From: an uncultured delta proteobacterium
GTDB lineage: Bacteria; Desulfobacterota; Binatia; DP-6
Length of the DNA stretch: 64,000 nt
Reading direction: 5' to 3'
NCBI GenBank assembly: GCA_963815115.1
Contig: CAWFFN010000009.1
Location: 800,001-864,000 of the forward strand
Below are positions 1 through 64,000 of the stretch, piece after piece. The notes under the pieces are model-generated. The model was not told where the DNA came from and made no database searches. It saw only the letters and a program-made list of their open reading frames with translations. Numbering within the stretch: position 1 is the first letter of the stretch; each line of letters starts with the position of its first letter. The position numbers and the translations under genes were made by a program.

Positions 1-543
1 CGCGAGATCGTAGCCGATCACCTGCTCGATCACGCCGTTCGCGTTCGAACTCGCCGCGAGGATCGTCTCGCTGAACGAGAACTGGCAGAAGCCGGGCGGG
101 ATCGGGCTGCCGGTGGGGATCGAGAGGAACGGCGTGAACGTGAACACGAGATGCGACGGGACGGGACCGCCACCGGGATTGTTCGAGGCGATCGTGCCAG
201 GGCAGTTCGTCACGATGGAGGCGTCGCCATCGTAGGACATCACCGGCCCTTCGCTCGGGCAGTTGGGGGTCGGCCCCGGCGGATCGGCGCAGGAGAGGTC
301 GAAGCCAAAGCTGCTCACCTGCAGCACGTTCAGCGGGCCACCCGTGATGGTGCCCGCGCCCAGGTCGATCCGCACATCGAGCGTGTCGCCGATGTTGTTG
401 ACGATCTGGGAGTTCGGGTAGGAGATATTGATGAAGCCGTTGCACTCCTGGGCCGCCTGTGCGGGGGCCGCTGTCAGCAGCGCCGCCACGCCCACAGCGA
501 GCAGACCTCTCCTCAGGGTTCCGATCAGGATCTTTGTACTCAT
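1..543 (-). CDS. Secreted hypothetical protein (partial, runs off left edge)
   Basis: ATG at 543 with GGAGGA RBS; open frame MSTKILIGTLRRGLLAVGVAALLTAAPAQA-AQECNGFINISYP... with signal peptide; no stop inside the window, so absent from the ORF track. Confidence 0.8.
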   Translation of the reverse strand, partial: MSTKILIGTLRRGLLAVGVAALLTAAPAQAAQECNGFINISYPNSQIVNNIGDTLDVRIDLGAGTITGGPLNVLQVSSFGFDLSCADPPGPTPNCPSEGPVMSYDGDASIVTNCPGTIASNNPGGGPVPSHLVFTFTPFLSIPTGSPIPPGFCQFSFSETILAASSNANGVIEQVIGYDLA

Positions 544-1015
544 CGCGGTATCCTCCAGAGGTTGAACGTTGAACTGCCGTGCCGCTCGACTTGGTGGACC
601 GCTCGCGTGAGTGGGTTCCCGGACCTACGCAGTGTACTCGATGAGACGCGTAGAGCCCAGGAAAAAATGCGCGCTCGTGCCGTCGCTGACCGAGGCGGAG
701 CCTCCGGCGAGGTCAACCGGGCTCGGCTCGCGTACGATACGCGCGGCGGCGGCGTTTGGATTCCGAAGCGCTCTGGTCGGGCGCTGCCGACCGGGAGCAC
801 TCATGCCGCGGGCTGATCGCATCCAGACGTCGCTCGGCCCGACGGCGTTACATGGGAGGGTACGTCAGTTCCAAGCCAAACGACCGAACGGAGATTCAGC
901 CATCGACCCACAGGCGACCGCCATTTCTCCTGACCGTACCGACATGGAGACATCTATGGCGTCTGGCTGGTTAGAATCCCCTCTGGTAGCATGAGACCTT
1001 GTAGCGGGGAGGGAC

Positions 1016-3019
1016 ATGAGTCAACGGGTATGGGGCGAGAGGCGGTCGGCGCAGGTGACGACGGGGAGGTCGGCTGGGCGGCTCGCCGGCCTCGAGCTGT
1101 CGGCGATCAAAGCGGTCGAGCTTGAGGCGAGCCGCATGCCGGACGTCGTTTCGCTCGCCCAGGGCATCCCGAGCTTCGACACTCCGGACCCCATCAAACG
1201 CTTCGTGGAGGAGCGCCTCGCCGAAGGTCTGTGCGGCCGCTACTCGGTGACCCCGGGCCTGCCGCGCCTTCGCGAGGCCATCGCCGAGGCCCTGGCGCGC
1301 GACGCGATGGCCTACGATCCCGACGGTGAGATCCTGGTCACGGCGGGATCGATCGAGGCGATCGCCGCGAGTCTCCTCGCCCTCATCCAGCCGGGCGACG
1401 AAGTGCTCGTGGTCTCACCCACTTACGCCTCTTATCTTCCCGCGATTCGCCTCGCGGGCGGGGTGCCTCGCTTCGTGCCACTGGCGGAGGACGCGAACTT
1501 CGACCTCGACCCCGACGCCATCTCCGCCGCTGCGGGGCGGCGCACCCGTGCCCTGGTCCTGTGCAATCCGAACAACCCGACGGGGACCGTGTTCTCGGCG
1601 GAGCAGACCCGCCGCATGCTGCAGGTCGCCGAGCGCGAGGACATCGCCGTCATCGCCGACGAGGTCTACAAGGATTTCCTCTACGGCGACGCGCGTATCC
1701 ACAGCGCGGCGATGGAGCCGTCAGCGCGCGACCGCGTGATCCGCGTCTGCTCATTCTCTAAGGCCTATGCCATGACCGGCTGGCGGGTTGGGTTCCTGCA
1801 CGGCCCCGCCCGCATGGTCACCGACGTGCTCAAGGTACACGACACCATGGTCACCTGTGCGCCGGTCATCTCCCAGTACGCCGCGCTGGCCGCCCTCGAG
1901 CTCGGCGACGAGGCGATCGGGAACTTCCGTGCCGAGTTCCGCCGTCGCCGGGACCAGGTCATCGCGCGCCTCGATGCGCTCCCCGAGGTCTTCGACTACC
2001 AGAAGCCGAACGCGTCCTACTTCGTCTTCCCGCGCGTGAAGGACACGGTTCCGCTGGCACGAGACTCCCGCCGGCTCGCTGCCGACATCCTTGCTCGCGC
2101 CCGGGTCGCTCTGGTGCCGGGCGTCGCCTTCGGGCCGACGGGAGAGGGCCACCTGCGCGCCTGCTACGCTCGCAGCTCCGACGACATCCACCGCGCTTTC
2201 GACAGGCTGGGCGACTACTTCGCCGGGGCCCGGCCGCGGGCGACCGATGGGCGCGGCGGCACGCGGGGGGTCACGAGGGCGCCCGGGTTGATGCACCGCA
2301 CGGGCATGGCCCTGCTTCGCCACGGGGCACGCGCCCACCTCGCCCGCACGCGCCCCCGCGTCGTGGCCATCACGGGAACGCAGGGCAAGACCGTCATGAA
2401 GCGCGCCCTGAGCGAGCTACTCGCCGGCCGGCTCCGGGTACGGGCCAACCCGCTCTCCTACAACACGGCGATCGGGGTTCCCCTCGCCGTCCTCGGCCGG
2501 ACGATCGAGACGCGGCCGCCTGCGCGCCTGATGCGCGGAGTCGCGGCCGCGCTGCGGACGGCCTACGCGGGCCGGGAAGCGGTGGACGTCATGGTGCTCG
2601 AGCTCGGCGTCCGGAGTCCGGGCGACGTGCGATCGCACCTCGACCTCGTGCACCCCGACATCGTCGTGGTGGCCCCCCTCGGCCCGAGCTTCCGCCAGGA
2701 GGTGGACGCCCGCGACACACTCAGGGTGGAGATCGAGGCGTTGTGCGCGGAGATCGCACCGGGATCGCTCCTACTGTGCGACGACGATCCGTTCCTCGCC
2801 GAGCTGGCTCGCCGCACACCGGGCGCGGTACGCTTCGGCCGCGACGACGTCGAGCGACGCGGCGAGGACGTCGTTCTGCGCGTCGACGGGGTCGCGTGGC
2901 CTGTCGGCCGCGACACGGTCGGAGGGAGCGGCCTACGCGCCCTGTCCGTCGCCGTCCGCGTCGGGCGTTTGCTGGGGCTCGGTGACGCGGACATCGGACG
3001 GTTCCTGAAGGCGAGCTGA
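1016..3019 (+). CDS. PLP-dependent aminotransferase class I/II fused to a C-terminal Mur-ligase (MurF-like) ATP-binding domain
   Basis: CNPNNPTG, DEVY and SFSKAYAMTGWRVG aminotransferase motifs, then VVAITGTQGKT and SYNTAIGVPL Mur-ligase-like motifs; start could be slightly downstream. Confidence 0.85.
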   Translation: MSQRVWGERRSAQVTTGRSAGRLAGLELSAIKAVELEASRMPDVVSLAQGIPSFDTPDPIKRFVEERLAEGLCGRYSVTPGLPRLREAIAEALARDAMAYDPDGEILVTAGSIEAIAASLLALIQPGDEVLVVSPTYASYLPAIRLAGGVPRFVPLAEDANFDLDPDAISAAAGRRTRALVLCNPNNPTGTVFSAEQTRRMLQVAEREDIAVIADEVYKDFLYGDARIHSAAMEPSARDRVIRVCSFSKAYAMTGWRVGFLHGPARMVTDVLKVHDTMVTCAPVISQYAALAALELGDEAIGNFRAEFRRRRDQVIARLDALPEVFDYQKPNASYFVFPRVKDTVPLARDSRRLAADILARARVALVPGVAFGPTGEGHLRACYARSSDDIHRAFDRLGDYFAGARPRATDGRGGTRGVTRAPGLMHRTGMALLRHGARAHLARTRPRVVAITGTQGKTVMKRALSELLAGRLRVRANPLSYNTAIGVPLAVLGRTIETRPPARLMRGVAAALRTAYAGREAVDVMVLELGVRSPGDVRSHLDLVHPDIVVVAPLGPSFRQEVDARDTLRVEIEALCAEIAPGSLLLCDDDPFLAELARRTPGAVRFGRDDVERRGEDVVLRVDGVAWPVGRDTVGGSGLRALSVAVRVGRLLGLGDADIGRFLKAS

Positions 3020-3433
3020 GGCCCGTGACGGCCCGGGCAGCGGTGGGCCGGCCGAGGACTCTTCTTGCTCGGTAGGCTACAGCGGCGTACCGGGGAACGG
3101 GAAACGGGTCCCCTAGACGGTCGGCTGCGTCAGGCAGCACTTCTTTGTGATGACCGAGATGACCATCTCAGCGTGCCGTCCAGCGCATGGCGCCAATGGC
3201 TCGCAGCCTGCACCTGGAGAAGTGCCCGCGCCGCCCGCAGCCCAGCTGCGACACGGCCGAGTTCACCGTGAAAGACCTCTGAATCGCGCATCGGCACGGC
3301 GGCACGCAGCTGCTGCCAGCGGGTTATTGGCAAGCTGGACGAGTTCGCCGGCGGGACCAGCGTGTCCCCATCGACGCGGCCTTTCCCGACCACTACCTCA
3401 CCATGAACGATCGGGTGAGGCCGTCCGCCTCCG

Positions 3434-3862
3434 CTAGGAACCGAAGTAGCGGAACGCTGCGCGAGCCGCCATGAACCAGACCGCCACGGTGGAGACCAGG
3501 TAGAGGTAGAACCGCACGATCACGATGTTGATCGTGCAGTGGACGGCGCTGTGCAGGGCGCGAAACACGACGAACACCCAGGCAGCCGTCAGGTGTGCGG
3601 GATCGACCTGATTGGTCACGAACAGGTAGAGCGCCAGCGCGTAGAAGAGTACGGGGATCTCGAAGAGGTTCTTCAGGTTGTCCGACGGATTGGCGACCGC
3701 CGCGGGCGAAAGTCGAGCGAGCGCACCGGGGACGGCCAGGTCCGTCGGACTGAGCTTGCTCCCTCTGATGAATCCGATGCGTCGGACGTACATGAACGCC
3801 CAGACGACGAACGTCAGGATCATCGTGGAGAAAAAGGGACCGAAGATCGCCGTCTGGGGCAT
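3434..3862 (-). CDS. MAPEG family membrane protein
   Basis: Hydrophobic helices, NLFEIPVLFY and RALHSAVH motifs; AGGAGAGG RBS. Confidence 0.8.
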   Translation of the reverse strand: MPQTAIFGPFFSTMILTFVVWAFMYVRRIGFIRGSKLSPTDLAVPGALARLSPAAVANPSDNLKNLFEIPVLFYALALYLFVTNQVDPAHLTAAWVFVVFRALHSAVHCTINIVIVRFYLYLVSTVAVWFMAARAAFRYFGS

Positions 3863-3920
3863 CGTCCTCTCCTTCCAGCTCGCGTTTCACTTGCAAGGCC
3901 GCTGACGTCTCGCCCGGCCG

Positions 3921-4415
3921 TCAGGCGTTGGCCATTCGATCCCTGAGAAGGACCCGGAACGTGATGTAGTGCGTGACCAGGAGCGCCGGCACCCAGAACG
4001 CCGGGATCCAGTACGCCGGGCCCATGTACGCCGGCGCGCCGTACAGCGTCGACAGCACGATCGCCAGCATCAGATCGAGCGTTCCTTCCACGTTGAACGC
4101 CCATACCAGACCTCGTGCCCATGGGTGATCGCGGACGACGGCGACGAGCGCACCGAAGGCCAGCAGCGCCGCGAGCAGATCGCCGAATGCCGCGGGATAG
4201 GCGAACTGCGCGGGCATGCCGGGGTATGTGGCGCTGGGTGCGAGGAACATGAGCCCCAGGTGGCGGAACGAGTGCAGCAGAAGGATGGGCGCCATGATGG
4301 TGCGGAAGCTCCAGGTCCCGAGCTTCGGCAGGACGTACAGTCGAGCGGCCGCGTAGAACACCACCGTGCTGGCCACGAGGTTGATGGTGAGTATGCGATC
4401 GAAGAGGGCTTGCAT
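3921..4415 (-). CDS. Hypothetical integral membrane protein
   Basis: 164 aa with several TM segments; co-oriented with the efflux genes. Confidence 0.7.
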   Translation of the reverse strand: MQALFDRILTINLVASTVVFYAAARLYVLPKLGTWSFRTIMAPILLLHSFRHLGLMFLAPSATYPGMPAQFAYPAAFGDLLAALLAFGALVAVVRDHPWARGLVWAFNVEGTLDLMLAIVLSTLYGAPAYMGPAYWIPAFWVPALLVTHYITFRVLLRDRMANA

Positions 4416-4427
4416 GGTGTCCAGTTG

Positions 4428-6584
4428 CTAGACGGACGCGGGGGCAGGGAGCGCGTCGGGGATGGGACCTCCGCGTTCGGCATCACGCTCGAGAAGCTCG
4501 AGCCGCGCCACCAGCTGGTGATAGGCGGCCAGCCGGCCCTGAAGATGGGCGGCGAGCCGGGGATCGGCGATGCCTTCGGCATCCACAGCGGCAGCCTCGG
4601 CGCGGGAGAGGAGGGCGGCGACCGGCGGCACCGCGACGTCGCCCTTTCCCTCGACGCGGTCGGCGACGTCCTCGAGGACGTCGCCGATGGCGTCCCCGAG
4701 CGTCCGCAGCGGCTGGCGTACCGTGTCCGGCAGCGCCCCCAGGCTGACGTCGATGCGGTGGCGAACGACGCTCAGGAGCGCCAGGAAGACGGCCTGGGCA
4801 TGCTCGGCGAGTCGTGCAACCGATTCCCTGGCCGCGCGCGCCTCGGCCGTGCCGGCGCCGGGCTCGAACTTGGACTCGTCGTGGAGCCGCAGCGTCGTTG
4901 CCAGGTCCTGGTACACCTGCCAGCGATGTCCGCGAGCGATGCCGAGGTTCGGCTTCTCGCTCAGCCCGACCCGGGAGAGGGTCGCCAGCGAGCGCAGGGT
5001 GGACGCTAGGGCGTGGTGCATCTCGGAGGCCGCAAAGACCGGGCTGAAGGCGTAGTAGACCACGCCGGAAATGATGCCGCCGAGCAGCACCCCGATCACG
5101 CGGTCGCGGGCGGGTACCAGATCGGTCGTCGGGCCGAGATCGCCGATCACGCAGAGCCCCAGGGCGAGACCGATCTGGAGCCCGGCGTAGGAGATGCGCG
5201 CGCTTCCGACCGAGACCCACGCGGCCACGGCGCAGCAGATCCCCACCGCGACCAGAAACGGCGGCAGTGTATCGATGTTGGGCGACGTGCTGACGATCAG
5301 CAGCAGCCCGAGCAGGCCGCCGATGCTCGCGCCGATGATGCGCAGCATGAGCTTCTGCATGGTCGCACCGAAGCTCGACTGCGCGACCACGAGCGTGGTG
5401 AGCACGCAGGTAGAGATCCCCGGCCAATCGAGCCCCTCGTACATTACGTAGGCGATGGTCGTGGCGAGCCCGGTCTTGAGTGCGAAGGCGATCGCGGCGC
5501 CGTTGTCGAGCGAGAACGCCGGAGTGAAGAACTCGCCGAGCCCGAGGACGTCGAGCGGGGATGCCGCGCCTACGGGAGTCTCGGCTCCCAGGGATGCCGT
5601 CGCATCGACCAGCCCGCCGAGCGCCCGTTCCATATCGACCAGGGAGGGCAGGAGCGCCGCCTCGCCGGCGGCCGCGATCGCCTCGTCCGGGACCGCCGTA
5701 CCGCTCGGCATCGCCTGGGCGGGTCGGCGCGACTCGAGCGCGGCGGCGATGACCGCGCAGCGTTCGCCGATCGCCGCCAGGCGTTGGCGCACCGGCCCGG
5801 TGAGCGGGCCACGCGCCGCGTGCGCGAACCCGATGCCGGCGCTGAGCAGCAGCTCGGCCCCCGCGATGAGCGCGATCTGCTCCGTGTGGCGGTGCTGCAA
5901 CGACGGGTGGCGCGCCTCGGCGTTCGAGAGGAGGTCGACCTGGCGCGTGAGGCCCGTGAGGGCGAGGGACTCGAGCCGTGCGAGATCAGCCGGCGTCGCG
6001 CTGTCCTCGAGATGCCGTCTGACGAAGTCCTCGACCGCACGCAGCCGCTCGACGAGCGTCCCCATCAGCAGCTCCTCGGGGTCGCTCGGCCAGAGCAGGG
6101 TCTGGGCGAGCGTGGCGATGAGCGAGCCCAGCGCCAGGAGCGCGATGCGCCAGAGCGCCTTCTCCGTGGCCCCCGCCAGGTCCGTGCCACTCGGGGCAGT
6201 CAGCACCAGCGCGACGGTGATGCCGCCGAGGGTGCCCAGGTACGGCGCCGTGGTGGTCGTCGAGATGAAGATGAAGAACGCGCACAACGGACCGAGGAGC
6301 GGGATGCGTACCCACGGTCGATCGATCGTCGCGATCAGGACGAACAGCCCGATCCCGCCGCCGATGAAGGTGCCGAGGATGCGGAGCCCGGCCTTCCGGA
6401 TCGATGCGCCGCTGTCCGCCTGACTCACGATGAAGATCGTGACGATGACGTAGTAGCCGTACGGCACCTGGAGCGTCATGATCAGGGTCGTGGCGACCAC
6501 GCAGGCGAACACGATCCGCATGGTGGCGGCCCAGCGCCCCGGCGTGGGCGCGAGCTCCGCGCCGAGGATGTCCCACAGGCTCAT
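4428..6584 (-). CDS. mdtO: FUSC family inner-membrane efflux subunit (MdtO-like)
   Basis: ELAPTPGRW N-terminus, two hydrophobic blocks, DRVIGVLLG motif; abuts the MdtN-like gene. Confidence 0.8.
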   Translation of the reverse strand: MSLWDILGAELAPTPGRWAATMRIVFACVVATTLIMTLQVPYGYYVIVTIFIVSQADSGASIRKAGLRILGTFIGGGIGLFVLIATIDRPWVRIPLLGPLCAFFIFISTTTTAPYLGTLGGITVALVLTAPSGTDLAGATEKALWRIALLALGSLIATLAQTLLWPSDPEELLMGTLVERLRAVEDFVRRHLEDSATPADLARLESLALTGLTRQVDLLSNAEARHPSLQHRHTEQIALIAGAELLLSAGIGFAHAARGPLTGPVRQRLAAIGERCAVIAAALESRRPAQAMPSGTAVPDEAIAAAGEAALLPSLVDMERALGGLVDATASLGAETPVGAASPLDVLGLGEFFTPAFSLDNGAAIAFALKTGLATTIAYVMYEGLDWPGISTCVLTTLVVAQSSFGATMQKLMLRIIGASIGGLLGLLLIVSTSPNIDTLPPFLVAVGICCAVAAWVSVGSARISYAGLQIGLALGLCVIGDLGPTTDLVPARDRVIGVLLGGIISGVVYYAFSPVFAASEMHHALASTLRSLATLSRVGLSEKPNLGIARGHRWQVYQDLATTLRLHDESKFEPGAGTAEARAARESVARLAEHAQAVFLALLSVVRHRIDVSLGALPDTVRQPLRTLGDAIGDVLEDVADRVEGKGDVAVPPVAALLSRAEAAAVDAEGIADPRLAAHLQGRLAAYHQLVARLELLERDAERGGPIPDALPAPASV

Positions 6585-7616
6585 CTAGCGCGGGGCCGTG
6601 GAGCCGTCGCCCACAGCCGGGGTCCCGCGGACGGTGACGACGGCGGTGGCGCCCATGCGGAAGGGCTGCTCGGGATCGGGATCCTCGAGCTTGATGCGCA
6701 CCTGGAAGCGCTGCGCGAGGCGGACCCAGTTGAGCGTCGGCTGCACCTCGGGAAGCACGCCGACCGTCGCGCCGTCGGGCGGATGGATCGCCCAGCCGGT
6801 GCCCTGCACCACGCCGCGGAAGCGCCGGCCGGGGTAGCTCATCAGGTACACGTCCGCCTCCATCCCCGGCCTGATGGCGTCGAGGAAGGTCTCGCGGAAG
6901 TTCGCCAGCACGTACCAGGAGCGGCCATCCACCAGCGCGAGGACCTGATCGCCCTGCCGGGCATACTGGCCGATGGAGATGTTGAGGTTGGTCACATAGC
7001 CGTCGAACGGCGTCCGTACCCAGCAGTAGCCGACGTTCAGCTCGGCGTCGCCGACGGCGGCCTGGGCTGCCTGGCGGCGGGCGTTCAACTCGCCGAACTG
7101 CGCCAGCAGCTGCTGGGCGCGCTCGAGCTCGTGACGGGCCTGGTCGTGCGCCGCCGCCGCCGCCCGCTGCTTCGAGCGCGCGTCCTCCACCTTGTCCGTG
7201 GTCACGTACTGCTTCGCCAGCAGCGGCTCGACCCGGCGCAGGTAGTTGGCGGCATACCAGGATTCCGCTTCGCGCCGCTTCACCTCGGCTTCCGCCGCCG
7301 CGATCGCGCTCTGCTGCGCGCTGATCTGGCTCTCCACCACCGCCAGCTCGGCGCGGGTACGATCCAGGGTCACCTGGTAGGGGCGCGGATCGACGACGAA
7401 GAGCAGGTCGCCGGTCTTGACCGGCTGGTTGTCGACCACCGGCAGCTCCACGATCGGACCGCTCACGTGGGGGGCGATGCCCACCAGATTGGCACGGACG
7501 TACGCGTCGTCGGTTCGCGGATGGCGCCGGTTGAGCGCCAGGACCCAGACGGTCACCAGCACGGTGGCGACGACGATCGCTGCCCCGATCACCCGACCGA
7601 GCCACCGCAGACCCAT
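6585..7616 (-). CDS. mdtN: HlyD family membrane fusion protein (MdtN-like)
   Basis: PRTDDAYVRAN, lipoyl-like IAPHVSG...VKTGD and NWVRLAQRFQVRI motifs; start reassigned to ATG 7616. Confidence 0.85.
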   Translation of the reverse strand: MGLRWLGRVIGAAIVVATVLVTVWVLALNRRHPRTDDAYVRANLVGIAPHVSGPIVELPVVDNQPVKTGDLLFVVDPRPYQVTLDRTRAELAVVESQISAQQSAIAAAEAEVKRREAESWYAANYLRRVEPLLAKQYVTTDKVEDARSKQRAAAAAHDQARHELERAQQLLAQFGELNARRQAAQAAVGDAELNVGYCWVRTPFDGYVTNLNISIGQYARQGDQVLALVDGRSWYVLANFRETFLDAIRPGMEADVYLMSYPGRRFRGVVQGTGWAIHPPDGATVGVLPEVQPTLNWVRLAQRFQVRIKLEDPDPEQPFRMGATAVVTVRGTPAVGDGSTAPR

Positions 7617-7621
7617 GGCCG

Positions 7622-7882
7622 TCAGGTCCGGTAGAGGAGAAGCCAGGTGACGAGGGTCACGAGCAGGCCGAGGCAGGGGTAGACCACGAGTAGCGGCCCC
7701 AGGTGCGGCTCGAGGCCGGAGCGAGCGAAGACCTCGCGTGCGATCACGGTGAGGGTGACGCCCACGATGAGGCAGAGCATCCAGGCCGGAAAGAACGACC
7801 CGTCGATGTCCAGGAGGGGGTCGCAGCCGGAGGCGAGCGTGGCGAGGGCGGTCGCAAGGATCGGTCGATTCGTGACCCGCAT
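7622..7882 (-). CDS. ytcA: YtcA family lipoprotein
   Basis: Lipobox LASGC and GSFFPAWMLC motif; directly upstream of the mdtN-like gene. Confidence 0.8.
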   Translation of the reverse strand: MRVTNRPILATALATLASGCDPLLDIDGSFFPAWMLCLIVGVTLTVIAREVFARSGLEPHLGPLLVVYPCLGLLVTLVTWLLLYRT

Positions 7883-7923
7883 CCGGTAATCCCTTACAAT
7901 CTCGCGCCCTCCCGAAAAAGAGC

Positions 7924-9405
7924 ATGTGCACGCGATCCCCCCGCCTCCGCGCCCTCGTGCTCGCCGCGGCCGCGCTCTCGGGATGTGGCCGCCTCCGGCA
8001 CTCGGCGGCCCTGCACCCTTACGACAGCGCGCCTCCGTCGCACGCTGCGCCGTGGACGCCCCCCACGCCCTCGGAGCCACCGCCTTCGCCGCCCGGGGTC
8101 GTGTTGCCCGAGCCGGACCACCAGCAGGATCTTCCCGACCTGATCGAGCTCGCCCTGCGCAACAATCCCGACACGCGGCGCGCGTGGGAGGAGGCGCGGG
8201 CGGCGGCCGCCCGCCTGGGACGAGCCGAGGGCGCCTATCTGCCGAAGGTCAAGATGACGGCGATCGGGGGCACCTCGCGGATCGCCAGGGCGATCCCGAC
8301 GGGCAAGGAGGTCATCATCGGACCGGGGATTCAGCCCGACCTCGCCCTCACCTGGGTCCTCGTCGACTTCGGACGGCGCAGCGCGGACCGGGATCGGGCG
8401 CTTCAGGAGCTGCTCGCGACGAACTACGCGTTCGATCGACGCCTGCAGACCGTGGTGTTCAACGTGCAGCGGAGCTTCTTCACCCTCGACGCGGCACGGG
8501 CGAGCGTCGGTGCCGCCGAGGCGACGCTCGAGGCGGCGCGCACCGTGGAGGCTGCAGCGTCCGATCGCATGGGCCTGGGGCTGGCGACGAAGCCCGAGGT
8601 GCTGCTCGCGTCGCAGGAGCGCTACCGGTCGGAGTACGAGCTGACCGACGCCAAGGGAGCCGTCCAGCGGACGCACGCCGACCTCGCTGCGAACGTCGGC
8701 ATCTCACCTGCCGAGCCGCTTCAGGTGATCGACCTGTCGCAGGAGGCGTTGCCTCCGGCGCTCTCGGCGACCGTGGAGCAGGTGATGGACGACGCGCTCG
8801 TCGGCCGCCCCGACCTCGCCGCGCAGCTCGCTGCACTGCGGGCCAGGGACGCCGAGGTCCGTCGCGCGCGCTCGGCGTTCTGGCCCACGCTCGGCTTCTC
8901 CGGCGACGTCGGCGGCCTCTGGCGTGACTTCCGCGGGGGGCCGCCGTTCCATTCCCACGAGTTCGCCGAGCCATTCTACGGGACCTTCCTCAACTTCGAG
9001 TGGACGCTGTTCGACGCCCTCGAGCGGGAGAACACGCTGCGCGAGGCGGAGTCGCAGCGCAACGCGGCCGAGGCGGAGCTGGCCTCCCTGCGCCTGGGGG
9101 TCCTGCGCGACGTGTGGCGATCGTACGCCGACGTGAAGACGGCGGCGGGCAAGTACGAGTTCGCGAAAGCGCTGCTGGCATCCGCGATCGAGAGCTACGA
9201 GGCGACGCTGGAAACCTATCGCAATGGCCTGGGAAACTTCCTCGAGCTGCTCGCGGCCGAGCGCGAGCTGGCGCGGGCGCGCTTCACGATCATCGCGAGC
9301 AAAGCGGAGCTCCTGACTGCCTCGGCGGCGCTGGCATTCTCCGCGGGCGGCGGCCCGGCGGCGACCCCGCCCCCGTCCCCGGGGCCACCCGGCCTCCTTC
9401 CTTGA
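7924..9405 (+). CDS. TolC/OEP family outer-membrane efflux lipoprotein (MdtP-like)
   Basis: Lipobox LSGC, LIELALRNNP and two OEP-like repeats; divergent from ytcA-mdtNO. Confidence 0.85.
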   Translation: MCTRSPRLRALVLAAAALSGCGRLRHSAALHPYDSAPPSHAAPWTPPTPSEPPPSPPGVVLPEPDHQQDLPDLIELALRNNPDTRRAWEEARAAAARLGRAEGAYLPKVKMTAIGGTSRIARAIPTGKEVIIGPGIQPDLALTWVLVDFGRRSADRDRALQELLATNYAFDRRLQTVVFNVQRSFFTLDAARASVGAAEATLEAARTVEAAASDRMGLGLATKPEVLLASQERYRSEYELTDAKGAVQRTHADLAANVGISPAEPLQVIDLSQEALPPALSATVEQVMDDALVGRPDLAAQLAALRARDAEVRRARSAFWPTLGFSGDVGGLWRDFRGGPPFHSHEFAEPFYGTFLNFEWTLFDALERENTLREAESQRNAAEAELASLRLGVLRDVWRSYADVKTAAGKYEFAKALLASAIESYEATLETYRNGLGNFLELLAAERELARARFTIIASKAELLTASAALAFSAGGGPAATPPPSPGPPGLLP

Positions 9406-9506
9406 CCTCGTGGCGCTCGGCAGCGTAGTTCAGAGCGGGGGGTACGCGGCGGCCTCGAGGGGCGGCTGCTCTCGCCCGGTCAACGAGCGAAGGAGATCCT
9501 GAAGGC

Positions 9507-10235
9507 ATGGCACTCGACACCAAGAGCCTGGCCGCGGTCGCGGCGGAGTACGGCGGCAAGGACCCGCAGGACGTGATCGCGCTCGCCCTGCGCGAGTACG
9601 GCGGCGACGTCTCCATCTCGTTCAGCGGCGCGGAAGACATCGTCCTCGTCGACATGGCCAAGAAGATCGGCGGCAAGTTCTCCGTCTTCTCCCTGGACAC
9701 CGGACGCCTGCACCCCGAGACCTATCAGTTCCTCGAGAAGGTGCGGACGCACTACGAGGTTCCCGTCGACACCTTCTTCCCGCAGCCGGAGGCGGTGCAG
9801 AAGCTGGTGCACGAGAAGGGCCTGTACTCGTTCTATCGCGACGGCCACAAGGAGTGCTGCGGCGTGCGCAAGGTCGAGCCGCTGGTTCGCGCCCTCAAGC
9901 CGTTCGGCGCCTGGATCACCGGGCAGCGCAAGGACCAGAGCCCGGGAACGCGCGCCGAGGTGCCGGTCGTTCAGCTCGATCCGACCTTCGGCTCGCCCGA
10001 GCGTCCGCTCGTGAAGTTCAATCCGCTGGCCAACTGGACGTCGAAGCAGGTGTGGGCCTACATCCGCCAGCACGACGTGCCGTACAACGCGCTGCACGAC
10101 CGCGGCTTCGTATCGATCGGCTGCGAGCCCTGCACCCGGCCGACGAACCCGGGCGAGCACGAGCGCGCCGGCCGGTGGTGGTGGGAAGAGGAGACCATGA
10201 AGGAATGCGGTCTCCACGCCGGCAACGTGAAGTGA
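9507..10235 (+). CDS. cysH: Adenosine 5'-phosphosulfate (APS)/PAPS reductase, [4Fe-4S] type
   Basis: [28 protein letters not shown] and C-terminal ECGLH motifs. Confidence 0.95.
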
Positions 10236-10261
10236 CCCGCACCGGGGCTAGATGAGGGCTA

Positions 10262-10588
10262 CTAGAGGCCTCCGACGTCGTCCGGGTCGACGTCGCGCGC
10301 CTGCTCGGTCGTCGTGACGGTCTGACCGAAGCGCTCGCGCACGAGCTGCAGCACGCTGGTGTAGACCTTCTCGCCCTGCTCGTCGCGCACGACGAAGAAG
10401 GGCGCACGCTCGACGCCCAGGCGGGCACCGAGCACCATGCCGGGGCTCTCGGGATCGTCCTCGTGCGCCCACACGACCTCGTCGATCCGGTCCCAGAGGC
10501 CGCGCGACCTGAGATGCTCCGTGGCCTCGGCGCACTTGCGGCAGTCGGTGCCGTCCCGGAGCTTCTTCTTCACCATGGTGACGTGCAT
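10262..10588 (-). CDS. Small thioredoxin/glutaredoxin-like protein with CxxC
   Basis: CRKC near the N-terminus and a cis-Pro-like RAPFF segment. Confidence 0.7.
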   Translation of the reverse strand: MHVTMVKKKLRDGTDCRKCAEATEHLRSRGLWDRIDEVVWAHEDDPESPGMVLGARLGVERAPFFVVRDEQGEKVYTSVLQLVRERFGQTVTTTEQARDVDPDDVGGL

Positions 10589-10597
10589 GGCCGGGAC

Positions 10598-11347
10598 TTA
10601 ACGCCCGCCGGGGCCGTCCGGCAAGCGCGCGGCCTTCCCTGTCGGGCGACGTCCGTGCGCGACGTTCTTCAGCGCTTCGCGCCGGGACAGCGCACGCAGC
10701 GCGTGGTGGCGCTCCTGGACCCAATTCGCGACCAGTCCGGGATCGGTCCAGGCGAGATCACGCAACGCCCAGCCGATCGCCTTCTGGAGGAAGAACTCGC
10801 GCGAGCCGATGGACGGCTCGATGCAGTCGCGGAGCAACGCGATGTCCGTGTCGCGCTTGAATCCGAGCTGGCAGATGATCGCGGTGCGGCGCTTCCAGAG
10901 ATTTCTCGAACGGGCCCAGACGCGCATGCGCGCGGCCGTGCGTGCCGGCTCGCGGCGCAGCACGTCGCCGAGCCGGTGTGCGATCGCGTCGACGTAGTCC
11001 CACCACGCGCCGGTCACGATCATCTCCTCGTACATCGGGATGGCGCGTCCGGTCTGGAGCGCGGCGTAGCGACGATCGCTCGCCAGCTCGATCGCCGCGT
11101 AGCGGTGCTCGCGATGCGAGGCGCGGCGCCAGAGCGTCAGGATGGCCTCGCGCCAGACCTCCGCCTCCTCGAGCGGATGTCGGGCGAAGCTGGCGCGGCA
11201 GGTGCGGCGCAGCGCTGGTGTCGGGATGCCGAGGTACGGCATCGACGACTTCATGTAGCGCTGCATCGCGGGTGCCTTCGCCGGGTCGGCGATCGCGGCG
11301 AGCGCGCTGCGGACGTCGGCGACGAGCTTGCGCGAGGCGCGGGTCAC
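10598..11347 (-). CDS. DNA alkylation repair protein (AlkD-like HEAT-repeat glycosylase)
   Basis: MQRYMKS, WWDYVD and EFFLQKAIGWALR motifs. Confidence 0.85.
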   Translation of the reverse strand: MTRASRKLVADVRSALAAIADPAKAPAMQRYMKSSMPYLGIPTPALRRTCRASFARHPLEEAEVWREAILTLWRRASHREHRYAAIELASDRRYAALQTGRAIPMYEEMIVTGAWWDYVDAIAHRLGDVLRREPARTAARMRVWARSRNLWKRRTAIICQLGFKRDTDIALLRDCIEPSIGSREFFLQKAIGWALRDLAWTDPGLVANWVQERHHALRALSRREALKNVAHGRRPTGKAARLPDGPGGR

Positions 11348-11434
11348 CCGCGGCGACTACCACGAGAGTCGCCTCGGGTTGAAGACCGCCCGCTCCGGTT
11401 GTCTGTGCCCGACGTCGTGCGCTAGACGGTCGTC

Positions 11435-11863
11435 ATGGCCTGTGCCGCCTGCGAACGTATCGAGCGTGGCCGGGCGGGGCGCGACGCCGACTTCGTCGCC
11501 ACGCTCTCCGAGTCGGTCGTGTTCCTGGCAGACGAGCAGGTGTACCGCGGCTACTGTCTGGTGCTGTTGAAGGATCACGTCGAGCACCTCGGCGACCTGG
11601 CGCTCGAGCGCCAGCTCCGCCTGTGGGAGGACGTGTCGCGCGTCGCGGCGACGCTCCGCGCCCAGGTCGCGCCGGTGCGGATCAACTACGCCTGCCTCGG
11701 CAACTTCCTGACCCACGTGCACTGGCACGTCATCCCACGCCACGCGGACGACCCCGAGCCGCAGCACCCGATCTGGGTCCGTCCGCTGGACGAGCGTCGC
11801 GTGTCGCTTCCCGAGGCGGAGCGGCGCGCGCTCATCGCCAGCCTCCGCCGCGCGCTCGTCTGA
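11435..11863 (+). CDS. HIT family hydrolase
   Basis: N-terminal CxxC and HVHWHVIPR histidine triad. Confidence 0.9.
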   Translation: MACAACERIERGRAGRDADFVATLSESVVFLADEQVYRGYCLVLLKDHVEHLGDLALERQLRLWEDVSRVAATLRAQVAPVRINYACLGNFLTHVHWHVIPRHADDPEPQHPIWVRPLDERRVSLPEAERRALIASLRRALV

Positions 11864-11885
11864 CGTCCACGAGCCGGAGCGCCGC

Positions 11886-12716
11886 TCACCAGAGCTGGAC
11901 CTTCGGCGAGATCCCGAAGAGGACGCCCCAGCGATCGCCGCCGGCAAGCCACCCGCGCAACCCGACCAGCGAGAGATCGAGCGTCTCCGTCGGCGAGAAG
12001 GTGATGCCTATGGTCGTGGTCAGCTGATCGGTGTCCGGCGAGAAGTAGCGCACGCCGCCCAGTTCTGCGGTGATCGACCAGCGGCCGGACTCGACGAGCG
12101 GCCGGTCGAGACCGAGACCTCCCTCGACGGCCTTGGGACGTGGGGTGTGCGGGTCACCCGCGGGGTCGATGAGACCGCCGAGGTTCACCACCGCCTGGGT
12201 CTTGCGAACGCGACAGCCGAGCAGCAGCAGCCCTTCCACGCCGACGCCCTGGTTGCCCCGCGCCAGGGGGAGCTTCGGGCCGAGCTGGATGCCGCTCGTC
12301 CAGGCGATGTCGGCGACGGGGTCGGAGAAATCCAGCAGGCCGGCCTTGATCGAGGTCCAGAGGTTGTCGGGCGCCCAGCGGTCGATGACGAAGGCGCCGG
12401 TGTCCGGACCGCCGACCGCGAGCTCGCCGTCGATGTCGAGCTCGATGCTGGAGGTTATGCCGAGGTCGAGCTCGAAGTCGGGCGTGGATACACGATAGGC
12501 GTCGCGTCCGCGCACGAGGCCGTACTGCATGTCGAGCTCCATCATGCCCGGCTCCTCGAGCTCCATGTCGGTCGGCTCGAAGGCGCGGCGGACGGCTGCC
12601 CCGCGCACGCCGGGCGGGTGGAGCAGCACGAGTCCGAGACACGCCGCTGCGACGGCCCCGGCGGGGCGCCGCTTGCGGCTGGGCGATCGCGATCCGGTAC
12701 GGCTCGGCGCGGGCAC
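11886..12716 (-). CDS. Hypothetical exported, probable outer-membrane beta-barrel protein (start uncertain)
   Basis: Signal-like segment, alternating beta-strand patterns, C-terminal aromatic residue (KVQLW). Confidence 0.6.
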   Translation of the reverse strand: MPAPSRTGSRSPSRKRRPAGAVAAACLGLVLLHPPGVRGAAVRRAFEPTDMELEEPGMMELDMQYGLVRGRDAYRVSTPDFELDLGITSSIELDIDGELAVGGPDTGAFVIDRWAPDNLWTSIKAGLLDFSDPVADIAWTSGIQLGPKLPLARGNQGVGVEGLLLLGCRVRKTQAVVNLGGLIDPAGDPHTPRPKAVEGGLGLDRPLVESGRWSITAELGGVRYFSPDTDQLTTTIGITFSPTETLDLSLVGLRGWLAGGDRWGVLFGISPKVQLW

Positions 12717-12833
12717 GGCGTCTTGTAGCGGAGACCGCGATGGCTTCCCACCATGGCTGCGTAACGCCGGGGTGCTTGGCGGCCGGAGACGGTCTGCTAT
12801 GAAGGAAGGGATCGTGCGGCAAAGGAGAACGTT

Positions 12834-13118
12834 ATGAAGAAGACGTTCACGATACCCACTCTGACCGTGGCCGCGCTCCTGTTGCTCGCGCCCCAGGCCG
12901 GTGCCCTCACCTCGTCGCAGCAGCGGATGAAGGACTGCAACGCGGATGCCGACGGAAAGAAGGGTCCCGAGCGGCAGGCGTTCATGAAGACCTGTCTGGC
13001 GGAAAAGGAGCAGACGCAGCAGGAGAAGATGAAGACCTGCAATGCGGACGCGAGCGCGAAGTCGCTCAAGGGCACCGATCGCCGGAAGTTCATGAGCACC
13101 TGCCTGTCGTCGCACTGA
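12834..13118 (+). CDS. psiF: PsiF family secreted protein
   Basis: Signal peptide and two QQxxMKxCNA...FMxxCL repeats; AAGGAG RBS. Confidence 0.85.
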   Translation: MKKTFTIPTLTVAALLLLAPQAGALTSSQQRMKDCNADADGKKGPERQAFMKTCLAEKEQTQQEKMKTCNADASAKSLKGTDRRKFMSTCLSSH

Positions 13119-13126
13119 CGAACCGG

Positions 13127-14362
13127 TCAACGCGACTCGACGTCCGCCGTGGTCACGTGCTCGGGCCGGATGCCGATGCCGACCACGTGTGCCGGAAGTC
13201 GGCGCAGGAGCGGGAAGCGCGCCAGCAGCTTCAGGAAGAACGGCGGCTCCGGGAGTCCGGTGCTTCCCAGCACCGGGGAGACGACGCGATTCTGGAGCTG
13301 GAGCTGCACCCACTGGGTGGCGCGCGCGGCGAACTCGCGCCGTCGCTGGACGCGGCGGAGATCGTCCAGGCCGAGGCGACGCGCGCGAAGCGGGGCCGCG
13401 AGCGCGTTGGCGGCGGCGACGGCGTCCTGGATGGCGAGGTTGATCCCGACGCCACCGATCGGCGACATCGCGTGCGCGGCATCCCCGATGCACAGCAGAC
13501 CCGGGAGGTACCAGCGCCGCAGGCGGTCGACCTGCACGGTGAGGAGCTTCACCTGATCCCAGTCGCGTAGCTCGTCCGCGCGCTGCCTCGGGAAGGGCGC
13601 GATCAGGGACACCTCGTCACGGAACGCCTCGAGCCCGCGCCGGCGGATCTCGTCCGCGGAGCCCTTGGGAATGACGTAGCCGCACTGCCAGTACTGCCCG
13701 CGATCGAGCGCGACGAAGATTCGCCCGGCGTCGAACCGTCCCATGACGCCGGCGGGGTCGGCGGATCCGCGCGAGACGCGGAACCAGAGAACGTCCATCG
13801 GGGCGCCGAACGCTTCCACCTCGAGGCCGGCCCGCTGGCGGAGCAGGGAGCTTCGGCCGTCGGCAGCGACCACGAGGTCGGCGTGAATCTCGAGCGGCCC
13901 CTCCGGGGTGGTGGCGCGGATGCCGGTCACCCGGTCGGCCTCGCGCAGGAGGTCGGTCGCCTCGGCTCGCATCAGCAGCCGGAAGGCGGGACGCCGCGCG
14001 GCCTGCTGCGCGATGAAGTTCAGGAAGTCCCACTGTGGCATGAGGGCGATGAAGCGGCAGGGGGCGGAGAGGTGGCTGAAATCTGCGATCGGCCGGATCG
14101 TCTCGCCGATCTGGACGCGAAGCTCGCTCACCTCCTGATGCGGCAGCGCGAGGAACTGCTCCAGGAGCCCGAGCTCGTGCAGGATGGTCAGCGTGGATGG
14201 GTGGATGGTGTCGCCGCGAAAGTCGCGCAGGAAGTCGGCGTGCTTCTCGAGGACGGTCACGCCGACCCCGGCGCGCGCGAGCAGGAAGCCGAGCATCATG
14301 CCGGCCGGACCTCCGCCGACGACGCAGCAGCGCACCGGCTGGCCGTCACCCTCCTGGCGCAC
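13127..14362 (-). CDS. FAD-dependent oxidoreductase/monooxygenase
   Basis: VVGGGPAG, RDFRGDTIH, ADGRSS and GDAAHAMSPIGGVGINLAIQD motifs; start reassigned to GTG 14362. Confidence 0.9.
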   Translation of the reverse strand: MRQEGDGQPVRCCVVGGGPAGMMLGFLLARAGVGVTVLEKHADFLRDFRGDTIHPSTLTILHELGLLEQFLALPHQEVSELRVQIGETIRPIADFSHLSAPCRFIALMPQWDFLNFIAQQAARRPAFRLLMRAEATDLLREADRVTGIRATTPEGPLEIHADLVVAADGRSSLLRQRAGLEVEAFGAPMDVLWFRVSRGSADPAGVMGRFDAGRIFVALDRGQYWQCGYVIPKGSADEIRRRGLEAFRDEVSLIAPFPRQRADELRDWDQVKLLTVQVDRLRRWYLPGLLCIGDAAHAMSPIGGVGINLAIQDAVAAANALAAPLRARRLGLDDLRRVQRRREFAARATQWVQLQLQNRVVSPVLGSTGLPEPPFFLKLLARFPLLRRLPAHVVGIGIRPEHVTTADVESR

Positions 14363-14443
14363 TCCCCACCTATAGCAGCGGCGTTCCCGGACCGCATAGC
14401 GAATCGTTTGACGGTTGCGGCGCCGGTGCGGGACAATCCGCAG

Positions 14444-15100
14444 GTGGGGCAGACCGCGCACCGCGTCGTCGTCGTCGAGGATCACCCGATCTTCCGCACC
14501 GGCCTGGCGCAATGCCTCGACGCGGAGCCCGACTTCGAGGTGGTGGGACAGTGGGCCGACGGCTCGATCGAGGTCGATGCCCTGTCCGCCCTCGACCCGG
14601 ACATCGTCCTGATGGACATCGAGCTGCCCGGGGCGAGCGGCATCGAGGTGACCAGGCGGATCCGTCAGGCGCGCCCCGACCTGCGCGTGGTGATCCTGAC
14701 CGCATTTGCCGACGCCAACCTGCTCTTCGCCGCGATGCAGAGCGGGGCGGTCGGCTACATGCTGAAGCACACGCCCGCGCCCGAGCTGGTGGCGACCCTC
14801 CGCCGCATCGCCGACGGCGAGCACGTGCTCGGACCCGATCTCGCGTCGCGCTTCCTGGAGGAGTTCCGTACCCGTCAGATGCGCCCCCGCCCGCTGCCGC
14901 TCGATCAGCTCTCGGCGCGCGAGGAAGAGGTGCTCAAGCTGCTGGCCACCGGCGAGACCAACCGTGAGATCGCCCGCCGGCTCTTCGTCAGCGAGGAAAC
15001 GGTCAAGTCGCATGTCGCGTCCATCTTCCGGAAGCTCGAGGTCTCCGACCGGACACGAGCAGCGCTCCTCGCGGTCAAGGCGGGCCTCGTTGATCCGTAA
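14444..15100 (+). CDS. NarL/LuxR family response regulator
   Basis: VVVEDH, LMDIELP receiver motifs and LSAREEEVL...TVKSHV HTH; start approximate. Confidence 0.9.
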   Translation: MGQTAHRVVVVEDHPIFRTGLAQCLDAEPDFEVVGQWADGSIEVDALSALDPDIVLMDIELPGASGIEVTRRIRQARPDLRVVILTAFADANLLFAAMQSGAVGYMLKHTPAPELVATLRRIADGEHVLGPDLASRFLEEFRTRQMRPRPLPLDQLSAREEEVLKLLATGETNREIARRLFVSEETVKSHVASIFRKLEVSDRTRAALLAVKAGLVDP

Positions 15101-16682
15101 GCTCTTCCCGCCAGCGCCGGCGGGACCGCGCGAGCGGTTCGCCTGGCTGCGGTTCCTGCATCAGCCGCTGGCGGCGGTGGGCCTTCTCGCCGTCGAACCA
15201 TCGGCGTGGCCGCTCTACGTGTCGGTGCTGCTCGTCCTCACGCTCGAGTGGCCGTTCCACATCCAGCTCGTCGAGGACATGGAGATCTATCCCTCCGCGG
15301 AGTGGACGAGCGCCGCCGCGGCCTACATCCTCGGGGCGGCGTTCCTCCCCATCTTCTGGCTCTCGGCGACGCTCGGGTTCTTCCTGATCTTCGTCCTCGA
15401 CAGCGCCGGGCTCGTGCGCGCGGACGGGATCGCGGCCGACACCGTGCGCGCGATCCGCGGCCAGCCCGCGCCGCCCGCGGTCGGTGTCGACGGGCACCTG
15501 CGCGGATTCGTGAACGTCAGCACGCACGCGATCCGCATCGCCGCGGTGGCGGTGCTGCGCGCGGCCGCTCCCGGCGCTCCGCTGTTCGTGCTCGTGCTGG
15601 TCACGGAGGGCGCGGTCGCGACCTGGCTGGCGCTGGTCCCGATCCCCGGACGCATGGCGCCGCGCCGGCGCTGGAACGCGCTCGCCGCCGCGCTCGGTCA
15701 GGACATGCTGGTCGCCACCGCGGCGCTCCAGCTCGTCATGGTCTACTTCCTGCTCGTGACCTACGAGCGCGGCGGCATGCCCGCGTTCGTCGGTGGCAGC
15801 ATCTGCACCCTCTTCCTGCACGGCATCCTGAAGCGTCTGAACGACGCCCGCGTGGAGAGCGAGCGCCAGCGACGCCAGGTGCTGCGGATGCAGGAGGAGC
15901 TCGATCGCGGCCACCGACTCGCCGTCATCGGCGGCACCGCGTCGGCGGTGTTCCACCAGATCGCCCGCCAGCACGGCGCAATCGGGATGCTGGCGCATCT
16001 CCTGGTGCGCGACGCGAGCGTCGAGGGTGGCGGGGCGCGCGAGAGCGTGCGCGAGCATGCGGCCGGCATTCTCACCAGCGTCGAGGAGGCGAACCGGGTC
16101 ATCGACGAGCTCCTGCGCTTCGGGCAGGACCGGGCACTCAATCTCTACACGCAGTCGCTCCACGCCCTCATCGAGACCTGCATCGCCGATTGCCGGCCAC
16201 GCGCCGACGAGCGCGGGGTGTGCCTCGAGGTGTTCCAGGGTCCCGACCAGGACGTCGTGGTCGACAAGCACAAGATCAAGCAGGCGCTCGGCAACGTGCT
16301 CGACAACGCGATCGAGGCCTCGGCCGCGGGAGGCAGGATCGAGGTGCGGCCGTCACTCGAGGGCCGACTCGCACGCATCGCGGTGCGCGACTACGGAGCC
16401 GGCGTCCCGGAGAGCGTGCGCGCGCGGCTGTTCACGCCCTTCTGCACCACGAAGTCGCGCGGCATCGGGCTCGGCCTCGCGCTCGCCCGCGAGCTGGTGG
16501 AGGCCCACGGCGGCGAGGTGACGTGGCTCCCGGCCGAGCCGGGCGCCGTCTTCGTCCTCACAATCCCGACCCGAGACCTCGTCTCGGGCGGCCCGGAGAG
16601 CGAGGTTGATGCCCGACCGCCACTGCGAGTGTCGAGCCGCGGCCGGCGAAGCCGGCGCGGCATACGAGGCTCGACCGTGTAG
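15090..16682 (+). CDS. Membrane sensor histidine kinase with atypical H-box
   Basis: Multiple TM helices; N-box NVLDNAIEA, DYGAG, F-box FTPFCTTK and GIGLGL; TTG start overlaps the regulator stop. Confidence 0.8.
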   Translation: MIRKLFPPAPAGPRERFAWLRFLHQPLAAVGLLAVEPSAWPLYVSVLLVLTLEWPFHIQLVEDMEIYPSAEWTSAAAAYILGAAFLPIFWLSATLGFFLIFVLDSAGLVRADGIAADTVRAIRGQPAPPAVGVDGHLRGFVNVSTHAIRIAAVAVLRAAAPGAPLFVLVLVTEGAVATWLALVPIPGRMAPRRRWNALAAALGQDMLVATAALQLVMVYFLLVTYERGGMPAFVGGSICTLFLHGILKRLNDARVESERQRRQVLRMQEELDRGHRLAVIGGTASAVFHQIARQHGAIGMLAHLLVRDASVEGGGARESVREHAAGILTSVEEANRVIDELLRFGQDRALNLYTQSLHALIETCIADCRPRADERGVCLEVFQGPDQDVVVDKHKIKQALGNVLDNAIEASAAGGRIEVRPSLEGRLARIAVRDYGAGVPESVRARLFTPFCTTKSRGIGLGLALARELVEAHGGEVTWLPAEPGAVFVLTIPTRDLVSGGPESEVDARPPLRVSSRGRRSRRGIRGSTV

Positions 16683-16821
16683 CCGCGACGCCAGGGACGC
16701 CGACCTCGGGATGCCCACGTTCTGCCGCGCCGGCTTTGCCGGCCGCGGCTCGGCGCCCGCTCGATTCACCGGGCGCCACACGCTCGCCTCCGCTCTCGAC
16801 CCGAGACGAGGTCTCGGGTCG
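16567..16821. repeat. Nested inverted-repeat element (REP/REPIN- or MITE-like)
   Basis: Perfect 22-bp IR at 16567-16588/16800-16821 (CGACCCGAGACCTCGTCTCGGG) enclosing a 30-bp IR at 16633-16662/16723-16752 with one mismatch; each arm is itself palindromic. Confidence 0.75.
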
Positions 16822-16826
16822 TCGAT

Positions 16827-18134
16827 CTACTTCCCGAAGCGGTTCAGCGTCTGGTAGTCGAAGAAGGACGGGGCGAGCGGGATGCGCCGGTCCTGGGGGA
16901 CGTCGCCGGGCAGCGACGGGCCCGCGATCGTGGCCCGGGAGGCCTTCACGTTCTCCGCGGTCTGGTATCCGAACGTGGATCCGAGCCAGCGCTCCGTGGC
17001 GTTGTACGGAGCGGATGGCGGCCCCGTCACCTGGTAGGTGTTGAGCAGGTCACCCTGCCAGGAGAACTTCCGGTTCCACGCTCCCGTGTACGTGTAGTCG
17101 TCGACCCACAGCTCGATCTTGCCGTAGAGGTAGTAGCGGTCCTTCGGGACGCCTTCCAGCACCCAGACCTTGCGCTTGGTGAGCGCGCCGGCGACGGGCG
17201 CCCACGCGATGCCCTTCCAGTCCTTCACCTGGGCGCCGAACGTGCGCTCGTTGTTGGAGAACGGCGTCCGCCAGCCGCCGCCCGGGAGCGGGCGGCGGAC
17301 CACCTTGCCGGCCAGCGCGTCGGGGTCGGTCATGCGCAGCGCATCGTGGTGACCGACGAGCTTCCACGTGAAGTCCTCCGGCTTGCCGTCGAAGAAGTTG
17401 CCGTCGTCCTGGCTCAGGTCGGAGCCGAGGAAGCCGTCCGAGCGGTTGGCGGGCGACACCGCCCGCACCCGGCGGAGCGACGGCACGTAGGCCCAGTTGG
17501 CGTCGCGCTTCGTCGGGTCCTTGTAGCGCCAGGAGAGCGCGGCCGTGCCCTGCAGGTCGGCGGGGGTGAGGGTGAGCGCGATGAACTGGAAGAGCAGGTC
17601 CTCGGGGTTGCTCGTCGGGCTGTAATGCTTCGGCTGCCCGTCGTAGTAGAGGAAGGTCACGTCCTGGCCCGCCTCGCGCTCGACCCGCGTGGGGCTGACC
17701 CATGAGAGGGACGTCACGTTGCGGCTGTTTCCTCCCGTGTAGACCGTGTAGATCGTGTTCCACAGCACCTTCACGGCGGCGTCCGGATCGTCCTCGCGGA
17801 TGTCGGGGAAGGGATGCCCCATGATGTAGCCCGGTCGCTTGTTCGTCGACCTGTCGACGGGCTGCTTGCTGGCGTCCAGGGTCAGGTTCTTCGCGTTCTG
17901 CGCGCTCGCCTCCGCGTAGCCGTCGTCCCAGTTGAAGGCCGAGTTCGGGAAGTCGACGATCTTGTTGGTGTACTCACCCTTCTGGTAGTGGCTCAGGATC
18001 TCCGGCGGCAGGAGATCCTTCGCCTGGTCGGCATTCGATTTGTCGAGCGTCGTGCCGACTGCGAGCTCCGCTCGCGCGCGGCCGCCGAGCATCAGCACGG
18101 CGGTCAGGAGCAGGAGCAGCGTCGTCTTTCTCAT
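16827..18134 (-). CDS. DUF1329 family exported protein (outer-membrane lipoprotein-sorting-like)
   Basis: Signal peptide, G-x-PFP, WAYVPSLRRVR and RSDGFLGSD motifs. Confidence 0.85.
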   Translation of the reverse strand: MRKTTLLLLLTAVLMLGGRARAELAVGTTLDKSNADQAKDLLPPEILSHYQKGEYTNKIVDFPNSAFNWDDGYAEASAQNAKNLTLDASKQPVDRSTNKRPGYIMGHPFPDIREDDPDAAVKVLWNTIYTVYTGGNSRNVTSLSWVSPTRVEREAGQDVTFLYYDGQPKHYSPTSNPEDLLFQFIALTLTPADLQGTAALSWRYKDPTKRDANWAYVPSLRRVRAVSPANRSDGFLGSDLSQDDGNFFDGKPEDFTWKLVGHHDALRMTDPDALAGKVVRRPLPGGGWRTPFSNNERTFGAQVKDWKGIAWAPVAGALTKRKVWVLEGVPKDRYYLYGKIELWVDDYTYTGAWNRKFSWQGDLLNTYQVTGPPSAPYNATERWLGSTFGYQTAENVKASRATIAGPSLPGDVPQDRRIPLAPSFFDYQTLNRFGK

Positions 18135-18227
18135 CAGGAGGTCTCCCCCAGGTGTTCGTCGAGCTCAACAGCTATAGCCGAACTGGGGCCCTCACCGGAA
18201 GCGGAACGCATATAAGGCCACTGCGGC

Positions 18228-20087
18228 TCAGTTCATCTGGTACGTCACGCGGAACGACACCTGCGAGCGGTCGCGGAAGTACCCGGTCGGGAACGTGAAG
18301 GCGCCTCCCATGAGCACGTACTGCAGGTCGAGGAGGAACGAATCCGAGAAGCGGTAGGTGACGTTCATCGGGAAGGCATATGTCCCGTCGGTCCCGATGA
18401 TGGCCGTGATGGCCGGGGTGATGCGGCCGTGCATGTAGTCGGTCTGCAGGTGGGTCTGGACGAAGGAGACGTAGGGGTAGAGGTCGACGAAATCGTTGGC
18501 CACCGTGTGCAGCTTCGAGAACGTGTTGATGGTGAGACCGTTCGTGTTCGCGCCCGATTTGACGCCTGTCCTGGTCACCTTCTGCTGTCCCCCGAATCGG
18601 AAGTCCTGGCCGGTGAAGGTCTCGGTCATGTTCCACTGCCCGACATACGCGGTGACCCAGGTGAAGCTGTTGTAGGGGTTGAGGGTGCGGAAGAAGAAGT
18701 TCCGGTCGTAGCCGAGCTCGAAGCGCAGGAAGTTGGCCGTCGGGACGGTGCCGTGGTCGGGTCCGGGCGTGGCCTTCTGGCCGAGGGAGGCGAGCAGCGG
18801 CTTCAGCCCGGGCGCGCGCAGCGCGGCCTCGAACGGGATGTTCTGGTTCGGGATGAAGGCCGGCTCGTCGAGGAAGAACTCCGCCTCCGTGCGCACGATG
18901 CCGTCGAGCGGTTCACTGAACCACGACACGGCGCCCCCGGCGACGTTCTCCAGCCCGTGCTCGATCGCGGTGATGAGCTGGGTCGGGCCCTTGGCGCCGG
19001 GGTGGACGATGGGGGCCCGGGAGAGATCCAGGGGCAGGAACACGGGGACCCCTGCCGTCGCGAAGGTGCGGTAGTACCAGATGCTGGCGGTGTAGTCGCG
19101 AGCGACGATGCCGCCGAAGCGGAAGCCGAAGCGGCTGTTCGCCATCGTCCGCGACGGGAGGTGATCGTACAGCCCGATGCGGATCCCTCCCAGCGCCGTG
19201 TGGACGACGGGGCCTGCGATGTCCGGCGGGATCAGGCCCGCGACCAGAGCCTGTGGGTCGGGTTGTGGCGGGGAGTACGGGCTGGCGGTCGGGATCGGCG
19301 TCTGGCTGACGGTAGTGTCGATGCTGCCGGGAACCCAGTAGCCTTCGCCGTAGGCGCTCGAGATCGGGCCCCAGTGGTCGAAGAGGTTGTAGGTGGTGCG
19401 GAGCGTGAAGAGCGGGATGCGCGCCTCGTCCACGTCCTGGAAGACGCCGGGGATGGCAAGGGTCTGGTTGAAGGGGTTGTTCGCGTCGAGCAGCGCCACC
19501 GTGTCGGACTCGCCCCACGAGATCGCCTGGCGCCCGATGCGCACGAACAGCGGTCCCTTGGTGAAGTTGAGGTACATCTCGTTGAAGCGGAACGGCACCT
19601 CCTTGTAGCTCCCGAGCACGGGATCCGGCTGGTACTCGTAGGTCGCGCGCGGGTCGATCAGCGTGTCCGTGTGGCTGATTGCAGCCGTTCTCGTGTGGCC
19701 CTGGGAGATGCGCCCCTGGATGTTGTTGATGGCGCGGTCGTACTGCGACGTGCCGTAGTTGTAGATGCCGTCGTAGAAGCCCCAGAGCGCGAGCCGGAAG
19801 GAGAAGTCGTCGAGCGAGAACGGCTGGTAGCGCGTGAGCTTGGCGTCGAACTCCGGATTCATGAAGTTGCGGCTCTCGATGAGCTGCATCGGCGCTCGCG
19901 CCGGCACGGTCTGCGGCTCGGAGTACTCGGCCGAGAACGCCCACTGGCTGTAGAAGCGCCCGCGCAGCTCGAAGTCGTGGTTGTCGTCGAGGTAGAAGGC
20001 GTGCGCGCGGATCGCGGGGATCACCAGGGCGACGGCGGTGAGGATGCACGCCCGCCATGGCCACTCCGGACGATGACGGTCTGACAC
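18228..20087 (-). CDS. DUF1302 family outer-membrane protein (start uncertain)
   Basis: Signal peptide ending RAHA, RIGRQAISWGESD motif, C-terminal RDRSQVSFRVTYQ; adjacent to DUF1329. Confidence 0.8.
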   Translation of the reverse strand: MSDRHRPEWPWRACILTAVALVIPAIRAHAFYLDDNHDFELRGRFYSQWAFSAEYSEPQTVPARAPMQLIESRNFMNPEFDAKLTRYQPFSLDDFSFRLALWGFYDGIYNYGTSQYDRAINNIQGRISQGHTRTAAISHTDTLIDPRATYEYQPDPVLGSYKEVPFRFNEMYLNFTKGPLFVRIGRQAISWGESDTVALLDANNPFNQTLAIPGVFQDVDEARIPLFTLRTTYNLFDHWGPISSAYGEGYWVPGSIDTTVSQTPIPTASPYSPPQPDPQALVAGLIPPDIAGPVVHTALGGIRIGLYDHLPSRTMANSRFGFRFGGIVARDYTASIWYYRTFATAGVPVFLPLDLSRAPIVHPGAKGPTQLITAIEHGLENVAGGAVSWFSEPLDGIVRTEAEFFLDEPAFIPNQNIPFEAALRAPGLKPLLASLGQKATPGPDHGTVPTANFLRFELGYDRNFFFRTLNPYNSFTWVTAYVGQWNMTETFTGQDFRFGGQQKVTRTGVKSGANTNGLTINTFSKLHTVANDFVDLYPYVSFVQTHLQTDYMHGRITPAITAIIGTDGTYAFPMNVTYRFSDSFLLDLQYVLMGGAFTFPTGYFRDRSQVSFRVTYQMN

Positions 20088-20262
20088 GATGCGCAATCCC
20101 CCTCGTCCCCACAGCATGCAGGCTGAGCGTGGGTAGCGGCGTTCGTTACGCGGAATCGCCGTTCGCATGGAATCACCCGCAGCGGGGGTATTGGTCACCC
20201 GTTCGGGTGAATCTACGGCTCGGACGGGTGCGTCGACGCGCTCGGGTGAAACGGCGCGTCCC

Positions 20263-21459
20263 TCAGCCCGCCGCGGCGCGCACCGCAAACCCGATCGGGA
20301 GCCGCTGCGGGCCCTGGATGCCGAGCGGCGGCCTCCAGGTCGCGCCCTCGACGACGGCCGGGCAGCCGATGCGCGCGGTGAGCGCGCCCAGCGCCTCCTG
20401 GAGCTCCGCGCGCGCGAGGGCGGCGCCGAGGCAGTAGTGCGCGCCGTGACCGAAGGTGAGGTGCGGTGTCTCGGCGCTCTGCGCCGGGTCGAGCTCCTCG
20501 GGATGCGGATACACGCGCTCGTCGTGGTTGGCGCTCGAGGCCGAGAGGAAGACGCGCTCGCCGGCCTCGAGGCGGTCGCCACCCACCGTGACGGCTTCCG
20601 CGGCCGTCCGGCCGACGCCCGTCACGGCCGGGCGGTAGCGCAGCACCTCCTCCACCGTCTCGGCGACGGTGGCGGACCCGTCCGCGAGCGCCTCCCACAG
20701 CGCGCTGCGTCCGGCAAGCGCGGCGACCATCCAGCCGAGCTGGTTCTTGGTCGTCTCGTGCCCGGCGAACACCAGGCCGGCGATGAAGCCCTGGACCTCG
20801 AAGTCGGTCCAGCTGTCCTCGCGGGCCGCGACCGCGATGCGGCTGACCAGGTCGTCGCGCGGCTCGACGCGGCGGGCGCTGGCGAGCGCGCCGGTGTAGG
20901 CCAGGAGCTGGCTGAGCGCCGCGTTCACCTCGTCGATGTGCTGGGCGACGAACGGGCTGAAGCCGAGCCCCACCGTGTCGGCCCAGTGCCGGAAGCGATC
21001 GCGGTCGTCCTGCGGGACGCCGATCAGCTCGCAGAGCCCGAGCGAGGGATACGCATCGGCGAACTCGCTCATGAACTCGCAGGACCCGCGCGCCGCGAAG
21101 CCGTCGATCAGCTCGTGCGCCGCGTCGTGCAGGAAGGGCCGCAGCCGCTCCACGCTCCGGGGGGTGAAGGTGCGTGCCATGAGCGCGCGCCATCGGAGGT
21201 GCTCCGCGCCGTCGCGGTTCAGGGGTGAAACCGCCATCCACTCGAAGAAGGGTCCGCCGGTGATGCCGAACGCGCGCAGGAAGTCGGGGAAGTTGGCGCG
21301 CAGCCGCCCGTCGCCGAGGAGCGTCCGCATGTCCTCGTAGCGCAAGACGCCGGCTCCCCCCTGGCTGTCGAGCACGGGACCGACCTCGCGCGCCCGGCGG
21401 AGCGCGCCGAAGGGGTCGTCGAGAAAGGCCTGGTCGATCTCCAGCCGGGGGCGAGCCAT
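20263..21459 (-). CDS. Cytochrome P450
   Basis: AGHETT I-helix, EEVLRY (ExxR) and FGHGAHYCLG heme motif. Confidence 0.95.
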   Translation of the reverse strand: MARPRLEIDQAFLDDPFGALRRAREVGPVLDSQGGAGVLRYEDMRTLLGDGRLRANFPDFLRAFGITGGPFFEWMAVSPLNRDGAEHLRWRALMARTFTPRSVERLRPFLHDAAHELIDGFAARGSCEFMSEFADAYPSLGLCELIGVPQDDRDRFRHWADTVGLGFSPFVAQHIDEVNAALSQLLAYTGALASARRVEPRDDLVSRIAVAAREDSWTDFEVQGFIAGLVFAGHETTKNQLGWMVAALAGRSALWEALADGSATVAETVEEVLRYRPAVTGVGRTAAEAVTVGGDRLEAGERVFLSASSANHDERVYPHPEELDPAQSAETPHLTFGHGAHYCLGAALARAELQEALGALTARIGCPAVVEGATWRPPLGIQGPQRLPIGFAVRAAAG

Positions 21460-21510
21460 CGCGCTGTCCTCCTGTCCGGACGTCGTTCTAGTGACGGCGC
21501 ACTGCGAGGG

Positions 21511-22257
21511 TCAACCGGGAGGCTCTTCCGGACCGCCGCTCGCGACGGCTCCCTCGTCCAGCCGCCCCGGGATGCGCACCTCGCGGACGATGCGGCCGTC
21601 CCGCATCTCCACGGTGCGATCGCCGTACATGGCCGCCGCCACGTTGTGCGTCACCATCACGACGGTGACCCGCTCGACCCGGCTGAGTGCGCCGATGAGA
21701 TCGAGGATCGTCTGACCCGTGTGCGTGTCCAGGTTGCCCGTCGGCTCGTCGGCGAGGAGGATCGACGGACGGGTGACGATGGCGCGCGCGATGGCCACCC
21801 GCTGCTGCTCTCCGCCGGACAGCTCGCCCGGATAGCGCCGCTCGCGGCCGGCCGCACCGACCCGGCGCAGCGCGTCCGCGGTGCGATGGCGAACGTCGGC
21901 CGTGGCGCAGCCGGAGAACTCGAGCGGCCACGCCACGTTCTCCGCGACGGTCAGGGCCGGGATCAGGTTGAAGGCCTGGAAGACGAAGCCGACCTTCCGC
22001 AGGCGCAGGTCCGCGAGCTGATGGTCGGCGAGGGCGGCGAGGCTCGTGCCCTCGACGACGACCTCACCCGTCTCCGGCGTGTCGAGACCGGCCATGAGGT
22101 TCAGGAGCGTCGTCTTGCCGGATCCGCTCGGTCCCATCACGGAGACGAAGTCGCCCTTCCCGACCTCGAGATCGAGGCGCGCGAGCGCCCGGGTGGCATG
22201 CCGTCCCGAGCCGTAGGTCTTCGTGACGGCCGACAGCCGGATGGCGACGTCGCTCAT
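21511..22257 (-). CDS. ABC transporter ATP-binding protein (LolD/MacB-type)
   Basis: [22 protein letters not shown] and DEPTGNLD motifs. Confidence 0.95.
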
Positions 22258-22558
22258 CGGCGCAGCAGTCCGGGCAGCAGGTGCAGGAACGTCGTCTCCT
22301 CGAGGTCCCGGCTCGCGATGGCGCTGCGAGCAGTTTCGATTCGCACGTCGCTTAGTGTGCGCGCTCCGGCGCTGTCAAGCCGAATCGTGTCGACGATCGT
22401 TCTGTGCAGCGCACGTACCCGTGGTTCGACGCGCCGGGCGAAGGAGCGGCACGAATCGCGGCGGCGGCCGCGGAGCAATCGTGGTGAACGTCGAGCGGGA
22501 AATCGATGCCCACCATGCAGTGGCCTGCTGTACCGTGATCTAGGTAGCATGCATAGCA

Positions 22559-22588
22559 TTGACAAATTGCTGCCGAGCAGCGTATCGC
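22559..22588 (+). promoter_or_regulatory. Possible sigma-70 promoter of the PadR gene
   Basis: TTGACA at 22559-22564 in an AT-richer patch; only a weak -10 (TATCGC). Confidence 0.3.
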
Positions 22589-22653
22589 TGGTGCGAGGCG
22601 ACACGCGCGCGCCTGGCAGGCGACCTGACACGAGCCAACGAGGGGGATCGGCC

Positions 22654-23277
22654 ATGACGTTGCTCTTGCGATCGGCGGAGGCAGCACCCGGCGCCAGCCC
22701 GAGGCGGCGCGAGCATCCGGCAGTGGCGCTCGAACGCGCGACGCTGGCGATCCTCGCGGAGGAGCCGAGCCACGGGTATGCCATCCTGGCGAAGCTGGAG
22801 AAGCGCATCGGCGGCGTGTGCGGCATCAGCTACGGCCAGGTCTACCGGATGCTCGCCGCCCTCGAGCGCAGGGGGCTCGTGGTCGGGCATGCCGTGCAGG
22901 TCGCACGTCGGCCGACCCGGAGGGTATACGCCCTCAGCGACGCGGGCCGGCAGGACGTGCAGCGCTGGCTGACGGAAGCGCCGTCACGCACGCTGTTCTT
23001 CGGGACGGAGTTCTACCTCCGCCTGCCCTTTCTCTCCGCACTCGACAGCGAGACGCGGGAGGAGGTGCTGGGACAGCAGGTGCGTCAGTGCCGGGAACAT
23101 CTGGCGATGCTGCTCCACCGGTGCCAGGCCGCGCACCGGACGGACAACGAGGGTGTGGCGCAGCGGCTGGTGCTCGAGGCGGCCGTCCTGCACAGCAAGG
23201 CCGACCTCGAGATGCTGGAACGCTGCCGGGCCGAGCTTCCGATCGCCGGCGAAGACGCCGGCGGGACGCGGCCCTAG
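22654..23277 (+). CDS. PadR family transcriptional regulator
   Basis: LAILAEEPSHGY, SYGQVYRMLAALE, RRVYALSDAGR and C-terminal helices; GAGGGGG RBS. Confidence 0.85.
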   Translation: MTLLLRSAEAAPGASPRRREHPAVALERATLAILAEEPSHGYAILAKLEKRIGGVCGISYGQVYRMLAALERRGLVVGHAVQVARRPTRRVYALSDAGRQDVQRWLTEAPSRTLFFGTEFYLRLPFLSALDSETREEVLGQQVRQCREHLAMLLHRCQAAHRTDNEGVAQRLVLEAAVLHSKADLEMLERCRAELPIAGEDAGGTRP

Positions 23278-23488
23278 CGACGAGACCCGGCCCGGGACGC
23301 CGACATCTCGGCGCCAGTGCCGGCGTCAGGCGTCATCACGCGCGTCACCGTCGAAGCAGCATCCCCGGCACCTTGATTCGGCGGAGGCAGCAGCGGAGGC
23401 TCGCTGCCGGGGCGGCGTGGCGCGAGGATTGCACGAGCTGCGGGACGCGAGGGAAGCCCGCTGCGCACACCCGAAAGGAGCGGGGGTC

Positions 23489-24400
23489 ATGACACGGACT
23501 GGCAAGGAGGAATCGAGCGATCGCCCGGGCGGTCGACTCGTATGGTTCGTCACCGGGGCGTCGCGCGGGTTCGGGCTGGAGATCGCCCGTCAGGCGCTGG
23601 AGCGCGGCGACGCGGTCGTCGCCACGGCACGCGATCCGGAGCGGATCGAGAAGAACCTGGCGGGAAACGCGGCGTCGCTCCTCGCCATCGCGCTCGACGT
23701 CACCGACGAGACGCAGGCGCGTGCGGCCGCGTCGCAGGCCGTCGACCGCTTCGGTCGCATCGACGTCCTCGTCAACAACGCCGGACGCGGGCTCCTCGGG
23801 GCGGTGGAAGAGGCTTCGGCCGGAGAGGTCCGCGCCGTGTTCGACACCAACGTGTTCGGGCTGCTGACCGTCACGCGCGCCGTGCTGCCGGTGATGCGCC
23901 GGCAGAAGTCCGGTCGGGTGCTGAACATCAGCTCGGTGGGCGGGTTCTCCTCCAGTGCCGGCTGGGGCGTCTATTGCGCGACCAAATTCGCGGTGGAGGG
24001 GCTGAGCGAGGCCATGCAAGCCGAGCTCGCCCCTCTCGGGATCGCGGTCACCGTCGTGGAGCCCGGAACGTTCCGCACCGACTTCCTCGACGCCAGCTCG
24101 CTCGCGCGGGTTGCGCGCCCGATCGAGGACTACGGAGCCACGGCGGGCAAGACGCGCGCCTGGGCCGACGACACCAACCACGCGCAGCTCGGCGATCCGG
24201 TCAAGGCGGCCGCGGCGATGATCGCGATCGCGACCATCGCCGATCCGCCCGTGCGGGTGCAGCTCGGCGCCGACTGCGTGGCCCGGGTCGAGGGCAAGCT
24301 CGCCACCGTCGCGCGCGAGCTCGAGCGCTGGCGAGCGCTGGCCCTGTCCACCGCGCACGACGACGTGCGAGACCCCAGGGCAGCCGGAGTGCCGATGTAG
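23489..24400 (+). CDS. Short-chain dehydrogenase/reductase
   Basis: VTGASRGFG, NNAG and YCATK catalytic motifs. Confidence 0.95.
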   Translation: MTRTGKEESSDRPGGRLVWFVTGASRGFGLEIARQALERGDAVVATARDPERIEKNLAGNAASLLAIALDVTDETQARAAASQAVDRFGRIDVLVNNAGRGLLGAVEEASAGEVRAVFDTNVFGLLTVTRAVLPVMRRQKSGRVLNISSVGGFSSSAGWGVYCATKFAVEGLSEAMQAELAPLGIAVTVVEPGTFRTDFLDASSLARVARPIEDYGATAGKTRAWADDTNHAQLGDPVKAAAAMIAIATIADPPVRVQLGADCVARVEGKLATVARELERWRALALSTAHDDVRDPRAAGVPM

Positions 24401-24485
24401 CTCTGGTGGGCGTCCTCGTCGGCCGTCGATCGCGGTGAGCCGGCGACGCGTCGGACGCGCCGCCGGCCCATGCGGGCTCTTCACC

Positions 24486-25781
24486 TCAGTTGTCGAGACA
24501 GCCGCAGATCACCGATTTGCCGGTCTGGAACGTCTTGCATGACTGTCCGGGAGGACAGCCGCCGCTGCAGAATCCCGCGGTGCCGAAGCCACACGCTGGC
24601 GGGGTAGTGCAGCGGCACTCCGCCCCGGTCACCTGACAGATCGTGCCCGGAGGGCAGGCGCCGCCGCAGGCGTGGCTCGCGTCGAAGCCGCACGGGTTGA
24701 GACATCCGCAGTTGTTGGCGGAGTCCGGCGCGCAGGTGCCGCCACCTGGACAGGGGCCGCCGCACTGGCCGGAGGCCGGGTCGATGGAGCACGGCGGCGG
24801 TCCGCAGACGCAGCCGTTGGTGCTGAGATGGCAGGTGCCGGGCGCCGCGCCGGTCGCCGCGCAGGAGCCGCTGCACGCGCCGGTGACCGGATCCTGGTGA
24901 CACGGCGCAGGCACGCAGGTGCACGGCTGTCCCGCGACCGTGCTCTGAACGCAGCTGTCCGCCGGATTCGGGCAGGTTCCTCCGCAGACTCCCGCCGCAT
25001 TCTGGCCGCACAGGTTCGTCGGGATGGGTCCGCACCGGCAGTTGCCTGTCGTGTCGGTCTGGCAGGTCTGGGTCGGGTCGCTGCAGGTTCCGCCGCAGCT
25101 GCCGTTCAGAGGATTGTTACCGCAGGGCGGAGGCGGCACTTGCCCGCAACCGCAGGTGGGCTTGCCGGTGGTCGAGGTGGACAGCTGGCACACCTGAGCG
25201 GGGTCGGGACAGGCGCCGCCGCACGCTCCGCCCTTGTCGGGCTGGCCGCCGCAGGGCAGGGGCTGGCAGGTGCACTGGCCGGTCGCTGCTGCCTGCTTGC
25301 AGGTTGCACCCGCCGGGCACACGCCACCGCAGCGCGGCGCCCCGGTCTCGCCACAGCGAACCGGCAGCTTCACGGCCGGGACGCAGACCTTCGTCGGCTT
25401 GTACTTCTGCTCGATGCGGACGCCGAACTGATCCGCCACCTTCTTGGCGGGCGGCACCACGCCTGCCGGACACTTGGCCAGGTAGCAGATGTAGTCCTGA
25501 CGGAGCGGCTGTCCCACGAGATTGGGCGCACCGGGCTGGGGCTGGACGTTCTGCTTCGTGGCCGGGACACAGAACTCGATCGGCTTCACCAGCCTGCAGT
25601 CGCGCTGCGAGAACTCCGGCTGCAGGTCGGCGATCATGTCGACGGCGGCGGCGATCTGCGCGCCGTCGACCATCTTGTAGCAGATGAGATGATCCGCCTT
25701 CCCGGCGGCGCACGTCACGCGCGCACCGGCGACGGCTGCGACGAGACCGACCACGATCGCGATCAGACGCCTCGGCTGCAT
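24486..25781 (-). CDS. Secreted cysteine-rich repeat protein
   Basis: Signal peptide, N-terminal HLICY/YICY-DQFG-CVPA module, then about eight CxGxCP...C...CxC repeats. Confidence 0.8.
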   Translation of the reverse strand: MQPRRLIAIVVGLVAAVAGARVTCAAGKADHLICYKMVDGAQIAAAVDMIADLQPEFSQRDCRLVKPIEFCVPATKQNVQPQPGAPNLVGQPLRQDYICYLAKCPAGVVPPAKKVADQFGVRIEQKYKPTKVCVPAVKLPVRCGETGAPRCGGVCPAGATCKQAAATGQCTCQPLPCGGQPDKGGACGGACPDPAQVCQLSTSTTGKPTCGCGQVPPPPCGNNPLNGSCGGTCSDPTQTCQTDTTGNCRCGPIPTNLCGQNAAGVCGGTCPNPADSCVQSTVAGQPCTCVPAPCHQDPVTGACSGSCAATGAAPGTCHLSTNGCVCGPPPCSIDPASGQCGGPCPGGGTCAPDSANNCGCLNPCGFDASHACGGACPPGTICQVTGAECRCTTPPACGFGTAGFCSGGCPPGQSCKTFQTGKSVICGCLDN

Positions 25782-26080
25782 GATGCTCTCCTCTCTCAGG
25801 TCGGATACCGACCTTCCATGGCGGCGCATCGGAGCCGGACGGTCCCTGCGAGCCCGGTTCCGGCCGCAGTGTCACGCCCCCGTACCACGGTCTGGCTAGA
25901 TCTGCCAGGACTTTCTCATGATTGCCTAGTTGCTTGCTTCCATGGCTCGGGAGGCCTCGGCGAGTGGCAGGGAGCGGCAACAAACGGCTGGCAGATGGAG
26001 GACTGGCGTTGACACGTGAAGGCGGTGACGGGTAAGGCTCGACGCGCCATCCTCCGACCGCGCTTCCGGAGACCCATCCC

Positions 26081-27409
26081 ATGCACGTCCGACTCGCCAT
26101 CGCCGTCCTGCTGCTCCTCCCTCATCTGGCTGCCGCGGAGGGGCTGACCGTCCTCACGGTCGACAAGGTCGCGGTCTTCAAGGACGGACGGGGAACGGTC
26201 CGGGTCGGGCGCGACCCTCGGCTCGCCAGCCCGGCCCCGCCGACCTGCCCGACCACGTCCCGGATCGAGCTGTCGTCCTATCCCGAGGCCACCCAGCGCG
26301 TCCTCGTGACGACGAAGGTGGAGCTCGACTGCGCCAAGTGGAAGAAGAAGGCGGCCGGCTTCGTCTACGACGATCCGGCGGCGAACGGTGGCGTGCGCGC
26401 GATCCGGTACGGCCGCAAGGGCCTGGTGATCCGCTTCGAGGGGAGCCAGCCGACGGGACCGGTGGGCTACCTGCAGGCCTGGCTGACCGTCGGGTCCACC
26501 CGCTTCAACGCCCGCTTCCACAACTTCGCGCGTAACGAGGCCGGAGCGCTCGTCACCCGCAAGCCGTCCCGGGCAGCGGCGACGGGCGAGAGGGCCTTCT
26601 GGGCGGTCCTGCACCGCGACTGGTCCACGTCGGCGCAGAAGGCCGATCTGGAGGCCAGCGCGCTCGAGCTCCTCACGCGCGCGGCGAAGCGCGACAAGCG
26701 GGACGGCTGGTCACGCTTCCTCCTCGCCATGACCCATCTGTATCGCTTCGCGCAGGCGACCGAACGCTACGATCGGACCAGCGACTTCGCGCGCGGCGAG
26801 ATCGAGGCCGCGCACGCGTCGTTCCAGGATGCCCTGCCGCTGGTGTGGAACGGCACCGTGGGGGATTCTCGCGTGCCCGGCTTCGCCGCCGGCGCCACCT
26901 TCGTCCTGGGCGTCGTGCGCGGCGACCCGGCGCTCCAGGCGCAGGGGCTGGCCGAGCTCGACGCCGCCTTCCGGCTGAACCCGTTCTTCAACGTGTTCGA
27001 CTACATCCCGGTGGCACAGGCGCTGCCGGCATTGGATCCACGCTTCCAGGGAGTCTTCGACAAGGTGAGCGGCTACCTGAGCGATCCGGGTACGCTCCAG
27101 TGCGTCGTCACCCAGCCGGAGATCTGCAACGACGTCGGCTATGCGCCGCGCAACACGCCGGGGTCGCTGGCGCTCTTCGGCGACGTCGACGCCAAGGGCG
27201 GCGACGTCGACGGCGCGGAGATGTGGTACGGTCTCGCGCTCGCGCTCGCGCGGGGCGGCAGCCCGCCCTATCCCTTCCTTCCGGCGCTCGAGCTGCGGAC
27301 CACGACTGTGGCGGAGCGCATCGCGCTCTTCCGCGACGCCGATCCCGGCAACGATCCGACCGTCATCGGCACCGGCTCCGAGGCCTGTGCCGCCTGCCAC
27401 AATCGCTGA
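26081..27409 (+). CDS. Secreted helical protein with a C-terminal CxxCH (putative heme c site)
   Basis: Signal peptide (LAAA-EG), TPR-like helices, ends SEACAACHNR. Confidence 0.75.
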   Translation: MHVRLAIAVLLLLPHLAAAEGLTVLTVDKVAVFKDGRGTVRVGRDPRLASPAPPTCPTTSRIELSSYPEATQRVLVTTKVELDCAKWKKKAAGFVYDDPAANGGVRAIRYGRKGLVIRFEGSQPTGPVGYLQAWLTVGSTRFNARFHNFARNEAGALVTRKPSRAAATGERAFWAVLHRDWSTSAQKADLEASALELLTRAAKRDKRDGWSRFLLAMTHLYRFAQATERYDRTSDFARGEIEAAHASFQDALPLVWNGTVGDSRVPGFAAGATFVLGVVRGDPALQAQGLAELDAAFRLNPFFNVFDYIPVAQALPALDPRFQGVFDKVSGYLSDPGTLQCVVTQPEICNDVGYAPRNTPGSLALFGDVDAKGGDVDGAEMWYGLALALARGGSPPYPFLPALELRTTTVAERIALFRDADPGNDPTVIGTGSEACAACHNR

Positions 27410-27500
27410 CGCCCGGCCGCCCGCGCGCCACGCTCCCGGCACTCCCGCTGGCACCCCCACGTGCCTTGAACGGGCTCGCCGGCTGGGGTCTGCTCGGCGC

Positions 27501-28922
27501 GTGACCGCCGCGGCGCTGCACTGGTTCACCAGCGATCTCAGGGTGCACGACAACGCCGCGCTCGCCGAGGCCGGCCGTGCGGGGACCGTCGCCGGCGTCT
27601 TCGTGCTCAACCCCGCGCTGCTCGAGCGTCACGCGCGAGCGCCCCGGCGGATCGCGTTCATGTACGCCTGTCTGCACGCGCTCGACGCCGGCCTGCGCGC
27701 GCTGGGCTCGCGGCTGGTCGTCGTCGAGGGCGATCCGGTCTTCGAGCTGCCACGGCTGGCCGCGACCCTCGGGGCCGGCATGGTCAGCCACGCGCACAAT
27801 CACGAGCCGGCGGCGCGAGCGCGCGAGGCGCGCGTCGCGCGGGCGCTCGAGCGTGACGGGGTGGACGTGCGCGCAGCCGAGGCGGCTCTCGTGCAGCCGC
27901 CCGGGACCCTCACCACCGGCGGCGGAGGCGCCTATCAGGTGTTCAGCGCGTACGCCCGCGTCTGGGAAGGAGTCGACGCGCCGGCAGCGGTGCCCGTGCC
28001 GCGCCAGTGGGCGGCGGCGTCGGCCCTGCGCGGCGTCGGCGCCGGCGTGCCCGAGGTGCCGGCCGGCTTCGAGCTGCCGCCGTCGGGGGAGGACGCCGCC
28101 CGCAAGCGCCTCGACGCCTTCCTGCGCGACCGGGTCCGGCGCTATCCCGAGACGCGCGATCTCCCGGGGCTCGACGCCACCTCGCGCCTCTCGCCCCACC
28201 TGCGCTGGGGTACCATCTCGGGCGCCGAGGCGGTTCGCCGGGCGCGCGCCGCCGCTCTGCGCGATCCGGCGCTGCGCGAGGGAGTCCGCGTGTGGACGCG
28301 CCAGCTCGCCTGGCGCGACTTCTATGCCCAGCTCCTGGCCGCGCACCCGTCGATGGCGCGCGAGCCGCTGCGGCCGATGCGTGTCCGCTGGCGCCGCGAC
28401 GAGCGGGCCTTCCGGCGCTGGCAGGAGGGGCTCACCGGTGTTCCACTGGTCGACGCCGGCATGCGCGAGCTGCGTGCGACGGGCTTCATGCACAACCGTC
28501 CCCGCATGATCGTCGGCTCCTACCTCACCAAGCACCTCCTCCTCGACTGGCGCCTCGGGGAGGCGCACTTCATGGCCGAGCTGATCGACGGCCAGCTGTC
28601 GCAGAACAACGGCAACTGGCAGTGGGTCGCCGGGACGGGCGCCGATGCGCAGCCGTTCCATCGCATCTTCTCGCCGCTCCGTCAGGGCGAGCGCTTCGAC
28701 CCCGAGGGAACCTACGTGAAGCGGTGGCTCCCGGAGCTGTCGAAGGTTCCTCCCAAGCTGATCCAGCAGCCGTGGGCGCTGGCGCCGATGGAGCGCCGCA
28801 TGCTGTGTCCCGACTATCCGCCGCCGCTGGTCGATCTCGACGCGGGGCGCGCGCGTGCACTGGCGGCGTTCGAGGACGCGCGCAGCCGGGCTGCGGGCTC
28901 GCGGCCCGGGCGGCGATCCTGA
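27501..28922 (+). CDS. phrB: Deoxyribodipyrimidine photolyase (class I)
   Basis: WFTSDLRVHDN, TSRLSPHLRWG, TGVPLVDAGMRELRATGFMHNR and NNGNWQW motifs; GTG start. Confidence 0.92.
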   Translation: MTAAALHWFTSDLRVHDNAALAEAGRAGTVAGVFVLNPALLERHARAPRRIAFMYACLHALDAGLRALGSRLVVVEGDPVFELPRLAATLGAGMVSHAHNHEPAARAREARVARALERDGVDVRAAEAALVQPPGTLTTGGGGAYQVFSAYARVWEGVDAPAAVPVPRQWAAASALRGVGAGVPEVPAGFELPPSGEDAARKRLDAFLRDRVRRYPETRDLPGLDATSRLSPHLRWGTISGAEAVRRARAAALRDPALREGVRVWTRQLAWRDFYAQLLAAHPSMAREPLRPMRVRWRRDERAFRRWQEGLTGVPLVDAGMRELRATGFMHNRPRMIVGSYLTKHLLLDWRLGEAHFMAELIDGQLSQNNGNWQWVAGTGADAQPFHRIFSPLRQGERFDPEGTYVKRWLPELSKVPPKLIQQPWALAPMERRMLCPDYPPPLVDLDAGRARALAAFEDARSRAAGSRPGRRS

Positions 28923-28988
28923 TCGTGTGACGCGACGACGCCGCCGCATTGTGGCGTCGCGTGCGCGACTGGGCTACGACCGTCACGC

Positions 28989-29543
28989 ATGGGACAGGTC
29001 TACGACGCCATCGACGATCGGACGGCGGCCTTCATCGCCGCGCAGCGCGTGTATTTCGTCGCCACCGCGCCACTGGCCGCGGACGGTCACGTGAACCTGT
29101 CGCCCAAGGGCCTCGACACCTTCGCCGTGCTCGATCCCCACACGGTGGCCTACCTCGATCTCACCGGCAGCGGCGTCGAGACCATCGCGCACCTGCGCGA
29201 GAACGGCCGCATCACCATCTGCTTCGCCGCCTTCGAGGGGCCGCCCAAGATCGTCCGCCTCTACGGCCGTGGTACCGTCATCGCCGCGGGCGATGCCGAG
29301 TTCGCGGCGCTCGCAGCGCGCTTCCCCGCGTACATCGGTGCGCGGTCGGTGATCCGCGTGACCGTCGAGCGCGTCGCCGACTCGTGCGGCTACGCCGTCC
29401 CGGAGTACGCCTTCGTGCGAGAGCGCCAGCAGCTGGTGCAGTGGGCGGAGCGCAAGGGGCTCGATGGCGTGCGCACGTACCAGGACGAGCGCAACGGCGC
29501 CAGCATCGACGGACTGCCCGGGCTGCATGGCTCCCGCGGGTGA
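28989..29543 (+). CDS. Pyridoxamine 5'-phosphate oxidase family FMN-binding protein
   Basis: FVATAP, VNLSPKG, TGSGVETIAHL and SCGYAVP motifs. Confidence 0.88.
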   Translation: MGQVYDAIDDRTAAFIAAQRVYFVATAPLAADGHVNLSPKGLDTFAVLDPHTVAYLDLTGSGVETIAHLRENGRITICFAAFEGPPKIVRLYGRGTVIAAGDAEFAALAARFPAYIGARSVIRVTVERVADSCGYAVPEYAFVRERQQLVQWAERKGLDGVRTYQDERNGASIDGLPGLHGSRG

Positions 29544-29580
29544 GCGCACGCGGAGCGTCCCGACGCGCGCGGGGTGCGCG

Positions 29581-31041
29581 ATGAGTGCTCTCGTCATCGC
29601 GCTGATCGTGAACGTTGCGCAGGCCGCGACCGGGTCGGGCATCCGGACATACGTCGGGCTGCGCGGTAGGGATGAGACTTCGCTGCGCGCGCTGCTCGCG
29701 TCGCAGCAGGATCCGACCAGCCCGGACTACCGCCGCTGGCTCGGCGCGCAGGAGTTCGGACGTCGCTTCGGCGCGGCCCCGAGCGATCTGAGGCGTGTGG
29801 AGCGATGGCTCCGCGGAGAGGGCTGCCGCATCAAGCGGACGGCCGGACGACAGCAGGTCGAGTGCGTGGGGGTCCGCCCCGGCGCGCCGCCGCCGGCGGT
29901 CGCGTCCCTGGTCGAAGACGTGATCGACCTCCAGGCGCCGGCGCAGATCCGGCACCACCTCGATGCCTCGAGGCTGCAGCCGGAGGGCGTCCTGCCGGAT
30001 GGAGAGCCCTACTTGACGCCGCAGGACTACGCAGGATTCTACGGCTTCGCCGGCCTGCACGCGTCCGGGATCGACGGTACGGGGCAGCGCATCGGCATCG
30101 TGGCCACGGTGTCGGTCGATCCCGCCGACATCGCTGCGTTCCGGACCTTCTACGACCTGCCGCCGCTCGAGCTCGAGCAGGTCGGCACGCCCGGCAACGA
30201 CGTCGGTGACGACGATCTCATCGAGGTGACGCTGGACGTCACCTGGTCCGGGGCGGTGGCGCCCGGTGCTGCGGTGGTGGTCGCGATCAGCCAGGGCACC
30301 CTGGTCGACGCGATCTCATACCTCGTGAATCGTGACGACGTGTCCGTGCTCAGCCTCTCGGAGGTGCTCCTGCCCACGAGCAGGAACCGGCCGCTCATCC
30401 GGCAGTCGCTGAAGCTGTTCAAGCAGGCCGCCGCCCAGGGGAAGACGGTGCTCGTCGCCTCGGGCGACTTCGGTCCGCTGGTGGTCACCAGGCCGAAGCC
30501 CAGGCGCGGGGTCGACCAGTTCGCCCAGTCGCCCTTCGTGACCGCCGTCGGCGGCACCGCGCCCTCCACCTCGACGCCGCTGGATGTCTTCGCCTACGGC
30601 AGCGAGGTCGTCTGGCAGGCCGGCACCATGGCGAGCGGCGGCGGCAGGAGCACGCTGCCGCGTCCGAGCTGGCAGAGGGGCCTCAAGAGCACCCGGCGCA
30701 CGGTGCCGGACGTCGCGCTCGCGGCGTCCGCCGTCTACCCCATCGCCCACGACGGGGCGATCACGTGCTGCATCTCGGGTACCAGCGCCTCGGCGCCGGC
30801 GTGGGCCGGCCTGGTCGCGATGCTCGATCAGCAGAAGGGCTCGCGGGTCGGTCTCCTCAACCCCGAGCTGTACGAGCTGGGAAACGCCCAGGCACAGGGC
30901 GGTGCGGCGGTCTTCTTCGACATCGTGGAGGGCTCCAACACGACGACGCAGGCGAGGGGATTCCCGGCCAAGCCCGGATACGACCTCGCGACGGGCTGGG
31001 GCTCGCCGAACGTCCCGGCGCTGTTCGCGGGGTTTCGGTAA
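29581..31041 (+). CDS. S53 (sedolisin/kumamolisin) family serine peptidase with prodomain
   Basis: Prodomain DPTSPDYRRWL; catalytic EVTLD, ASGD and GTSASAP; GYDLATGWGSP. Confidence 0.9.
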   Translation: MSALVIALIVNVAQAATGSGIRTYVGLRGRDETSLRALLASQQDPTSPDYRRWLGAQEFGRRFGAAPSDLRRVERWLRGEGCRIKRTAGRQQVECVGVRPGAPPPAVASLVEDVIDLQAPAQIRHHLDASRLQPEGVLPDGEPYLTPQDYAGFYGFAGLHASGIDGTGQRIGIVATVSVDPADIAAFRTFYDLPPLELEQVGTPGNDVGDDDLIEVTLDVTWSGAVAPGAAVVVAISQGTLVDAISYLVNRDDVSVLSLSEVLLPTSRNRPLIRQSLKLFKQAAAQGKTVLVASGDFGPLVVTRPKPRRGVDQFAQSPFVTAVGGTAPSTSTPLDVFAYGSEVVWQAGTMASGGGRSTLPRPSWQRGLKSTRRTVPDVALAASAVYPIAHDGAITCCISGTSASAPAWAGLVAMLDQQKGSRVGLLNPELYELGNAQAQGGAAVFFDIVEGSNTTTQARGFPAKPGYDLATGWGSPNVPALFAGFR

Positions 31042-31048
31042 CGGTGCG

Positions 31049-31705
31049 ATGACGCCCGCCCCGGATCCTCCCGAGGTCGTCCCCGCCGACGTCCTCGGCT
31101 ACTGGTTCCGCGAGCAACCCCCCGACGCCGCCGCGGCGATGCCCGAGATGCGACGCTGGTTCCAGAGCGGTCCGGAGGTCGACCAGGAGATCATCGCCCG
31201 CTTCGCCCCGGCGGTCGAGGCAGCGGTCGCCGGTGGTCTCGCCACCTGGGAAGCGGACCCGAGGCATCGCCTGGCGCTCGTCATCGTGCTCGATCAGTTC
31301 ACGCGCAGCGTCTATCGCAACGATCCCCGCACGTACGCGGGTGACGCCCGCGCGCAGCGCCTCACCGTCGACGCCCTCGAGCGCGGGCTCGATCGCCCGC
31401 TCTCCTTCTGGGAGCGCCTGTTCCTCGGCATGCCGCTCCGGCACGCCGAGGACGTCGCCCTGCAGCGCCGCGGGCTGGAGGAGGCCAGGCGCATGGCCCG
31501 GGAGTGGCCCGCCTTCGAGCCCATCGTCGCCATGGCCGTCGAGCAGTCCGAGAAGTACCTCGGGATCGTGACGCGCTTCGGCCGCTTCCCCCACCGCAAC
31601 GAGATCCTCGGACGGGTCTCGACTCCGGAGGAGGAAGCGTTTCTCGTCGACTGGACCGAGCAGCAGCCGCCGCGGGCAATGGCCCCGAACCGCTGGACGC
31701 GCTGA
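31049..31705 (+). CDS. DUF924 family protein
   Basis: LGYWF, VLDQFTR and RFGRFPHRNEILGR motifs. Confidence 0.88.
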   Translation: MTPAPDPPEVVPADVLGYWFREQPPDAAAAMPEMRRWFQSGPEVDQEIIARFAPAVEAAVAGGLATWEADPRHRLALVIVLDQFTRSVYRNDPRTYAGDARAQRLTVDALERGLDRPLSFWERLFLGMPLRHAEDVALQRRGLEEARRMAREWPAFEPIVAMAVEQSEKYLGIVTRFGRFPHRNEILGRVSTPEEEAFLVDWTEQQPPRAMAPNRWTR

Positions 31706-31977
31706 TTCACCTCGGACCAGCCTCTACCGGTTGAGGCGTCGGGACGCCGCCCCGGCGCTGGCCGCGATCTGCGCTCGCTTCCAGGACGGGAGTCCATTCG
31801 CCGATCTGGAGGACGCGCGTCGCCTGCTCGCCGAGGGCTGAGACGGATTGACGCTCGAACCGCGGGCAGTGTACCGTTTTCCAGCGTGCGAGCAGGGCTG
31901 ATCGACGTGCGTCCGCGCGGCAGCTCACGGGGCCGGTATCCAGGACCGCTCCGCGCACGTCTCGCGTCGAGATCGCA

Positions 31978-32940
<963 letters not shown>

Positions 32941-32946
32941 GCGGGA

Positions 32947-33774
32947 TCATTCGGGCTCCGACGGCCGATCCCTCCGGTTCCGCGCGGGGCGGCTGGCAGG
33001 CGGCGTCGCGTCGCCGGTTCCGGTTCCCACCTCGGCGAAGACCCGGAGTGCGATCACGATGCCGATGACGGTGCCGCCGTCGTCACGGATCAGCGTGCTC
33101 ACCTCCTCGACCGCCATTTGCCGGCCCTCGCGGGTCAGCAGCAGCCCCTCGGCCGTTCCCCCGCTGGCGATCATCTCCCCGCCGCGCAACGCCCGCGGTC
33201 TGCCGGGAATCGTCACTCGGAGCACGTCGGCCAGGTCGCGGCCCTCCGCCTCGGCGGCCTTCCAGCCCGTCAGCGTCTCGGCGGCCCGGCTCATGAAGCG
33301 GATGCGCCAGTCGCCATCCGTGGCGATCACCGACTCGCCGATGCTGCGCAGGGTGGCGGTGAGCCAGCGCTCGCTCTCCCGCAGGCGGCGCTCCATCTCG
33401 TGGCGGTAGAGGGCCATCTCGATGACGATGTGCAGCTCGCGCTCCTGGAAGGGCTTGAGCAGGTAGCCGTACGGTTCGGTGATGCGCGCCCGCTCCAGCG
33501 TCGCCGGATCGGCGTACGCGGTGAGATAGATGACCGGGATGTCGAAGGCCTGCCGGACGTGCTGCGCCGTCTCGACGCCGTCCATGTCGTCCCGCAGGTG
33601 GATGTCCATCAGGACGAGGTCGGGGCGGAGGGCGTCCGCACGTTCGATGGCGTCGCGGCCGCGCCCGACCGCGGCGGACACCGCGTAGCCCAGCCGCTGG
33701 AGCGTCGACCGGATGTCGAGCGCGACCGCGGCCTCGTCCTCGACGACGAGGATGCTCGCCGGGCCCTTCCTCAT
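32947..33774 (-). CDS. Response regulator (REC plus PAS, no DNA-binding domain)
   Basis: ILVVEDE, LMDIHL, YLLKPF, then a PAS fold (VIATD...AAETLTGW); ATGA overlap with the kinase. Confidence 0.9.
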   Translation of the reverse strand: MRKGPASILVVEDEAAVALDIRSTLQRLGYAVSAAVGRGRDAIERADALRPDLVLMDIHLRDDMDGVETAQHVRQAFDIPVIYLTAYADPATLERARITEPYGYLLKPFQERELHIVIEMALYRHEMERRLRESERWLTATLRSIGESVIATDGDWRIRFMSRAAETLTGWKAAEAEGRDLADVLRVTIPGRPRALRGGEMIASGGTAEGLLLTREGRQMAVEEVSTLIRDDGGTVIGIVIALRVFAEVGTGTGDATPPASRPARNRRDRPSEPE

Positions 33775-35336
33775 GATCCGGCGAAGAGGATGCGGAACTC
33801 GGTTCCGCCCTCCGAGCGAAGCTCGATGGTCCCGCCGAGCTGCTCCGTCAACGCGCAGACGAGCTGCATCCCGAGCGTCTCGGTGGCGCGGAAGTCGACG
33901 TCGCGGGGAAACCCGACTCCGTCGTCGGCCACGCGCAGGAGATAGCCCCGTGCCTCGTCGGGTCGGACCTCGATCTCGATCTCGCCGCGGCGCCCGTCGG
34001 GGAACGCATGCTTGAGGCAGTTCGACACCAGCTCGTTGAGTGCAAGCCCGAGCGGCACCGCCGCGTCGATCCCGAGGGAGACGTCCTCGACGGCGGCCCT
34101 GATGCCGACCCCCTCCGCCCGCGTGTGGTAGGACCGGCACAGGAGATCGGTCAGGCTGCGGACGTATTCACCGAGGTCGACGCGCGACAGATCGGCCGAC
34201 TGGTAGAGGCGCTCGTGGACCAGGGCCATCGAATGGATGCGGTTGCAGCTCTCGGCGAACATCTCGAGCGCCCCGGGGTCGTGGACGTGGGTCGACTGCA
34301 ACCGCAGCAGGCTCGAGATGACCTGGAGGTTGTTCTTCACGCGGTGATGGATCTCCTCGAGGAGCACCTCCTTCTCGCGCAGCGACGTCTGGATCCGCTC
34401 CGCGCTGGCGCGCACCGCCTCCTCGGCGCGCTTCGACTCGGTGATGTCGTACGCGATCCCCTGGAGAAAGAGTGGATGCCCCTCGTCGTCCCGCACGACC
34501 CGCGCCTCGCCGCGCACCCAGACGACGTTGCCGTCGCGCGTGAGGGCACGGAATTCGGCGCGGAACGGACCGCCGGTCCGGCAGCCGCGCGCGAACTCGC
34601 GGTTGCAACGCTCGCGATCCTCCGGGTGGAGCTGGTTGAACCAGAGGAAGGGATTGCCCAGCCACTCCTCCTGGGTGAAGCCGAGCAGCGCCTCGATCTG
34701 GGGGCTGACGTACAGCTCGGTCACATCCTCGTTGAGCGCGGCCATGAAGGTGACGGCGGGGATCTGCTCGACCAGCGTGCGGTAGCGAGCCTCGACCTTG
34801 CGCCGCTGCTCCTCCGTCCGCTGCGCGCCGATGAGGCCGCGCACCGCGAGGATCTGCAGCTGCTCGCCGCCGAGCGCGACGCTGGCGGAGGTGGTTTCGA
34901 GGGGGAAGGTGGTGCCGCCGGCATGCTGCCCGACCACGTGGCGCGCGGCCGTCCGCGGGGCGCTCGTGGAGACGGCGTCGCGGTCGTCGGGCGGAAGCAG
35001 GATGGTCGCGATCGGCTTCCCGATCGCGTCTGCGGCGGAGTAGCCGAAGATCGCCTCCGCAGCCGCGTCCCACGAGTGGACGAAGCCGGCGCCGGTCACC
35101 GTGATGATCGCGGCTGCCCCGGCTTCGGCGCCCGCCCGAGGCCGGTCGCGGCCGGCGGGTATCCTCGTCCGGATTCCGGCCCCGATGATCGACGCATCGA
35201 CGGAAAACGCCCGCACCATCTCCTGCAGCACTGCCTCCGCCTCCTCGGGCGTCGAGGGTAGGGGATCGAGGACCGAGGAATCCGCCCCGCCGGCCGGGTC
35301 GTGACGTGTCGAGCGACGCGAGCCGTTGCGCGCCAT
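33771..35336 (-). CDS. Cytoplasmic PAS-PAS sensor histidine kinase, HisKA_2 type
   Basis: Two PAS domains, EIHHRVKNNLQ H-box, NELVSNCLKHAF and DDGVGFP; starts 5 nt after the hydrogenase large-subunit stop. Confidence 0.92.
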   Translation of the reverse strand: MARNGSRRSTRHDPAGGADSSVLDPLPSTPEEAEAVLQEMVRAFSVDASIIGAGIRTRIPAGRDRPRAGAEAGAAAIITVTGAGFVHSWDAAAEAIFGYSAADAIGKPIATILLPPDDRDAVSTSAPRTAARHVVGQHAGGTTFPLETTSASVALGGEQLQILAVRGLIGAQRTEEQRRKVEARYRTLVEQIPAVTFMAALNEDVTELYVSPQIEALLGFTQEEWLGNPFLWFNQLHPEDRERCNREFARGCRTGGPFRAEFRALTRDGNVVWVRGEARVVRDDEGHPLFLQGIAYDITESKRAEEAVRASAERIQTSLREKEVLLEEIHHRVKNNLQVISSLLRLQSTHVHDPGALEMFAESCNRIHSMALVHERLYQSADLSRVDLGEYVRSLTDLLCRSYHTRAEGVGIRAAVEDVSLGIDAAVPLGLALNELVSNCLKHAFPDGRRGEIEIEVRPDEARGYLLRVADDGVGFPRDVDFRATETLGMQLVCALTEQLGGTIELRSEGGTEFRILFAGS

Positions 35337-35341
35337 GACGC

Positions 35342-37108
35342 TCACCCCGCCTGGGCTCCGAGCAGTGGCGAATGCACGGCGCGGACGGTGCGGCCGCCGC
35401 CCAGGTACATGTGGACGCCACAGGGGAGGCAGGGATCGAAGCTCCGCACCGTCCGCAGGATGTCGATGCCCTTGAAGGCGCTCGCGCCGTTCTCCTCGAA
35501 CAGCGGCGTGTTCTGCACCGCGTCCTCGAAGGGTCCTGGCGTGCCGTGCACGTCGCGCGGGCTCGCGTTCCACGTCGTCGGAGGGAAGGGGTGGTAGTTG
35601 GCGATCTTGCCGTCCCGGATCACGAGATGATGGGAGAGAAGGCCGCGCACGGCCTCGTGGAATCCGCAGCCGATGGCGTCGTCAGGGACCTCGAACGGGG
35701 TGGACGTCCGGGTCCGCCCGGCGTGCACCTCCTCGAGGGCGCGCTCGGCGAAGTAGAGAGCCGCCGCAGCCGCATACGCCTGGAAGTACGTCCGTGCGCG
35801 GTTGCGCTCGAGGGTGTTGCTCCAGGCCGGGATCTTCCACTCGAACGCGACCTCGGGGAGTGTCGCCGACTTGGGAAGGGTGATCGCTATGCTCCGACCC
35901 GTCGCCCGAACGTAGCCGATGTCGACGCGCCCGGCGAGCGCGGTCACCCACAGGCGCGCGAGCGGGCCGCCCCCGCTGTCGAGCGCGAGGAGCTGCTGGC
36001 TGGCGGGCTGCAGCCAGCGGGGCGAGGTGACCCACGTGTAGCGTCCCGCGAAATCGCGCTTCTGGGGTCGCGGGATGGTGCGCTGGTTCCACGGATGCCG
36101 CCGGTCGACCGGGTTGCCGAGCGGGTCTTCCTTCACCAGCGGCTCGGCCGTCTCCCAGTCGTCATAGTACGAGCTGCCGAGGAGGACGCGGATGCCGAGG
36201 TTGACCTCGACCAGATCGGTGGTGACGAGCTCGCCGTCGATGACGACGCCCGGCGTGACGTACATCTCCCGCCCCCACCGGCTCATGGTGCGGTAGTCAT
36301 AGTCGCAGGCCTCCGGATTCTGGAACGAGCCCCAGCAGCCGAGCAACGTGCGACGCTGGCCGACGGCTTCGTAGCCGGGGAGCGCCGCGTAGAAGAAGTC
36401 GAACAGGTCGTCGTGCAGCGGCACGACCTGCTTCATGAACTCGACGTACTGCATCAGGCGGCTCAGGTACTCGGTCAGGAGCTGCACGCTCGCCGTCGTG
36501 CCGATCCCTCCCGGGTAGAGCGTGGACGGATGCACGTGACGGCCGCCGATCAGGCAGTACATCTCCCGCGCCAGACGGCTCGTGCGCAACGCTTCCCGGT
36601 AGAACGCGCCGCTGAAGGGATTGAGCGCGCGCATGATGTCGCCGATCGTCCGGTAGCCGTGCTTGTCCGCGTTGGGGGCGGCGGTCTGGTTGGCCTTCTC
36701 GAGGACGCCCGGGTTCGTTTCCCCGACCATGCGCTCGCAGAAGTCCACCCCGACGAGGTTGTCCTGGAAGAGGTTGTGGTCGAACATGTACTCGGCGGCC
36801 TCGGCGAGGTTGATCAGCCAGTCGGCGAGCGGCGGCGGCTTCACCCCGAAGGTCATGTTCTGGGCGTAGAGCGCGCAGGTGGCGTGGTTGTCGCCGCAGA
36901 TGCCGCAGATGCGGCTGGTGATGAAGTGCGCGTCGCGCGGATCCTTCCCCTGCATGAAGATGCTGTAGCCGCGGAAGATCGACGACGTGCAGTGACACTC
37001 GGCCACCCGGCGATTGCCGAGGTCGATCCGCGTGTGCAGGCCGAGGCTGCCGACGACGCGCGTGATCGGATCCCACGACATCTCGATGAGCTCGGGTGTC
37101 GAGCTCAT
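35342..37108 (-). CDS. hhyL: [NiFe]-hydrogenase large subunit, group 1h-like, second copy
   Basis: WDPITRVVGSLG, L1 TSRICGICGDNH and L2 SFDPCLPCGVH plus C-terminal extension; colinear with 41929-43716. Confidence 0.93.
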   Translation of the reverse strand: MSSTPELIEMSWDPITRVVGSLGLHTRIDLGNRRVAECHCTSSIFRGYSIFMQGKDPRDAHFITSRICGICGDNHATCALYAQNMTFGVKPPPLADWLINLAEAAEYMFDHNLFQDNLVGVDFCERMVGETNPGVLEKANQTAAPNADKHGYRTIGDIMRALNPFSGAFYREALRTSRLAREMYCLIGGRHVHPSTLYPGGIGTTASVQLLTEYLSRLMQYVEFMKQVVPLHDDLFDFFYAALPGYEAVGQRRTLLGCWGSFQNPEACDYDYRTMSRWGREMYVTPGVVIDGELVTTDLVEVNLGIRVLLGSSYYDDWETAEPLVKEDPLGNPVDRRHPWNQRTIPRPQKRDFAGRYTWVTSPRWLQPASQQLLALDSGGGPLARLWVTALAGRVDIGYVRATGRSIAITLPKSATLPEVAFEWKIPAWSNTLERNRARTYFQAYAAAAALYFAERALEEVHAGRTRTSTPFEVPDDAIGCGFHEAVRGLLSHHLVIRDGKIANYHPFPPTTWNASPRDVHGTPGPFEDAVQNTPLFEENGASAFKGIDILRTVRSFDPCLPCGVHMYLGGGRTVRAVHSPLLGAQAG

Positions 37109-38154
37109 TCGGGGTCTTCCCGCCGCCGACCCGGCCGCCGCCACTCCGGCTCGCGCTCCAGCGACGCGATGGTGAAGTTGCGCAGTGCACGTACGGCGCG
37201 GCCGTACATGAGCACGGCCGAGGACGACATCTTGGCGCCGGGCGGCTCGTCCATGAACGGCATGAACTTGTCGGGGAAGCCCGGCATGGTGCAGCCGATG
37301 CAGACGCCGCCGACGTTCGGGCAGCCACCCACGCCACCCATCCAGCCCCGCTTCGGCACGTTGCATCGCACCACCGGGCCCCAGCAGCCGAGCTTCACGA
37401 TGCACTTGGGCGTGCCGTAGTCGAGGCCGAAGTCGGCCTGCTCGTAGTAGCCGCCGCGGTCGCAGGCTTCGTGCACGGTCTGATCGAAGAGCCACCGTGG
37501 GCGCAGGCAGTCGTCGAGCGGGATCATGGGGGCGCGACCGACCGACTGCCGCAAGAGGTGGAGGAGGGTGTCCATGAAGTTGTCGGGCTGGACCGGGCAG
37601 CCGGGGACGCACACGATGGGGATGTCGCCGCGCGAGCGGAAGTCCCACCCGAGATAGTCCGGCAGCCCCATGCAGCCGGTCGGGTTGCCCGCCATGGCGT
37701 GAATGCCGCCGTACGTCGCGCAGGTACCGGCGGCGACGACGGCCCAGGCGCGCGGCGCCAGGCGGTCGATCCAGGTGCAGGTCAGGATGGGCTGGCCGCT
37801 CGACGGATCGGTGCCGAATCCTGCCCAGTAGCCCTCGTCCTTCCTCGTCTCGTCCGGGATCGAGCCCTCGACGACGAGGATGAAGGGTCCGAGCCTGCCC
37901 GTGGCGGCGCGCTCGAAGGGCTCGAGAAACCGGTCCCCGACTTCGTAGGCCAGCACGGGGTTGTGGAGCTCCACCTTCGGGATGCGGGGGATCGCTCCCA
38001 GGACGAGGTCCTCGAGGCTCGGGTTGGTGGCGGCCGTGATGGCGATCGTGTCGCCGTCACACCCGAGGCCGGCCGTGATCCACAGCACGTGGATCGTCTC
38101 CAGCGGGGCCGGCTCCACTTGCTCGCAGCCGTCGGGCGCTGACTCGTTGGTCAC
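37105..38154 (-). CDS. hhyS: [NiFe]-hydrogenase small subunit, group 1h-like, second copy
   Basis: GLGCDGD, GTCATYGG, VPGCP, HEACDR and GGCPNVGGVCIGCTMPGFPD; no Tat signal; stop overlaps the large-subunit ATG. Confidence 0.93.
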   Translation of the reverse strand: MTNESAPDGCEQVEPAPLETIHVLWITAGLGCDGDTIAITAATNPSLEDLVLGAIPRIPKVELHNPVLAYEVGDRFLEPFERAATGRLGPFILVVEGSIPDETRKDEGYWAGFGTDPSSGQPILTCTWIDRLAPRAWAVVAAGTCATYGGIHAMAGNPTGCMGLPDYLGWDFRSRGDIPIVCVPGCPVQPDNFMDTLLHLLRQSVGRAPMIPLDDCLRPRWLFDQTVHEACDRGGYYEQADFGLDYGTPKCIVKLGCWGPVVRCNVPKRGWMGGVGGCPNVGGVCIGCTMPGFPDKFMPFMDEPPGAKMSSSAVLMYGRAVRALRNFTIASLEREPEWRRPGRRREDPE

Positions 38155-38288
38155 GGCGTCGGACCTCGACCGGATCGCGAGCGACTCTGTAGCGCGGCGA
38201 CTCCCCCGTGGTCAAAGAGACCATCGCGGCGCTCGCCCGTCGCAGAGGCAATGTCGCGAGACGCTGCGCGACGCCATCGCCACCCTCG

Positions 38289-39230
38289 CTACCACTCGCG
38301 CCGGAAGGTCGCCCATGTCTTCACCGGCCGCAGGCCGGCCGCCCGGCCGCGCGCGACACGCTGGACGGCGAGCTTGCGGCACGCCTCGTCGATCATCTCC
38401 GTGCCGAAGCGGACGGCGCCTCGACCCTCGACACCGGTCGCGTGGGCGTAGGCCTCGAGCATCGCGGTCGCCCTGTCGAACTCCTCCTGGCTCGGCGTGA
38501 AGGTCTGGTTGAGGGGTTCGATCTGCCCGGGGTGGAGCGCCCACTTGCCGTCGTAGCCGAGCGCCCTCGCCCAGCCTGCCGCGCGGCGCAAGCCCTCCTC
38601 GTCCTTGACGTCGAGGTGGGGGCCGTCGATTGCCTGCACGCCTGCGGCGCGTGCGGCGACGAGGATCGTGCCACGGACCCAGTGCCAGAGGTCGCCGGGA
38701 TACTCCGAAGTGCCGGAACCGCTCACGATGCGAGGAAGCCCGAGCGACGCGCTCAGGTCGGCAGGACCGAGGATGAGGGTCTCGGTCCTCGACGAGGCGC
38801 GTACGATCTCGCGCACGCTCTCGAGTCCCTGCGCGGTCTCGATGAGCAGCTCGAGCCCGACCTTGCCCTCGAGTCGCTCCGCCTCCTCGACCTCGGTCAG
38901 GAGCCGATCCGCGAAGAGGACGTCGGCGGCGGACTCGACCTTGGGAATCACTATGCAGTCCAGACACCGACCGGCTCCGCCGGTCACCTCGACCATGTCG
39001 TCACGGTACCACGGGGTCTCGATGGCGTTCACACGGACCGCCACCGTCTTCTTCGACCAGTCGCCATCGAGAAGCGCGCGGATCACCTGGCCGCGTGCCT
39101 CTTCCTTCGCGGCGGGCGCGACCGCGTCCTCGAGGTCGATGATGACCTCGTCCGCGGGCAGGGTCGCCGCCTTGGCGAGCATCTTCGCCGACGAGCCCGG
39201 GACCGAGAGGCAGGAGCGTCGCGACCTCAT
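38289..39230 (-). CDS. CitE/malyl-CoA lyase family CoA-ester lyase (HpcH/HpaI aldolase fold)
   Basis: RSCLSVPGS, IDLEDAVA, VRVN, IETAQG, GPADL and GKWALHPGQ motifs. Confidence 0.88.
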   Translation of the reverse strand: MRSRRSCLSVPGSSAKMLAKAATLPADEVIIDLEDAVAPAAKEEARGQVIRALLDGDWSKKTVAVRVNAIETPWYRDDMVEVTGGAGRCLDCIVIPKVESAADVLFADRLLTEVEEAERLEGKVGLELLIETAQGLESVREIVRASSRTETLILGPADLSASLGLPRIVSGSGTSEYPGDLWHWVRGTILVAARAAGVQAIDGPHLDVKDEEGLRRAAGWARALGYDGKWALHPGQIEPLNQTFTPSQEEFDRATAMLEAYAHATGVEGRGAVRFGTEMIDEACRKLAVQRVARGRAAGLRPVKTWATFRREW

Positions 39231-39343
39231 GACGGGGAACCGATTCTCCGCGCGTGCCGGCGACTATAGCGCCGGCCCGGCGGAGCGTACAGACTGGGCG
39301 GAGTCGAAGCGCCGATGCGCGGACGGCAACTCGAGGTGATGGC

Positions 39344-40576
39344 ATGACCGAGAACGGAATTCTCGACGGCATGCGGGTGGTCGAGGGGTCGGCGTACGTC
39401 GCCGCACCCCTCGGCGGAATGACCCTGGCTCAGCTGGGGGCCGAGGTGATCCGCTTCGACCAGATCGGCGGCGGGCTCGACTTCAAGCGCTGGCCGGTGG
39501 CCCGTGGCGGCCAGAGCCTCTTCTGGGCAGGCCTCAACAAGGGCAAGCGCTCGATCGCCGTGGACCTCCATTCCCCGCGCGGCCGGGACATCGTGACGGC
39601 GCTCATCTGTGCTCCCGGGCCCGATGCCGGCCTGATGCTCACCAATTTCCCGCTCCGCGGCTGGCTCTCCTACGAGTCGCTGGCGGCCCGCCGCCCGGAT
39701 CTGATCGTGGCCTCGATCGTGGGCAACCACGACGGTTCCTCGGCGGTCGACTACACGGTGAACCCGGCGACGGGCTTCCCGTGGGCGACCGGACCGATGA
39801 ATCTGAACGTCCCCTTCAATCACCTCCTCCCGGCCTGGGACGCGATCACCGGGACGCTGGCGGTCACCGGCCTCCTGGCCGCCGAGCGCCATCGACGGCG
39901 CTGCGGGAAGGGACAGGTCGTGCGCCTCGCGCTCTCGGACGTGGCCTTCGCCATGGTCGGGAACCTGGGCAAGATCGCCGAGGTGCAGGTCAACCGGGAG
40001 GAGCGCCCGAAGTACGGCAACTACCTCTACGGGGCGTTCGGTCGCGACTTCGCCACCCGCGACGGGAGGCGCATCATGGTCGTCGCGCTCACCAAGAGCC
40101 AGTGGGACAGCCTGTGCGCGGCGACCGAGCTGCACGACGCCCTGGCGGTGGTCGAGCGCCGGATGGGCCTCGACTTCGACCAGGAGGGCGATCGGTTCCT
40201 CGCGCGGGAGGTGATCGCGGCGATCCTGAAGCCCTGGATCATCACCCGGCCGCTGGACGAGGTGCGCGCGCGCTTCGACGCCCAGGGCGTGTGCTGGGGG
40301 CCCTACCAGACCTTCACCGAGCTGGTGACGGCCGATCCTCGCTGCTCGCCCGCGAATCCGATGTTCGCGGAGGTGGAGCAGCCCGGGATCGGGACCTACC
40401 GCATGCCGGCATCGCCGCTGGATTTCCACGCGGTGCCTCGCCTCCCGCCGCGCCGGGCCCCGGTCCTCGGCGAGCACACCGACGAGGTCCTGGCGACGGT
40501 CCTCGGGTTGCCGGAGGCCGAGATCGGCCGCCTGCACGACGACGGCGTGATCGCGGGTCCCCGGTCGGATCGATAG
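39344..40576 (+). CDS. mct: Family III CoA-transferase, mesaconyl-CoA C1-C4 transferase (2-methylfumaryl-CoA isomerase)-like
   Basis: GILDGMRVVEGSAYVAAPLGGMTLAQLGA, GGGLDFKRWP, SLFWAGLNKGKRS and VDYTVNP match the Mct subfamily as I recall it. Confidence 0.85.
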   Translation: MTENGILDGMRVVEGSAYVAAPLGGMTLAQLGAEVIRFDQIGGGLDFKRWPVARGGQSLFWAGLNKGKRSIAVDLHSPRGRDIVTALICAPGPDAGLMLTNFPLRGWLSYESLAARRPDLIVASIVGNHDGSSAVDYTVNPATGFPWATGPMNLNVPFNHLLPAWDAITGTLAVTGLLAAERHRRRCGKGQVVRLALSDVAFAMVGNLGKIAEVQVNREERPKYGNYLYGAFGRDFATRDGRRIMVVALTKSQWDSLCAATELHDALAVVERRMGLDFDQEGDRFLAREVIAAILKPWIITRPLDEVRARFDAQGVCWGPYQTFTELVTADPRCSPANPMFAEVEQPGIGTYRMPASPLDFHAVPRLPPRRAPVLGEHTDEVLATVLGLPEAEIGRLHDDGVIAGPRSDR

Positions 40577-40774
40577 CCCCTGCAGGCGGTCGTGGCCCGG
40601 ATGGCGCCGCTGGTGTCGTGCTGTCGTGCGACGGCGCGCGACACGATCTTTTCCAATGAAAACGTCAAGTATCGGGGTGAGGCGTAGCTCTGCACCGTCG
40701 CAGGGCGACGCGACGATTCCTTCCACGGCTCCACGAAATACTGCAGATTCCGCATAGTCCGCTCGTGCTCCCTG

Positions 40775-40790
40775 CGGTACGGATAGTGCA
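40775..40790 (+). promoter_or_regulatory. Sigma-54 (-24/-12) promoter of the hhySL operon
   Basis: CGGTACGGATAGTGCA with GG at 40776-77, 10-nt spacer and GC at 40788-89; about 85 nt upstream of hhyS. Confidence 0.65.
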
Positions 40791-40873
40791 GCGCGATCGA
40801 GCGCGACGCGGCGGATGACGGAAGCGGTCGGGATGGCCGTCGAGCGCCCTGCGCCGCGAAGGAGGCGACGAAC

Positions 40874-41911
40874 ATGCCGTCGGAAGAAGGACCGCTCGTC
40901 CACATCCTGTGGCTGAACTCGGGACTCGGTTGCGACGGGGATTCGGTCGCGCTCACCGCCGCGATGCAGCCCAGCATCGAGGACATCGTGCTGGGTGCCC
41001 TCCCGGGCCTGCCGCGCGTCGCGGTGCACTGGCTGCTCATCGACTACGAGGTCGGTGACGAGTTCATGCGCTGGTTCTGGAAGGCGGACCGGGGGGAGAT
41101 CGATCCCTTCGTGCTCGTCGTCGAAGGCTCGATCCCGAACGAGGCGATCAAGTCCGAGGGGTACTGGGCCGCGATGGGCAACCGCGTCGAAGGCGGTGGG
41201 CGCGACACCCAGCCCATGACCACCAGCGAGTGGCTGGATCGGCTCGCTCCGAAGGCGCTCGCCGTTCTCGCCGTCGGGACCTGCGCCACCTACGGCGGAA
41301 TCCATGCGATGTCCGGGAACCCGACCGGCGCCATGGGCGTGCCGGACCACCTGGGCTGGGGCTGGAAGTCGAAGGCCGGCATCCCGATCGTCTGCGTGCC
41401 CGGCTGCCCGATCCATCCCGACAATCTCGCCGAGACGATCCTCTATCTCCTCTACCAGGCGACCGGCGCGGCACCCATGATCCCGCTCGACGAACAGCTC
41501 CGGCCGACGTGGCTCTTCGGCGCCACCGTGCACGAGGGCTGCGACCGCGCCGGCTACTACGAGCAGGGCGAGTTCGCCACCGAGTACGGCACGCCCACGT
41601 GCATCGTGAAGCTCGGCTGCTACGGGCCCGTCGTCAAGTGCAACGTGCCGAAGCGGGGCTGGGTCGGCGGCGTCGGCGGTTGCCCGAACGTCGGTGGCAT
41701 CTGCATCGGGTGCACCATGCCGGGCTTCCCCGACAAGTTCATGCCGTTCATGGACGAGCCGCCCGGCGCCAAGGTGTCGACGCGGATGTCGGGGATGCTC
41801 GGCAGCGCGATCCGGACCCTCCGCGGCTTCACCGAGCACACGATGGACGAGGAGCCCAAGTGGCGCCGCCGTGGCTCGCAGCTCACCACCGGCTACCGGC
41901 CAACCTGGTAA
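40874..41911 (+). CDS. hhyS: Group 1h [NiFe]-hydrogenase small subunit
   Basis: HILWLNSGLGCDGDS, Fe-S ligand motifs, C-terminal LTTGYRPTW; AAGGAGG RBS; no Tat signal. Confidence 0.95.
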   Translation: MPSEEGPLVHILWLNSGLGCDGDSVALTAAMQPSIEDIVLGALPGLPRVAVHWLLIDYEVGDEFMRWFWKADRGEIDPFVLVVEGSIPNEAIKSEGYWAAMGNRVEGGGRDTQPMTTSEWLDRLAPKALAVLAVGTCATYGGIHAMSGNPTGAMGVPDHLGWGWKSKAGIPIVCVPGCPIHPDNLAETILYLLYQATGAAPMIPLDEQLRPTWLFGATVHEGCDRAGYYEQGEFATEYGTPTCIVKLGCYGPVVKCNVPKRGWVGGVGGCPNVGGICIGCTMPGFPDKFMPFMDEPPGAKVSTRMSGMLGSAIRTLRGFTEHTMDEEPKWRRRGSQLTTGYRPTW

Positions 41912-41928
41912 GGGGGAGGACCCGGAAC

Positions 41929-43716
41929 ATGACGACGGCAGTGAAGAAGTCCGACGGCCTGGTCGAGATGAACTGGGATCCGGTCACCCGGATCGTGGGC
42001 AGCCTCGGCATCTACACCAAGATCGACTTCTCGAAGAAGATCGTCGCGGAGTGCCACAGCACGTCGTCGATCTTCCGCGGGTACAGTATCTTCATGAAGG
42101 GGAAGGACCCGCGCGATTCCCATTTCATCACGAGTCGCATCTGCGGGATCTGCGGTGACAACCACGCCACCTGCTCCTGCTACTGCCAGAACATGGCCTA
42201 CGGCGTGAAGCCGCCGCATCTCGGCGAATGGATCGTCAATCTCGGCGAAGCAGCCGAGTACATGTTCGATCACAACATCTTCCAGGAGAACCTGGTCGCG
42301 GTCGACTTCTGCGAGCGCATGGTGAAGGAGACCAATCCGGGCGTGCTCGAGAAGGCGAACAAGAGCGCCGCGCCCAACGCGGACAAGCACGGCTACAAGA
42401 CGATCGGCGACATCATGCGCGCGGCGAATCCGCTCGAGGGCGAGTTCTACCGCGAGGCGCTGCAGGTGAGTCGCTGGACCCGGGAGATGTTCTGCCTGAT
42501 GGAGGGCCGGCACGTCCATCCGTCGACGCTCTATCCCGGCGGGGTCGGCACGGTCGCGACGGTGCAGCTCTTCACGGACTACCTGACGCGCCTGATGCGC
42601 TACGTCGAGTTCCTGAAGCGCTGCGTGCCGATGCACGACGACCTGTTCGACTTCTTCTACGAGGCGCTGCCGGGATACGAGGAAGTCGGCCGGCGCCGGA
42701 TCCTGCTCGGCTGCTGGGGTTCGTTCCAGGATCCCGAGGCGTGCAACTTCAAGTACGGCGACATGACCGACTGGGGCCGGAAGATGTTCGTCACGCCCGG
42801 CATAGTGGTCGACGGCAAGCTGGTCACCAACGATCTCGTCAAGATCAACCTCGGAATCCGCATCCTCCTCGGTCACTCCTACTACGAGGACTGGGAGGAC
42901 CAGGAGATGTTCGTCACCAAGGATCCCCTCGGGAACCCGGTCGACCGCCGCCATCCGTGGAACCAGCACACGATCCCGCGCCCGCAGAAACGCGACTTCG
43001 ACGGTAAGTACAGCTGGGTGATGGCACCGCGGTGGTTCGACGGCAAGGATCACCTCGCTCTCGACACGGGCGGCGGCCCCATCGCCCGCCTGTGGTCGAC
43101 GGCACTCTCGGAGCTCGTCGGCAGCAAGGACCGGCCGACCAACGGCTACGTCCAGGCGACCGGCAAGAGCGTCGTGATCAACCTGCCGAAGAGCGCGACC
43201 CGGGGGCCGGTCACGTTCGAGTGGAAGGTCCCGAAGTGGTCGAACACGATCGAGCGCGACCGCGCCCGCACCTACTTCCAGGCCTATTCCTGTGCCTGCG
43301 CGCTCTACTTCATCGAGCAGGCGCTCAAGGAGGTGCGTGCCGGGCACACCAAGACCTGGGAGCCCTTCAAGGTGCCGAGCGATGCCATCGGCTGCGGGTT
43401 CACCGAGGCGGTGCGCGGCGTCCTCTCGCACCACATGGTGATCCGGGGCGGCAAGATCGCCAACTATCACCCGTACCCGCCCACGCCGTGGAACGGGAAT
43501 CCGCGCGACATCTACGGCACGCCCGGCCCGTACGAGGACGCGGTCCAGAACACGCCGATCTTCGAGGAGAACGCTCCCGACAAGTTCAAGGGCATCGACA
43601 TCATGCGCTCCGTGCGCAGCTTCGATCCCTGCCTGCCGTGCGGCGTGCACATGTTCCTCGGCCACGGACGGGTCCTCGAGCGAATCCACTCACCATCGGC
43701 GTTGAACAATGCGTAG
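41929..43716 (+). CDS. hhyL: Group 1h [NiFe]-hydrogenase large subunit
   Basis: EMNWDPVTRIVGSLG, TSRICGICGDNH and SFDPCLPCGVH; GGAGGA RBS. Confidence 0.97.
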   Translation: MTTAVKKSDGLVEMNWDPVTRIVGSLGIYTKIDFSKKIVAECHSTSSIFRGYSIFMKGKDPRDSHFITSRICGICGDNHATCSCYCQNMAYGVKPPHLGEWIVNLGEAAEYMFDHNIFQENLVAVDFCERMVKETNPGVLEKANKSAAPNADKHGYKTIGDIMRAANPLEGEFYREALQVSRWTREMFCLMEGRHVHPSTLYPGGVGTVATVQLFTDYLTRLMRYVEFLKRCVPMHDDLFDFFYEALPGYEEVGRRRILLGCWGSFQDPEACNFKYGDMTDWGRKMFVTPGIVVDGKLVTNDLVKINLGIRILLGHSYYEDWEDQEMFVTKDPLGNPVDRRHPWNQHTIPRPQKRDFDGKYSWVMAPRWFDGKDHLALDTGGGPIARLWSTALSELVGSKDRPTNGYVQATGKSVVINLPKSATRGPVTFEWKVPKWSNTIERDRARTYFQAYSCACALYFIEQALKEVRAGHTKTWEPFKVPSDAIGCGFTEAVRGVLSHHMVIRGGKIANYHPYPPTPWNGNPRDIYGTPGPYEDAVQNTPIFEENAPDKFKGIDIMRSVRSFDPCLPCGVHMFLGHGRVLERIHSPSALNNA

Positions 43717-44647
43717 CGCCGATCAGATGGGTTCGAAGCGCGTACAGCCCGTGGTGGGAGTGGCACCCGTAGCCCCGCGGCGAAATCTTCGCGAGACCGG
43801 TGGTCGTATCGAGCGCCTTCTCGAGGAAGTGCGCTCGATGGCGAGCCCTCCCGCCTGGGGACGGGTCGAGGAGCTCCTGCGAGTCGTCCTCGATCTCTAC
43901 ACCGGCGGCTTCGAGCGCATCCTCGCCATCGTGGGAGAGGAGAGGGACGAGGAAGGCTCGACCGCCGCGCCGCTGCTCAGGCGACTCGCCGATGATCGGC
44001 TGGTGGCGAGCCTGCTCGTCCTGCACGGGCTTCACCCCGACGATCTGGCGAGCCGCGTCCAGAAGGCGCTCCTCCGCGTCCGTCCCTATCTCGGCTCGCA
44101 CGGCGGCGACGTCGAGATCGTCGAGGCCGACACGCACAGCGGCGTCGTGCGGCTGCGGATGAGGGGGAGCTGCGACGGATGTCCGTCGTCGGCCATCACC
44201 GTGAAGCTCGCGGTCGAGGGGGCGATCAGGGAGCTCGCCCCCGAGGTCTCGAGGATCGAGGTGGAGGGAGTCACCGACGGTGCCCAGGATCCGGCGCCCG
44301 CCGGCAACGGGCACGGGCCGCTCGATTCCCGCTGGGTGAGGCTGGAAGCCGGCGTTCCGTCGGAGCCCGAGCGGCTCGCGGTCCGTGACGTCGCCGGCAC
44401 CCGGCTCGTTCTCTGCCGCGTCGAGCAAGGGCTCTATGCCTATCGCGACGCCTGTCCCGGATGTGGCTCCGCGCTCGGGAAAGGGCGGCTCGTCGGCGCG
44501 GTGCTCACCTGTGCCACCTGCGAGCGCCCCTACGACGTGCGCCACGCCGGGCGATCGCTGGCGAGCGAGGACCTGCACCTCGCGCCGGTACCGCTGCTCG
44601 AGCGCGAGACGGGCGTCGAGGTCGCGCTCGGGGGGACGGCGGCGTGA
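43709..44647 (+). CDS. hhyE: NifU-like/Rieske-like Fe-S accessory protein (HhyE-like)
   Basis: LLVLHGLHP, VRPYLGSHGGDVE, GSCDGCPSS, C-terminal CPGC...CATC. Confidence 0.85.
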   Translation: MRSADQMGSKRVQPVVGVAPVAPRRNLRETGGRIERLLEEVRSMASPPAWGRVEELLRVVLDLYTGGFERILAIVGEERDEEGSTAAPLLRRLADDRLVASLLVLHGLHPDDLASRVQKALLRVRPYLGSHGGDVEIVEADTHSGVVRLRMRGSCDGCPSSAITVKLAVEGAIRELAPEVSRIEVEGVTDGAQDPAPAGNGHGPLDSRWVRLEAGVPSEPERLAVRDVAGTRLVLCRVEQGLYAYRDACPGCGSALGKGRLVGAVLTCATCERPYDVRHAGRSLASEDLHLAPVPLLERETGVEVALGGTAA

Positions 44648-45324
44648 GCGAGGACGACAGCGGCCCGGAAGAGCACGGGGCGGCAGCGGCGCCGGTCGGC
44701 GTCCTGCGCGGTTTGCTCGACAAGCAGCGCAAGGCCGTTCCCGGAGAACGGTGCGAGATGTGCGCGACGCCGATTCCGGACGAGCATGCGCACGTCGTGA
44801 ATGTCGAGAGCCGCAACCTCCTCTGCGCCTGCCGGGCCTGCTACCTCCTCTTCACCGGCGCGGGCGCCGCCCAGGGCAAGTTCCGCGCCGTACCGGACCG
44901 TTTTCTCTACGCCCCGTCGTTCGCGTTCGGCGAGGCACAGTGGGACGCGCTCCAGATCCCCGTTCGCATCGCGTTCTTCTTCTTCAATTCGTCCCTCGGC
45001 CGGGTCGTCGCGTTCTATCCGAGCCCTGCCGGCGCCACCGAGTCGCTGCTGCCGCTCGAGGCGTGGCAGGAGCTCGGGCAGTCGAACCCGCTGCTCGGGA
45101 CCCTCGCGCCCGACGTGGAGGCGCTGCTCGTCTACGGACGGCGGGACCGGGAAGGCTTCGATTGCTTCATCGTCCCGATCGACGCCTGCTACGAGCTCAC
45201 CGGCGTCGTCCGCCTGCGCTGGAAGGGATTCGACGGCGGAGAGGAGGGGTGGCGGGAGATCGAGGGCTTCTTCGACCGGCTCCGGGCGAGGAGCCGTGAG
45301 GTTCCGGACGAGCGGTCGCGATGA
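44644..45324 (+). CDS. DUF5947 family hydrogenase accessory protein (HhaA-like)
   Basis: ERCEMC, CACRAC, FYPSPAGATES, PIDACYEL and WKGFDGG motifs; GTGA overlap. Confidence 0.85.
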   Translation: MSEDDSGPEEHGAAAAPVGVLRGLLDKQRKAVPGERCEMCATPIPDEHAHVVNVESRNLLCACRACYLLFTGAGAAQGKFRAVPDRFLYAPSFAFGEAQWDALQIPVRIAFFFFNSSLGRVVAFYPSPAGATESLLPLEAWQELGQSNPLLGTLAPDVEALLVYGRRDREGFDCFIVPIDACYELTGVVRLRWKGFDGGEEGWREIEGFFDRLRARSREVPDERSR

Positions 45325-45962
45325 GCGAGCTCGCCTTCGCGATCCTCGGCGCCCGCCCCGAGCCGTACGCGGCGGTTCCCACGATGGTGTTCCGCCTGCG
45401 CGTGGATGCGAGCGGCGGCGAGACCATCCACACGCTCGCGCTGCGCTGCCAGATCCGGATCGAGCCGCAGCGCCGCCGCTACGCCGCGGACGAGGAGGCG
45501 TCGCTCGAGGAGCTGTTCGGCACCGCCGCGCGCTGGGGCGACACGCTGAAGCCGTTCCTCTGGACCCATGTCTCCACCATGGCGCCCGGCTTCACCGGGA
45601 AGGGAGAGGTCGACCTCGCGGTGCCCTGTACCTACGACTTCGAGGTCGCCGCCGCGAAGTACCTGCACTCCCTCGAGGACGGCGAGATCCCGCTGGTCTT
45701 CCTCTTCAGCGGCACCGTCTTCGCGAAGGGCGAGGAGGGCTTGCGGGTGACGCAGGTGCCGTGGGATCGTGAGGCGCGTTACCGTCTGCCCGTCGCGACC
45801 TGGCGCGAGCTCATGGACCGCTACTATCCGAACGCCGGATGGCTCCGGCTACGCCGGGACACCCTCGACGCGCTGCTGAGCCTGAAGGCGCGGCGCGCGC
45901 TGGCCACCTTCGACGAGGTCATCGATGCGCTCCTCGCCGAGGCTGGGGAGCACGCGGCGTGA
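45321..45962 (+). CDS. DUF6084 family hydrogenase accessory protein (HhaB-like)
   Basis: LRCQIRIEPQRRRY, PCTYDFEVAAAKY and FSGTVF motifs. Confidence 0.85.
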   Translation: MSELAFAILGARPEPYAAVPTMVFRLRVDASGGETIHTLALRCQIRIEPQRRRYAADEEASLEELFGTAARWGDTLKPFLWTHVSTMAPGFTGKGEVDLAVPCTYDFEVAAAKYLHSLEDGEIPLVFLFSGTVFAKGEEGLRVTQVPWDREARYRLPVATWRELMDRYYPNAGWLRLRRDTLDALLSLKARRALATFDEVIDALLAEAGEHAA

Positions 45963-47315
45963 CGTTCGAGCACGCCCGGAAGATCGCCGACGCGGTGCTG
46001 TACGAAGGCTACGTCCTCTACCCGTATCGCGCCTCGGCGCGAAAGAACCGGTTGCGCTGGCAGTTCGGCGTGCTCGCGCCACGTAGCTGGTCCGAGGCAG
46101 GCGGGGGCGAGGCCTGGTGGATGCAGACCGCCTGCCTGGTCGAGCCCCGCGCGGAAGCGCGCCTCACCGGCAGGATCCGCTTCCTCCACGTCCTCGCGCG
46201 CACCGTGGAAGAGCTCTCGGATCCCGGCAGCGAGACCTTCCGGCCCGTCGACTCGCTCGACGTCGGCGGACGTCTCTGGACTTCATGGGAGGAGGGCGTC
46301 GAGCGCGAGGTCGACTTCGACGAGGCCTTGCCGCTCGAGGGCAGCGGCGCCGAGCGGCTCGTCCGCTTCTCCTTCCCCGACGATCGCCGGGTGGAGTCCA
46401 TCCGCGACGAGCAGGACCGGCTCGCCGGCCGCCTCGTGCGGACGCAGCGTCCGATCGCGGGCGCGATCCGCGTGTCGGTCGACCGCGTGGCGGGATCACG
46501 CCCGCTCCTCGCGGTGCGCGTCCGGGTCGAGAACCTCACCCCGATCGACACGCCGGGAGCGCCGCGGGAGCAGGCGCTCGGAGCGTTTCTCGTCGGGACC
46601 CACACGCTGCTCGCGGTCCAGGGCGGCGAGTTCGTGTCGTTGCTCGATCATGCGCCGTGGGCGGATGCCGCGGCCGCGGCGTGCGAGAACGTGCGGACGT
46701 GGCCCGTCCTCGTCGGGCCGGAGGGATCGCGCGACGTGATGCTCTCCTCGCCGATCATCCTGCAGGACCATCCCGAGATCGCGCCCGAGAGCGCGGGAGA
46801 TCTCTTCGACGCCACGGAGATCGACGAGATACTGACCTTGAGGACGATGACGCTCACGGAGGAGGAGAAGCGCGAAGCCCGCGCCACCGACCCGCGGGCG
46901 GCCGAGATCATCGATCGCGTCGAGACCATGCCCGCGGAGCTGCTCGAGCGCCTCCACGGCGCCGTCCGCTCGGTGCGCCCGGTGACCGCGCCGGCGGCGG
47001 AGACCGCCCCGTGGTGGGACCCCGGGGTCGACGCGTCGGTCTCGCCGGAGACGGACCGGATCGAGGTGGCGGGCGTCGCCGTGGCACGCGGAAGCCGCGT
47101 GCGGCTCTGTCCCGGCGCGCGGCGCTCGGACGCGCAGGACATGTTCCTCGCCGGCCGGGTGGCCCGGGTCGAGGGCGTCTTCCTCGACGTCGAGGACAAG
47201 CGCTATCTCGCGGTGACGCTCGAGGAGGATCCCGGCGGCCGAGCTGCACCAGTGGCACGGGCGATATCTGTACTTCGCCCCCGACGAGGTCGAGCCCCTG
47301 GAGTCGCGGCCATGA
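45959..47315 (+). CDS. Conserved hydrogenase-cluster protein (HhaC-like), with an apparent +1 frameshift near 47231
   Basis: ADAVLYEGYVLYPY and DATEIDEILTLRTMTLT; removing one C at 47231-47233 gives EEDPAAELHQWHGRYLYFAPDEVEPL and a stop overlapping the next ATG. Confidence 0.8.
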
Positions 47316-47845
47316 GCCGCCGCGTCCTGGTGGCCGGGGTCGGGAACGTCTTCCTCGGGGACGACGGCTTCGGCGTCGAGGTCGCCAGGCGGCTGGCCGG
47401 GGACGCCTTCCCGCCGGGAGTCCAGGTGGCGGACTTCGGGATTCGCGGCGTCCACCTCGCCTACGAGCTGCTCCAGGGCTACGACACGCTGATCCTCGTC
47501 GATGCCGCTCCGCGCGGCGAGACGGCGGGGACGGTCTTCGTCCTCGAGCCCGACTTCGAGCATGCCGACAGCCTGGAGCGTGGCGCGAGCGGCTTCGTGC
47601 TCGATGCCCACGGCATGGATCCGGAGATGGTCCTCGGCATCCTCGCCGACCTGGGCGGCAAGCGGCCGCGGGTAGTGATAGTCGGTTGCGAGCCGGCGGA
47701 GGTGAGGGAGCACATGGGGTTGTCCGCGCCCGTTGCGCGCGCGGTCGACGACGCGGTACGGGTGGTGCGCGAGCTGGTCGAGCAGGAGTGCGGGCACGAG
47801 CCCGCCGGGCGTGAGACGACGAGCGAAACGGAGGTGGAAAAATGA
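47312..47845 (+). CDS. hupD: Hydrogenase maturation endopeptidase (HupD/HyaD family)
   Basis: LVAGVGNVFLGDDGFG, LVDA, DAHGM and VGCEP motifs. Confidence 0.9.
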   Translation: MSRRVLVAGVGNVFLGDDGFGVEVARRLAGDAFPPGVQVADFGIRGVHLAYELLQGYDTLILVDAAPRGETAGTVFVLEPDFEHADSLERGASGFVLDAHGMDPEMVLGILADLGGKRPRVVIVGCEPAEVREHMGLSAPVARAVDDAVRVVRELVEQECGHEPAGRETTSETEVEK

Positions 47846-47946
47846 TCGGTCGCATACTGGGCACGGCAATCTTCCTCGGCGTGGCGTACGTGGTGGTGAC
47901 GTCGCTTCCGGACGTCGCGCGGTACTTGAAGATCCGCGACATGTGA
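47842..47946 (+). CDS. 34-aa single-TM small protein (DUF6893-like)
   Basis: MIGRILGTAIFLGVAYVVVTSLPDVARYLKIRDM; GGAGG RBS, ATGA overlap with the protease, stop abuts the next ATG. Confidence 0.75.
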   Translation: MIGRILGTAIFLGVAYVVVTSLPDVARYLKIRDM

Positions 47947-48460
47947 ATGGCCCGATACCGCATCGTGCCGGAACGGTCGCGGATCGAGGCGGAGGCGCGC
48001 TCGAGCCTCCACCCGATCCGCGTCGAGACCGCCGGCCTCGAGGGCTACTTCGAGGCCGAGGTGGCCGGCGATCGCTTCGATCCATCGGTGGTGCCGAGCG
48101 GGCGCGTGGAGATCGACGCCGAGCGGTTGAAGACGGGCAACGGACTCTACGATCGCGAGCTCGAGCGCCGGCTCGAGACGCGGAAATACCCGCGTATCCG
48201 TGGCGAGGTCAGAGGGATGCGCGAGGTCGATTCCGGGCGCCGCTATGTCGTGCGCGGCGATCTCACCTTTCACGGGGTGACGCATCCCGTGGAGGGTGAA
48301 GTGGGGCTGCGGAGCCTGGACGAGCGGACCGTCGAGATCGAGGGCCAGCAGGTCATCGACATGCGGAACTTCGGGCTCGAGCCGCCGCGACTTCTGATGC
48401 TGAAGGTGGAGCCGGAGGTCCGGGTGCGCGGGTCGCGTGGTGGCCCAGCGCGAGGGGTGA
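47947..48460 (+). CDS. YceI family (polyisoprenoid-binding) protein, with an apparent +1 frameshift near 48430
   Basis: [28 protein letters not shown] and IDMRNFGL; removing one G at 48430-48432 gives [12 protein letters not shown]-stop at 48460. Confidence 0.8.
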
Positions 48461-48465
48461 CGGCG

Positions 48466-48735
48466 ATGTGCCTCGGCATTCCCGGCGAGATCGTCGACGT
48501 CCGCCAGGACGACGGCCTCAGGGTCGGGCGCGTTCGCTTCGCGGGCATCACCCGGGACGTCTGCCTCGACTACGTGCCGGATGCCACGGTCGGGGAGTAC
48601 GTGCTCGTGCACGTCGGCTTCGCCATCTCGCGGATCGATCGCGAGGAGGCGGCGCGCGCCTACCGCGTGCTCGAGGAGATCGGGCAGACCGCGGAGCTGA
48701 CGGCGGACCGAGGGCCGCTGGACGAGCCGCCGTGA
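48466..48735 (+). CDS. hypC: Hydrogenase maturation chaperone HypC, copy 1
   Basis: MCLGIPG and [10 protein letters not shown]; own GAGGGG RBS. Confidence 0.93.
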
Positions 48736-49850
48736 GGTACCTCGACGAGTACCGCGACGGCGACCTCGCCGCCGCCCTGTCACGTGAGATCGCCGCCACC
48801 GCGACGCGCCCGTGGGTGCTGATGGAGGTGTGCGGGGGACAGACGCACTCGATCGTCCGCTACGGCATCGACCGGATGCTGCCGCCCACCGTCGAGCTCG
48901 TGCACGGACCGGGCTGCCCGGTCTGCGTCACCTCGCTGGAGATGATCGACCGCGCCCACGCGATCGCGAGCCGCCCGGAGGTCGTCTTCACGTCGTTCGG
49001 GGACATGCTGCGCGTGCCGGGGTCACGCGGCGACCTCCTCACGCTGAGAAGCCGCGGCGCCGACGTGCGAGTCGTGTACTCTCCCCTCGACGCGTTGCGC
49101 ATCGCACGGGAGAACCCGCAGCGCGAGGTCGTCTTCTTCGGCATCGGCTTCGAGACCACGGCGCCCGCCAACGCGATGGCGGTCCATCAGGCGAAGCGCC
49201 TGGGCGTGCGCAACTTCTCGATGCTCGTGTCGCACGTGCTGGTACCGCCGGCGATCGCCGCCATCCTCCAGACGTCCGGCAACCGGGTGCAGGGCTTTCT
49301 CGGGCCGGGCCACGTCTGCGCCGTGATGGGCTACCGGGAGTACGAGGCCCTGGCCGCCAGCTATCGCGTACCGATCGTGGTCACGGGATTCGAGCCGGTG
49401 GACCTGCTCGAGGGCGTTCTCATGACCGTGCGCCAGCTCGAGGAGGAGCGGGCGGAGGTGGAGAACCAGTACGTGCGTGCGGTGTCCCGCGAAGGAAACC
49501 GCGCCGCGCGGGACGTCATCTTCGAGGTCTTCGAGATCGCCGACCGCAAGTGGCGCGGGGTGGGGGCGATCCCGAAGTCCGGCTACCGCATCCGCTACGA
49601 GTACCGGGAGCACGACGCCGAGAAACGCTTCGACGTGGACGCCATCGAGACCGAGGAGTCCTCGCGCTGCATCAGCGGTCTCATCCTGCGCGGCCTGCGC
49701 AAGCCGTCGGACTGCCCCGCCTTCGGCCGGGACTGCAACCCGCAGCATCCCCTCGGCGCCACCATGGTGTCCGCCGAGGGCGCCTGCGCGGCGTACTACC
49801 AGTACGGTCGCTACCTCGAGTCGGCGCGCGCGGAGGCAACGCGACCGTGA
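48732..49850 (+). CDS. hypD: Hydrogenase maturation protein HypD
   Basis: [25 protein letters not shown] and [11 protein letters not shown] motifs. Confidence 0.96.
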
Positions 49851-50475
49851 GCGCGACGACACGCAGCGCAGCCCCGTCTCCATCACCGCCCGGGATGCAG
49901 GAGGCGATCCTCCGCAAGGCGCACGAGAGCGCCGGCACCACGGTCCGGTTCTTCGAGGAGAACGCCGAGGCGCTCGAGGGCTGCGCGCGGGCGCTCGCGG
50001 CCCGTCTGGAGGCGGCGGGCGCCTCTGGGTCATGGGCAACGGGGGCTCCGCCTGCGACGCGCAGCACCTCGCGGTCGAGTTCATGCACCCGATCATCGAG
50101 AAGCGCAGGGCGTTCGCCGCCCACGCGCTCACGGTGGACACCGCGACGCTCACGGCGATCGGCAACGACAGCGACTTCTCCCGCGTCTTCGCCGTGCAGC
50201 TCGAGCTGGTGGCGGGCCGGGGTGACGCGGCGCTCGGCATCTCGACCTCGGGCGCCTCGGCCAACGTGAGCCGGGCGCTCAAGCGCGCGCGGGAGCTCGG
50301 GCTGCTCACGATCGGCTTCGCCGGCCGCGACGGTGGGCGCCTGCCCGAGGTGTGCGACTGGTGCTTCACGGTCCGGTCGTGGTCGATCCACCGCATCCAG
50401 GAGGCCCACACGGCGCTCCTCCACGTGCTGTGGGACCTCGTGCACGTCGCGCTCGGGGAGGACGATGTCCTCTGA
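49847..50475 (+). CDS. gmhA: SIS-domain phosphoheptose-isomerase-like protein (GmhA-like), with an apparent -1 frameshift near 50013
   Basis: N-terminal part in one frame; [24 protein letters not shown] and IQEAH in the next; adding one G restores [12 protein letters not shown]. Confidence 0.78.
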
Positions 50476-51520
50476 CGGGATGCCCTTCGCCGACTGCCCG
50501 CTTCCCGTCACGCGCGGCGAGGAGATCCTGCTCGCGCACGGGAGCGGCGGCAAGCTGACCGCGCAGCTGATCGAGCGGCTCTTCCTGCCCGCGTTTCGCA
50601 ATCCCCTGCTGGAGGCGCTCGACGATCAGGCCATCGTCGCCGTCAACGGCTCGCGGCTCGCCTTCACCACCGACTCCTACGTCGTCACGCCGATCTTCTT
50701 TCCCGGCGGCGACATCGGCGAGCTCGCGGTCAACGGGACGGTCAACGACCTGGCCGTGGGAGGCGCCGTCCCGCTCTGCCTCTCGCTGGCCTTCATCCTG
50801 GAGGAGGGGCTCCCGCTGGGGGACCTGCAGCGGGTGGTCGAGTCGGCCCGGCGCGCGGCCGAGGGGGCCGGCGTCCAGATCGTGACCGGCGACACCAAGG
50901 TCGTCGGGCGCGGCAGCGGCGACAAGATCTTCGTCAACACCTCGGGCATCGGCGTCGTGCGGCCGGGGGTCGATCTCTCCTCGCGCCACGTGCGCCCCGG
51001 GGACGCGATCCTGCTCTCGGGCGCGATCGGCGACCACGGGATCGCCATCCTCTCGACCCGCGAGGGGCTCGGCTTCGAGGGCGAGATCGCCAGCGACACG
51101 GCGGCGCTCCACGAGCTGGTCGCCACCATGCTGCGCGCCTGCCCTGGCATCCACGCCATGCGCGATCCGACGCGCGGCGGCCTGGCCGCGACGCTCATCG
51201 AGATCGCCGGTCGGCGGGGTCTCGGCATGGAGGTGGACGAGCGCGCGGTCCCGGTGCGCGACGTCGTGCGTGGCGCCTGCGAGATGCTCGGCCTCGACCC
51301 GCTGCTGGTCGCCAACGAGGGCAAGCTCGTGGCCTTCGCCGCCGAGGAGGACAGCGAGCGCATCCTCGCGGCGATGCGCGCGCACCCGCTCGGACGGGGC
51401 GCCGTCCGCATCGGTCGCGTGGTCGACGACCACCCCGGCCTGGTCCTGCTGCGCACGCCGATCGGGGGCGACCGGGTGCTGGACCTTCCCTTCGGCGAAG
51501 CGTTGCCGAGAATCTGCTGA
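50465..51520 (+). CDS. hypE: Hydrogenase maturation protein HypE
   Basis: HGSGGK, TTDSYVV, GTVNDLA, RDPTRGG, ANEGK and C-terminal PRIC. Confidence 0.96.
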   Translation: MSSDGMPFADCPLPVTRGEEILLAHGSGGKLTAQLIERLFLPAFRNPLLEALDDQAIVAVNGSRLAFTTDSYVVTPIFFPGGDIGELAVNGTVNDLAVGGAVPLCLSLAFILEEGLPLGDLQRVVESARRAAEGAGVQIVTGDTKVVGRGSGDKIFVNTSGIGVVRPGVDLSSRHVRPGDAILLSGAIGDHGIAILSTREGLGFEGEIASDTAALHELVATMLRACPGIHAMRDPTRGGLAATLIEIAGRRGLGMEVDERAVPVRDVVRGACEMLGLDPLLVANEGKLVAFAAEEDSERILAAMRAHPLGRGAVRIGRVVDDHPGLVLLRTPIGGDRVLDLPFGEALPRIC

Positions 51521-51534
51521 GGAGGGGCCGGACC

Positions 51535-51792
51535 GTGTGCCTCGGCATCGTCGGCCGCGTGACGGCGCTCTCGACCGCGCATCCCGACCTCGCCGAGGTG
51601 GACGTCGCGGGCGTCGTGCGCCCGATCAACGTCGGCCTGCTGGACGGGATCGGTCTGCAACCCGGCGACTGGATACTCATCCACGCCGGTTTTGCCATGG
51701 AGCGGATCGACCAGGAGACGGCGGAGCGCCATCTGGCCGCGCTGCGAGCGTACGTGGGAGAGCCCGAGGACGGTGACGAGGAGTTCGGATGA
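51535..51792 (+). CDS. hypC: Hydrogenase maturation chaperone HypC, copy 2
   Basis: MCLGIVG and GDWILIHAGFAM; GAGGAG RBS. Confidence 0.9.
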   Translation: MCLGIVGRVTALSTAHPDLAEVDVAGVVRPINVGLLDGIGLQPGDWILIHAGFAMERIDQETAERHLAALRAYVGEPEDGDEEFG

Positions 51793-52073
51793 AGTTCCTC
51801 GTCATCTGGCGGATCGACATCGCGCTCCTCTCGCGTGACGTCCTCAAGTCGGTGATGACGATGCCGGACTATGCCGAGCCGCTCGAGCGCCAGGGCAAGG
51901 TGCTGGCGCGCTATCACATCCCGGGCTCGCACGGCGGCGCCTGGATCTACGACGTCACCTCGCACGAGGAGCTCGACATGCTCCTCGCGCGCTCGCCGGT
52001 CTTCAACTTCTCGCACTACGAGGTCACGCCGCTTGCCGACATGGTGCCGCCCGGCGGCCGGCCGGCGGGGTAG
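51789..52073 (+). CDS. Muconolactone delta-isomerase-like small protein
   Basis: MKFLV start, GKV..RY, IYDVTSHEELD and EVTPLA pattern; ATGA overlap with hypC. Confidence 0.7.
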   Translation: MKFLVIWRIDIALLSRDVLKSVMTMPDYAEPLERQGKVLARYHIPGSHGGAWIYDVTSHEELDMLLARSPVFNFSHYEVTPLADMVPPGGRPAG

Positions 52074-52078
52074 GGCGG

Positions 52079-54397
52079 ATGCTCGAACCCTTGGTCGATC
52101 GCGAGGCCGCGCGCGGCGGCCATCGCATCGCTCGACGGGTGCGACTGGAGGGGATCGTCCAGGGCGTCGGCTTCCGGCCGTTCGTGCACGCGCTGGCAAC
52201 GCGGCTCGGTCTCGCCGGTCTCGTCACCAACGACACGCGCGGCGTCGTCATCGAGGTCGAGGGCGCCGAGCCCGACGTGACCTGCTTCCTCGCGCGCCTG
52301 GAGAGCGACGCGCCGCCGCTCGCCGCGCTCACCCGCATCCGCGTCGGCTCGATCACGGCCCGCGGGCGCTCCGGCTTCGCGATCGTCGCGAGCCGATCCG
52401 GGGGTGCGCGCGGCGTGCCCGTGTCCCCCGACGTCGGGACCTGCGACGACTGCCTGCGCGAGCTGTTCGATCCCGGTGACCGCCGCTACCGCTATCCGTT
52501 CATCAACTGCACGAACTGCGGCCCGCGCTTCACCATCGTCCGTGGCGTTCCGTACGATCGCCCGCTCACCACCATGGCGGGATTCGCGATGTGCGGCGCT
52601 TGCGCGCGCGAGTACGCCGAGCCGGCCGACCGTCGCTTCCATGCCGAGCCGATCTCGTGCCCGGCGTGCGGTCCGCGGCTGCGGCTCGTCGATCGCCTCC
52701 GCGTGGAGCGGATCGGCGATCCCATCGCGGAGACCGCCGCGCTGCTCCGCGCCGGCGCCGTGGTCGCGGTGAAGGGACTCGGCGGCTATCACCTCGCGGC
52801 CGCGGCGGACCACGAGGCGGCGGTGGCAGCGCTGCGTTCGCGCAAGCACCGCGAGGACAAGCCGTTCGCCGTCATGGTGCCCGACGTCGCCGCTGCCCGC
52901 AGCCTCGCCGACCTGTTGCCGGCCGAGGAGGCGGCGCTCGCCGGCGCCCGGCGGCCGATCGTCCTGGTGCGCCGCCGTCCGGATGCTGCCCTCGCCCGCG
53001 CCGTCGCGCCGGGGAACCGCTCGGTGGGGCTGATGCTGCCCTACACCCCGCTGCATCATCTCCTGTGCCGGTCGGTGGGCGCGCCGTTCGTGCTGACCAG
53101 CGGCAACGTCTCCGACGAGCCGATCGCCTACCGCGACGAGGACGCGTTCGAGCGCCTCGCCGGCATCGCGGACGCCTTCCTCACTCACGATCGACCGATC
53201 CAGGTCCGTACCGACGACTCGGTCGTTCGCGTGCTGCGCGGACGGGCGGTGCCGATCCGCCGCTCGCGCGGCCATGCTCCTGCGCCGCTCGTGCTGCCAG
53301 GGCGGGTGCGCCGTCCGATCCTGGCCTGTGGCGCGGAGCTGAAGAGCACCTTCTGCCTCGCGAAGGATGGCTCGGCCTACGTCTCCCATCACATCGGCGA
53401 CCTCGAGAACTACGAGACGCTGCGCGCCTTCACCGAGGGCATCGCGCACTACCGCCGCCTCTTCGACGTCGCGCCCGAGGTCGTGGCCCACGACCTCCAC
53501 CCCGAGTACCTCTCGACCAGGTACGCGCTCGGGCTGGACGACGTCGCGCTCGTCGGGGTGCAGCACCATCACGCCCACGTCGCGGCGTGCCTCGCCGACA
53601 ACGGCGAGGAGGCGCCGGCGATCGGGGTCGCGCTCGACGGCCTCGGGTTCGGAGCGGACGGGACGCTCTGGGGAGGCGAGTTCCTGGTCGCCGACCTGGC
53701 GAGCTTCGAACGCGCGGCGCACCTCGAAGCCGTCCCCCTGCCGGGCGGGGTTGCGGCGATCCGACAGCCCTGGCGCATGGCGGCGGCGTACCTCGCGGCC
53801 GCGTTCGGTGAGTCCATCCCGCCCGCGCTGGAGGTCGTCCGGCGCCATGGCGAGCAATGGACGCGTGTGCTCCGCGTCGCCCGGATCGACGCGCTCGCCC
53901 CGCGGACGTCGAGCGCCGGCCGCCTCTTCGACGCGGTCGCGGCGATCCTCGGCGTGCGCGACGAGGTCCACTACGAGGGCCAGGCCGCGGTCGAGCTCGA
54001 GCAGCGGGCGGACGAGTCGGAAACGCGCGCCTACGCGGCCGGATGCTCCGGCTCGGTACCCCTCCGCATCCGGGGGGCCGATCTCGTGCGGGCGGTGGCC
54101 GAGGACCTCGGTGCGGGTACCCCGGCGCCTGTCGTGGCCGCGCGCTTCCACAACGGGCTGGCGCGTACGATCGTCCAGGTCTGCGACGCCATCCGTGCCC
54201 GGCACCGGCTCGGGACGGTGGCGCTCAGCGGCGGCGTGTTCCAGAACGTGCTCCTCGTCGAGCGCACCGTGCGCGGACTCGAGGAGACCGGTTTCCGCGT
54301 GCTCACCCACGTGCGCGTTCCCTGCAACGATGGCGGGATCAGCTTCGGGCAGGCGGCGGTCGCCGCGGCACGCGACCGTCGTCCCGGATCCATTTGA
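52079..54397 (+). CDS. hypF: Carbamoyltransferase HypF
   Basis: GIVQGVGFRPF acylphosphatase motif, CxxC zinc fingers, HHHAH and PCNDGGISFGQ. Confidence 0.97.
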   Translation: MLEPLVDREAARGGHRIARRVRLEGIVQGVGFRPFVHALATRLGLAGLVTNDTRGVVIEVEGAEPDVTCFLARLESDAPPLAALTRIRVGSITARGRSGFAIVASRSGGARGVPVSPDVGTCDDCLRELFDPGDRRYRYPFINCTNCGPRFTIVRGVPYDRPLTTMAGFAMCGACAREYAEPADRRFHAEPISCPACGPRLRLVDRLRVERIGDPIAETAALLRAGAVVAVKGLGGYHLAAAADHEAAVAALRSRKHREDKPFAVMVPDVAAARSLADLLPAEEAALAGARRPIVLVRRRPDAALARAVAPGNRSVGLMLPYTPLHHLLCRSVGAPFVLTSGNVSDEPIAYRDEDAFERLAGIADAFLTHDRPIQVRTDDSVVRVLRGRAVPIRRSRGHAPAPLVLPGRVRRPILACGAELKSTFCLAKDGSAYVSHHIGDLENYETLRAFTEGIAHYRRLFDVAPEVVAHDLHPEYLSTRYALGLDDVALVGVQHHHAHVAACLADNGEEAPAIGVALDGLGFGADGTLWGGEFLVADLASFERAAHLEAVPLPGGVAAIRQPWRMAAAYLAAAFGESIPPALEVVRRHGEQWTRVLRVARIDALAPRTSSAGRLFDAVAAILGVRDEVHYEGQAAVELEQRADESETRAYAAGCSGSVPLRIRGADLVRAVAEDLGAGTPAPVVAARFHNGLARTIVQVCDAIRARHRLGTVALSGGVFQNVLLVERTVRGLEETGFRVLTHVRVPCNDGGISFGQAAVAAARDRRPGSI

Positions 54398-54411
54398 GGA
54401 GGTCCTCGAAC

Positions 54412-54783
54412 ATGCGTGCACTGATCGGCTTCGCCCTGGGCTATGCGCTCGGGGCCAGCATGAGCTCCGAACGAATCGACGAGCTGCGGCGATCCTGGAA
54501 GACCATCGCGGAGTCGGAGGAGTTTCAAGGCGCAGCCGCGAGCGCGAGGGCGTTCGTGGAGAACGCCCTCAGCCAGGGCGGCGGCCGGCTCGCCGGGCAG
54601 CTGCGCGAGCTGGGCGCGGGCGAGAGGCTGCGCGGCCTCGTCGAAGGCGGTGAGCTGCGCGCGGCGTGGAATCGGATATCCGACTCGAAGGAGCTGCACG
54701 GTCTCGTCTCCACCGGATCTGCCTTGATCGGTGATGCGGTGGCCCGGGCAACGAGCCCGCGATCCCGATCCGGTCATGCATGA
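54412..54783 (+). CDS. Hypothetical membrane-anchored protein of the hydrogenase cluster
   Basis: GAGGAGG RBS; LIGFALGYALG hydrophobic N-terminus; overlaps the hypA start. Confidence 0.7.
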   Translation: MRALIGFALGYALGASMSSERIDELRRSWKTIAESEEFQGAAASARAFVENALSQGGGRLAGQLRELGAGERLRGLVEGGELRAAWNRISDSKELHGLVSTGSALIGDAVARATSPRSRSGHA

Positions 54784-55105
54784 GCTGGCCATCACGGAGA
54801 GCATCGTGTCCAGCGTGGCAGAGCGCGTCGCCGGCAGGCGGGTGACGCGGGTGGTGCTCGAGATCGGCAAGCTCTCGGGCGTCGTGCCGGATGCGGTCCG
54901 CTTCTGCTTCGACCTCTGTGCCGAGGGCACCGGGCTGGCCGGTGCCCGGCTCGACATTGTCCAGCGCTCGGGCCGCGCGCGCTGTCGCACCTGCGGAAGG
55001 GAATGCGAATTCGAGGATCCGCTCGCGCTGTGCGGGTGTGGCAGCGCCGACCTGGACGTGCGAGAGGGGCAAGAGCTGCGGATTCGAGAAGTGGAGGTCC
55101 TCTGA
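54776..55105 (+). CDS. hypA: Nickel metallochaperone HypA
   Basis: MHELAI N-terminus, CRTC...CGCGS and GQELRI. Confidence 0.95.
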   Translation: MHELAITESIVSSVAERVAGRRVTRVVLEIGKLSGVVPDAVRFCFDLCAEGTGLAGARLDIVQRSGRARCRTCGRECEFEDPLALCGCGSADLDVREGQELRIREVEVL

Positions 55106-55106
55106 C

Positions 55107-55916
55107 ATGTGCGCCACCTGCGGCTGCTCGGACCACGCCGACCCGAGCGTCACCTCGCTCGAGCCGCAGCACGAACCTGACCATCCCCATCCGCACTCCC
55201 ACGAGCACGGGCACGACCACCATCACGACGCCGAGGACGTGCCGCACGTCCACGCGCGCCCGGCTCCTCGCATCGTGCGGATCGAGCAGGACGTCCTGGC
55301 GAAGAACGATCGTCTCGCCGAGCACAACCGCGGCTGGCTCGACGGGCGGGGAATCCGGGCGTGGAACCTCATGAGCTCGCCCGGCGCGGGCAAGACGACG
55401 CTCCTCGAGCGCACGATCCGGGACCTGGGGGCCGCGCTTCCGATGTCCGTGATCGAGGGCGATCAGGCGACGCTGCGCGACGCCGAGCGCATCCGGGCGA
55501 CGGGCTGCCCGGTGGTGCAGATCAACACCGGCAGTGGCTGCCATCTCGACGCCGCGATGCTCGCCGAGGGCCTCCGGCAGCTCGATCCCCCGATGCATTC
55601 GATCCTGATGATCGAGAACGTGGGCAACCTGGTGTGCCCGGCGCTCTTCGATCTCGGCGAGCACACGAGAGCCGTCATCATGTCGGTGACCGAAGGCGAG
55701 GACAAACCGCTCAAGTACCCGCACATGTTCCGCGCCAGCGAGGTGATGGTGCTGAGCAAGGTCGATCTGCTCCCGCACCTCGAGTTCGACGTCGCGGAGT
55801 GTCTCGCCCACGCCCGCCGGGTGAACCCGCGCCTCGAGATCGTCGAGGTCTCCGCCACCCGCGGGGACGGCCTCGAGGACTGGTACGACCTGCTTCGCCG
55901 CGGCCGCCAGCCCTAG
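55107..55916 (+). CDS. hypB: Nickel-incorporation GTPase HypB
   Basis: MCATCGC, His-rich stretch, SSPGAGKT, GCHLDA and ENVGNLVCP. Confidence 0.96.
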   Translation: MCATCGCSDHADPSVTSLEPQHEPDHPHPHSHEHGHDHHHDAEDVPHVHARPAPRIVRIEQDVLAKNDRLAEHNRGWLDGRGIRAWNLMSSPGAGKTTLLERTIRDLGAALPMSVIEGDQATLRDAERIRATGCPVVQINTGSGCHLDAAMLAEGLRQLDPPMHSILMIENVGNLVCPALFDLGEHTRAVIMSVTEGEDKPLKYPHMFRASEVMVLSKVDLLPHLEFDVAECLAHARRVNPRLEIVEVSATRGDGLEDWYDLLRRGRQP

Positions 55917-56650
55917 GCCAGCACGCGGGCCAGGAACTCCGTCATGTCCTGCCACGACCGGCGATCGGCCTCGGCGTCGTAGCCGAGCGGAATGCCGTAG
56001 CGCTTGCCGTTCTCGCTGGCCTCCGGGTTGGTGAAGCCGTGCAGCGCGTTCGGGTAGGCGACGAAACGGTAGTCGGCTTTCGCGTGATCCATCTCCTGCT
56101 TGAACGCGCTCACCTCGCCCTCGGAAACGAGGCTGTCGGCCGCCCCATGGCACACCAGCAGCTTGGCCTTGACGCTTCCGGGGGCCGGCTTGTGAAACGA
56201 GCCCAGCGCGCCGTGGAAGCTCACCACGCCGCGCAGCGGCATCCCGATCCTGGCCGCGTGCAGCACGACGGCGCCGCCGAAGCAGTAGCCGATCGCGGCG
56301 ATCCGATCCCGATCCACCTCCGCCCGTGACGCGAGCAGATCGTAGCCCGCCCGGAATCGCTCCTCGCCGGCTTTCATGTTGCCGAGGACGCCGTTCATCA
56401 GGGCACCGGCGTCGCCCGGGTTGTCGGCGACCGAGCCGTCCCCGTACATGTCGACCGCGAGCGCGCCGTAGCCCAGCTCGGCCAGCATGCGCGCGCGGCG
56501 CCGGATGTAGTCGTTCAGCCCCCACCACTCGTGCACGACCAGCACGCCGGGACGCTTTCCCTGCTTGGTCGTGTCGGTGGCGAGATACCCGCGCAGCGAC
56601 GTGTCGGCGGCGCTGTACGTGACGGGCTCGGCGTGGATCGCGTCGGGCAT
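55913..56650 (-). CDS. Dienelactone hydrolase family protein
   Basis: VHEWWG, GYCFGG nucleophile motif and HGFTNP; start reassigned to ATG 56650. Confidence 0.92.
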   Translation of the reverse strand: MPDAIHAEPVTYSAADTSLRGYLATDTTKQGKRPGVLVVHEWWGLNDYIRRRARMLAELGYGALAVDMYGDGSVADNPGDAGALMNGVLGNMKAGEERFRAGYDLLASRAEVDRDRIAAIGYCFGGAVVLHAARIGMPLRGVVSFHGALGSFHKPAPGSVKAKLLVCHGAADSLVSEGEVSAFKQEMDHAKADYRFVAYPNALHGFTNPEASENGKRYGIPLGYDAEADRRSWQDMTEFLARVLA

Positions 56651-56703
56651 CGCTCGATCCTCCTCGGATGGAGCACGAGCGATAGTGCCGGCGGGGATCC
56701 CGG

Positions 56704-59343
56704 TCAAGCTGTTGCGCGGCGCGTGCTCTCGGATCGGGAGACTTCGCGCGCGTGGCCGATGATCACCCACAGCCACCCGAGCAACACGGCGGCGCCGAAG
56801 AGACCAACGCCCAGCGTCATCCAACCCAGCTGGCGGGTGTGTTCGGCCAGAGGTTCGAGCGGGCGTCGCGCCCGTTCCTCGGCCTCCTCGACCACGACGA
56901 TCCACTGGTCGCTGTCGTCGGTGGTCCAGCCGGCCAGGTAGAGGCGGTGATCGAGCGGATCTTCGAGGCGCTCGGCGCCGAACGGCCGGGGGCGGAAGCC
57001 GAGTCCCGGCCATTTCATCGGCGGCTGCCCGGGCGCGAGCGGGTTCTCGGGGTGCAGCACGATCTGATCGCGGTCGTTGATCACCACCACCCGGAGCCCG
57101 AGCCCGTCGACCTCCGGCGAGTCGGGTCCGGCGAGCTGCGGCACGTCCTGCACCCAGCGCCGGAGGTCGGCGAGGGTGACGCTGGCGACCAGGACGCCCG
57201 ACGGCGTGCCGCCCTCGGAGCCCGCCCGCCAGATTGGCGTGGATACCGCAATCATCTCGGGGGCTTCCTGGGACCTGGAGACGTAGGGCTCGGAGATGTG
57301 GGTCGCGCGGATGGGGCCAGCCTCCGGCGTGCCGCCGTGGAACCAGTCACGGTCACGGAACGCGCTGCCGACGACGCTGGGATCGAATGGAGCGCGCGCC
57401 TGGATGCGCCCGTCGGCATCGGCGAGCGCCCAGCTCGAGATGCCGGTGCGGGTGAGGCGCGTGCGCATCCGCTCCAGCCGCTCGCCGATCGCCTGCCAGT
57501 TGCCCTGCGCGAACGCCTCGCGCATCTCGTCGCGTCGGGCCGTGCGCTCGACGACGTCTCGCGCGGTGGCGAGCTGGCGCTTCAATGCCTCGGACACCCA
57601 GTGCGCCGCCGCCAGGTTGGTCTGCATGGTCTGGCGCAGGATGGCGTCCTGCGCCCCGGTGATCGCGCGCCGCGAGCGCCCGAGCTGCCACGCCGATGCC
57701 GCGACACCGGCGACCGCGAGGAGGATCAATGCGACGGTCACCGCATAGCGCCGCCGCTCGCGACCGCGCCGGGCATCGGCCGCTGCCTGGCGTGCCGTCG
57801 CTGCGCCGGCGGCAGCCGCCCGCTCGGCCTCGACGGCGGCGCGGCGTGCCCCGAGCGCACGCAGGCGCCGGGCAAGCTCGGCGGCAGATTCGAGCCGGCG
57901 CTCGGGCGTGGCGTCGACGCAGGCGGTGATGTCGGCGCGCAGCAGCTCGTCGTCGACGCGACGCTCCCAGCCAACGCCCAGCGCGCCGCGCAGGCAGCCG
58001 GCCGCGAGCTGGTACAGCATCACTCCCAGCGCGTAGACGTCCGACTGCGTCGTCGCGGGGCTCCCCTCGAGCAGCTCGGGCGCCATGTAGAGCGGCGTGC
58101 CGCTGCTCGAGCCCCCGTCACTCGCCCGCGGGATCGTGAGGCCCGTCCAGGGGATGCCGCGCGCGGCCAGCAGCTCCGGATCGGTGACCAGCCCGATGCC
58201 GAAGTCGGCGAGCCGTGCCCGCGGCGCCCCGGCGCCGTCGCTGGCGATCAGGACGTTGGAGGGCTTCAGGTCCTTGTGCAGCACGCCGACGCGGTGTGCG
58301 GCGGCGAGGGCGTCGGCGACCTGGGCAACCAGCTCCAGCCGCGTGGCGAGCGGCACCTGCTCGAGGCCGCCCTGACGCTCGGCCCAGTCCACCAGGCTGC
58401 CGCCCTCGGTGTATTCCGAGTCGAGGAAGTACGGCGGCTCGTCGATGTGCCAGTCGAGGATGCGCGCGATGTCGATCCGGTCACCGAGGGTTTCCTTCAG
58501 GAGCCGGAACAGCGCGACCTCGCGCTTGAGTCCCCGGACCCGGTCGGACTGGAAGCAGAACTTGAAGACGCGCGTCTCGCAGATGGCCTCGTGCCGGGCC
58601 AGCCACACCTCGCCGAAGCCACCCTCGCCGAGGCGCCGCTCGAGCTTCCAGCCGTGCCGGCCGGGCACCTCCAGTCCGGCGGCCGGCCGCCAGCCGAGGA
58701 TCTCCTCGTCGGCCGGGTGCACGTCGCGGGTCGCCTTCGCGGAGGACGGCGGCGGCTCGAGCGGGGAGAAGCCACGCAGACCGACCTCGAACACCTCGAG
58801 CGGCTCTTCGACGCCCTTGAAGCGATACGGTCCGTGCGCGAGCCACTCCACGCGCCCCACATCGTGATCGGGCACGACGTACTGCCGCACGGAATCGAAG
58901 GCGTGGGGAGTGAGGAGTATCTGCCCGGGCAGCGCCAGTCCCATCACTCGTGCGGTGGTGTCGACGGCGAGCCCGAGCAGGATCTCGTGGCCCGGCCCGC
59001 GCCCCTCGTCCATGAGCAGCGTCTCGCCGATATGGATGCCGATCCGTGCGCGCAGCGGGATGGCGGCGTCGAGTCGCGCCAGCTCCTGCTGGAAGGCGAG
59101 CGCGAAGAAGACCGCGTGCGAGGGCACGTCGAAGCTGGCGAAGAAGCCGTCGCCGGTGAAGTCGCGCTCGACGCCTTCGTGCTCGTGCAGCAGGCGACGG
59201 AAGAGCTGGTTGTGGCGCGCGATCGCCCGCGCGCCGTCCAGGTCGCCGAGACGCCGTTTCAGCTCGGTGGAGCCCGCGAGGTCGGTGAAGAGAAAGACCT
59301 GCAGGAGCCGTCGGGCGTCGCTCGCGACGGCGGGAGTGCTCAT
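56704..59343 (-). CDS. Class III nucleotide cyclase / Ser-Thr kinase / Cache-domain membrane protein
   Basis: FTDLAGST and TGDG cyclase motifs; LGEGGFGEV, HKDLKPSN, DFG and YMAPE kinase motifs; two TM helices flanking a Cache-like region (FRDRDWF, ISEPYVSR). Confidence 0.88.
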   Translation of the reverse strand: MSTPAVASDARRLLQVFLFTDLAGSTELKRRLGDLDGARAIARHNQLFRRLLHEHEGVERDFTGDGFFASFDVPSHAVFFALAFQQELARLDAAIPLRARIGIHIGETLLMDEGRGPGHEILLGLAVDTTARVMGLALPGQILLTPHAFDSVRQYVVPDHDVGRVEWLAHGPYRFKGVEEPLEVFEVGLRGFSPLEPPPSSAKATRDVHPADEEILGWRPAAGLEVPGRHGWKLERRLGEGGFGEVWLARHEAICETRVFKFCFQSDRVRGLKREVALFRLLKETLGDRIDIARILDWHIDEPPYFLDSEYTEGGSLVDWAERQGGLEQVPLATRLELVAQVADALAAAHRVGVLHKDLKPSNVLIASDGAGAPRARLADFGIGLVTDPELLAARGIPWTGLTIPRASDGGSSSGTPLYMAPELLEGSPATTQSDVYALGVMLYQLAAGCLRGALGVGWERRVDDELLRADITACVDATPERRLESAAELARRLRALGARRAAVEAERAAAAGAATARQAAADARRGRERRRYAVTVALILLAVAGVAASAWQLGRSRRAITGAQDAILRQTMQTNLAAAHWVSEALKRQLATARDVVERTARRDEMREAFAQGNWQAIGERLERMRTRLTRTGISSWALADADGRIQARAPFDPSVVGSAFRDRDWFHGGTPEAGPIRATHISEPYVSRSQEAPEMIAVSTPIWRAGSEGGTPSGVLVASVTLADLRRWVQDVPQLAGPDSPEVDGLGLRVVVINDRDQIVLHPENPLAPGQPPMKWPGLGFRPRPFGAERLEDPLDHRLYLAGWTTDDSDQWIVVVEEAEERARRPLEPLAEHTRQLGWMTLGVGLFGAAVLLGWLWVIIGHAREVSRSESTRRATA

Positions 59344-59345
59344 GC

Positions 59346-59714
59346 TCAGGCGCTTCCTGCCGGCGAAACATCGGCGAGCGTGCCGCGGCGCCGCGCCAGC
59401 TCCAGCGTCTTGGCGAGCGCGGCCCGGATCTCGTCACCGCCGACGATCTGCTTGTCGCGCAGCGCATACTCGAGCGCCAGGACCGTGAGGCCGATCTCGG
59501 TGAAGAGCTCGACGAAGCGCGGAGCGAACCCGCGCAGCCGATCGAGATCGGGCCCGAGCGCGGCCATGAAGGCGTCGAGGTTCAGCTCGAGCGCTTCCTC
59601 GGCGGGGGAGGGAGGAGGCGGCGCGGGCCGGCGCCGGTTGCGGATCAGACCGATGAGCGACCCCGCCGCGAGAGCGGCGAGCGGCAGGCTGATCGTGTCG
59701 ACCGTCGTGAGCAT
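59346..59714 (-). CDS. Hypothetical small membrane-anchored protein
   Basis: GAGGAGG RBS; N-terminal hydrophobic helix then a Pro-rich linker; stop 2 nt before the next ATG. Confidence 0.7.
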   Translation of the reverse strand: MLTTVDTISLPLAALAAGSLIGLIRNRRRPAPPPPSPAEEALELNLDAFMAALGPDLDRLRGFAPRFVELFTEIGLTVLALEYALRDKQIVGGDEIRAALAKTLELARRRGTLADVSPAGSA

Positions 59715-59737
59715 CGTCCCTCCTCGGTGCGTCAGAA

Positions 59738-59753
59738 AGCAAGCCAGGTGCCA
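59738..59753 (-). promoter_or_regulatory. Sigma-54 (-24/-12) promoter
   Basis: Minus strand reads TGGCACCTGGCTTGCT, close to consensus, just upstream of the RBS of 59714. Confidence 0.8.
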
Positions 59754-59916
59754 GGCTTGCGGTGAGCGGAAACGGGGCTCGTGCGTGCTCGGGACCCCTT
59801 TTCGGAGCTCGGGGGTGTCAACGGGGGTGGGCAGTCATTGCTAACCGCAGTTTACGGACTTCAGCTGTGATTGGATGGTGACCAGCGGGGAGAAGCGCCG
59901 CCCCGGATCTTCTGGA

Positions 59917-59961
59917 TTGACATGTGAATCGGGATTCACTACGACGTGAATCGTGATTCAC
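59917..59961 (+). promoter_or_regulatory. Sigma-70 promoter overlapped by two palindromic operators (probable TetR sites)
   Basis: TTGACA at 59917-22; GTGAATC-NN-GATTCAC at 59924-39 and 59946-61; possible -10 TACGAC between them at 17-nt spacing. Confidence 0.8.
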
Positions 59962-60005
59962 ATGGTGGTTGTTTGCCCCGTGATCCGGGGCAGCGGAGGG
60001 TCGCG

Positions 60006-60776
60006 ATGAGCATTCGCTACGCTGTCGACGGGCCCATCGTGGTCGTCACGATCGATAGGCCGGAGGTTGCCAACGCCATCGACCGGCCGACGGCCGAGGC
60101 GCTTGCCGATGCGTTCCGCCGCTTCGACGGCGACGAGGCGCTCTCGGTCGCGGTCCTGGCGGGAGCGAACGGGCGGTTCTGCGCCGGAGCCGATCTGAAG
60201 GCGATGCGCGAGGACGCTTCGCGGGTCACTCGGGTCGCTCCCGACGGCGAAGGTCCCGTCGGGCCGACGCGCATGCTGCTCGGCAAGCCGGTGATCGCTG
60301 CGGTCGAGGGCCACGCGGTGGCCGGGGGTCTCGAGCTCGCCGCGTGGTGTGATCTGCGGGTCGCGGCCGAGAACGCGGTCTTCGGGGTCTTCTGCCGGCG
60401 CTGGGGCATCCCGCTCATGGATGGAGGAACGATCCGCCTCGCGCGGCTCATCGGCCACAGCCACGCCCTCGACCTGATCCTCACCGGCCGTGGCGTGTCG
60501 GGAGAGGAAGCGCTCCGGATGGGCCTCGCCAACCGGCTCGTGCCACCTGGCCGGGCGCTGCCCGAAGCGATCGCACTCGCCCGCGAGATCGCGTCGCGGC
60601 CGCAGGGCGCGCTGCGGCATGACCGGCTGTCGTCGTACGAGCAGTGGTCCCTGGCGCTCGGGGAGGCGCTGCTCGGCGAGTTCCATCATGGAATCGCCGC
60701 GCTCGAGACCGGCGAGTTCCAGGGCGGCCTCGAGCGCTACGCGACCGGCAGCTGGCGACAGGGGCAGCTCACCTGA
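60006..60776 (+). CDS. Enoyl-CoA hydratase/crotonase family protein
   Basis: FCAGADLK, KPVIAAVEGHAVAGGLELA and DGGTIRL motifs; GGAGG RBS before ATG 60006. Confidence 0.93.
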   Translation: MSIRYAVDGPIVVVTIDRPEVANAIDRPTAEALADAFRRFDGDEALSVAVLAGANGRFCAGADLKAMREDASRVTRVAPDGEGPVGPTRMLLGKPVIAAVEGHAVAGGLELAAWCDLRVAAENAVFGVFCRRWGIPLMDGGTIRLARLIGHSHALDLILTGRGVSGEEALRMGLANRLVPPGRALPEAIALAREIASRPQGALRHDRLSSYEQWSLALGEALLGEFHHGIAALETGEFQGGLERYATGSWRQGQLT

Positions 60777-60814
60777 CCCGAACGCGAACGCCGGTCACGC
60801 GCCGGCGGTAGGAG

Positions 60815-61945
60815 ATGACGGCGATGGCGACACTGGCCGACGACCAGACCGTGATCCAGCGGATACTCGATCACATCGACAACAGGACCACCGATATCGG
60901 CGAGGCGAGCTGGCGCGAGCCCGTCGCGAACTATCTGTCGGAGTCACGGTTCGCGGCCGAGCTCCAGGTCCTGCGCCGCTTTCCGGTCCCGTTCTGTCCC
61001 TCCGCGGCCCTGCCGCAGAATGGATCGTATCTGGCGAGGAACGCGGCGCTCACGCCCATTCTCGCCGTGCGCGGCGCCGACGGCCGGGTGCGTGCCTTCC
61101 GCAACGCCTGCCGTCACCGCGGCACGCAGGTCGCGGCGGGTGCGGGGTGCGAGAAGGCGTTCGTGTGCCGGTACCACGGCTGGACCTACGGCCTCGACGG
61201 TGCGCTCCGCCACGTCCCGCACGAGCACGGCTTCCTCGGGCTCGACAAGAGCGAGCGCGGCCTGGTGGCGGTAGAATGCGTCGAGCGGCAGGGGCTGGTG
61301 TTCGTCGCGCAGGACGCGACACGGGCCACCGAGGAAGCGATCGACGGCCTGCCACCGCTGCTCGCATCGAGCTGGTCTTCGTTCGGCTCGAGCGAACGCG
61401 AGGTGCCTGCCAACTGGAAGGTCCTCGCCGAGGGTTTCCTCGAGGGCTACCACATCCGCTCGACGCACACGGAGACGTTCTACCCCGTCCAGTTCGACAA
61501 CCTGAACGTCGTGGAGACGTTCGGCAGGAACAGCCGCGTCGCCTATCCGTACCGTGCGATCAACAAGCTGCGCACCGTGCCTCCCGCGGAGTGGTCGATC
61601 GACGGCAAGCTGACCTACGTCTACCACCTCTTTCCGAACATCATGGTGGCGACCTTCCCGGCGAGCCGCTTCGTCGCCGTTCTCGAGCCCCTCGCCATCG
61701 ACCGGACCCTGCTCATCACCTACGTGCTGGCCAAATCCGGCGACGGCCTGCACGGCGCACCGGAGCCGGCGACGACCACCCGCGGTCTCGACCTGGTCGA
61801 TACTGGCGCGGCCGAGGACAGGGAGGTCGCCTGCTCCATCCAGCGGAGCATCGCCAGCGGCGCCAACGAGTTCTTCGAGTTCGGCCGCTTCGAGGCCGCG
61901 ATCGGCCACTTCCACCGCGCCCTCGACGCCGCGCTCGACGGATGA
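60815..61945 (+). CDS. Rieske non-heme iron oxygenase alpha subunit
   Basis: CRHRG...CRYHGW Rieske motif, NWK, EGYHIRSTH iron ligands, C-terminal ED. Confidence 0.92.
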   Translation: MTAMATLADDQTVIQRILDHIDNRTTDIGEASWREPVANYLSESRFAAELQVLRRFPVPFCPSAALPQNGSYLARNAALTPILAVRGADGRVRAFRNACRHRGTQVAAGAGCEKAFVCRYHGWTYGLDGALRHVPHEHGFLGLDKSERGLVAVECVERQGLVFVAQDATRATEEAIDGLPPLLASSWSSFGSSEREVPANWKVLAEGFLEGYHIRSTHTETFYPVQFDNLNVVETFGRNSRVAYPYRAINKLRTVPPAEWSIDGKLTYVYHLFPNIMVATFPASRFVAVLEPLAIDRTLLITYVLAKSGDGLHGAPEPATTTRGLDLVDTGAAEDREVACSIQRSIASGANEFFEFGRFEAAIGHFHRALDAALDG

Positions 61946-62580
61946 GCGCTCGGGCCGAGAAGGTCGGGCTCGCCGCCACGGCGGGTGCCGACGTGCAGGG
62001 AGCTGGTACGCGTGCGCGGCTGCTCCACGCGGCCGCGGAGGTGATCCGGGAAGGCGGATGGGGCTCGGCGTCGGTGGGCGCGATCGCCAGGCGAGCGGGT
62101 GTGGCGGCGGGAACGCTCTACCGCCACTTCCCGTCGAAGGCCGATCTGTTTCTCGAGGTGTTCCGGGCAGTCTCGGAGCGCGAGCTCGGAGCGATGCGGG
62201 CGTCGCAGGCTGCCCTGAAGGGGATCGGCGAGCGCTTCGACGCGGTCGTCGGGACGTACGCGAGCCGCGCCCTGCGCAACCCGCGTCTTGCCTGGGCGCT
62301 CGTGTACGAGCCGCTGGACGCGTCGGTCGATGTCGAGCGCCTCGCCTACCGGCGCACCTACTGCGAGGGAATGGCGGCGCTGATCCGTGAAGGCATCGAG
62401 GCCGGCACCATTCCCTCACAGGACGCGGATCTGGCCGCGGCCGCCGTCGTGGGCGTGATTGCGGAGACGCTCGTCGGTCCGCTCTCGCCGGTCACCACCG
62501 GGGGCGCCTCCGAGGAGACGATCGTGCGGGCCATCGTGACGTTCTGCCGTCGGGTCATCGGCTTGCCCGTGCAGGCCTGA
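61942..62580 (+). CDS. TetR/AcrR family transcriptional regulator
   Basis: IARRAGVAAGTLYRHFPSKADLF HTH; ATGA overlap with the oxygenase. Confidence 0.92.
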   Translation: MSARAEKVGLAATAGADVQGAGTRARLLHAAAEVIREGGWGSASVGAIARRAGVAAGTLYRHFPSKADLFLEVFRAVSERELGAMRASQAALKGIGERFDAVVGTYASRALRNPRLAWALVYEPLDASVDVERLAYRRTYCEGMAALIREGIEAGTIPSQDADLAAAAVVGVIAETLVGPLSPVTTGGASEETIVRAIVTFCRRVIGLPVQA

Positions 62581-62820
62581 CGCCGGTCCTCTTCCCGGTG
62601 ACCGCTCCCGGCGCACGGATGAAATCCCCACACGCCGCACCGATCGATGAGCGCGAGCATCGCGGGGGTGGCCCTCGGCCATCCGAGCTTCACCAGGGTC
62701 GCGCTCGAGCTCTCTCCCGAAGGTGCCGCCGCGCTCGGGATCGCGTGAGTCGGAACGACCATCGCGCACGTTGACCCCGGCGGCCGAGCCGCGCTAGGCA
62801 CGCCTCCGGGCTCGGCCGTC

Positions 62821-64000
62821 ATGAGAAGACACCTCGTCCGCCTCGCCATCGGGTCACTGGTCCTGGTTCGCACCGCCGGTGTGACGGAAGCCCAGGGGAA
62901 CCCCGCGCCGGACTCCTATCTCTGCTACGAAGCCGCGATCGCCGCGGGACAGCCGAAGCTTCCTTCCGGATCGACGGCGATGGTGACGGATGCGCTGGGG
63001 GGTCCGCGGGCGTTCGACGTCACCAAGAGTTCGACGCTCTGCAATCCCGCCGGGGTGAACGGCGGTGGAATCGCGCACGGCGCGGTTCACGAAGAGGGCT
63101 TTGCGATCAGGACGCACGGCGGGGCGCCCCGGTTCGTCAAGTCCGACCACGTGACCGTCGATCGGTTCGCTCGCCGAACGCTCACGCTCACCAAGCCCAC
63201 GTCGCTCCTCGACGTGACGCCGAGCGCCCCCGGCGCCACGCCGCCGGCGGCGTTCGGCAGCGATCCGACGAGCGATCCCGGCGTGAACCGGTTCACATGC
63301 TACAAGGCGAAGCTCGCCAGGGGCTCGTCCAGGTTCATCCCGCCTTCCCTGCCGGCCGTCGTCGACGACTTCTTCACCGGCGGCCAGCGGCTCCTGGCGA
63401 GGAAGGTGACCAAGGTCTGCAGCCCCGCCGACGTGAACGGCGAGACGCCTGGGGCCGAGGCGCGCGAGTCGTCGCTCGTCTGCTACCAGGTCACCCAGTT
63501 TCCCGGGTCGCCGCCGTCGAGCGCCCGGACCGTCTCGACCGACGGCGCCAACTTCGGCCCACACGTTCTGGGGGTCAGGAAGGTCGCCGAGCTCTGTGTT
63601 CCCGCCATCATCGATCCGCCTTCGACCGACGGTCCTCCGATCGTCGCACCCAGCAGCGTCTGGACCTGGGTCGATTTCGCCGACTCCGCCTGCGACGACG
63701 GCACGGCCACCGGCATCGGTGTGAACCTCACGGGCTCGCGAAACGTGCTCGTGTACCTGAACGGGGGCGGTGCCTGCTGGGACTACACGAGCTGCTACAT
63801 CCAGAACCTCGCGGTGCACGGGCCCTTCGGCAAGCCGCAGTTCGACGCGTTCGCGGGCGGATTCGGCAACGGCACCATCTTCGACCGCCACCTCGCCGGC
63901 AACCCGTTCGCCGACTGGAACTTCGTGTTCCTTCCCTACTGCACCGGCGACCTGCACGGCGGCGACAACGTCGCGACCTACCAGAGCGGCCCGACGGTCA
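62821..64000 (+). CDS. Secreted protein with N-terminal CY-repeat module and pectin-acetylesterase/Notum-like hydrolase domain (partial, runs off right edge)
   Basis: Open frame from ATG 62821: signal peptide, YLCY/FTCY/LVCY repeats, then CDDGTATG, YLNGGGACW and NPFADWNFVFLPYCTGDLHGG. Confidence 0.8.
   Translation, partial: MRRHLVRLAIGSLVLVRTAGVTEAQGNPAPDSYLCYEAAIAAGQPKLPSGSTAMVTDALGGPRAFDVTKSSTLCNPAGVNGGGIAHGAVHEEGFAIRTHGGAPRFVKSDHVTVDRFARRTLTLTKPTSLLDVTPSAPGATPPAAFGSDPTSDPGVNRFTCYKAKLARGSSRFIPPSLPAVVDDFFTGGQRLLARKVTKVCSPADVNGETPGAEARESSLVCYQVTQFPGSPPSSARTVSTDGANFGPHVLGVRKVAELCVPAIIDPPSTDGPPIVAPSSVWTWVDFADSACDDGTATGIGVNLTGSRNVLVYLNGGGACWDYTSCYIQNLAVHGPFGKPQFDAFAGGFGNGTIFDRHLAGNPFADWNFVFLPYCTGDLHGGDNVATYQSGPTV

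What the first reader, a model, noticed from the sequence alone, without database searches (positions are those of the whole stretch)
32947..38154. Candidate new H2-sensing system: a group 1h hydrogenase paralog wired to a PAS kinase and response regulator
Seen: hhyS2-hhyL2-kinase-regulator are tightly packed (ATGA overlap, 5-nt gap, ATGA overlap). Both subunits keep the group 1h motifs (GLGCDGD; RICGICGDNH; DPCLPCGVH) but are clearly diverged from the copy at 40874-43716, which heads all the accessory and maturation genes. The kinase is cytoplasmic (PAS-PAS-HisKA_2) with an extra N-terminal helix (EEAEAVLQEMVRAF). Known: described sensory [NiFe]-hydrogenases are group 2b (HoxBC/HupUV with PAS kinase HoxJ/HupT and activator HoxA/HupR) and group 2c; group 1h enzymes are regarded as respiratory atmospheric-H2 scavengers. 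Inference: convergent evolution of a high-affinity H2 receptor that signals through kinase, REC-PAS and the neighbouring sigma-54 activator to control the catabolic hhy operon.
Basis: partly seen in the sequence, partly recalled or inferred. Interest (0 to 1): 0.9.

Follow-up and report, generated by a model that had tools for sequence, protein, structure and literature searches.

The report
Kinase-wired second atmospheric-hydrogen hydrogenase
A soil bacterium keeps a second, complete copy of its air-hydrogen-scavenging enzyme in one gene block with a signalling kinase, and comparison with other phyla suggests this copy is the input of a still untested switch that controls the main enzyme.

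Summary
hhyS2, hhyL2, a soluble PAS/HisKA_2 kinase and a REC-PAS regulator lie on the minus strand at 32947-38154, joined by ATGA, a 5-nt gap and ATGA. Both subunits keep all metal-ligand motifs. The four-gene block recurs in 6 other Binatia genomes. HhyS2 and HhyL2 belong to a cross-phylum lineage of group 1h subunits that always sits with one signalling module: an N-terminal helix (AExxLxxLAxVF) followed by a PAS_3 domain. That module carries four different outputs: HisKA_2 kinase, HisKA_3 kinase, SpoIIE phosphatase and hybrid kinase. Two natural small-subunit/kinase fusions exist. Against a pure sensor reading, the same lineage is the only hydrogenase in Myxococcota, a Planctomycetota genome and one Binatia genome. 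HhyL2 is broken in at least one relative whose S2, kinase and regulator are intact. The sigma-54 link holds only within the genus. No expression or binding evidence was obtained. HhyL2 here is under purifying but relaxed selection (dN/dS 0.17-0.24, against 0.09-0.14 for HhyL1). This scan has already reported the large-subunit-less acidobacterial form on other DNA, and the literature mentions that extra hhyS copy. The complete-enzyme form seen here was not found in print. Most likely (about 0.55) it is an H2/redox input for a two-component system.

The parts
37105..38154 (-). hhyS2: group 1h small subunit of the kinase-associated lineage, 349 aa, no twin-arginine signal
   Evidence: 10 Cys, His228 and Asp33 are invariant in 50 aligned small subunits. 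It lies on the kinase-associated side of the S split, 25 rows against 35, SH-aLRT 99.9.
35342..37108 (-). hhyL2: group 1h large subunit, 588 aa. Both NiFe Cys pairs are intact and a 22-residue C-terminal extension follows His566
   Evidence: RICGICGDNH and DPCLPCGVH are invariant in 30 aligned sequences. The best solved relative is 5aa5_C (1069 bits; the next scores 160). It lies on the kinase-associated side of the L split, 11 rows against 35, SH-aLRT 96.6. dN/dS is 0.17-0.24.
33771..35336 (-). Soluble sensor histidine kinase, 521 aa: N-terminal helix, PAS-A, PAS_3, HisKA_2, HATPase_c
   Evidence: Orthologues are 55-77% identical in 6 other Binatia loci.
35199..35249 (-). Kinase residues 30-46, the conserved N-terminal helix motif (AExxLxxLAxVF; here PEEAEAVLQEMVRAFSV)
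   Evidence: A33, L37, A41 and F44 are at least 90% conserved in 41 transducers from Binatia and Acidobacteriota. The motif is also present in two Myxococcota PAS-SpoIIE proteins and in the linker of fusion P0008.
34803..35111 (-). PAS-A (kinase residues 76-178). FixL-like, but the stretch holding FixL's haem histidine is deleted. Absent from the same-genus orthologues
34452..34715 (-). PAS_3 (kinase residues 208-295), the domain conserved at 45-64% identity in hhy-linked transducers of four phyla
32947..33774 (-). Response regulator, REC + PAS, with no DNA-binding domain, 275 aa
   Evidence: Orthologues occur in all Binatia loci, but the one in L018 is 499 aa with an added kinase-type ATPase.
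31978..32940 (+). Receiver-less sigma-54 activator (AAA+ with GSFTGA, then HTH_8), convergent with the regulator gene
   Evidence: RpoN is present in the genome. The adjacency is kept in the 2 other same-genus genomes that carry the module and was not seen in L017, L018, L019 or L240.
40622..40643 (.). Candidate regulator site upstream of hhyS1: two abutting inverted copies of TGTCGYGCGAC
   Evidence: The block is conserved in the 3 same-genus genomes. The motif is not enriched in the window as a whole: 10 matches against 12 expected.
40775..40790 (+). Candidate sigma-54 promoter of the hhyS1 operon (CGGTACGGATAGTGCA; GG-N10-GC)
   Evidence: It matches 9 of 12 specified consensus positions. 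Sites with 9 and 10 of 12 lie upstream of hhyS1 in L015 and L016. No statistical test was made.
40874..43716 (+). hhyS1-hhyL1: the canonical copy and presumed target of the regulation. It heads the accessory and hyp genes up to about 55916
   Evidence: It groups with Actinoplanes subunits.

Best explanation
hhyS2-hhyL2 encodes a complete, cytoplasmic group 1h hydrogenase whose main job in this genus is to feed a signal into the co-encoded kinase. It is probably not there to feed the respiratory chain. The proposed mechanism is inferred, not shown. HhyS2L2 splits H2, and the redox state of the small subunit's iron-sulfur chain is read by the kinase. The kinase docks through its conserved N-terminal helix and the following PAS_3 domain. 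It then phosphorylates the REC-PAS protein. In this genus the REC-PAS protein probably acts on the receiver-less sigma-54 activator next door to set transcription of the canonical hhyS1L1 operon. In evolutionary terms this is a middle stage. In Myxococcota, one Planctomycetota genome and one Binatia genome, one enzyme of this lineage does the catalysis and carries the transducer at the end of its gene cluster. In this genus and in some other Binatia, an Actinobacteria-like second enzyme has taken the accessory genes, and the old copy stays with the kinase. In Acidobacteriota, and in some Binataceae, only the small subunit remains with the kinase.
For: Gene order is conserved. S2-L2-kinase-regulator occurs in 6 other Binatia genomes (L015-L019, L240), each with a second canonical hhySL. 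The 5 best of the 80 kinase homologues fetched are the only ones beside hydrogenase genes.

Lineage. 25 kinase-associated small subunits split from 35 canonical ones (SH-aLRT 99.9). 11 large subunits split from 35 (96.6).

A constant input with swapped outputs. The helix plus PAS_3 is joined to HisKA_2 (Binatia), to HisKA_3 with a NarL-type regulator (L097), to SpoIIE (L130, L152) and to HisKA-REC-REC-Hpt (L162). The helix residues are at least 90% conserved in 41 sequences.

Fusions. P0008 (761 aa, 79% identical to HhyS2) joins small subunit, helix, PAS_3 and HisKA_2 kinase in one chain. A second member of 763 aa comes from another source. P0021 is a clean small subunit-PAS-PAS-HisKA fusion named Thermoleophilaceae by its source.

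An orphan small subunit directly followed by the kinase occurs in 41 of the 79 loci nearest to HhyL2.

All metal ligands are kept. HhyL2 is under purifying yet relaxed selection: dN/dS 0.17-0.24 against 0.085-0.137 for HhyL1. It deviates at 15-23 sites that are at least 96% conserved elsewhere, against 0-7 for most other sequences.

hhyS2L2 has no accessory genes of its own. The stop/start overlaps fit translational coupling. The small-large-kinase order is that of hoxB-hoxC-hoxJ (recalled, not from a call).
Against: No call shows H2 dependence, co-transcription or binding.

The kinase-associated lineage is the only group 1h enzyme in G027, G041, G042 and G043, inside full hyp clusters. Membership of the lineage therefore does not mark a sensor.

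HhyL2 keeps the C-terminal extension and every catalytic motif, so it could simply be an isoenzyme.

HhyL2 is dispensable elsewhere. L240 has 1-nt and 2-nt deletions relative to its intact relative L018, while its S2, kinase and regulator are intact. L017's copy holds 4 TGA and 1 TAA, although that assembly shows breaks in other genes too. Fusion P0008 has no large subunit between small subunit and kinase.

One acidobacterial locus (L121) has the kinase and regulator without a small-subunit gene in the 3.2 kb upstream. L098's PAS protein shows no clear helix motif.

Only 9 alignment positions separate the kinase-associated small subunits from the canonical ones.

The sigma-54 step rests on adjacency in three related genomes and on unscored promoter-like sites.
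Confidence: 0.55

Rival explanations
1. HhyS2L2 is a second catalytic isoenzyme, for example with a different affinity, oxygen response or growth phase. It uses the maturation and electron-transfer proteins of the neighbouring cluster. The kinase and regulator are ordinary regulators that happen to be co-transcribed and that sense something else through their PAS domains.
For: All NiFe and FeS ligands and the protease-cleaved extension are kept. dN/dS is well below 1. Enzymes of the same lineage are the sole hydrogenase, with full hyp clusters, in G027, G041, G042 and G043. The kinase has two PAS domains that could bind their own signal.
Against: This reading does not explain several observations. 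Acidobacteriota keep a small subunit of this lineage without a large subunit directly in front of the same transducer (41 of 79 loci). Small subunit and kinase are fused in P0008 and P0021. HhyL2 can break while S2, kinase and regulator stay intact. HhyL2 deviates at 15-23 otherwise conserved sites.
Confidence: 0.25
2. The small subunit alone is the sensor. Its iron-sulfur clusters report cellular redox state or oxygen to the kinase, independently of H2. HhyL2 is a leftover on its way to being lost.
For: Orphan small subunits with all cluster ligands occur in Acidobacteriota. HhyL2 is frameshifted in L240 and absent from fusion P0008. Constraint on HhyL2 is relaxed.
Against: In the window's genus HhyL2 is intact in 3 of 3 genomes, with dN/dS 0.17-0.24. 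Every orphan small subunit seen lies beside a canonical hhySL whose large subunit it could borrow. A hydrogenase small subunit without a large subunit has no known stable form (general knowledge, not tested here).
Confidence: 0.13
3. hhyS2L2 is a decaying duplicate without function, left behind after an Actinobacteria-like hhy cluster was acquired.
For: HhyS1 and HhyL1 group with Actinoplanes subunits. There are breaks in L240 and L017, and a split HhyS2 in L016. HhyL2 has the longest end branch (0.35 against 0.098).
Against: The reading frames are open in the window, L015, L018 and L019 for both genes. dN/dS is 0.09-0.24 over pairs whose dS is 0.5-1.4. All ligands are invariant.
Confidence: 0.05

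Closest known systems
Group 2b regulatory [NiFe]-hydrogenase with its two-component system (HoxBC-HoxJ-HoxA of Cupriavidus necator; HupUV-HupT-HupR)
   Same: A complete small-plus-large hydrogenase is encoded in one block with a soluble PAS histidine kinase, next to a sigma-54-type activator and beside the catalytic hydrogenase genes. HydDB lists 2b as 'histidine kinase-linked, H2 sensing' (passages seen).
   Different: The enzyme here is group 1h by sequence (5aa5 at 1069 bits). Its large subunit keeps a C-terminal extension. The kinase is HisKA_2 type with an N-terminal docking-like helix. The regulator is REC-PAS with no DNA-binding part, and the sigma-54 activator has no receiver. If it is a sensor, it arose independently of 2b.
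The extra hhyS copy upstream of hhySL in Acidobacteria (noted for Acidobacteriaceae bacterium KBS 83, Edaphobacter aggregans and Pyrinomonas methylaliphatogenes)
   Same: The small-subunit lineage is the same and so is the helix-PAS_3 transducer. Giguere et al. (PMC8027828, passages seen) report 'an additional copy of hhyS ca. 3,600 bp upstream' and detected its transcript in one of two strains. Earlier notes of this scan describe that module on other DNA.
   Different: Here the module has its own large subunit, a HisKA_2 rather than a HisKA_3 kinase, and a REC-PAS rather than a NarL-type regulator. The wording 'putative two-component sensory system', attributed to Greening et al. 2015, comes from earlier scan notes. 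That paper is not held, and the supplement SI-2 of PMC8027828 could not be seen.
Canonical group 1h (Hhy/Hof) atmospheric-H2 hydrogenase, e.g. the Cupriavidus necator enzyme solved as 5AA5
   Same: 72-78% identity to HhyL of many phyla, the same L1/L2 motifs, no Tat signal, and the same cluster ligands.
   Different: No hhyE, DUF5947, DUF6084, protease or hyp genes of its own; it is followed instead by a kinase and a regulator. Constraint is relaxed.
Putative sensory [FeFe]-hydrogenases of group C (kinase-, chemotaxis- and phosphatase-linked; HydDB table)
   Same: A hydrogenase module is attached to interchangeable signalling outputs, including histidine kinases and Ser/Thr phosphatases.
   Different: A different enzyme superfamily. 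There the PAS and output domains are fused to the catalytic subunit; here they are separate proteins, except in the rare fusions.

Membership tests
Group 1h [NiFe]-hydrogenase (Hhy) | Large-subunit L1 and L2 signatures around the two Cys pairs (TSRICGICGDNH / SFDPCLPCGVH; the wording of the signatures is recalled) | tested here: met
   Both are present in HhyL2 and invariant in 30 aligned group 1h large subunits.
Group 1h [NiFe]-hydrogenase (Hhy) | Sequence placement with known group 1h enzymes | tested here: met
   5aa5_C (HofG) scores 1069 bits; the next solved hydrogenase scores 160. Identity is 72-76% to HhyL of Acidobacteriota, Burkholderiaceae, Actinoplanes and Chloroflexota. No HydDB classifier was available.
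Group 1h [NiFe]-hydrogenase (Hhy) | Small subunit without a Tat signal and with ligands for three iron-sulfur clusters | tested here: met
   There is no RRxF motif in the N-terminus. 10 Cys, His228 and Asp33 are invariant in 50 sequences. The assignment of these residues to clusters is recalled from the 5AA5 description and was not modelled here.
Group 1h [NiFe]-hydrogenase (Hhy) | Gene cluster with hhyE, conserved hypothetical genes, endopeptidase and hyp genes | tested here: not met
   hhyS2L2 is followed only by the kinase and the regulator. The accessory genes follow hhyS1L1, 2.7 kb away.
Group 1h [NiFe]-hydrogenase (Hhy) | High-affinity respiratory H2 oxidation | not testable with these tools
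   Needs enzyme assays.
Group 2b regulatory hydrogenase (HoxBC/HupUV) | Phylogenetic membership of group 2 | tested here: not met
   The best matches are group 1h. NCBIfam gives only sub-threshold generic hits.
Group 2b regulatory hydrogenase (HoxBC/HupUV) | Large subunit ends at the L2 histidine, with no protease-cleaved extension (recalled) | tested here: not met
   HhyL2 continues for 22 residues after His566.
Group 2b regulatory hydrogenase (HoxBC/HupUV) | Encoded with, and signalling through, a PAS histidine kinase and a sigma-54-dependent activator | tested here: inconclusive
   The kinase is adjacent and conserved. A sigma-54 activator is adjacent only in the genus, and it lacks a receiver. 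Signalling itself was not tested.
Kinase-associated HhyS lineage with helix-PAS_3 transducer (the acidobacterial 'extra hhyS' module) | Small subunit on the kinase-associated side of the S tree | tested here: met
   25 rows against 35, SH-aLRT 99.9. FastTree gave 96 on 128 rows.
Kinase-associated HhyS lineage with helix-PAS_3 transducer (the acidobacterial 'extra hhyS' module) | Transducer with the N-terminal AExxLxxLAxVF helix followed by the conserved PAS_3 | tested here: met
   PAS_3 is 45-64% identical to those of the acidobacterial and planctomycete proteins.
Kinase-associated HhyS lineage with helix-PAS_3 transducer (the acidobacterial 'extra hhyS' module) | No dedicated large subunit; the small subunit is directly followed by the kinase | tested here: not met
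   hhyL2 lies between hhyS2 and the kinase.

The most novel reading that the evidence does not exclude
A complete group 1h hydrogenase serves as an H2 receptor working in the atmospheric concentration range. It is read by a kinase that docks through a conserved N-terminal helix. This would be the intact ancestral form of a cross-phylum sensor family (Binatia, Acidobacteriota, Planctomycetota, Myxococcota). Its outputs were exchanged at least four times, and its large subunit was repeatedly lost, with the paralogous small subunit then borrowing the catalytic subunit of the respiratory enzyme. It would be a third, independent origin of H2 sensing by hydrogenases, and the missing regulator of atmospheric H2 oxidation in major soil phyla.
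Probability: 0.4. Interest if true: 0.85.

Novelty: new variant of a known kind. Interest (0 to 1): 0.68.

Why it matters
Atmospheric H2 oxidation by soil bacteria is the main biological sink for H2. [quoted passage not shown] Known H2 sensors (group 2b) belong to bacteria that grow on high H2. A sensor built from the high-affinity enzyme itself would explain how scavengers tune expression to trace H2 or to their own redox state. The Binatia form matters because it still has its own catalytic subunit. That makes the H2-sensing idea directly testable: purify S2L2 with the kinase and add H2. It also ties together three architectures into one evolutionary series: a single enzyme with a transducer, a two-enzyme arrangement, and an orphan small subunit.

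Tried and rejected
Complex prediction. HhyS2 (16-349), HhyL2 (1-567) and kinase residues 16-62 were sent, each as an alignment. The score was 0.02 against a mark of 0.32, so there is no verdict and the controls were not run. This is not evidence either way.

Expression. No RNA holder was listed for 32947-38154. The best DNA holder had 0.28 of the sampled words. No reads were laid.

Strict sigma-54 pattern. TGGCAC-N5-TTGC with 1 mismatch gave 4 matches against 2.9 expected, none near the hydrogenase genes. My second pattern had the wrong spacing and is void.

Palindrome TGTCGYGCGAC with 1 mismatch gave 10 matches against 12 expected, so it is not enriched in the window. Only the local pair at 40622-40643 and its conservation in three genomes stand.

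The phylum-level genome search was uninformative: 2 of 401 genomes had a match.

Haem sensing by PAS-A is rejected. The domain aligns to FixL, but the stretch with FixL's proximal histidine falls in a gap, and PAS-A is missing in the same-genus orthologues.

Fusions P0041 and P0048 were set aside because their middle parts look like frameshifted translation. The many small-large and HypE-small 'fusions' were not examined.

Two dN/dS rows (L1 with L018) used out-of-frame coordinates and are void.

Literature. Searches for group 1h with histidine kinase, for hhyS/hhyL with regulation, for hhyS paralogue wordings, for a high-affinity hydrogenase sensor, and for Binatota hydrogenases found no description of a kinase-linked group 1h enzyme. 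Greening et al. 2015 is not held, and supplements were not available.

Full report
**1. What is in the window**

The window lies in a 6.9-Mb genome of about 70% G+C. Its nearest named relatives are 'Candidatus Binataceae' and 'uncultured delta proteobacterium' assemblies.

Four ORFs lie on the minus strand:
- hhyS2, 37105-38154, 349 aa
- hhyL2, 35342-37108, 588 aa
- a kinase, 33771-35336, 521 aa
- a regulator, 32947-33774, 275 aa

The junctions are exactly as described: an ATGA overlap, TGA-gcgtc-ATG, and a second ATGA overlap.

Pfam assigns these domains:
- S2: small-subunit domains
- L2: NiFeSe_Hases
- kinase: PAS_3, HisKA_2 and HATPase_c, plus a weaker first PAS
- regulator: REC + PAS

A receiver-less sigma-54 activator (AAA+ with GSFTGA, then HTH_8) is encoded convergently at 31978-32940. 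RpoN is present in the genome.

The canonical hhyS1-hhyL1 (40874-43716) lies 2.7 kb away on the other strand. It heads the NifU-Rieske, DUF5947, DUF6084, protease, HypC, HypE, HypF, HypA and HypB genes. These two are the only full-length group 1h large subunits in the genome.

**2. Both proteins are ordinary-looking group 1h subunits**

HhyL2 matches the solved group 1h enzyme 5aa5_C at 1069 bits, against 160 for the next hydrogenase. It is 72% identical to HhyL1 and 72-76% identical to HhyL of Acidobacteriota, Burkholderiaceae, Actinoplanes and Chloroflexota. So it is no more 'diverged' than any other group 1h enzyme.

The RICGICGDNH and DPCLPCGVH motifs are invariant in 30 aligned large subunits. 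Ten Cys, His228 and Asp33 are invariant in 50 small subunits.

**3. The block is conserved**

A search with the kinase returned 80 loci. The five best (55-77% identity) all lie directly downstream of hhyS2-hhyL2-like genes. None of the other 75 has a hydrogenase gene at E 1e-15 or better. A sixth locus (L240) turned up later. Each of the six genomes also carries a canonical hhySL.

In a sample of 401 genomes of the class, 24 have a group 1h large subunit. Only the window's genome and its two congeners show small-large-kinase-regulator. Two unpublished genomes in that sample carry no claim here.

**4. A wider pattern**

I fetched the 80 loci nearest to HhyL2; one duplicates L018, which leaves 79.
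- 41 of 79 carry an extra small-subunit gene immediately followed by a gene whose PAS domain is 45-64% identical to the window kinase's PAS_3. The pair lies 3-4 kb upstream of the canonical hhySL. Nearly all are Acidobacteriota.
- In L097 the order is small subunit (353 aa), then a kinase (546 aa; helix, PAS_3, PAS, HisKA_3, HATPase), then a NarL-type regulator, then hhyS and hhyL.
- 3 further loci (two Myxococcota, one Planctomycetota) have the PAS_3 gene 3-4.5 kb downstream of hhyL.

In trees, the kinase-associated small subunits (17 orphan and 8 followed by a large subunit) form one side of a split against 35 canonical ones. SH-aLRT is 99.9 under IQ-TREE LG+C20 on a 60-row subset. FastTree on all 128 rows gave 96.

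The large subunits of Binatia L2, G027, G033, two Myxococcota, L162 and L098 (11 rows) likewise split from 35 others, with SH-aLRT 96.6 and 98 by FastTree. HhyS1 and HhyL1 group with Actinoplanes. The trees are unrooted, so I claim a split, not a clade.

**5. The transducer's input is constant and its output is not**

A33, L37, A41 and F44 are at least 90% conserved, giving the motif AExxLxxLAxVF. The helix survives in the two congeners that have lost PAS-A. It is also found in the two Myxococcota proteins.

Downstream of helix and PAS_3 come different outputs:
- HisKA_2 kinase (Binatia)
- HisKA_3 kinase (L097)
- SpoIIE phosphatase (L130, L152)
- HisKA-REC-REC-Hpt (L162)
- nothing (L098, 216 aa, with no clear helix)

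A conserved input with exchanged outputs that always sits with one small-subunit lineage is what a sensory pair looks like.

There are also natural fusions. P0008 (761 aa, 79% identical to HhyS2) runs small subunit, helix, PAS_3 and HisKA_2 kinase in one chain. A 763-aa member comes from a different source. P0021 is a clean small subunit-PAS-PAS-HisKA fusion named Thermoleophilaceae by its source.

**6. What speaks against a dedicated sensor**

The kinase-associated lineage is the only group 1h enzyme in G027, G041, G042 and G043. There it sits inside complete hyp and accessory clusters with the transducer at the end. The link to the transducer is therefore older than any division of labour. 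An enzyme of this lineage can evidently be the working hydrogenase.

HhyL2 is also not indispensable to the module.
- In L240 it has 1-nt and 2-nt deletions relative to its 85%-identical intact relative L018. That would end translation near residue 325, while S2, kinase and regulator remain intact.
- In L017 it holds 4 TGA and 1 TAA, but that long-read-type assembly also has breaks in hhyE.
- P0008 has no large subunit between small subunit and kinase.
- One acidobacterial locus (L121) has kinase and regulator but no small-subunit gene upstream.

**7. Selection on the window's copy**

Within the genus, dN/dS is 0.17-0.24 for HhyL2 against 0.085-0.137 for HhyL1. It is 0.20 for HhyS2 against 0.12-0.15 for HhyS1, and 0.20-0.26 for the kinase core (NG86; two rows void).

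Each of the five Binatia L2 sequences departs at 15-23 positions that are at least 96% conserved in the other group 1h large subunits. Most other sequences depart at 0-7; L014 departs at 18. Only E96D and T180A/S are shared by all five.

The gene is therefore functional but less constrained than a working respiratory enzyme. That fits a sensor that needs little turnover. It also fits a redundant isoenzyme.

**8. Downstream of the kinase**

The regulator has no DNA-binding domain. In L018 its orthologue is 499 aa, with an added kinase-type ATPase.

The sigma-54 activator is adjacent in the 3 same-genus genomes and was not seen in the flanks of L017, L018, L019 or L240.

Upstream of hhyS1, the three congeners share a block with abutting inverted TGTCGYGCGAC copies (40622-40643). 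They also share GG-N10-GC sites matching 9-10 of 12 consensus positions (40775-40790 in the window). The palindrome is not enriched window-wide.

**9. Prior knowledge**

- HydDB lists group 2b as kinase-linked H2 sensors and 2c as putative. It lists group 1h under H2 scavenging.
- Giguere et al. note an additional hhyS about 3.6 kb upstream of the structural genes in two Acidobacteria, 'as observed in P. methylaliphatogenes'. They detected its transcript in one strain (PMC8027828, passages seen).
- The Binatota genome survey only counts four group 1h sequences (PMC8262859, passages seen).
- My searches found no paper on a kinase-linked group 1h enzyme.
- This scan has reported the orphan acidobacterial module several times on other DNA. 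I found that module independently. I then took from those notes the leads to the Giguere and Greening papers, to the fusions and to the sigma-54 idea, and I checked the first three myself.

**10. Verdict**

The most likely reading (0.55) is that HhyS2L2 is the input of a two-component switch for the hhy genes. It represents the stage at which the sensor still owns a catalytic subunit. An isoenzyme with co-transcribed regulators (0.25), a small-subunit-only redox sensor with a vestigial L2 (0.13) and a decaying duplicate (0.05) remain open. It is a new variant of a known kind. It works like a regulatory hydrogenase, is not a member of group 2b, and is a complete-enzyme relative of the acidobacterial 'extra hhyS' module.

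Noticed in passing
L240:8287-10028 (Candidatus Binataceae assembly): The hhyL2 orthologue has a 1-nt and a 2-nt deletion relative to L018, so translation would stop near residue 325. hhyS2, the kinase and the regulator around it are intact, and a canonical hhyL lies about 8 kb away.
   Followed up: yes
P0008 / P0054 (proteins from the large collection): Single-chain fusion of an HhyS2-like small subunit, the helix motif, PAS_3 and a HisKA_2 kinase, seen in two sources. Its genomic context could not be fetched.
   Followed up: partly
window 34803-35111 (-): The kinase's first PAS domain resembles the haem-binding PAS of FixL, but the segment with the haem histidine is deleted. The whole domain is missing in the two same-genus orthologues.
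   Followed up: yes
L018:9489-10988: The 'regulator' downstream of the kinase is a 499-aa REC-PAS protein with a C-terminal histidine-kinase-type ATPase. Some Binatia therefore run a longer relay than the window does.
   Followed up: partly
L121:1-5900 (Candidatus Sulfotelmatobacter assembly): A helix-PAS kinase and a NarL-type regulator lie upstream of hhySL without the extra small-subunit gene. An ECF sigma factor-like gene and a small membrane-protein-like gene lie further upstream.
   Followed up: partly
L098 (Gemmataceae assembly): The kinase-lineage small subunit, with a 216-aa PAS_3-only protein, is on one strand. A kinase-lineage large subunit without an adjacent small subunit is on the other, followed by hypF, hypC, hypD and hypE and a second, canonical hhySL. 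This is another two-enzyme arrangement.
   Followed up: partly
L158:3070-4020 and L170:2736-3677 (Paractinoplanes): An extra, more divergent small-subunit gene (57-59% identical to HhyS2) lies 2-3 kb upstream of hhySL with no kinase-like gene beside it. It groups with the canonical Actinoplanes subunits, not with the kinase lineage.
   Followed up: no
L179 (G672): A PAS/kinase-like gene lies directly upstream of an hhyL with no small-subunit gene between them.
   Followed up: no
window 38289-39230 (-) and 39254-40576 (+): An HpcH-family aldolase/lyase gene and a family III CoA-transferase gene separate the two hydrogenase operons. The CoA-transferase's best model is 2-methylfumaryl-CoA isomerase, at 606 bits, below the 725 cut-off. 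In L016 the aldolase gene has the opposite orientation relative to hhyS2.
   Followed up: no
window 47947-48735 (+) and 45839-47845 (+): The longest ORFs in the maturation cluster read as a YceI-HypC fusion and as a 668-aa protein with the HycI protease domain only at 513-643. The true starts were not determined.
   Followed up: no
window 56704-59343 (-): An 879-aa protein combines a nucleotide cyclase domain, a Ser/Thr protein kinase domain and a weak, sub-threshold dCache_1 match.
   Followed up: no
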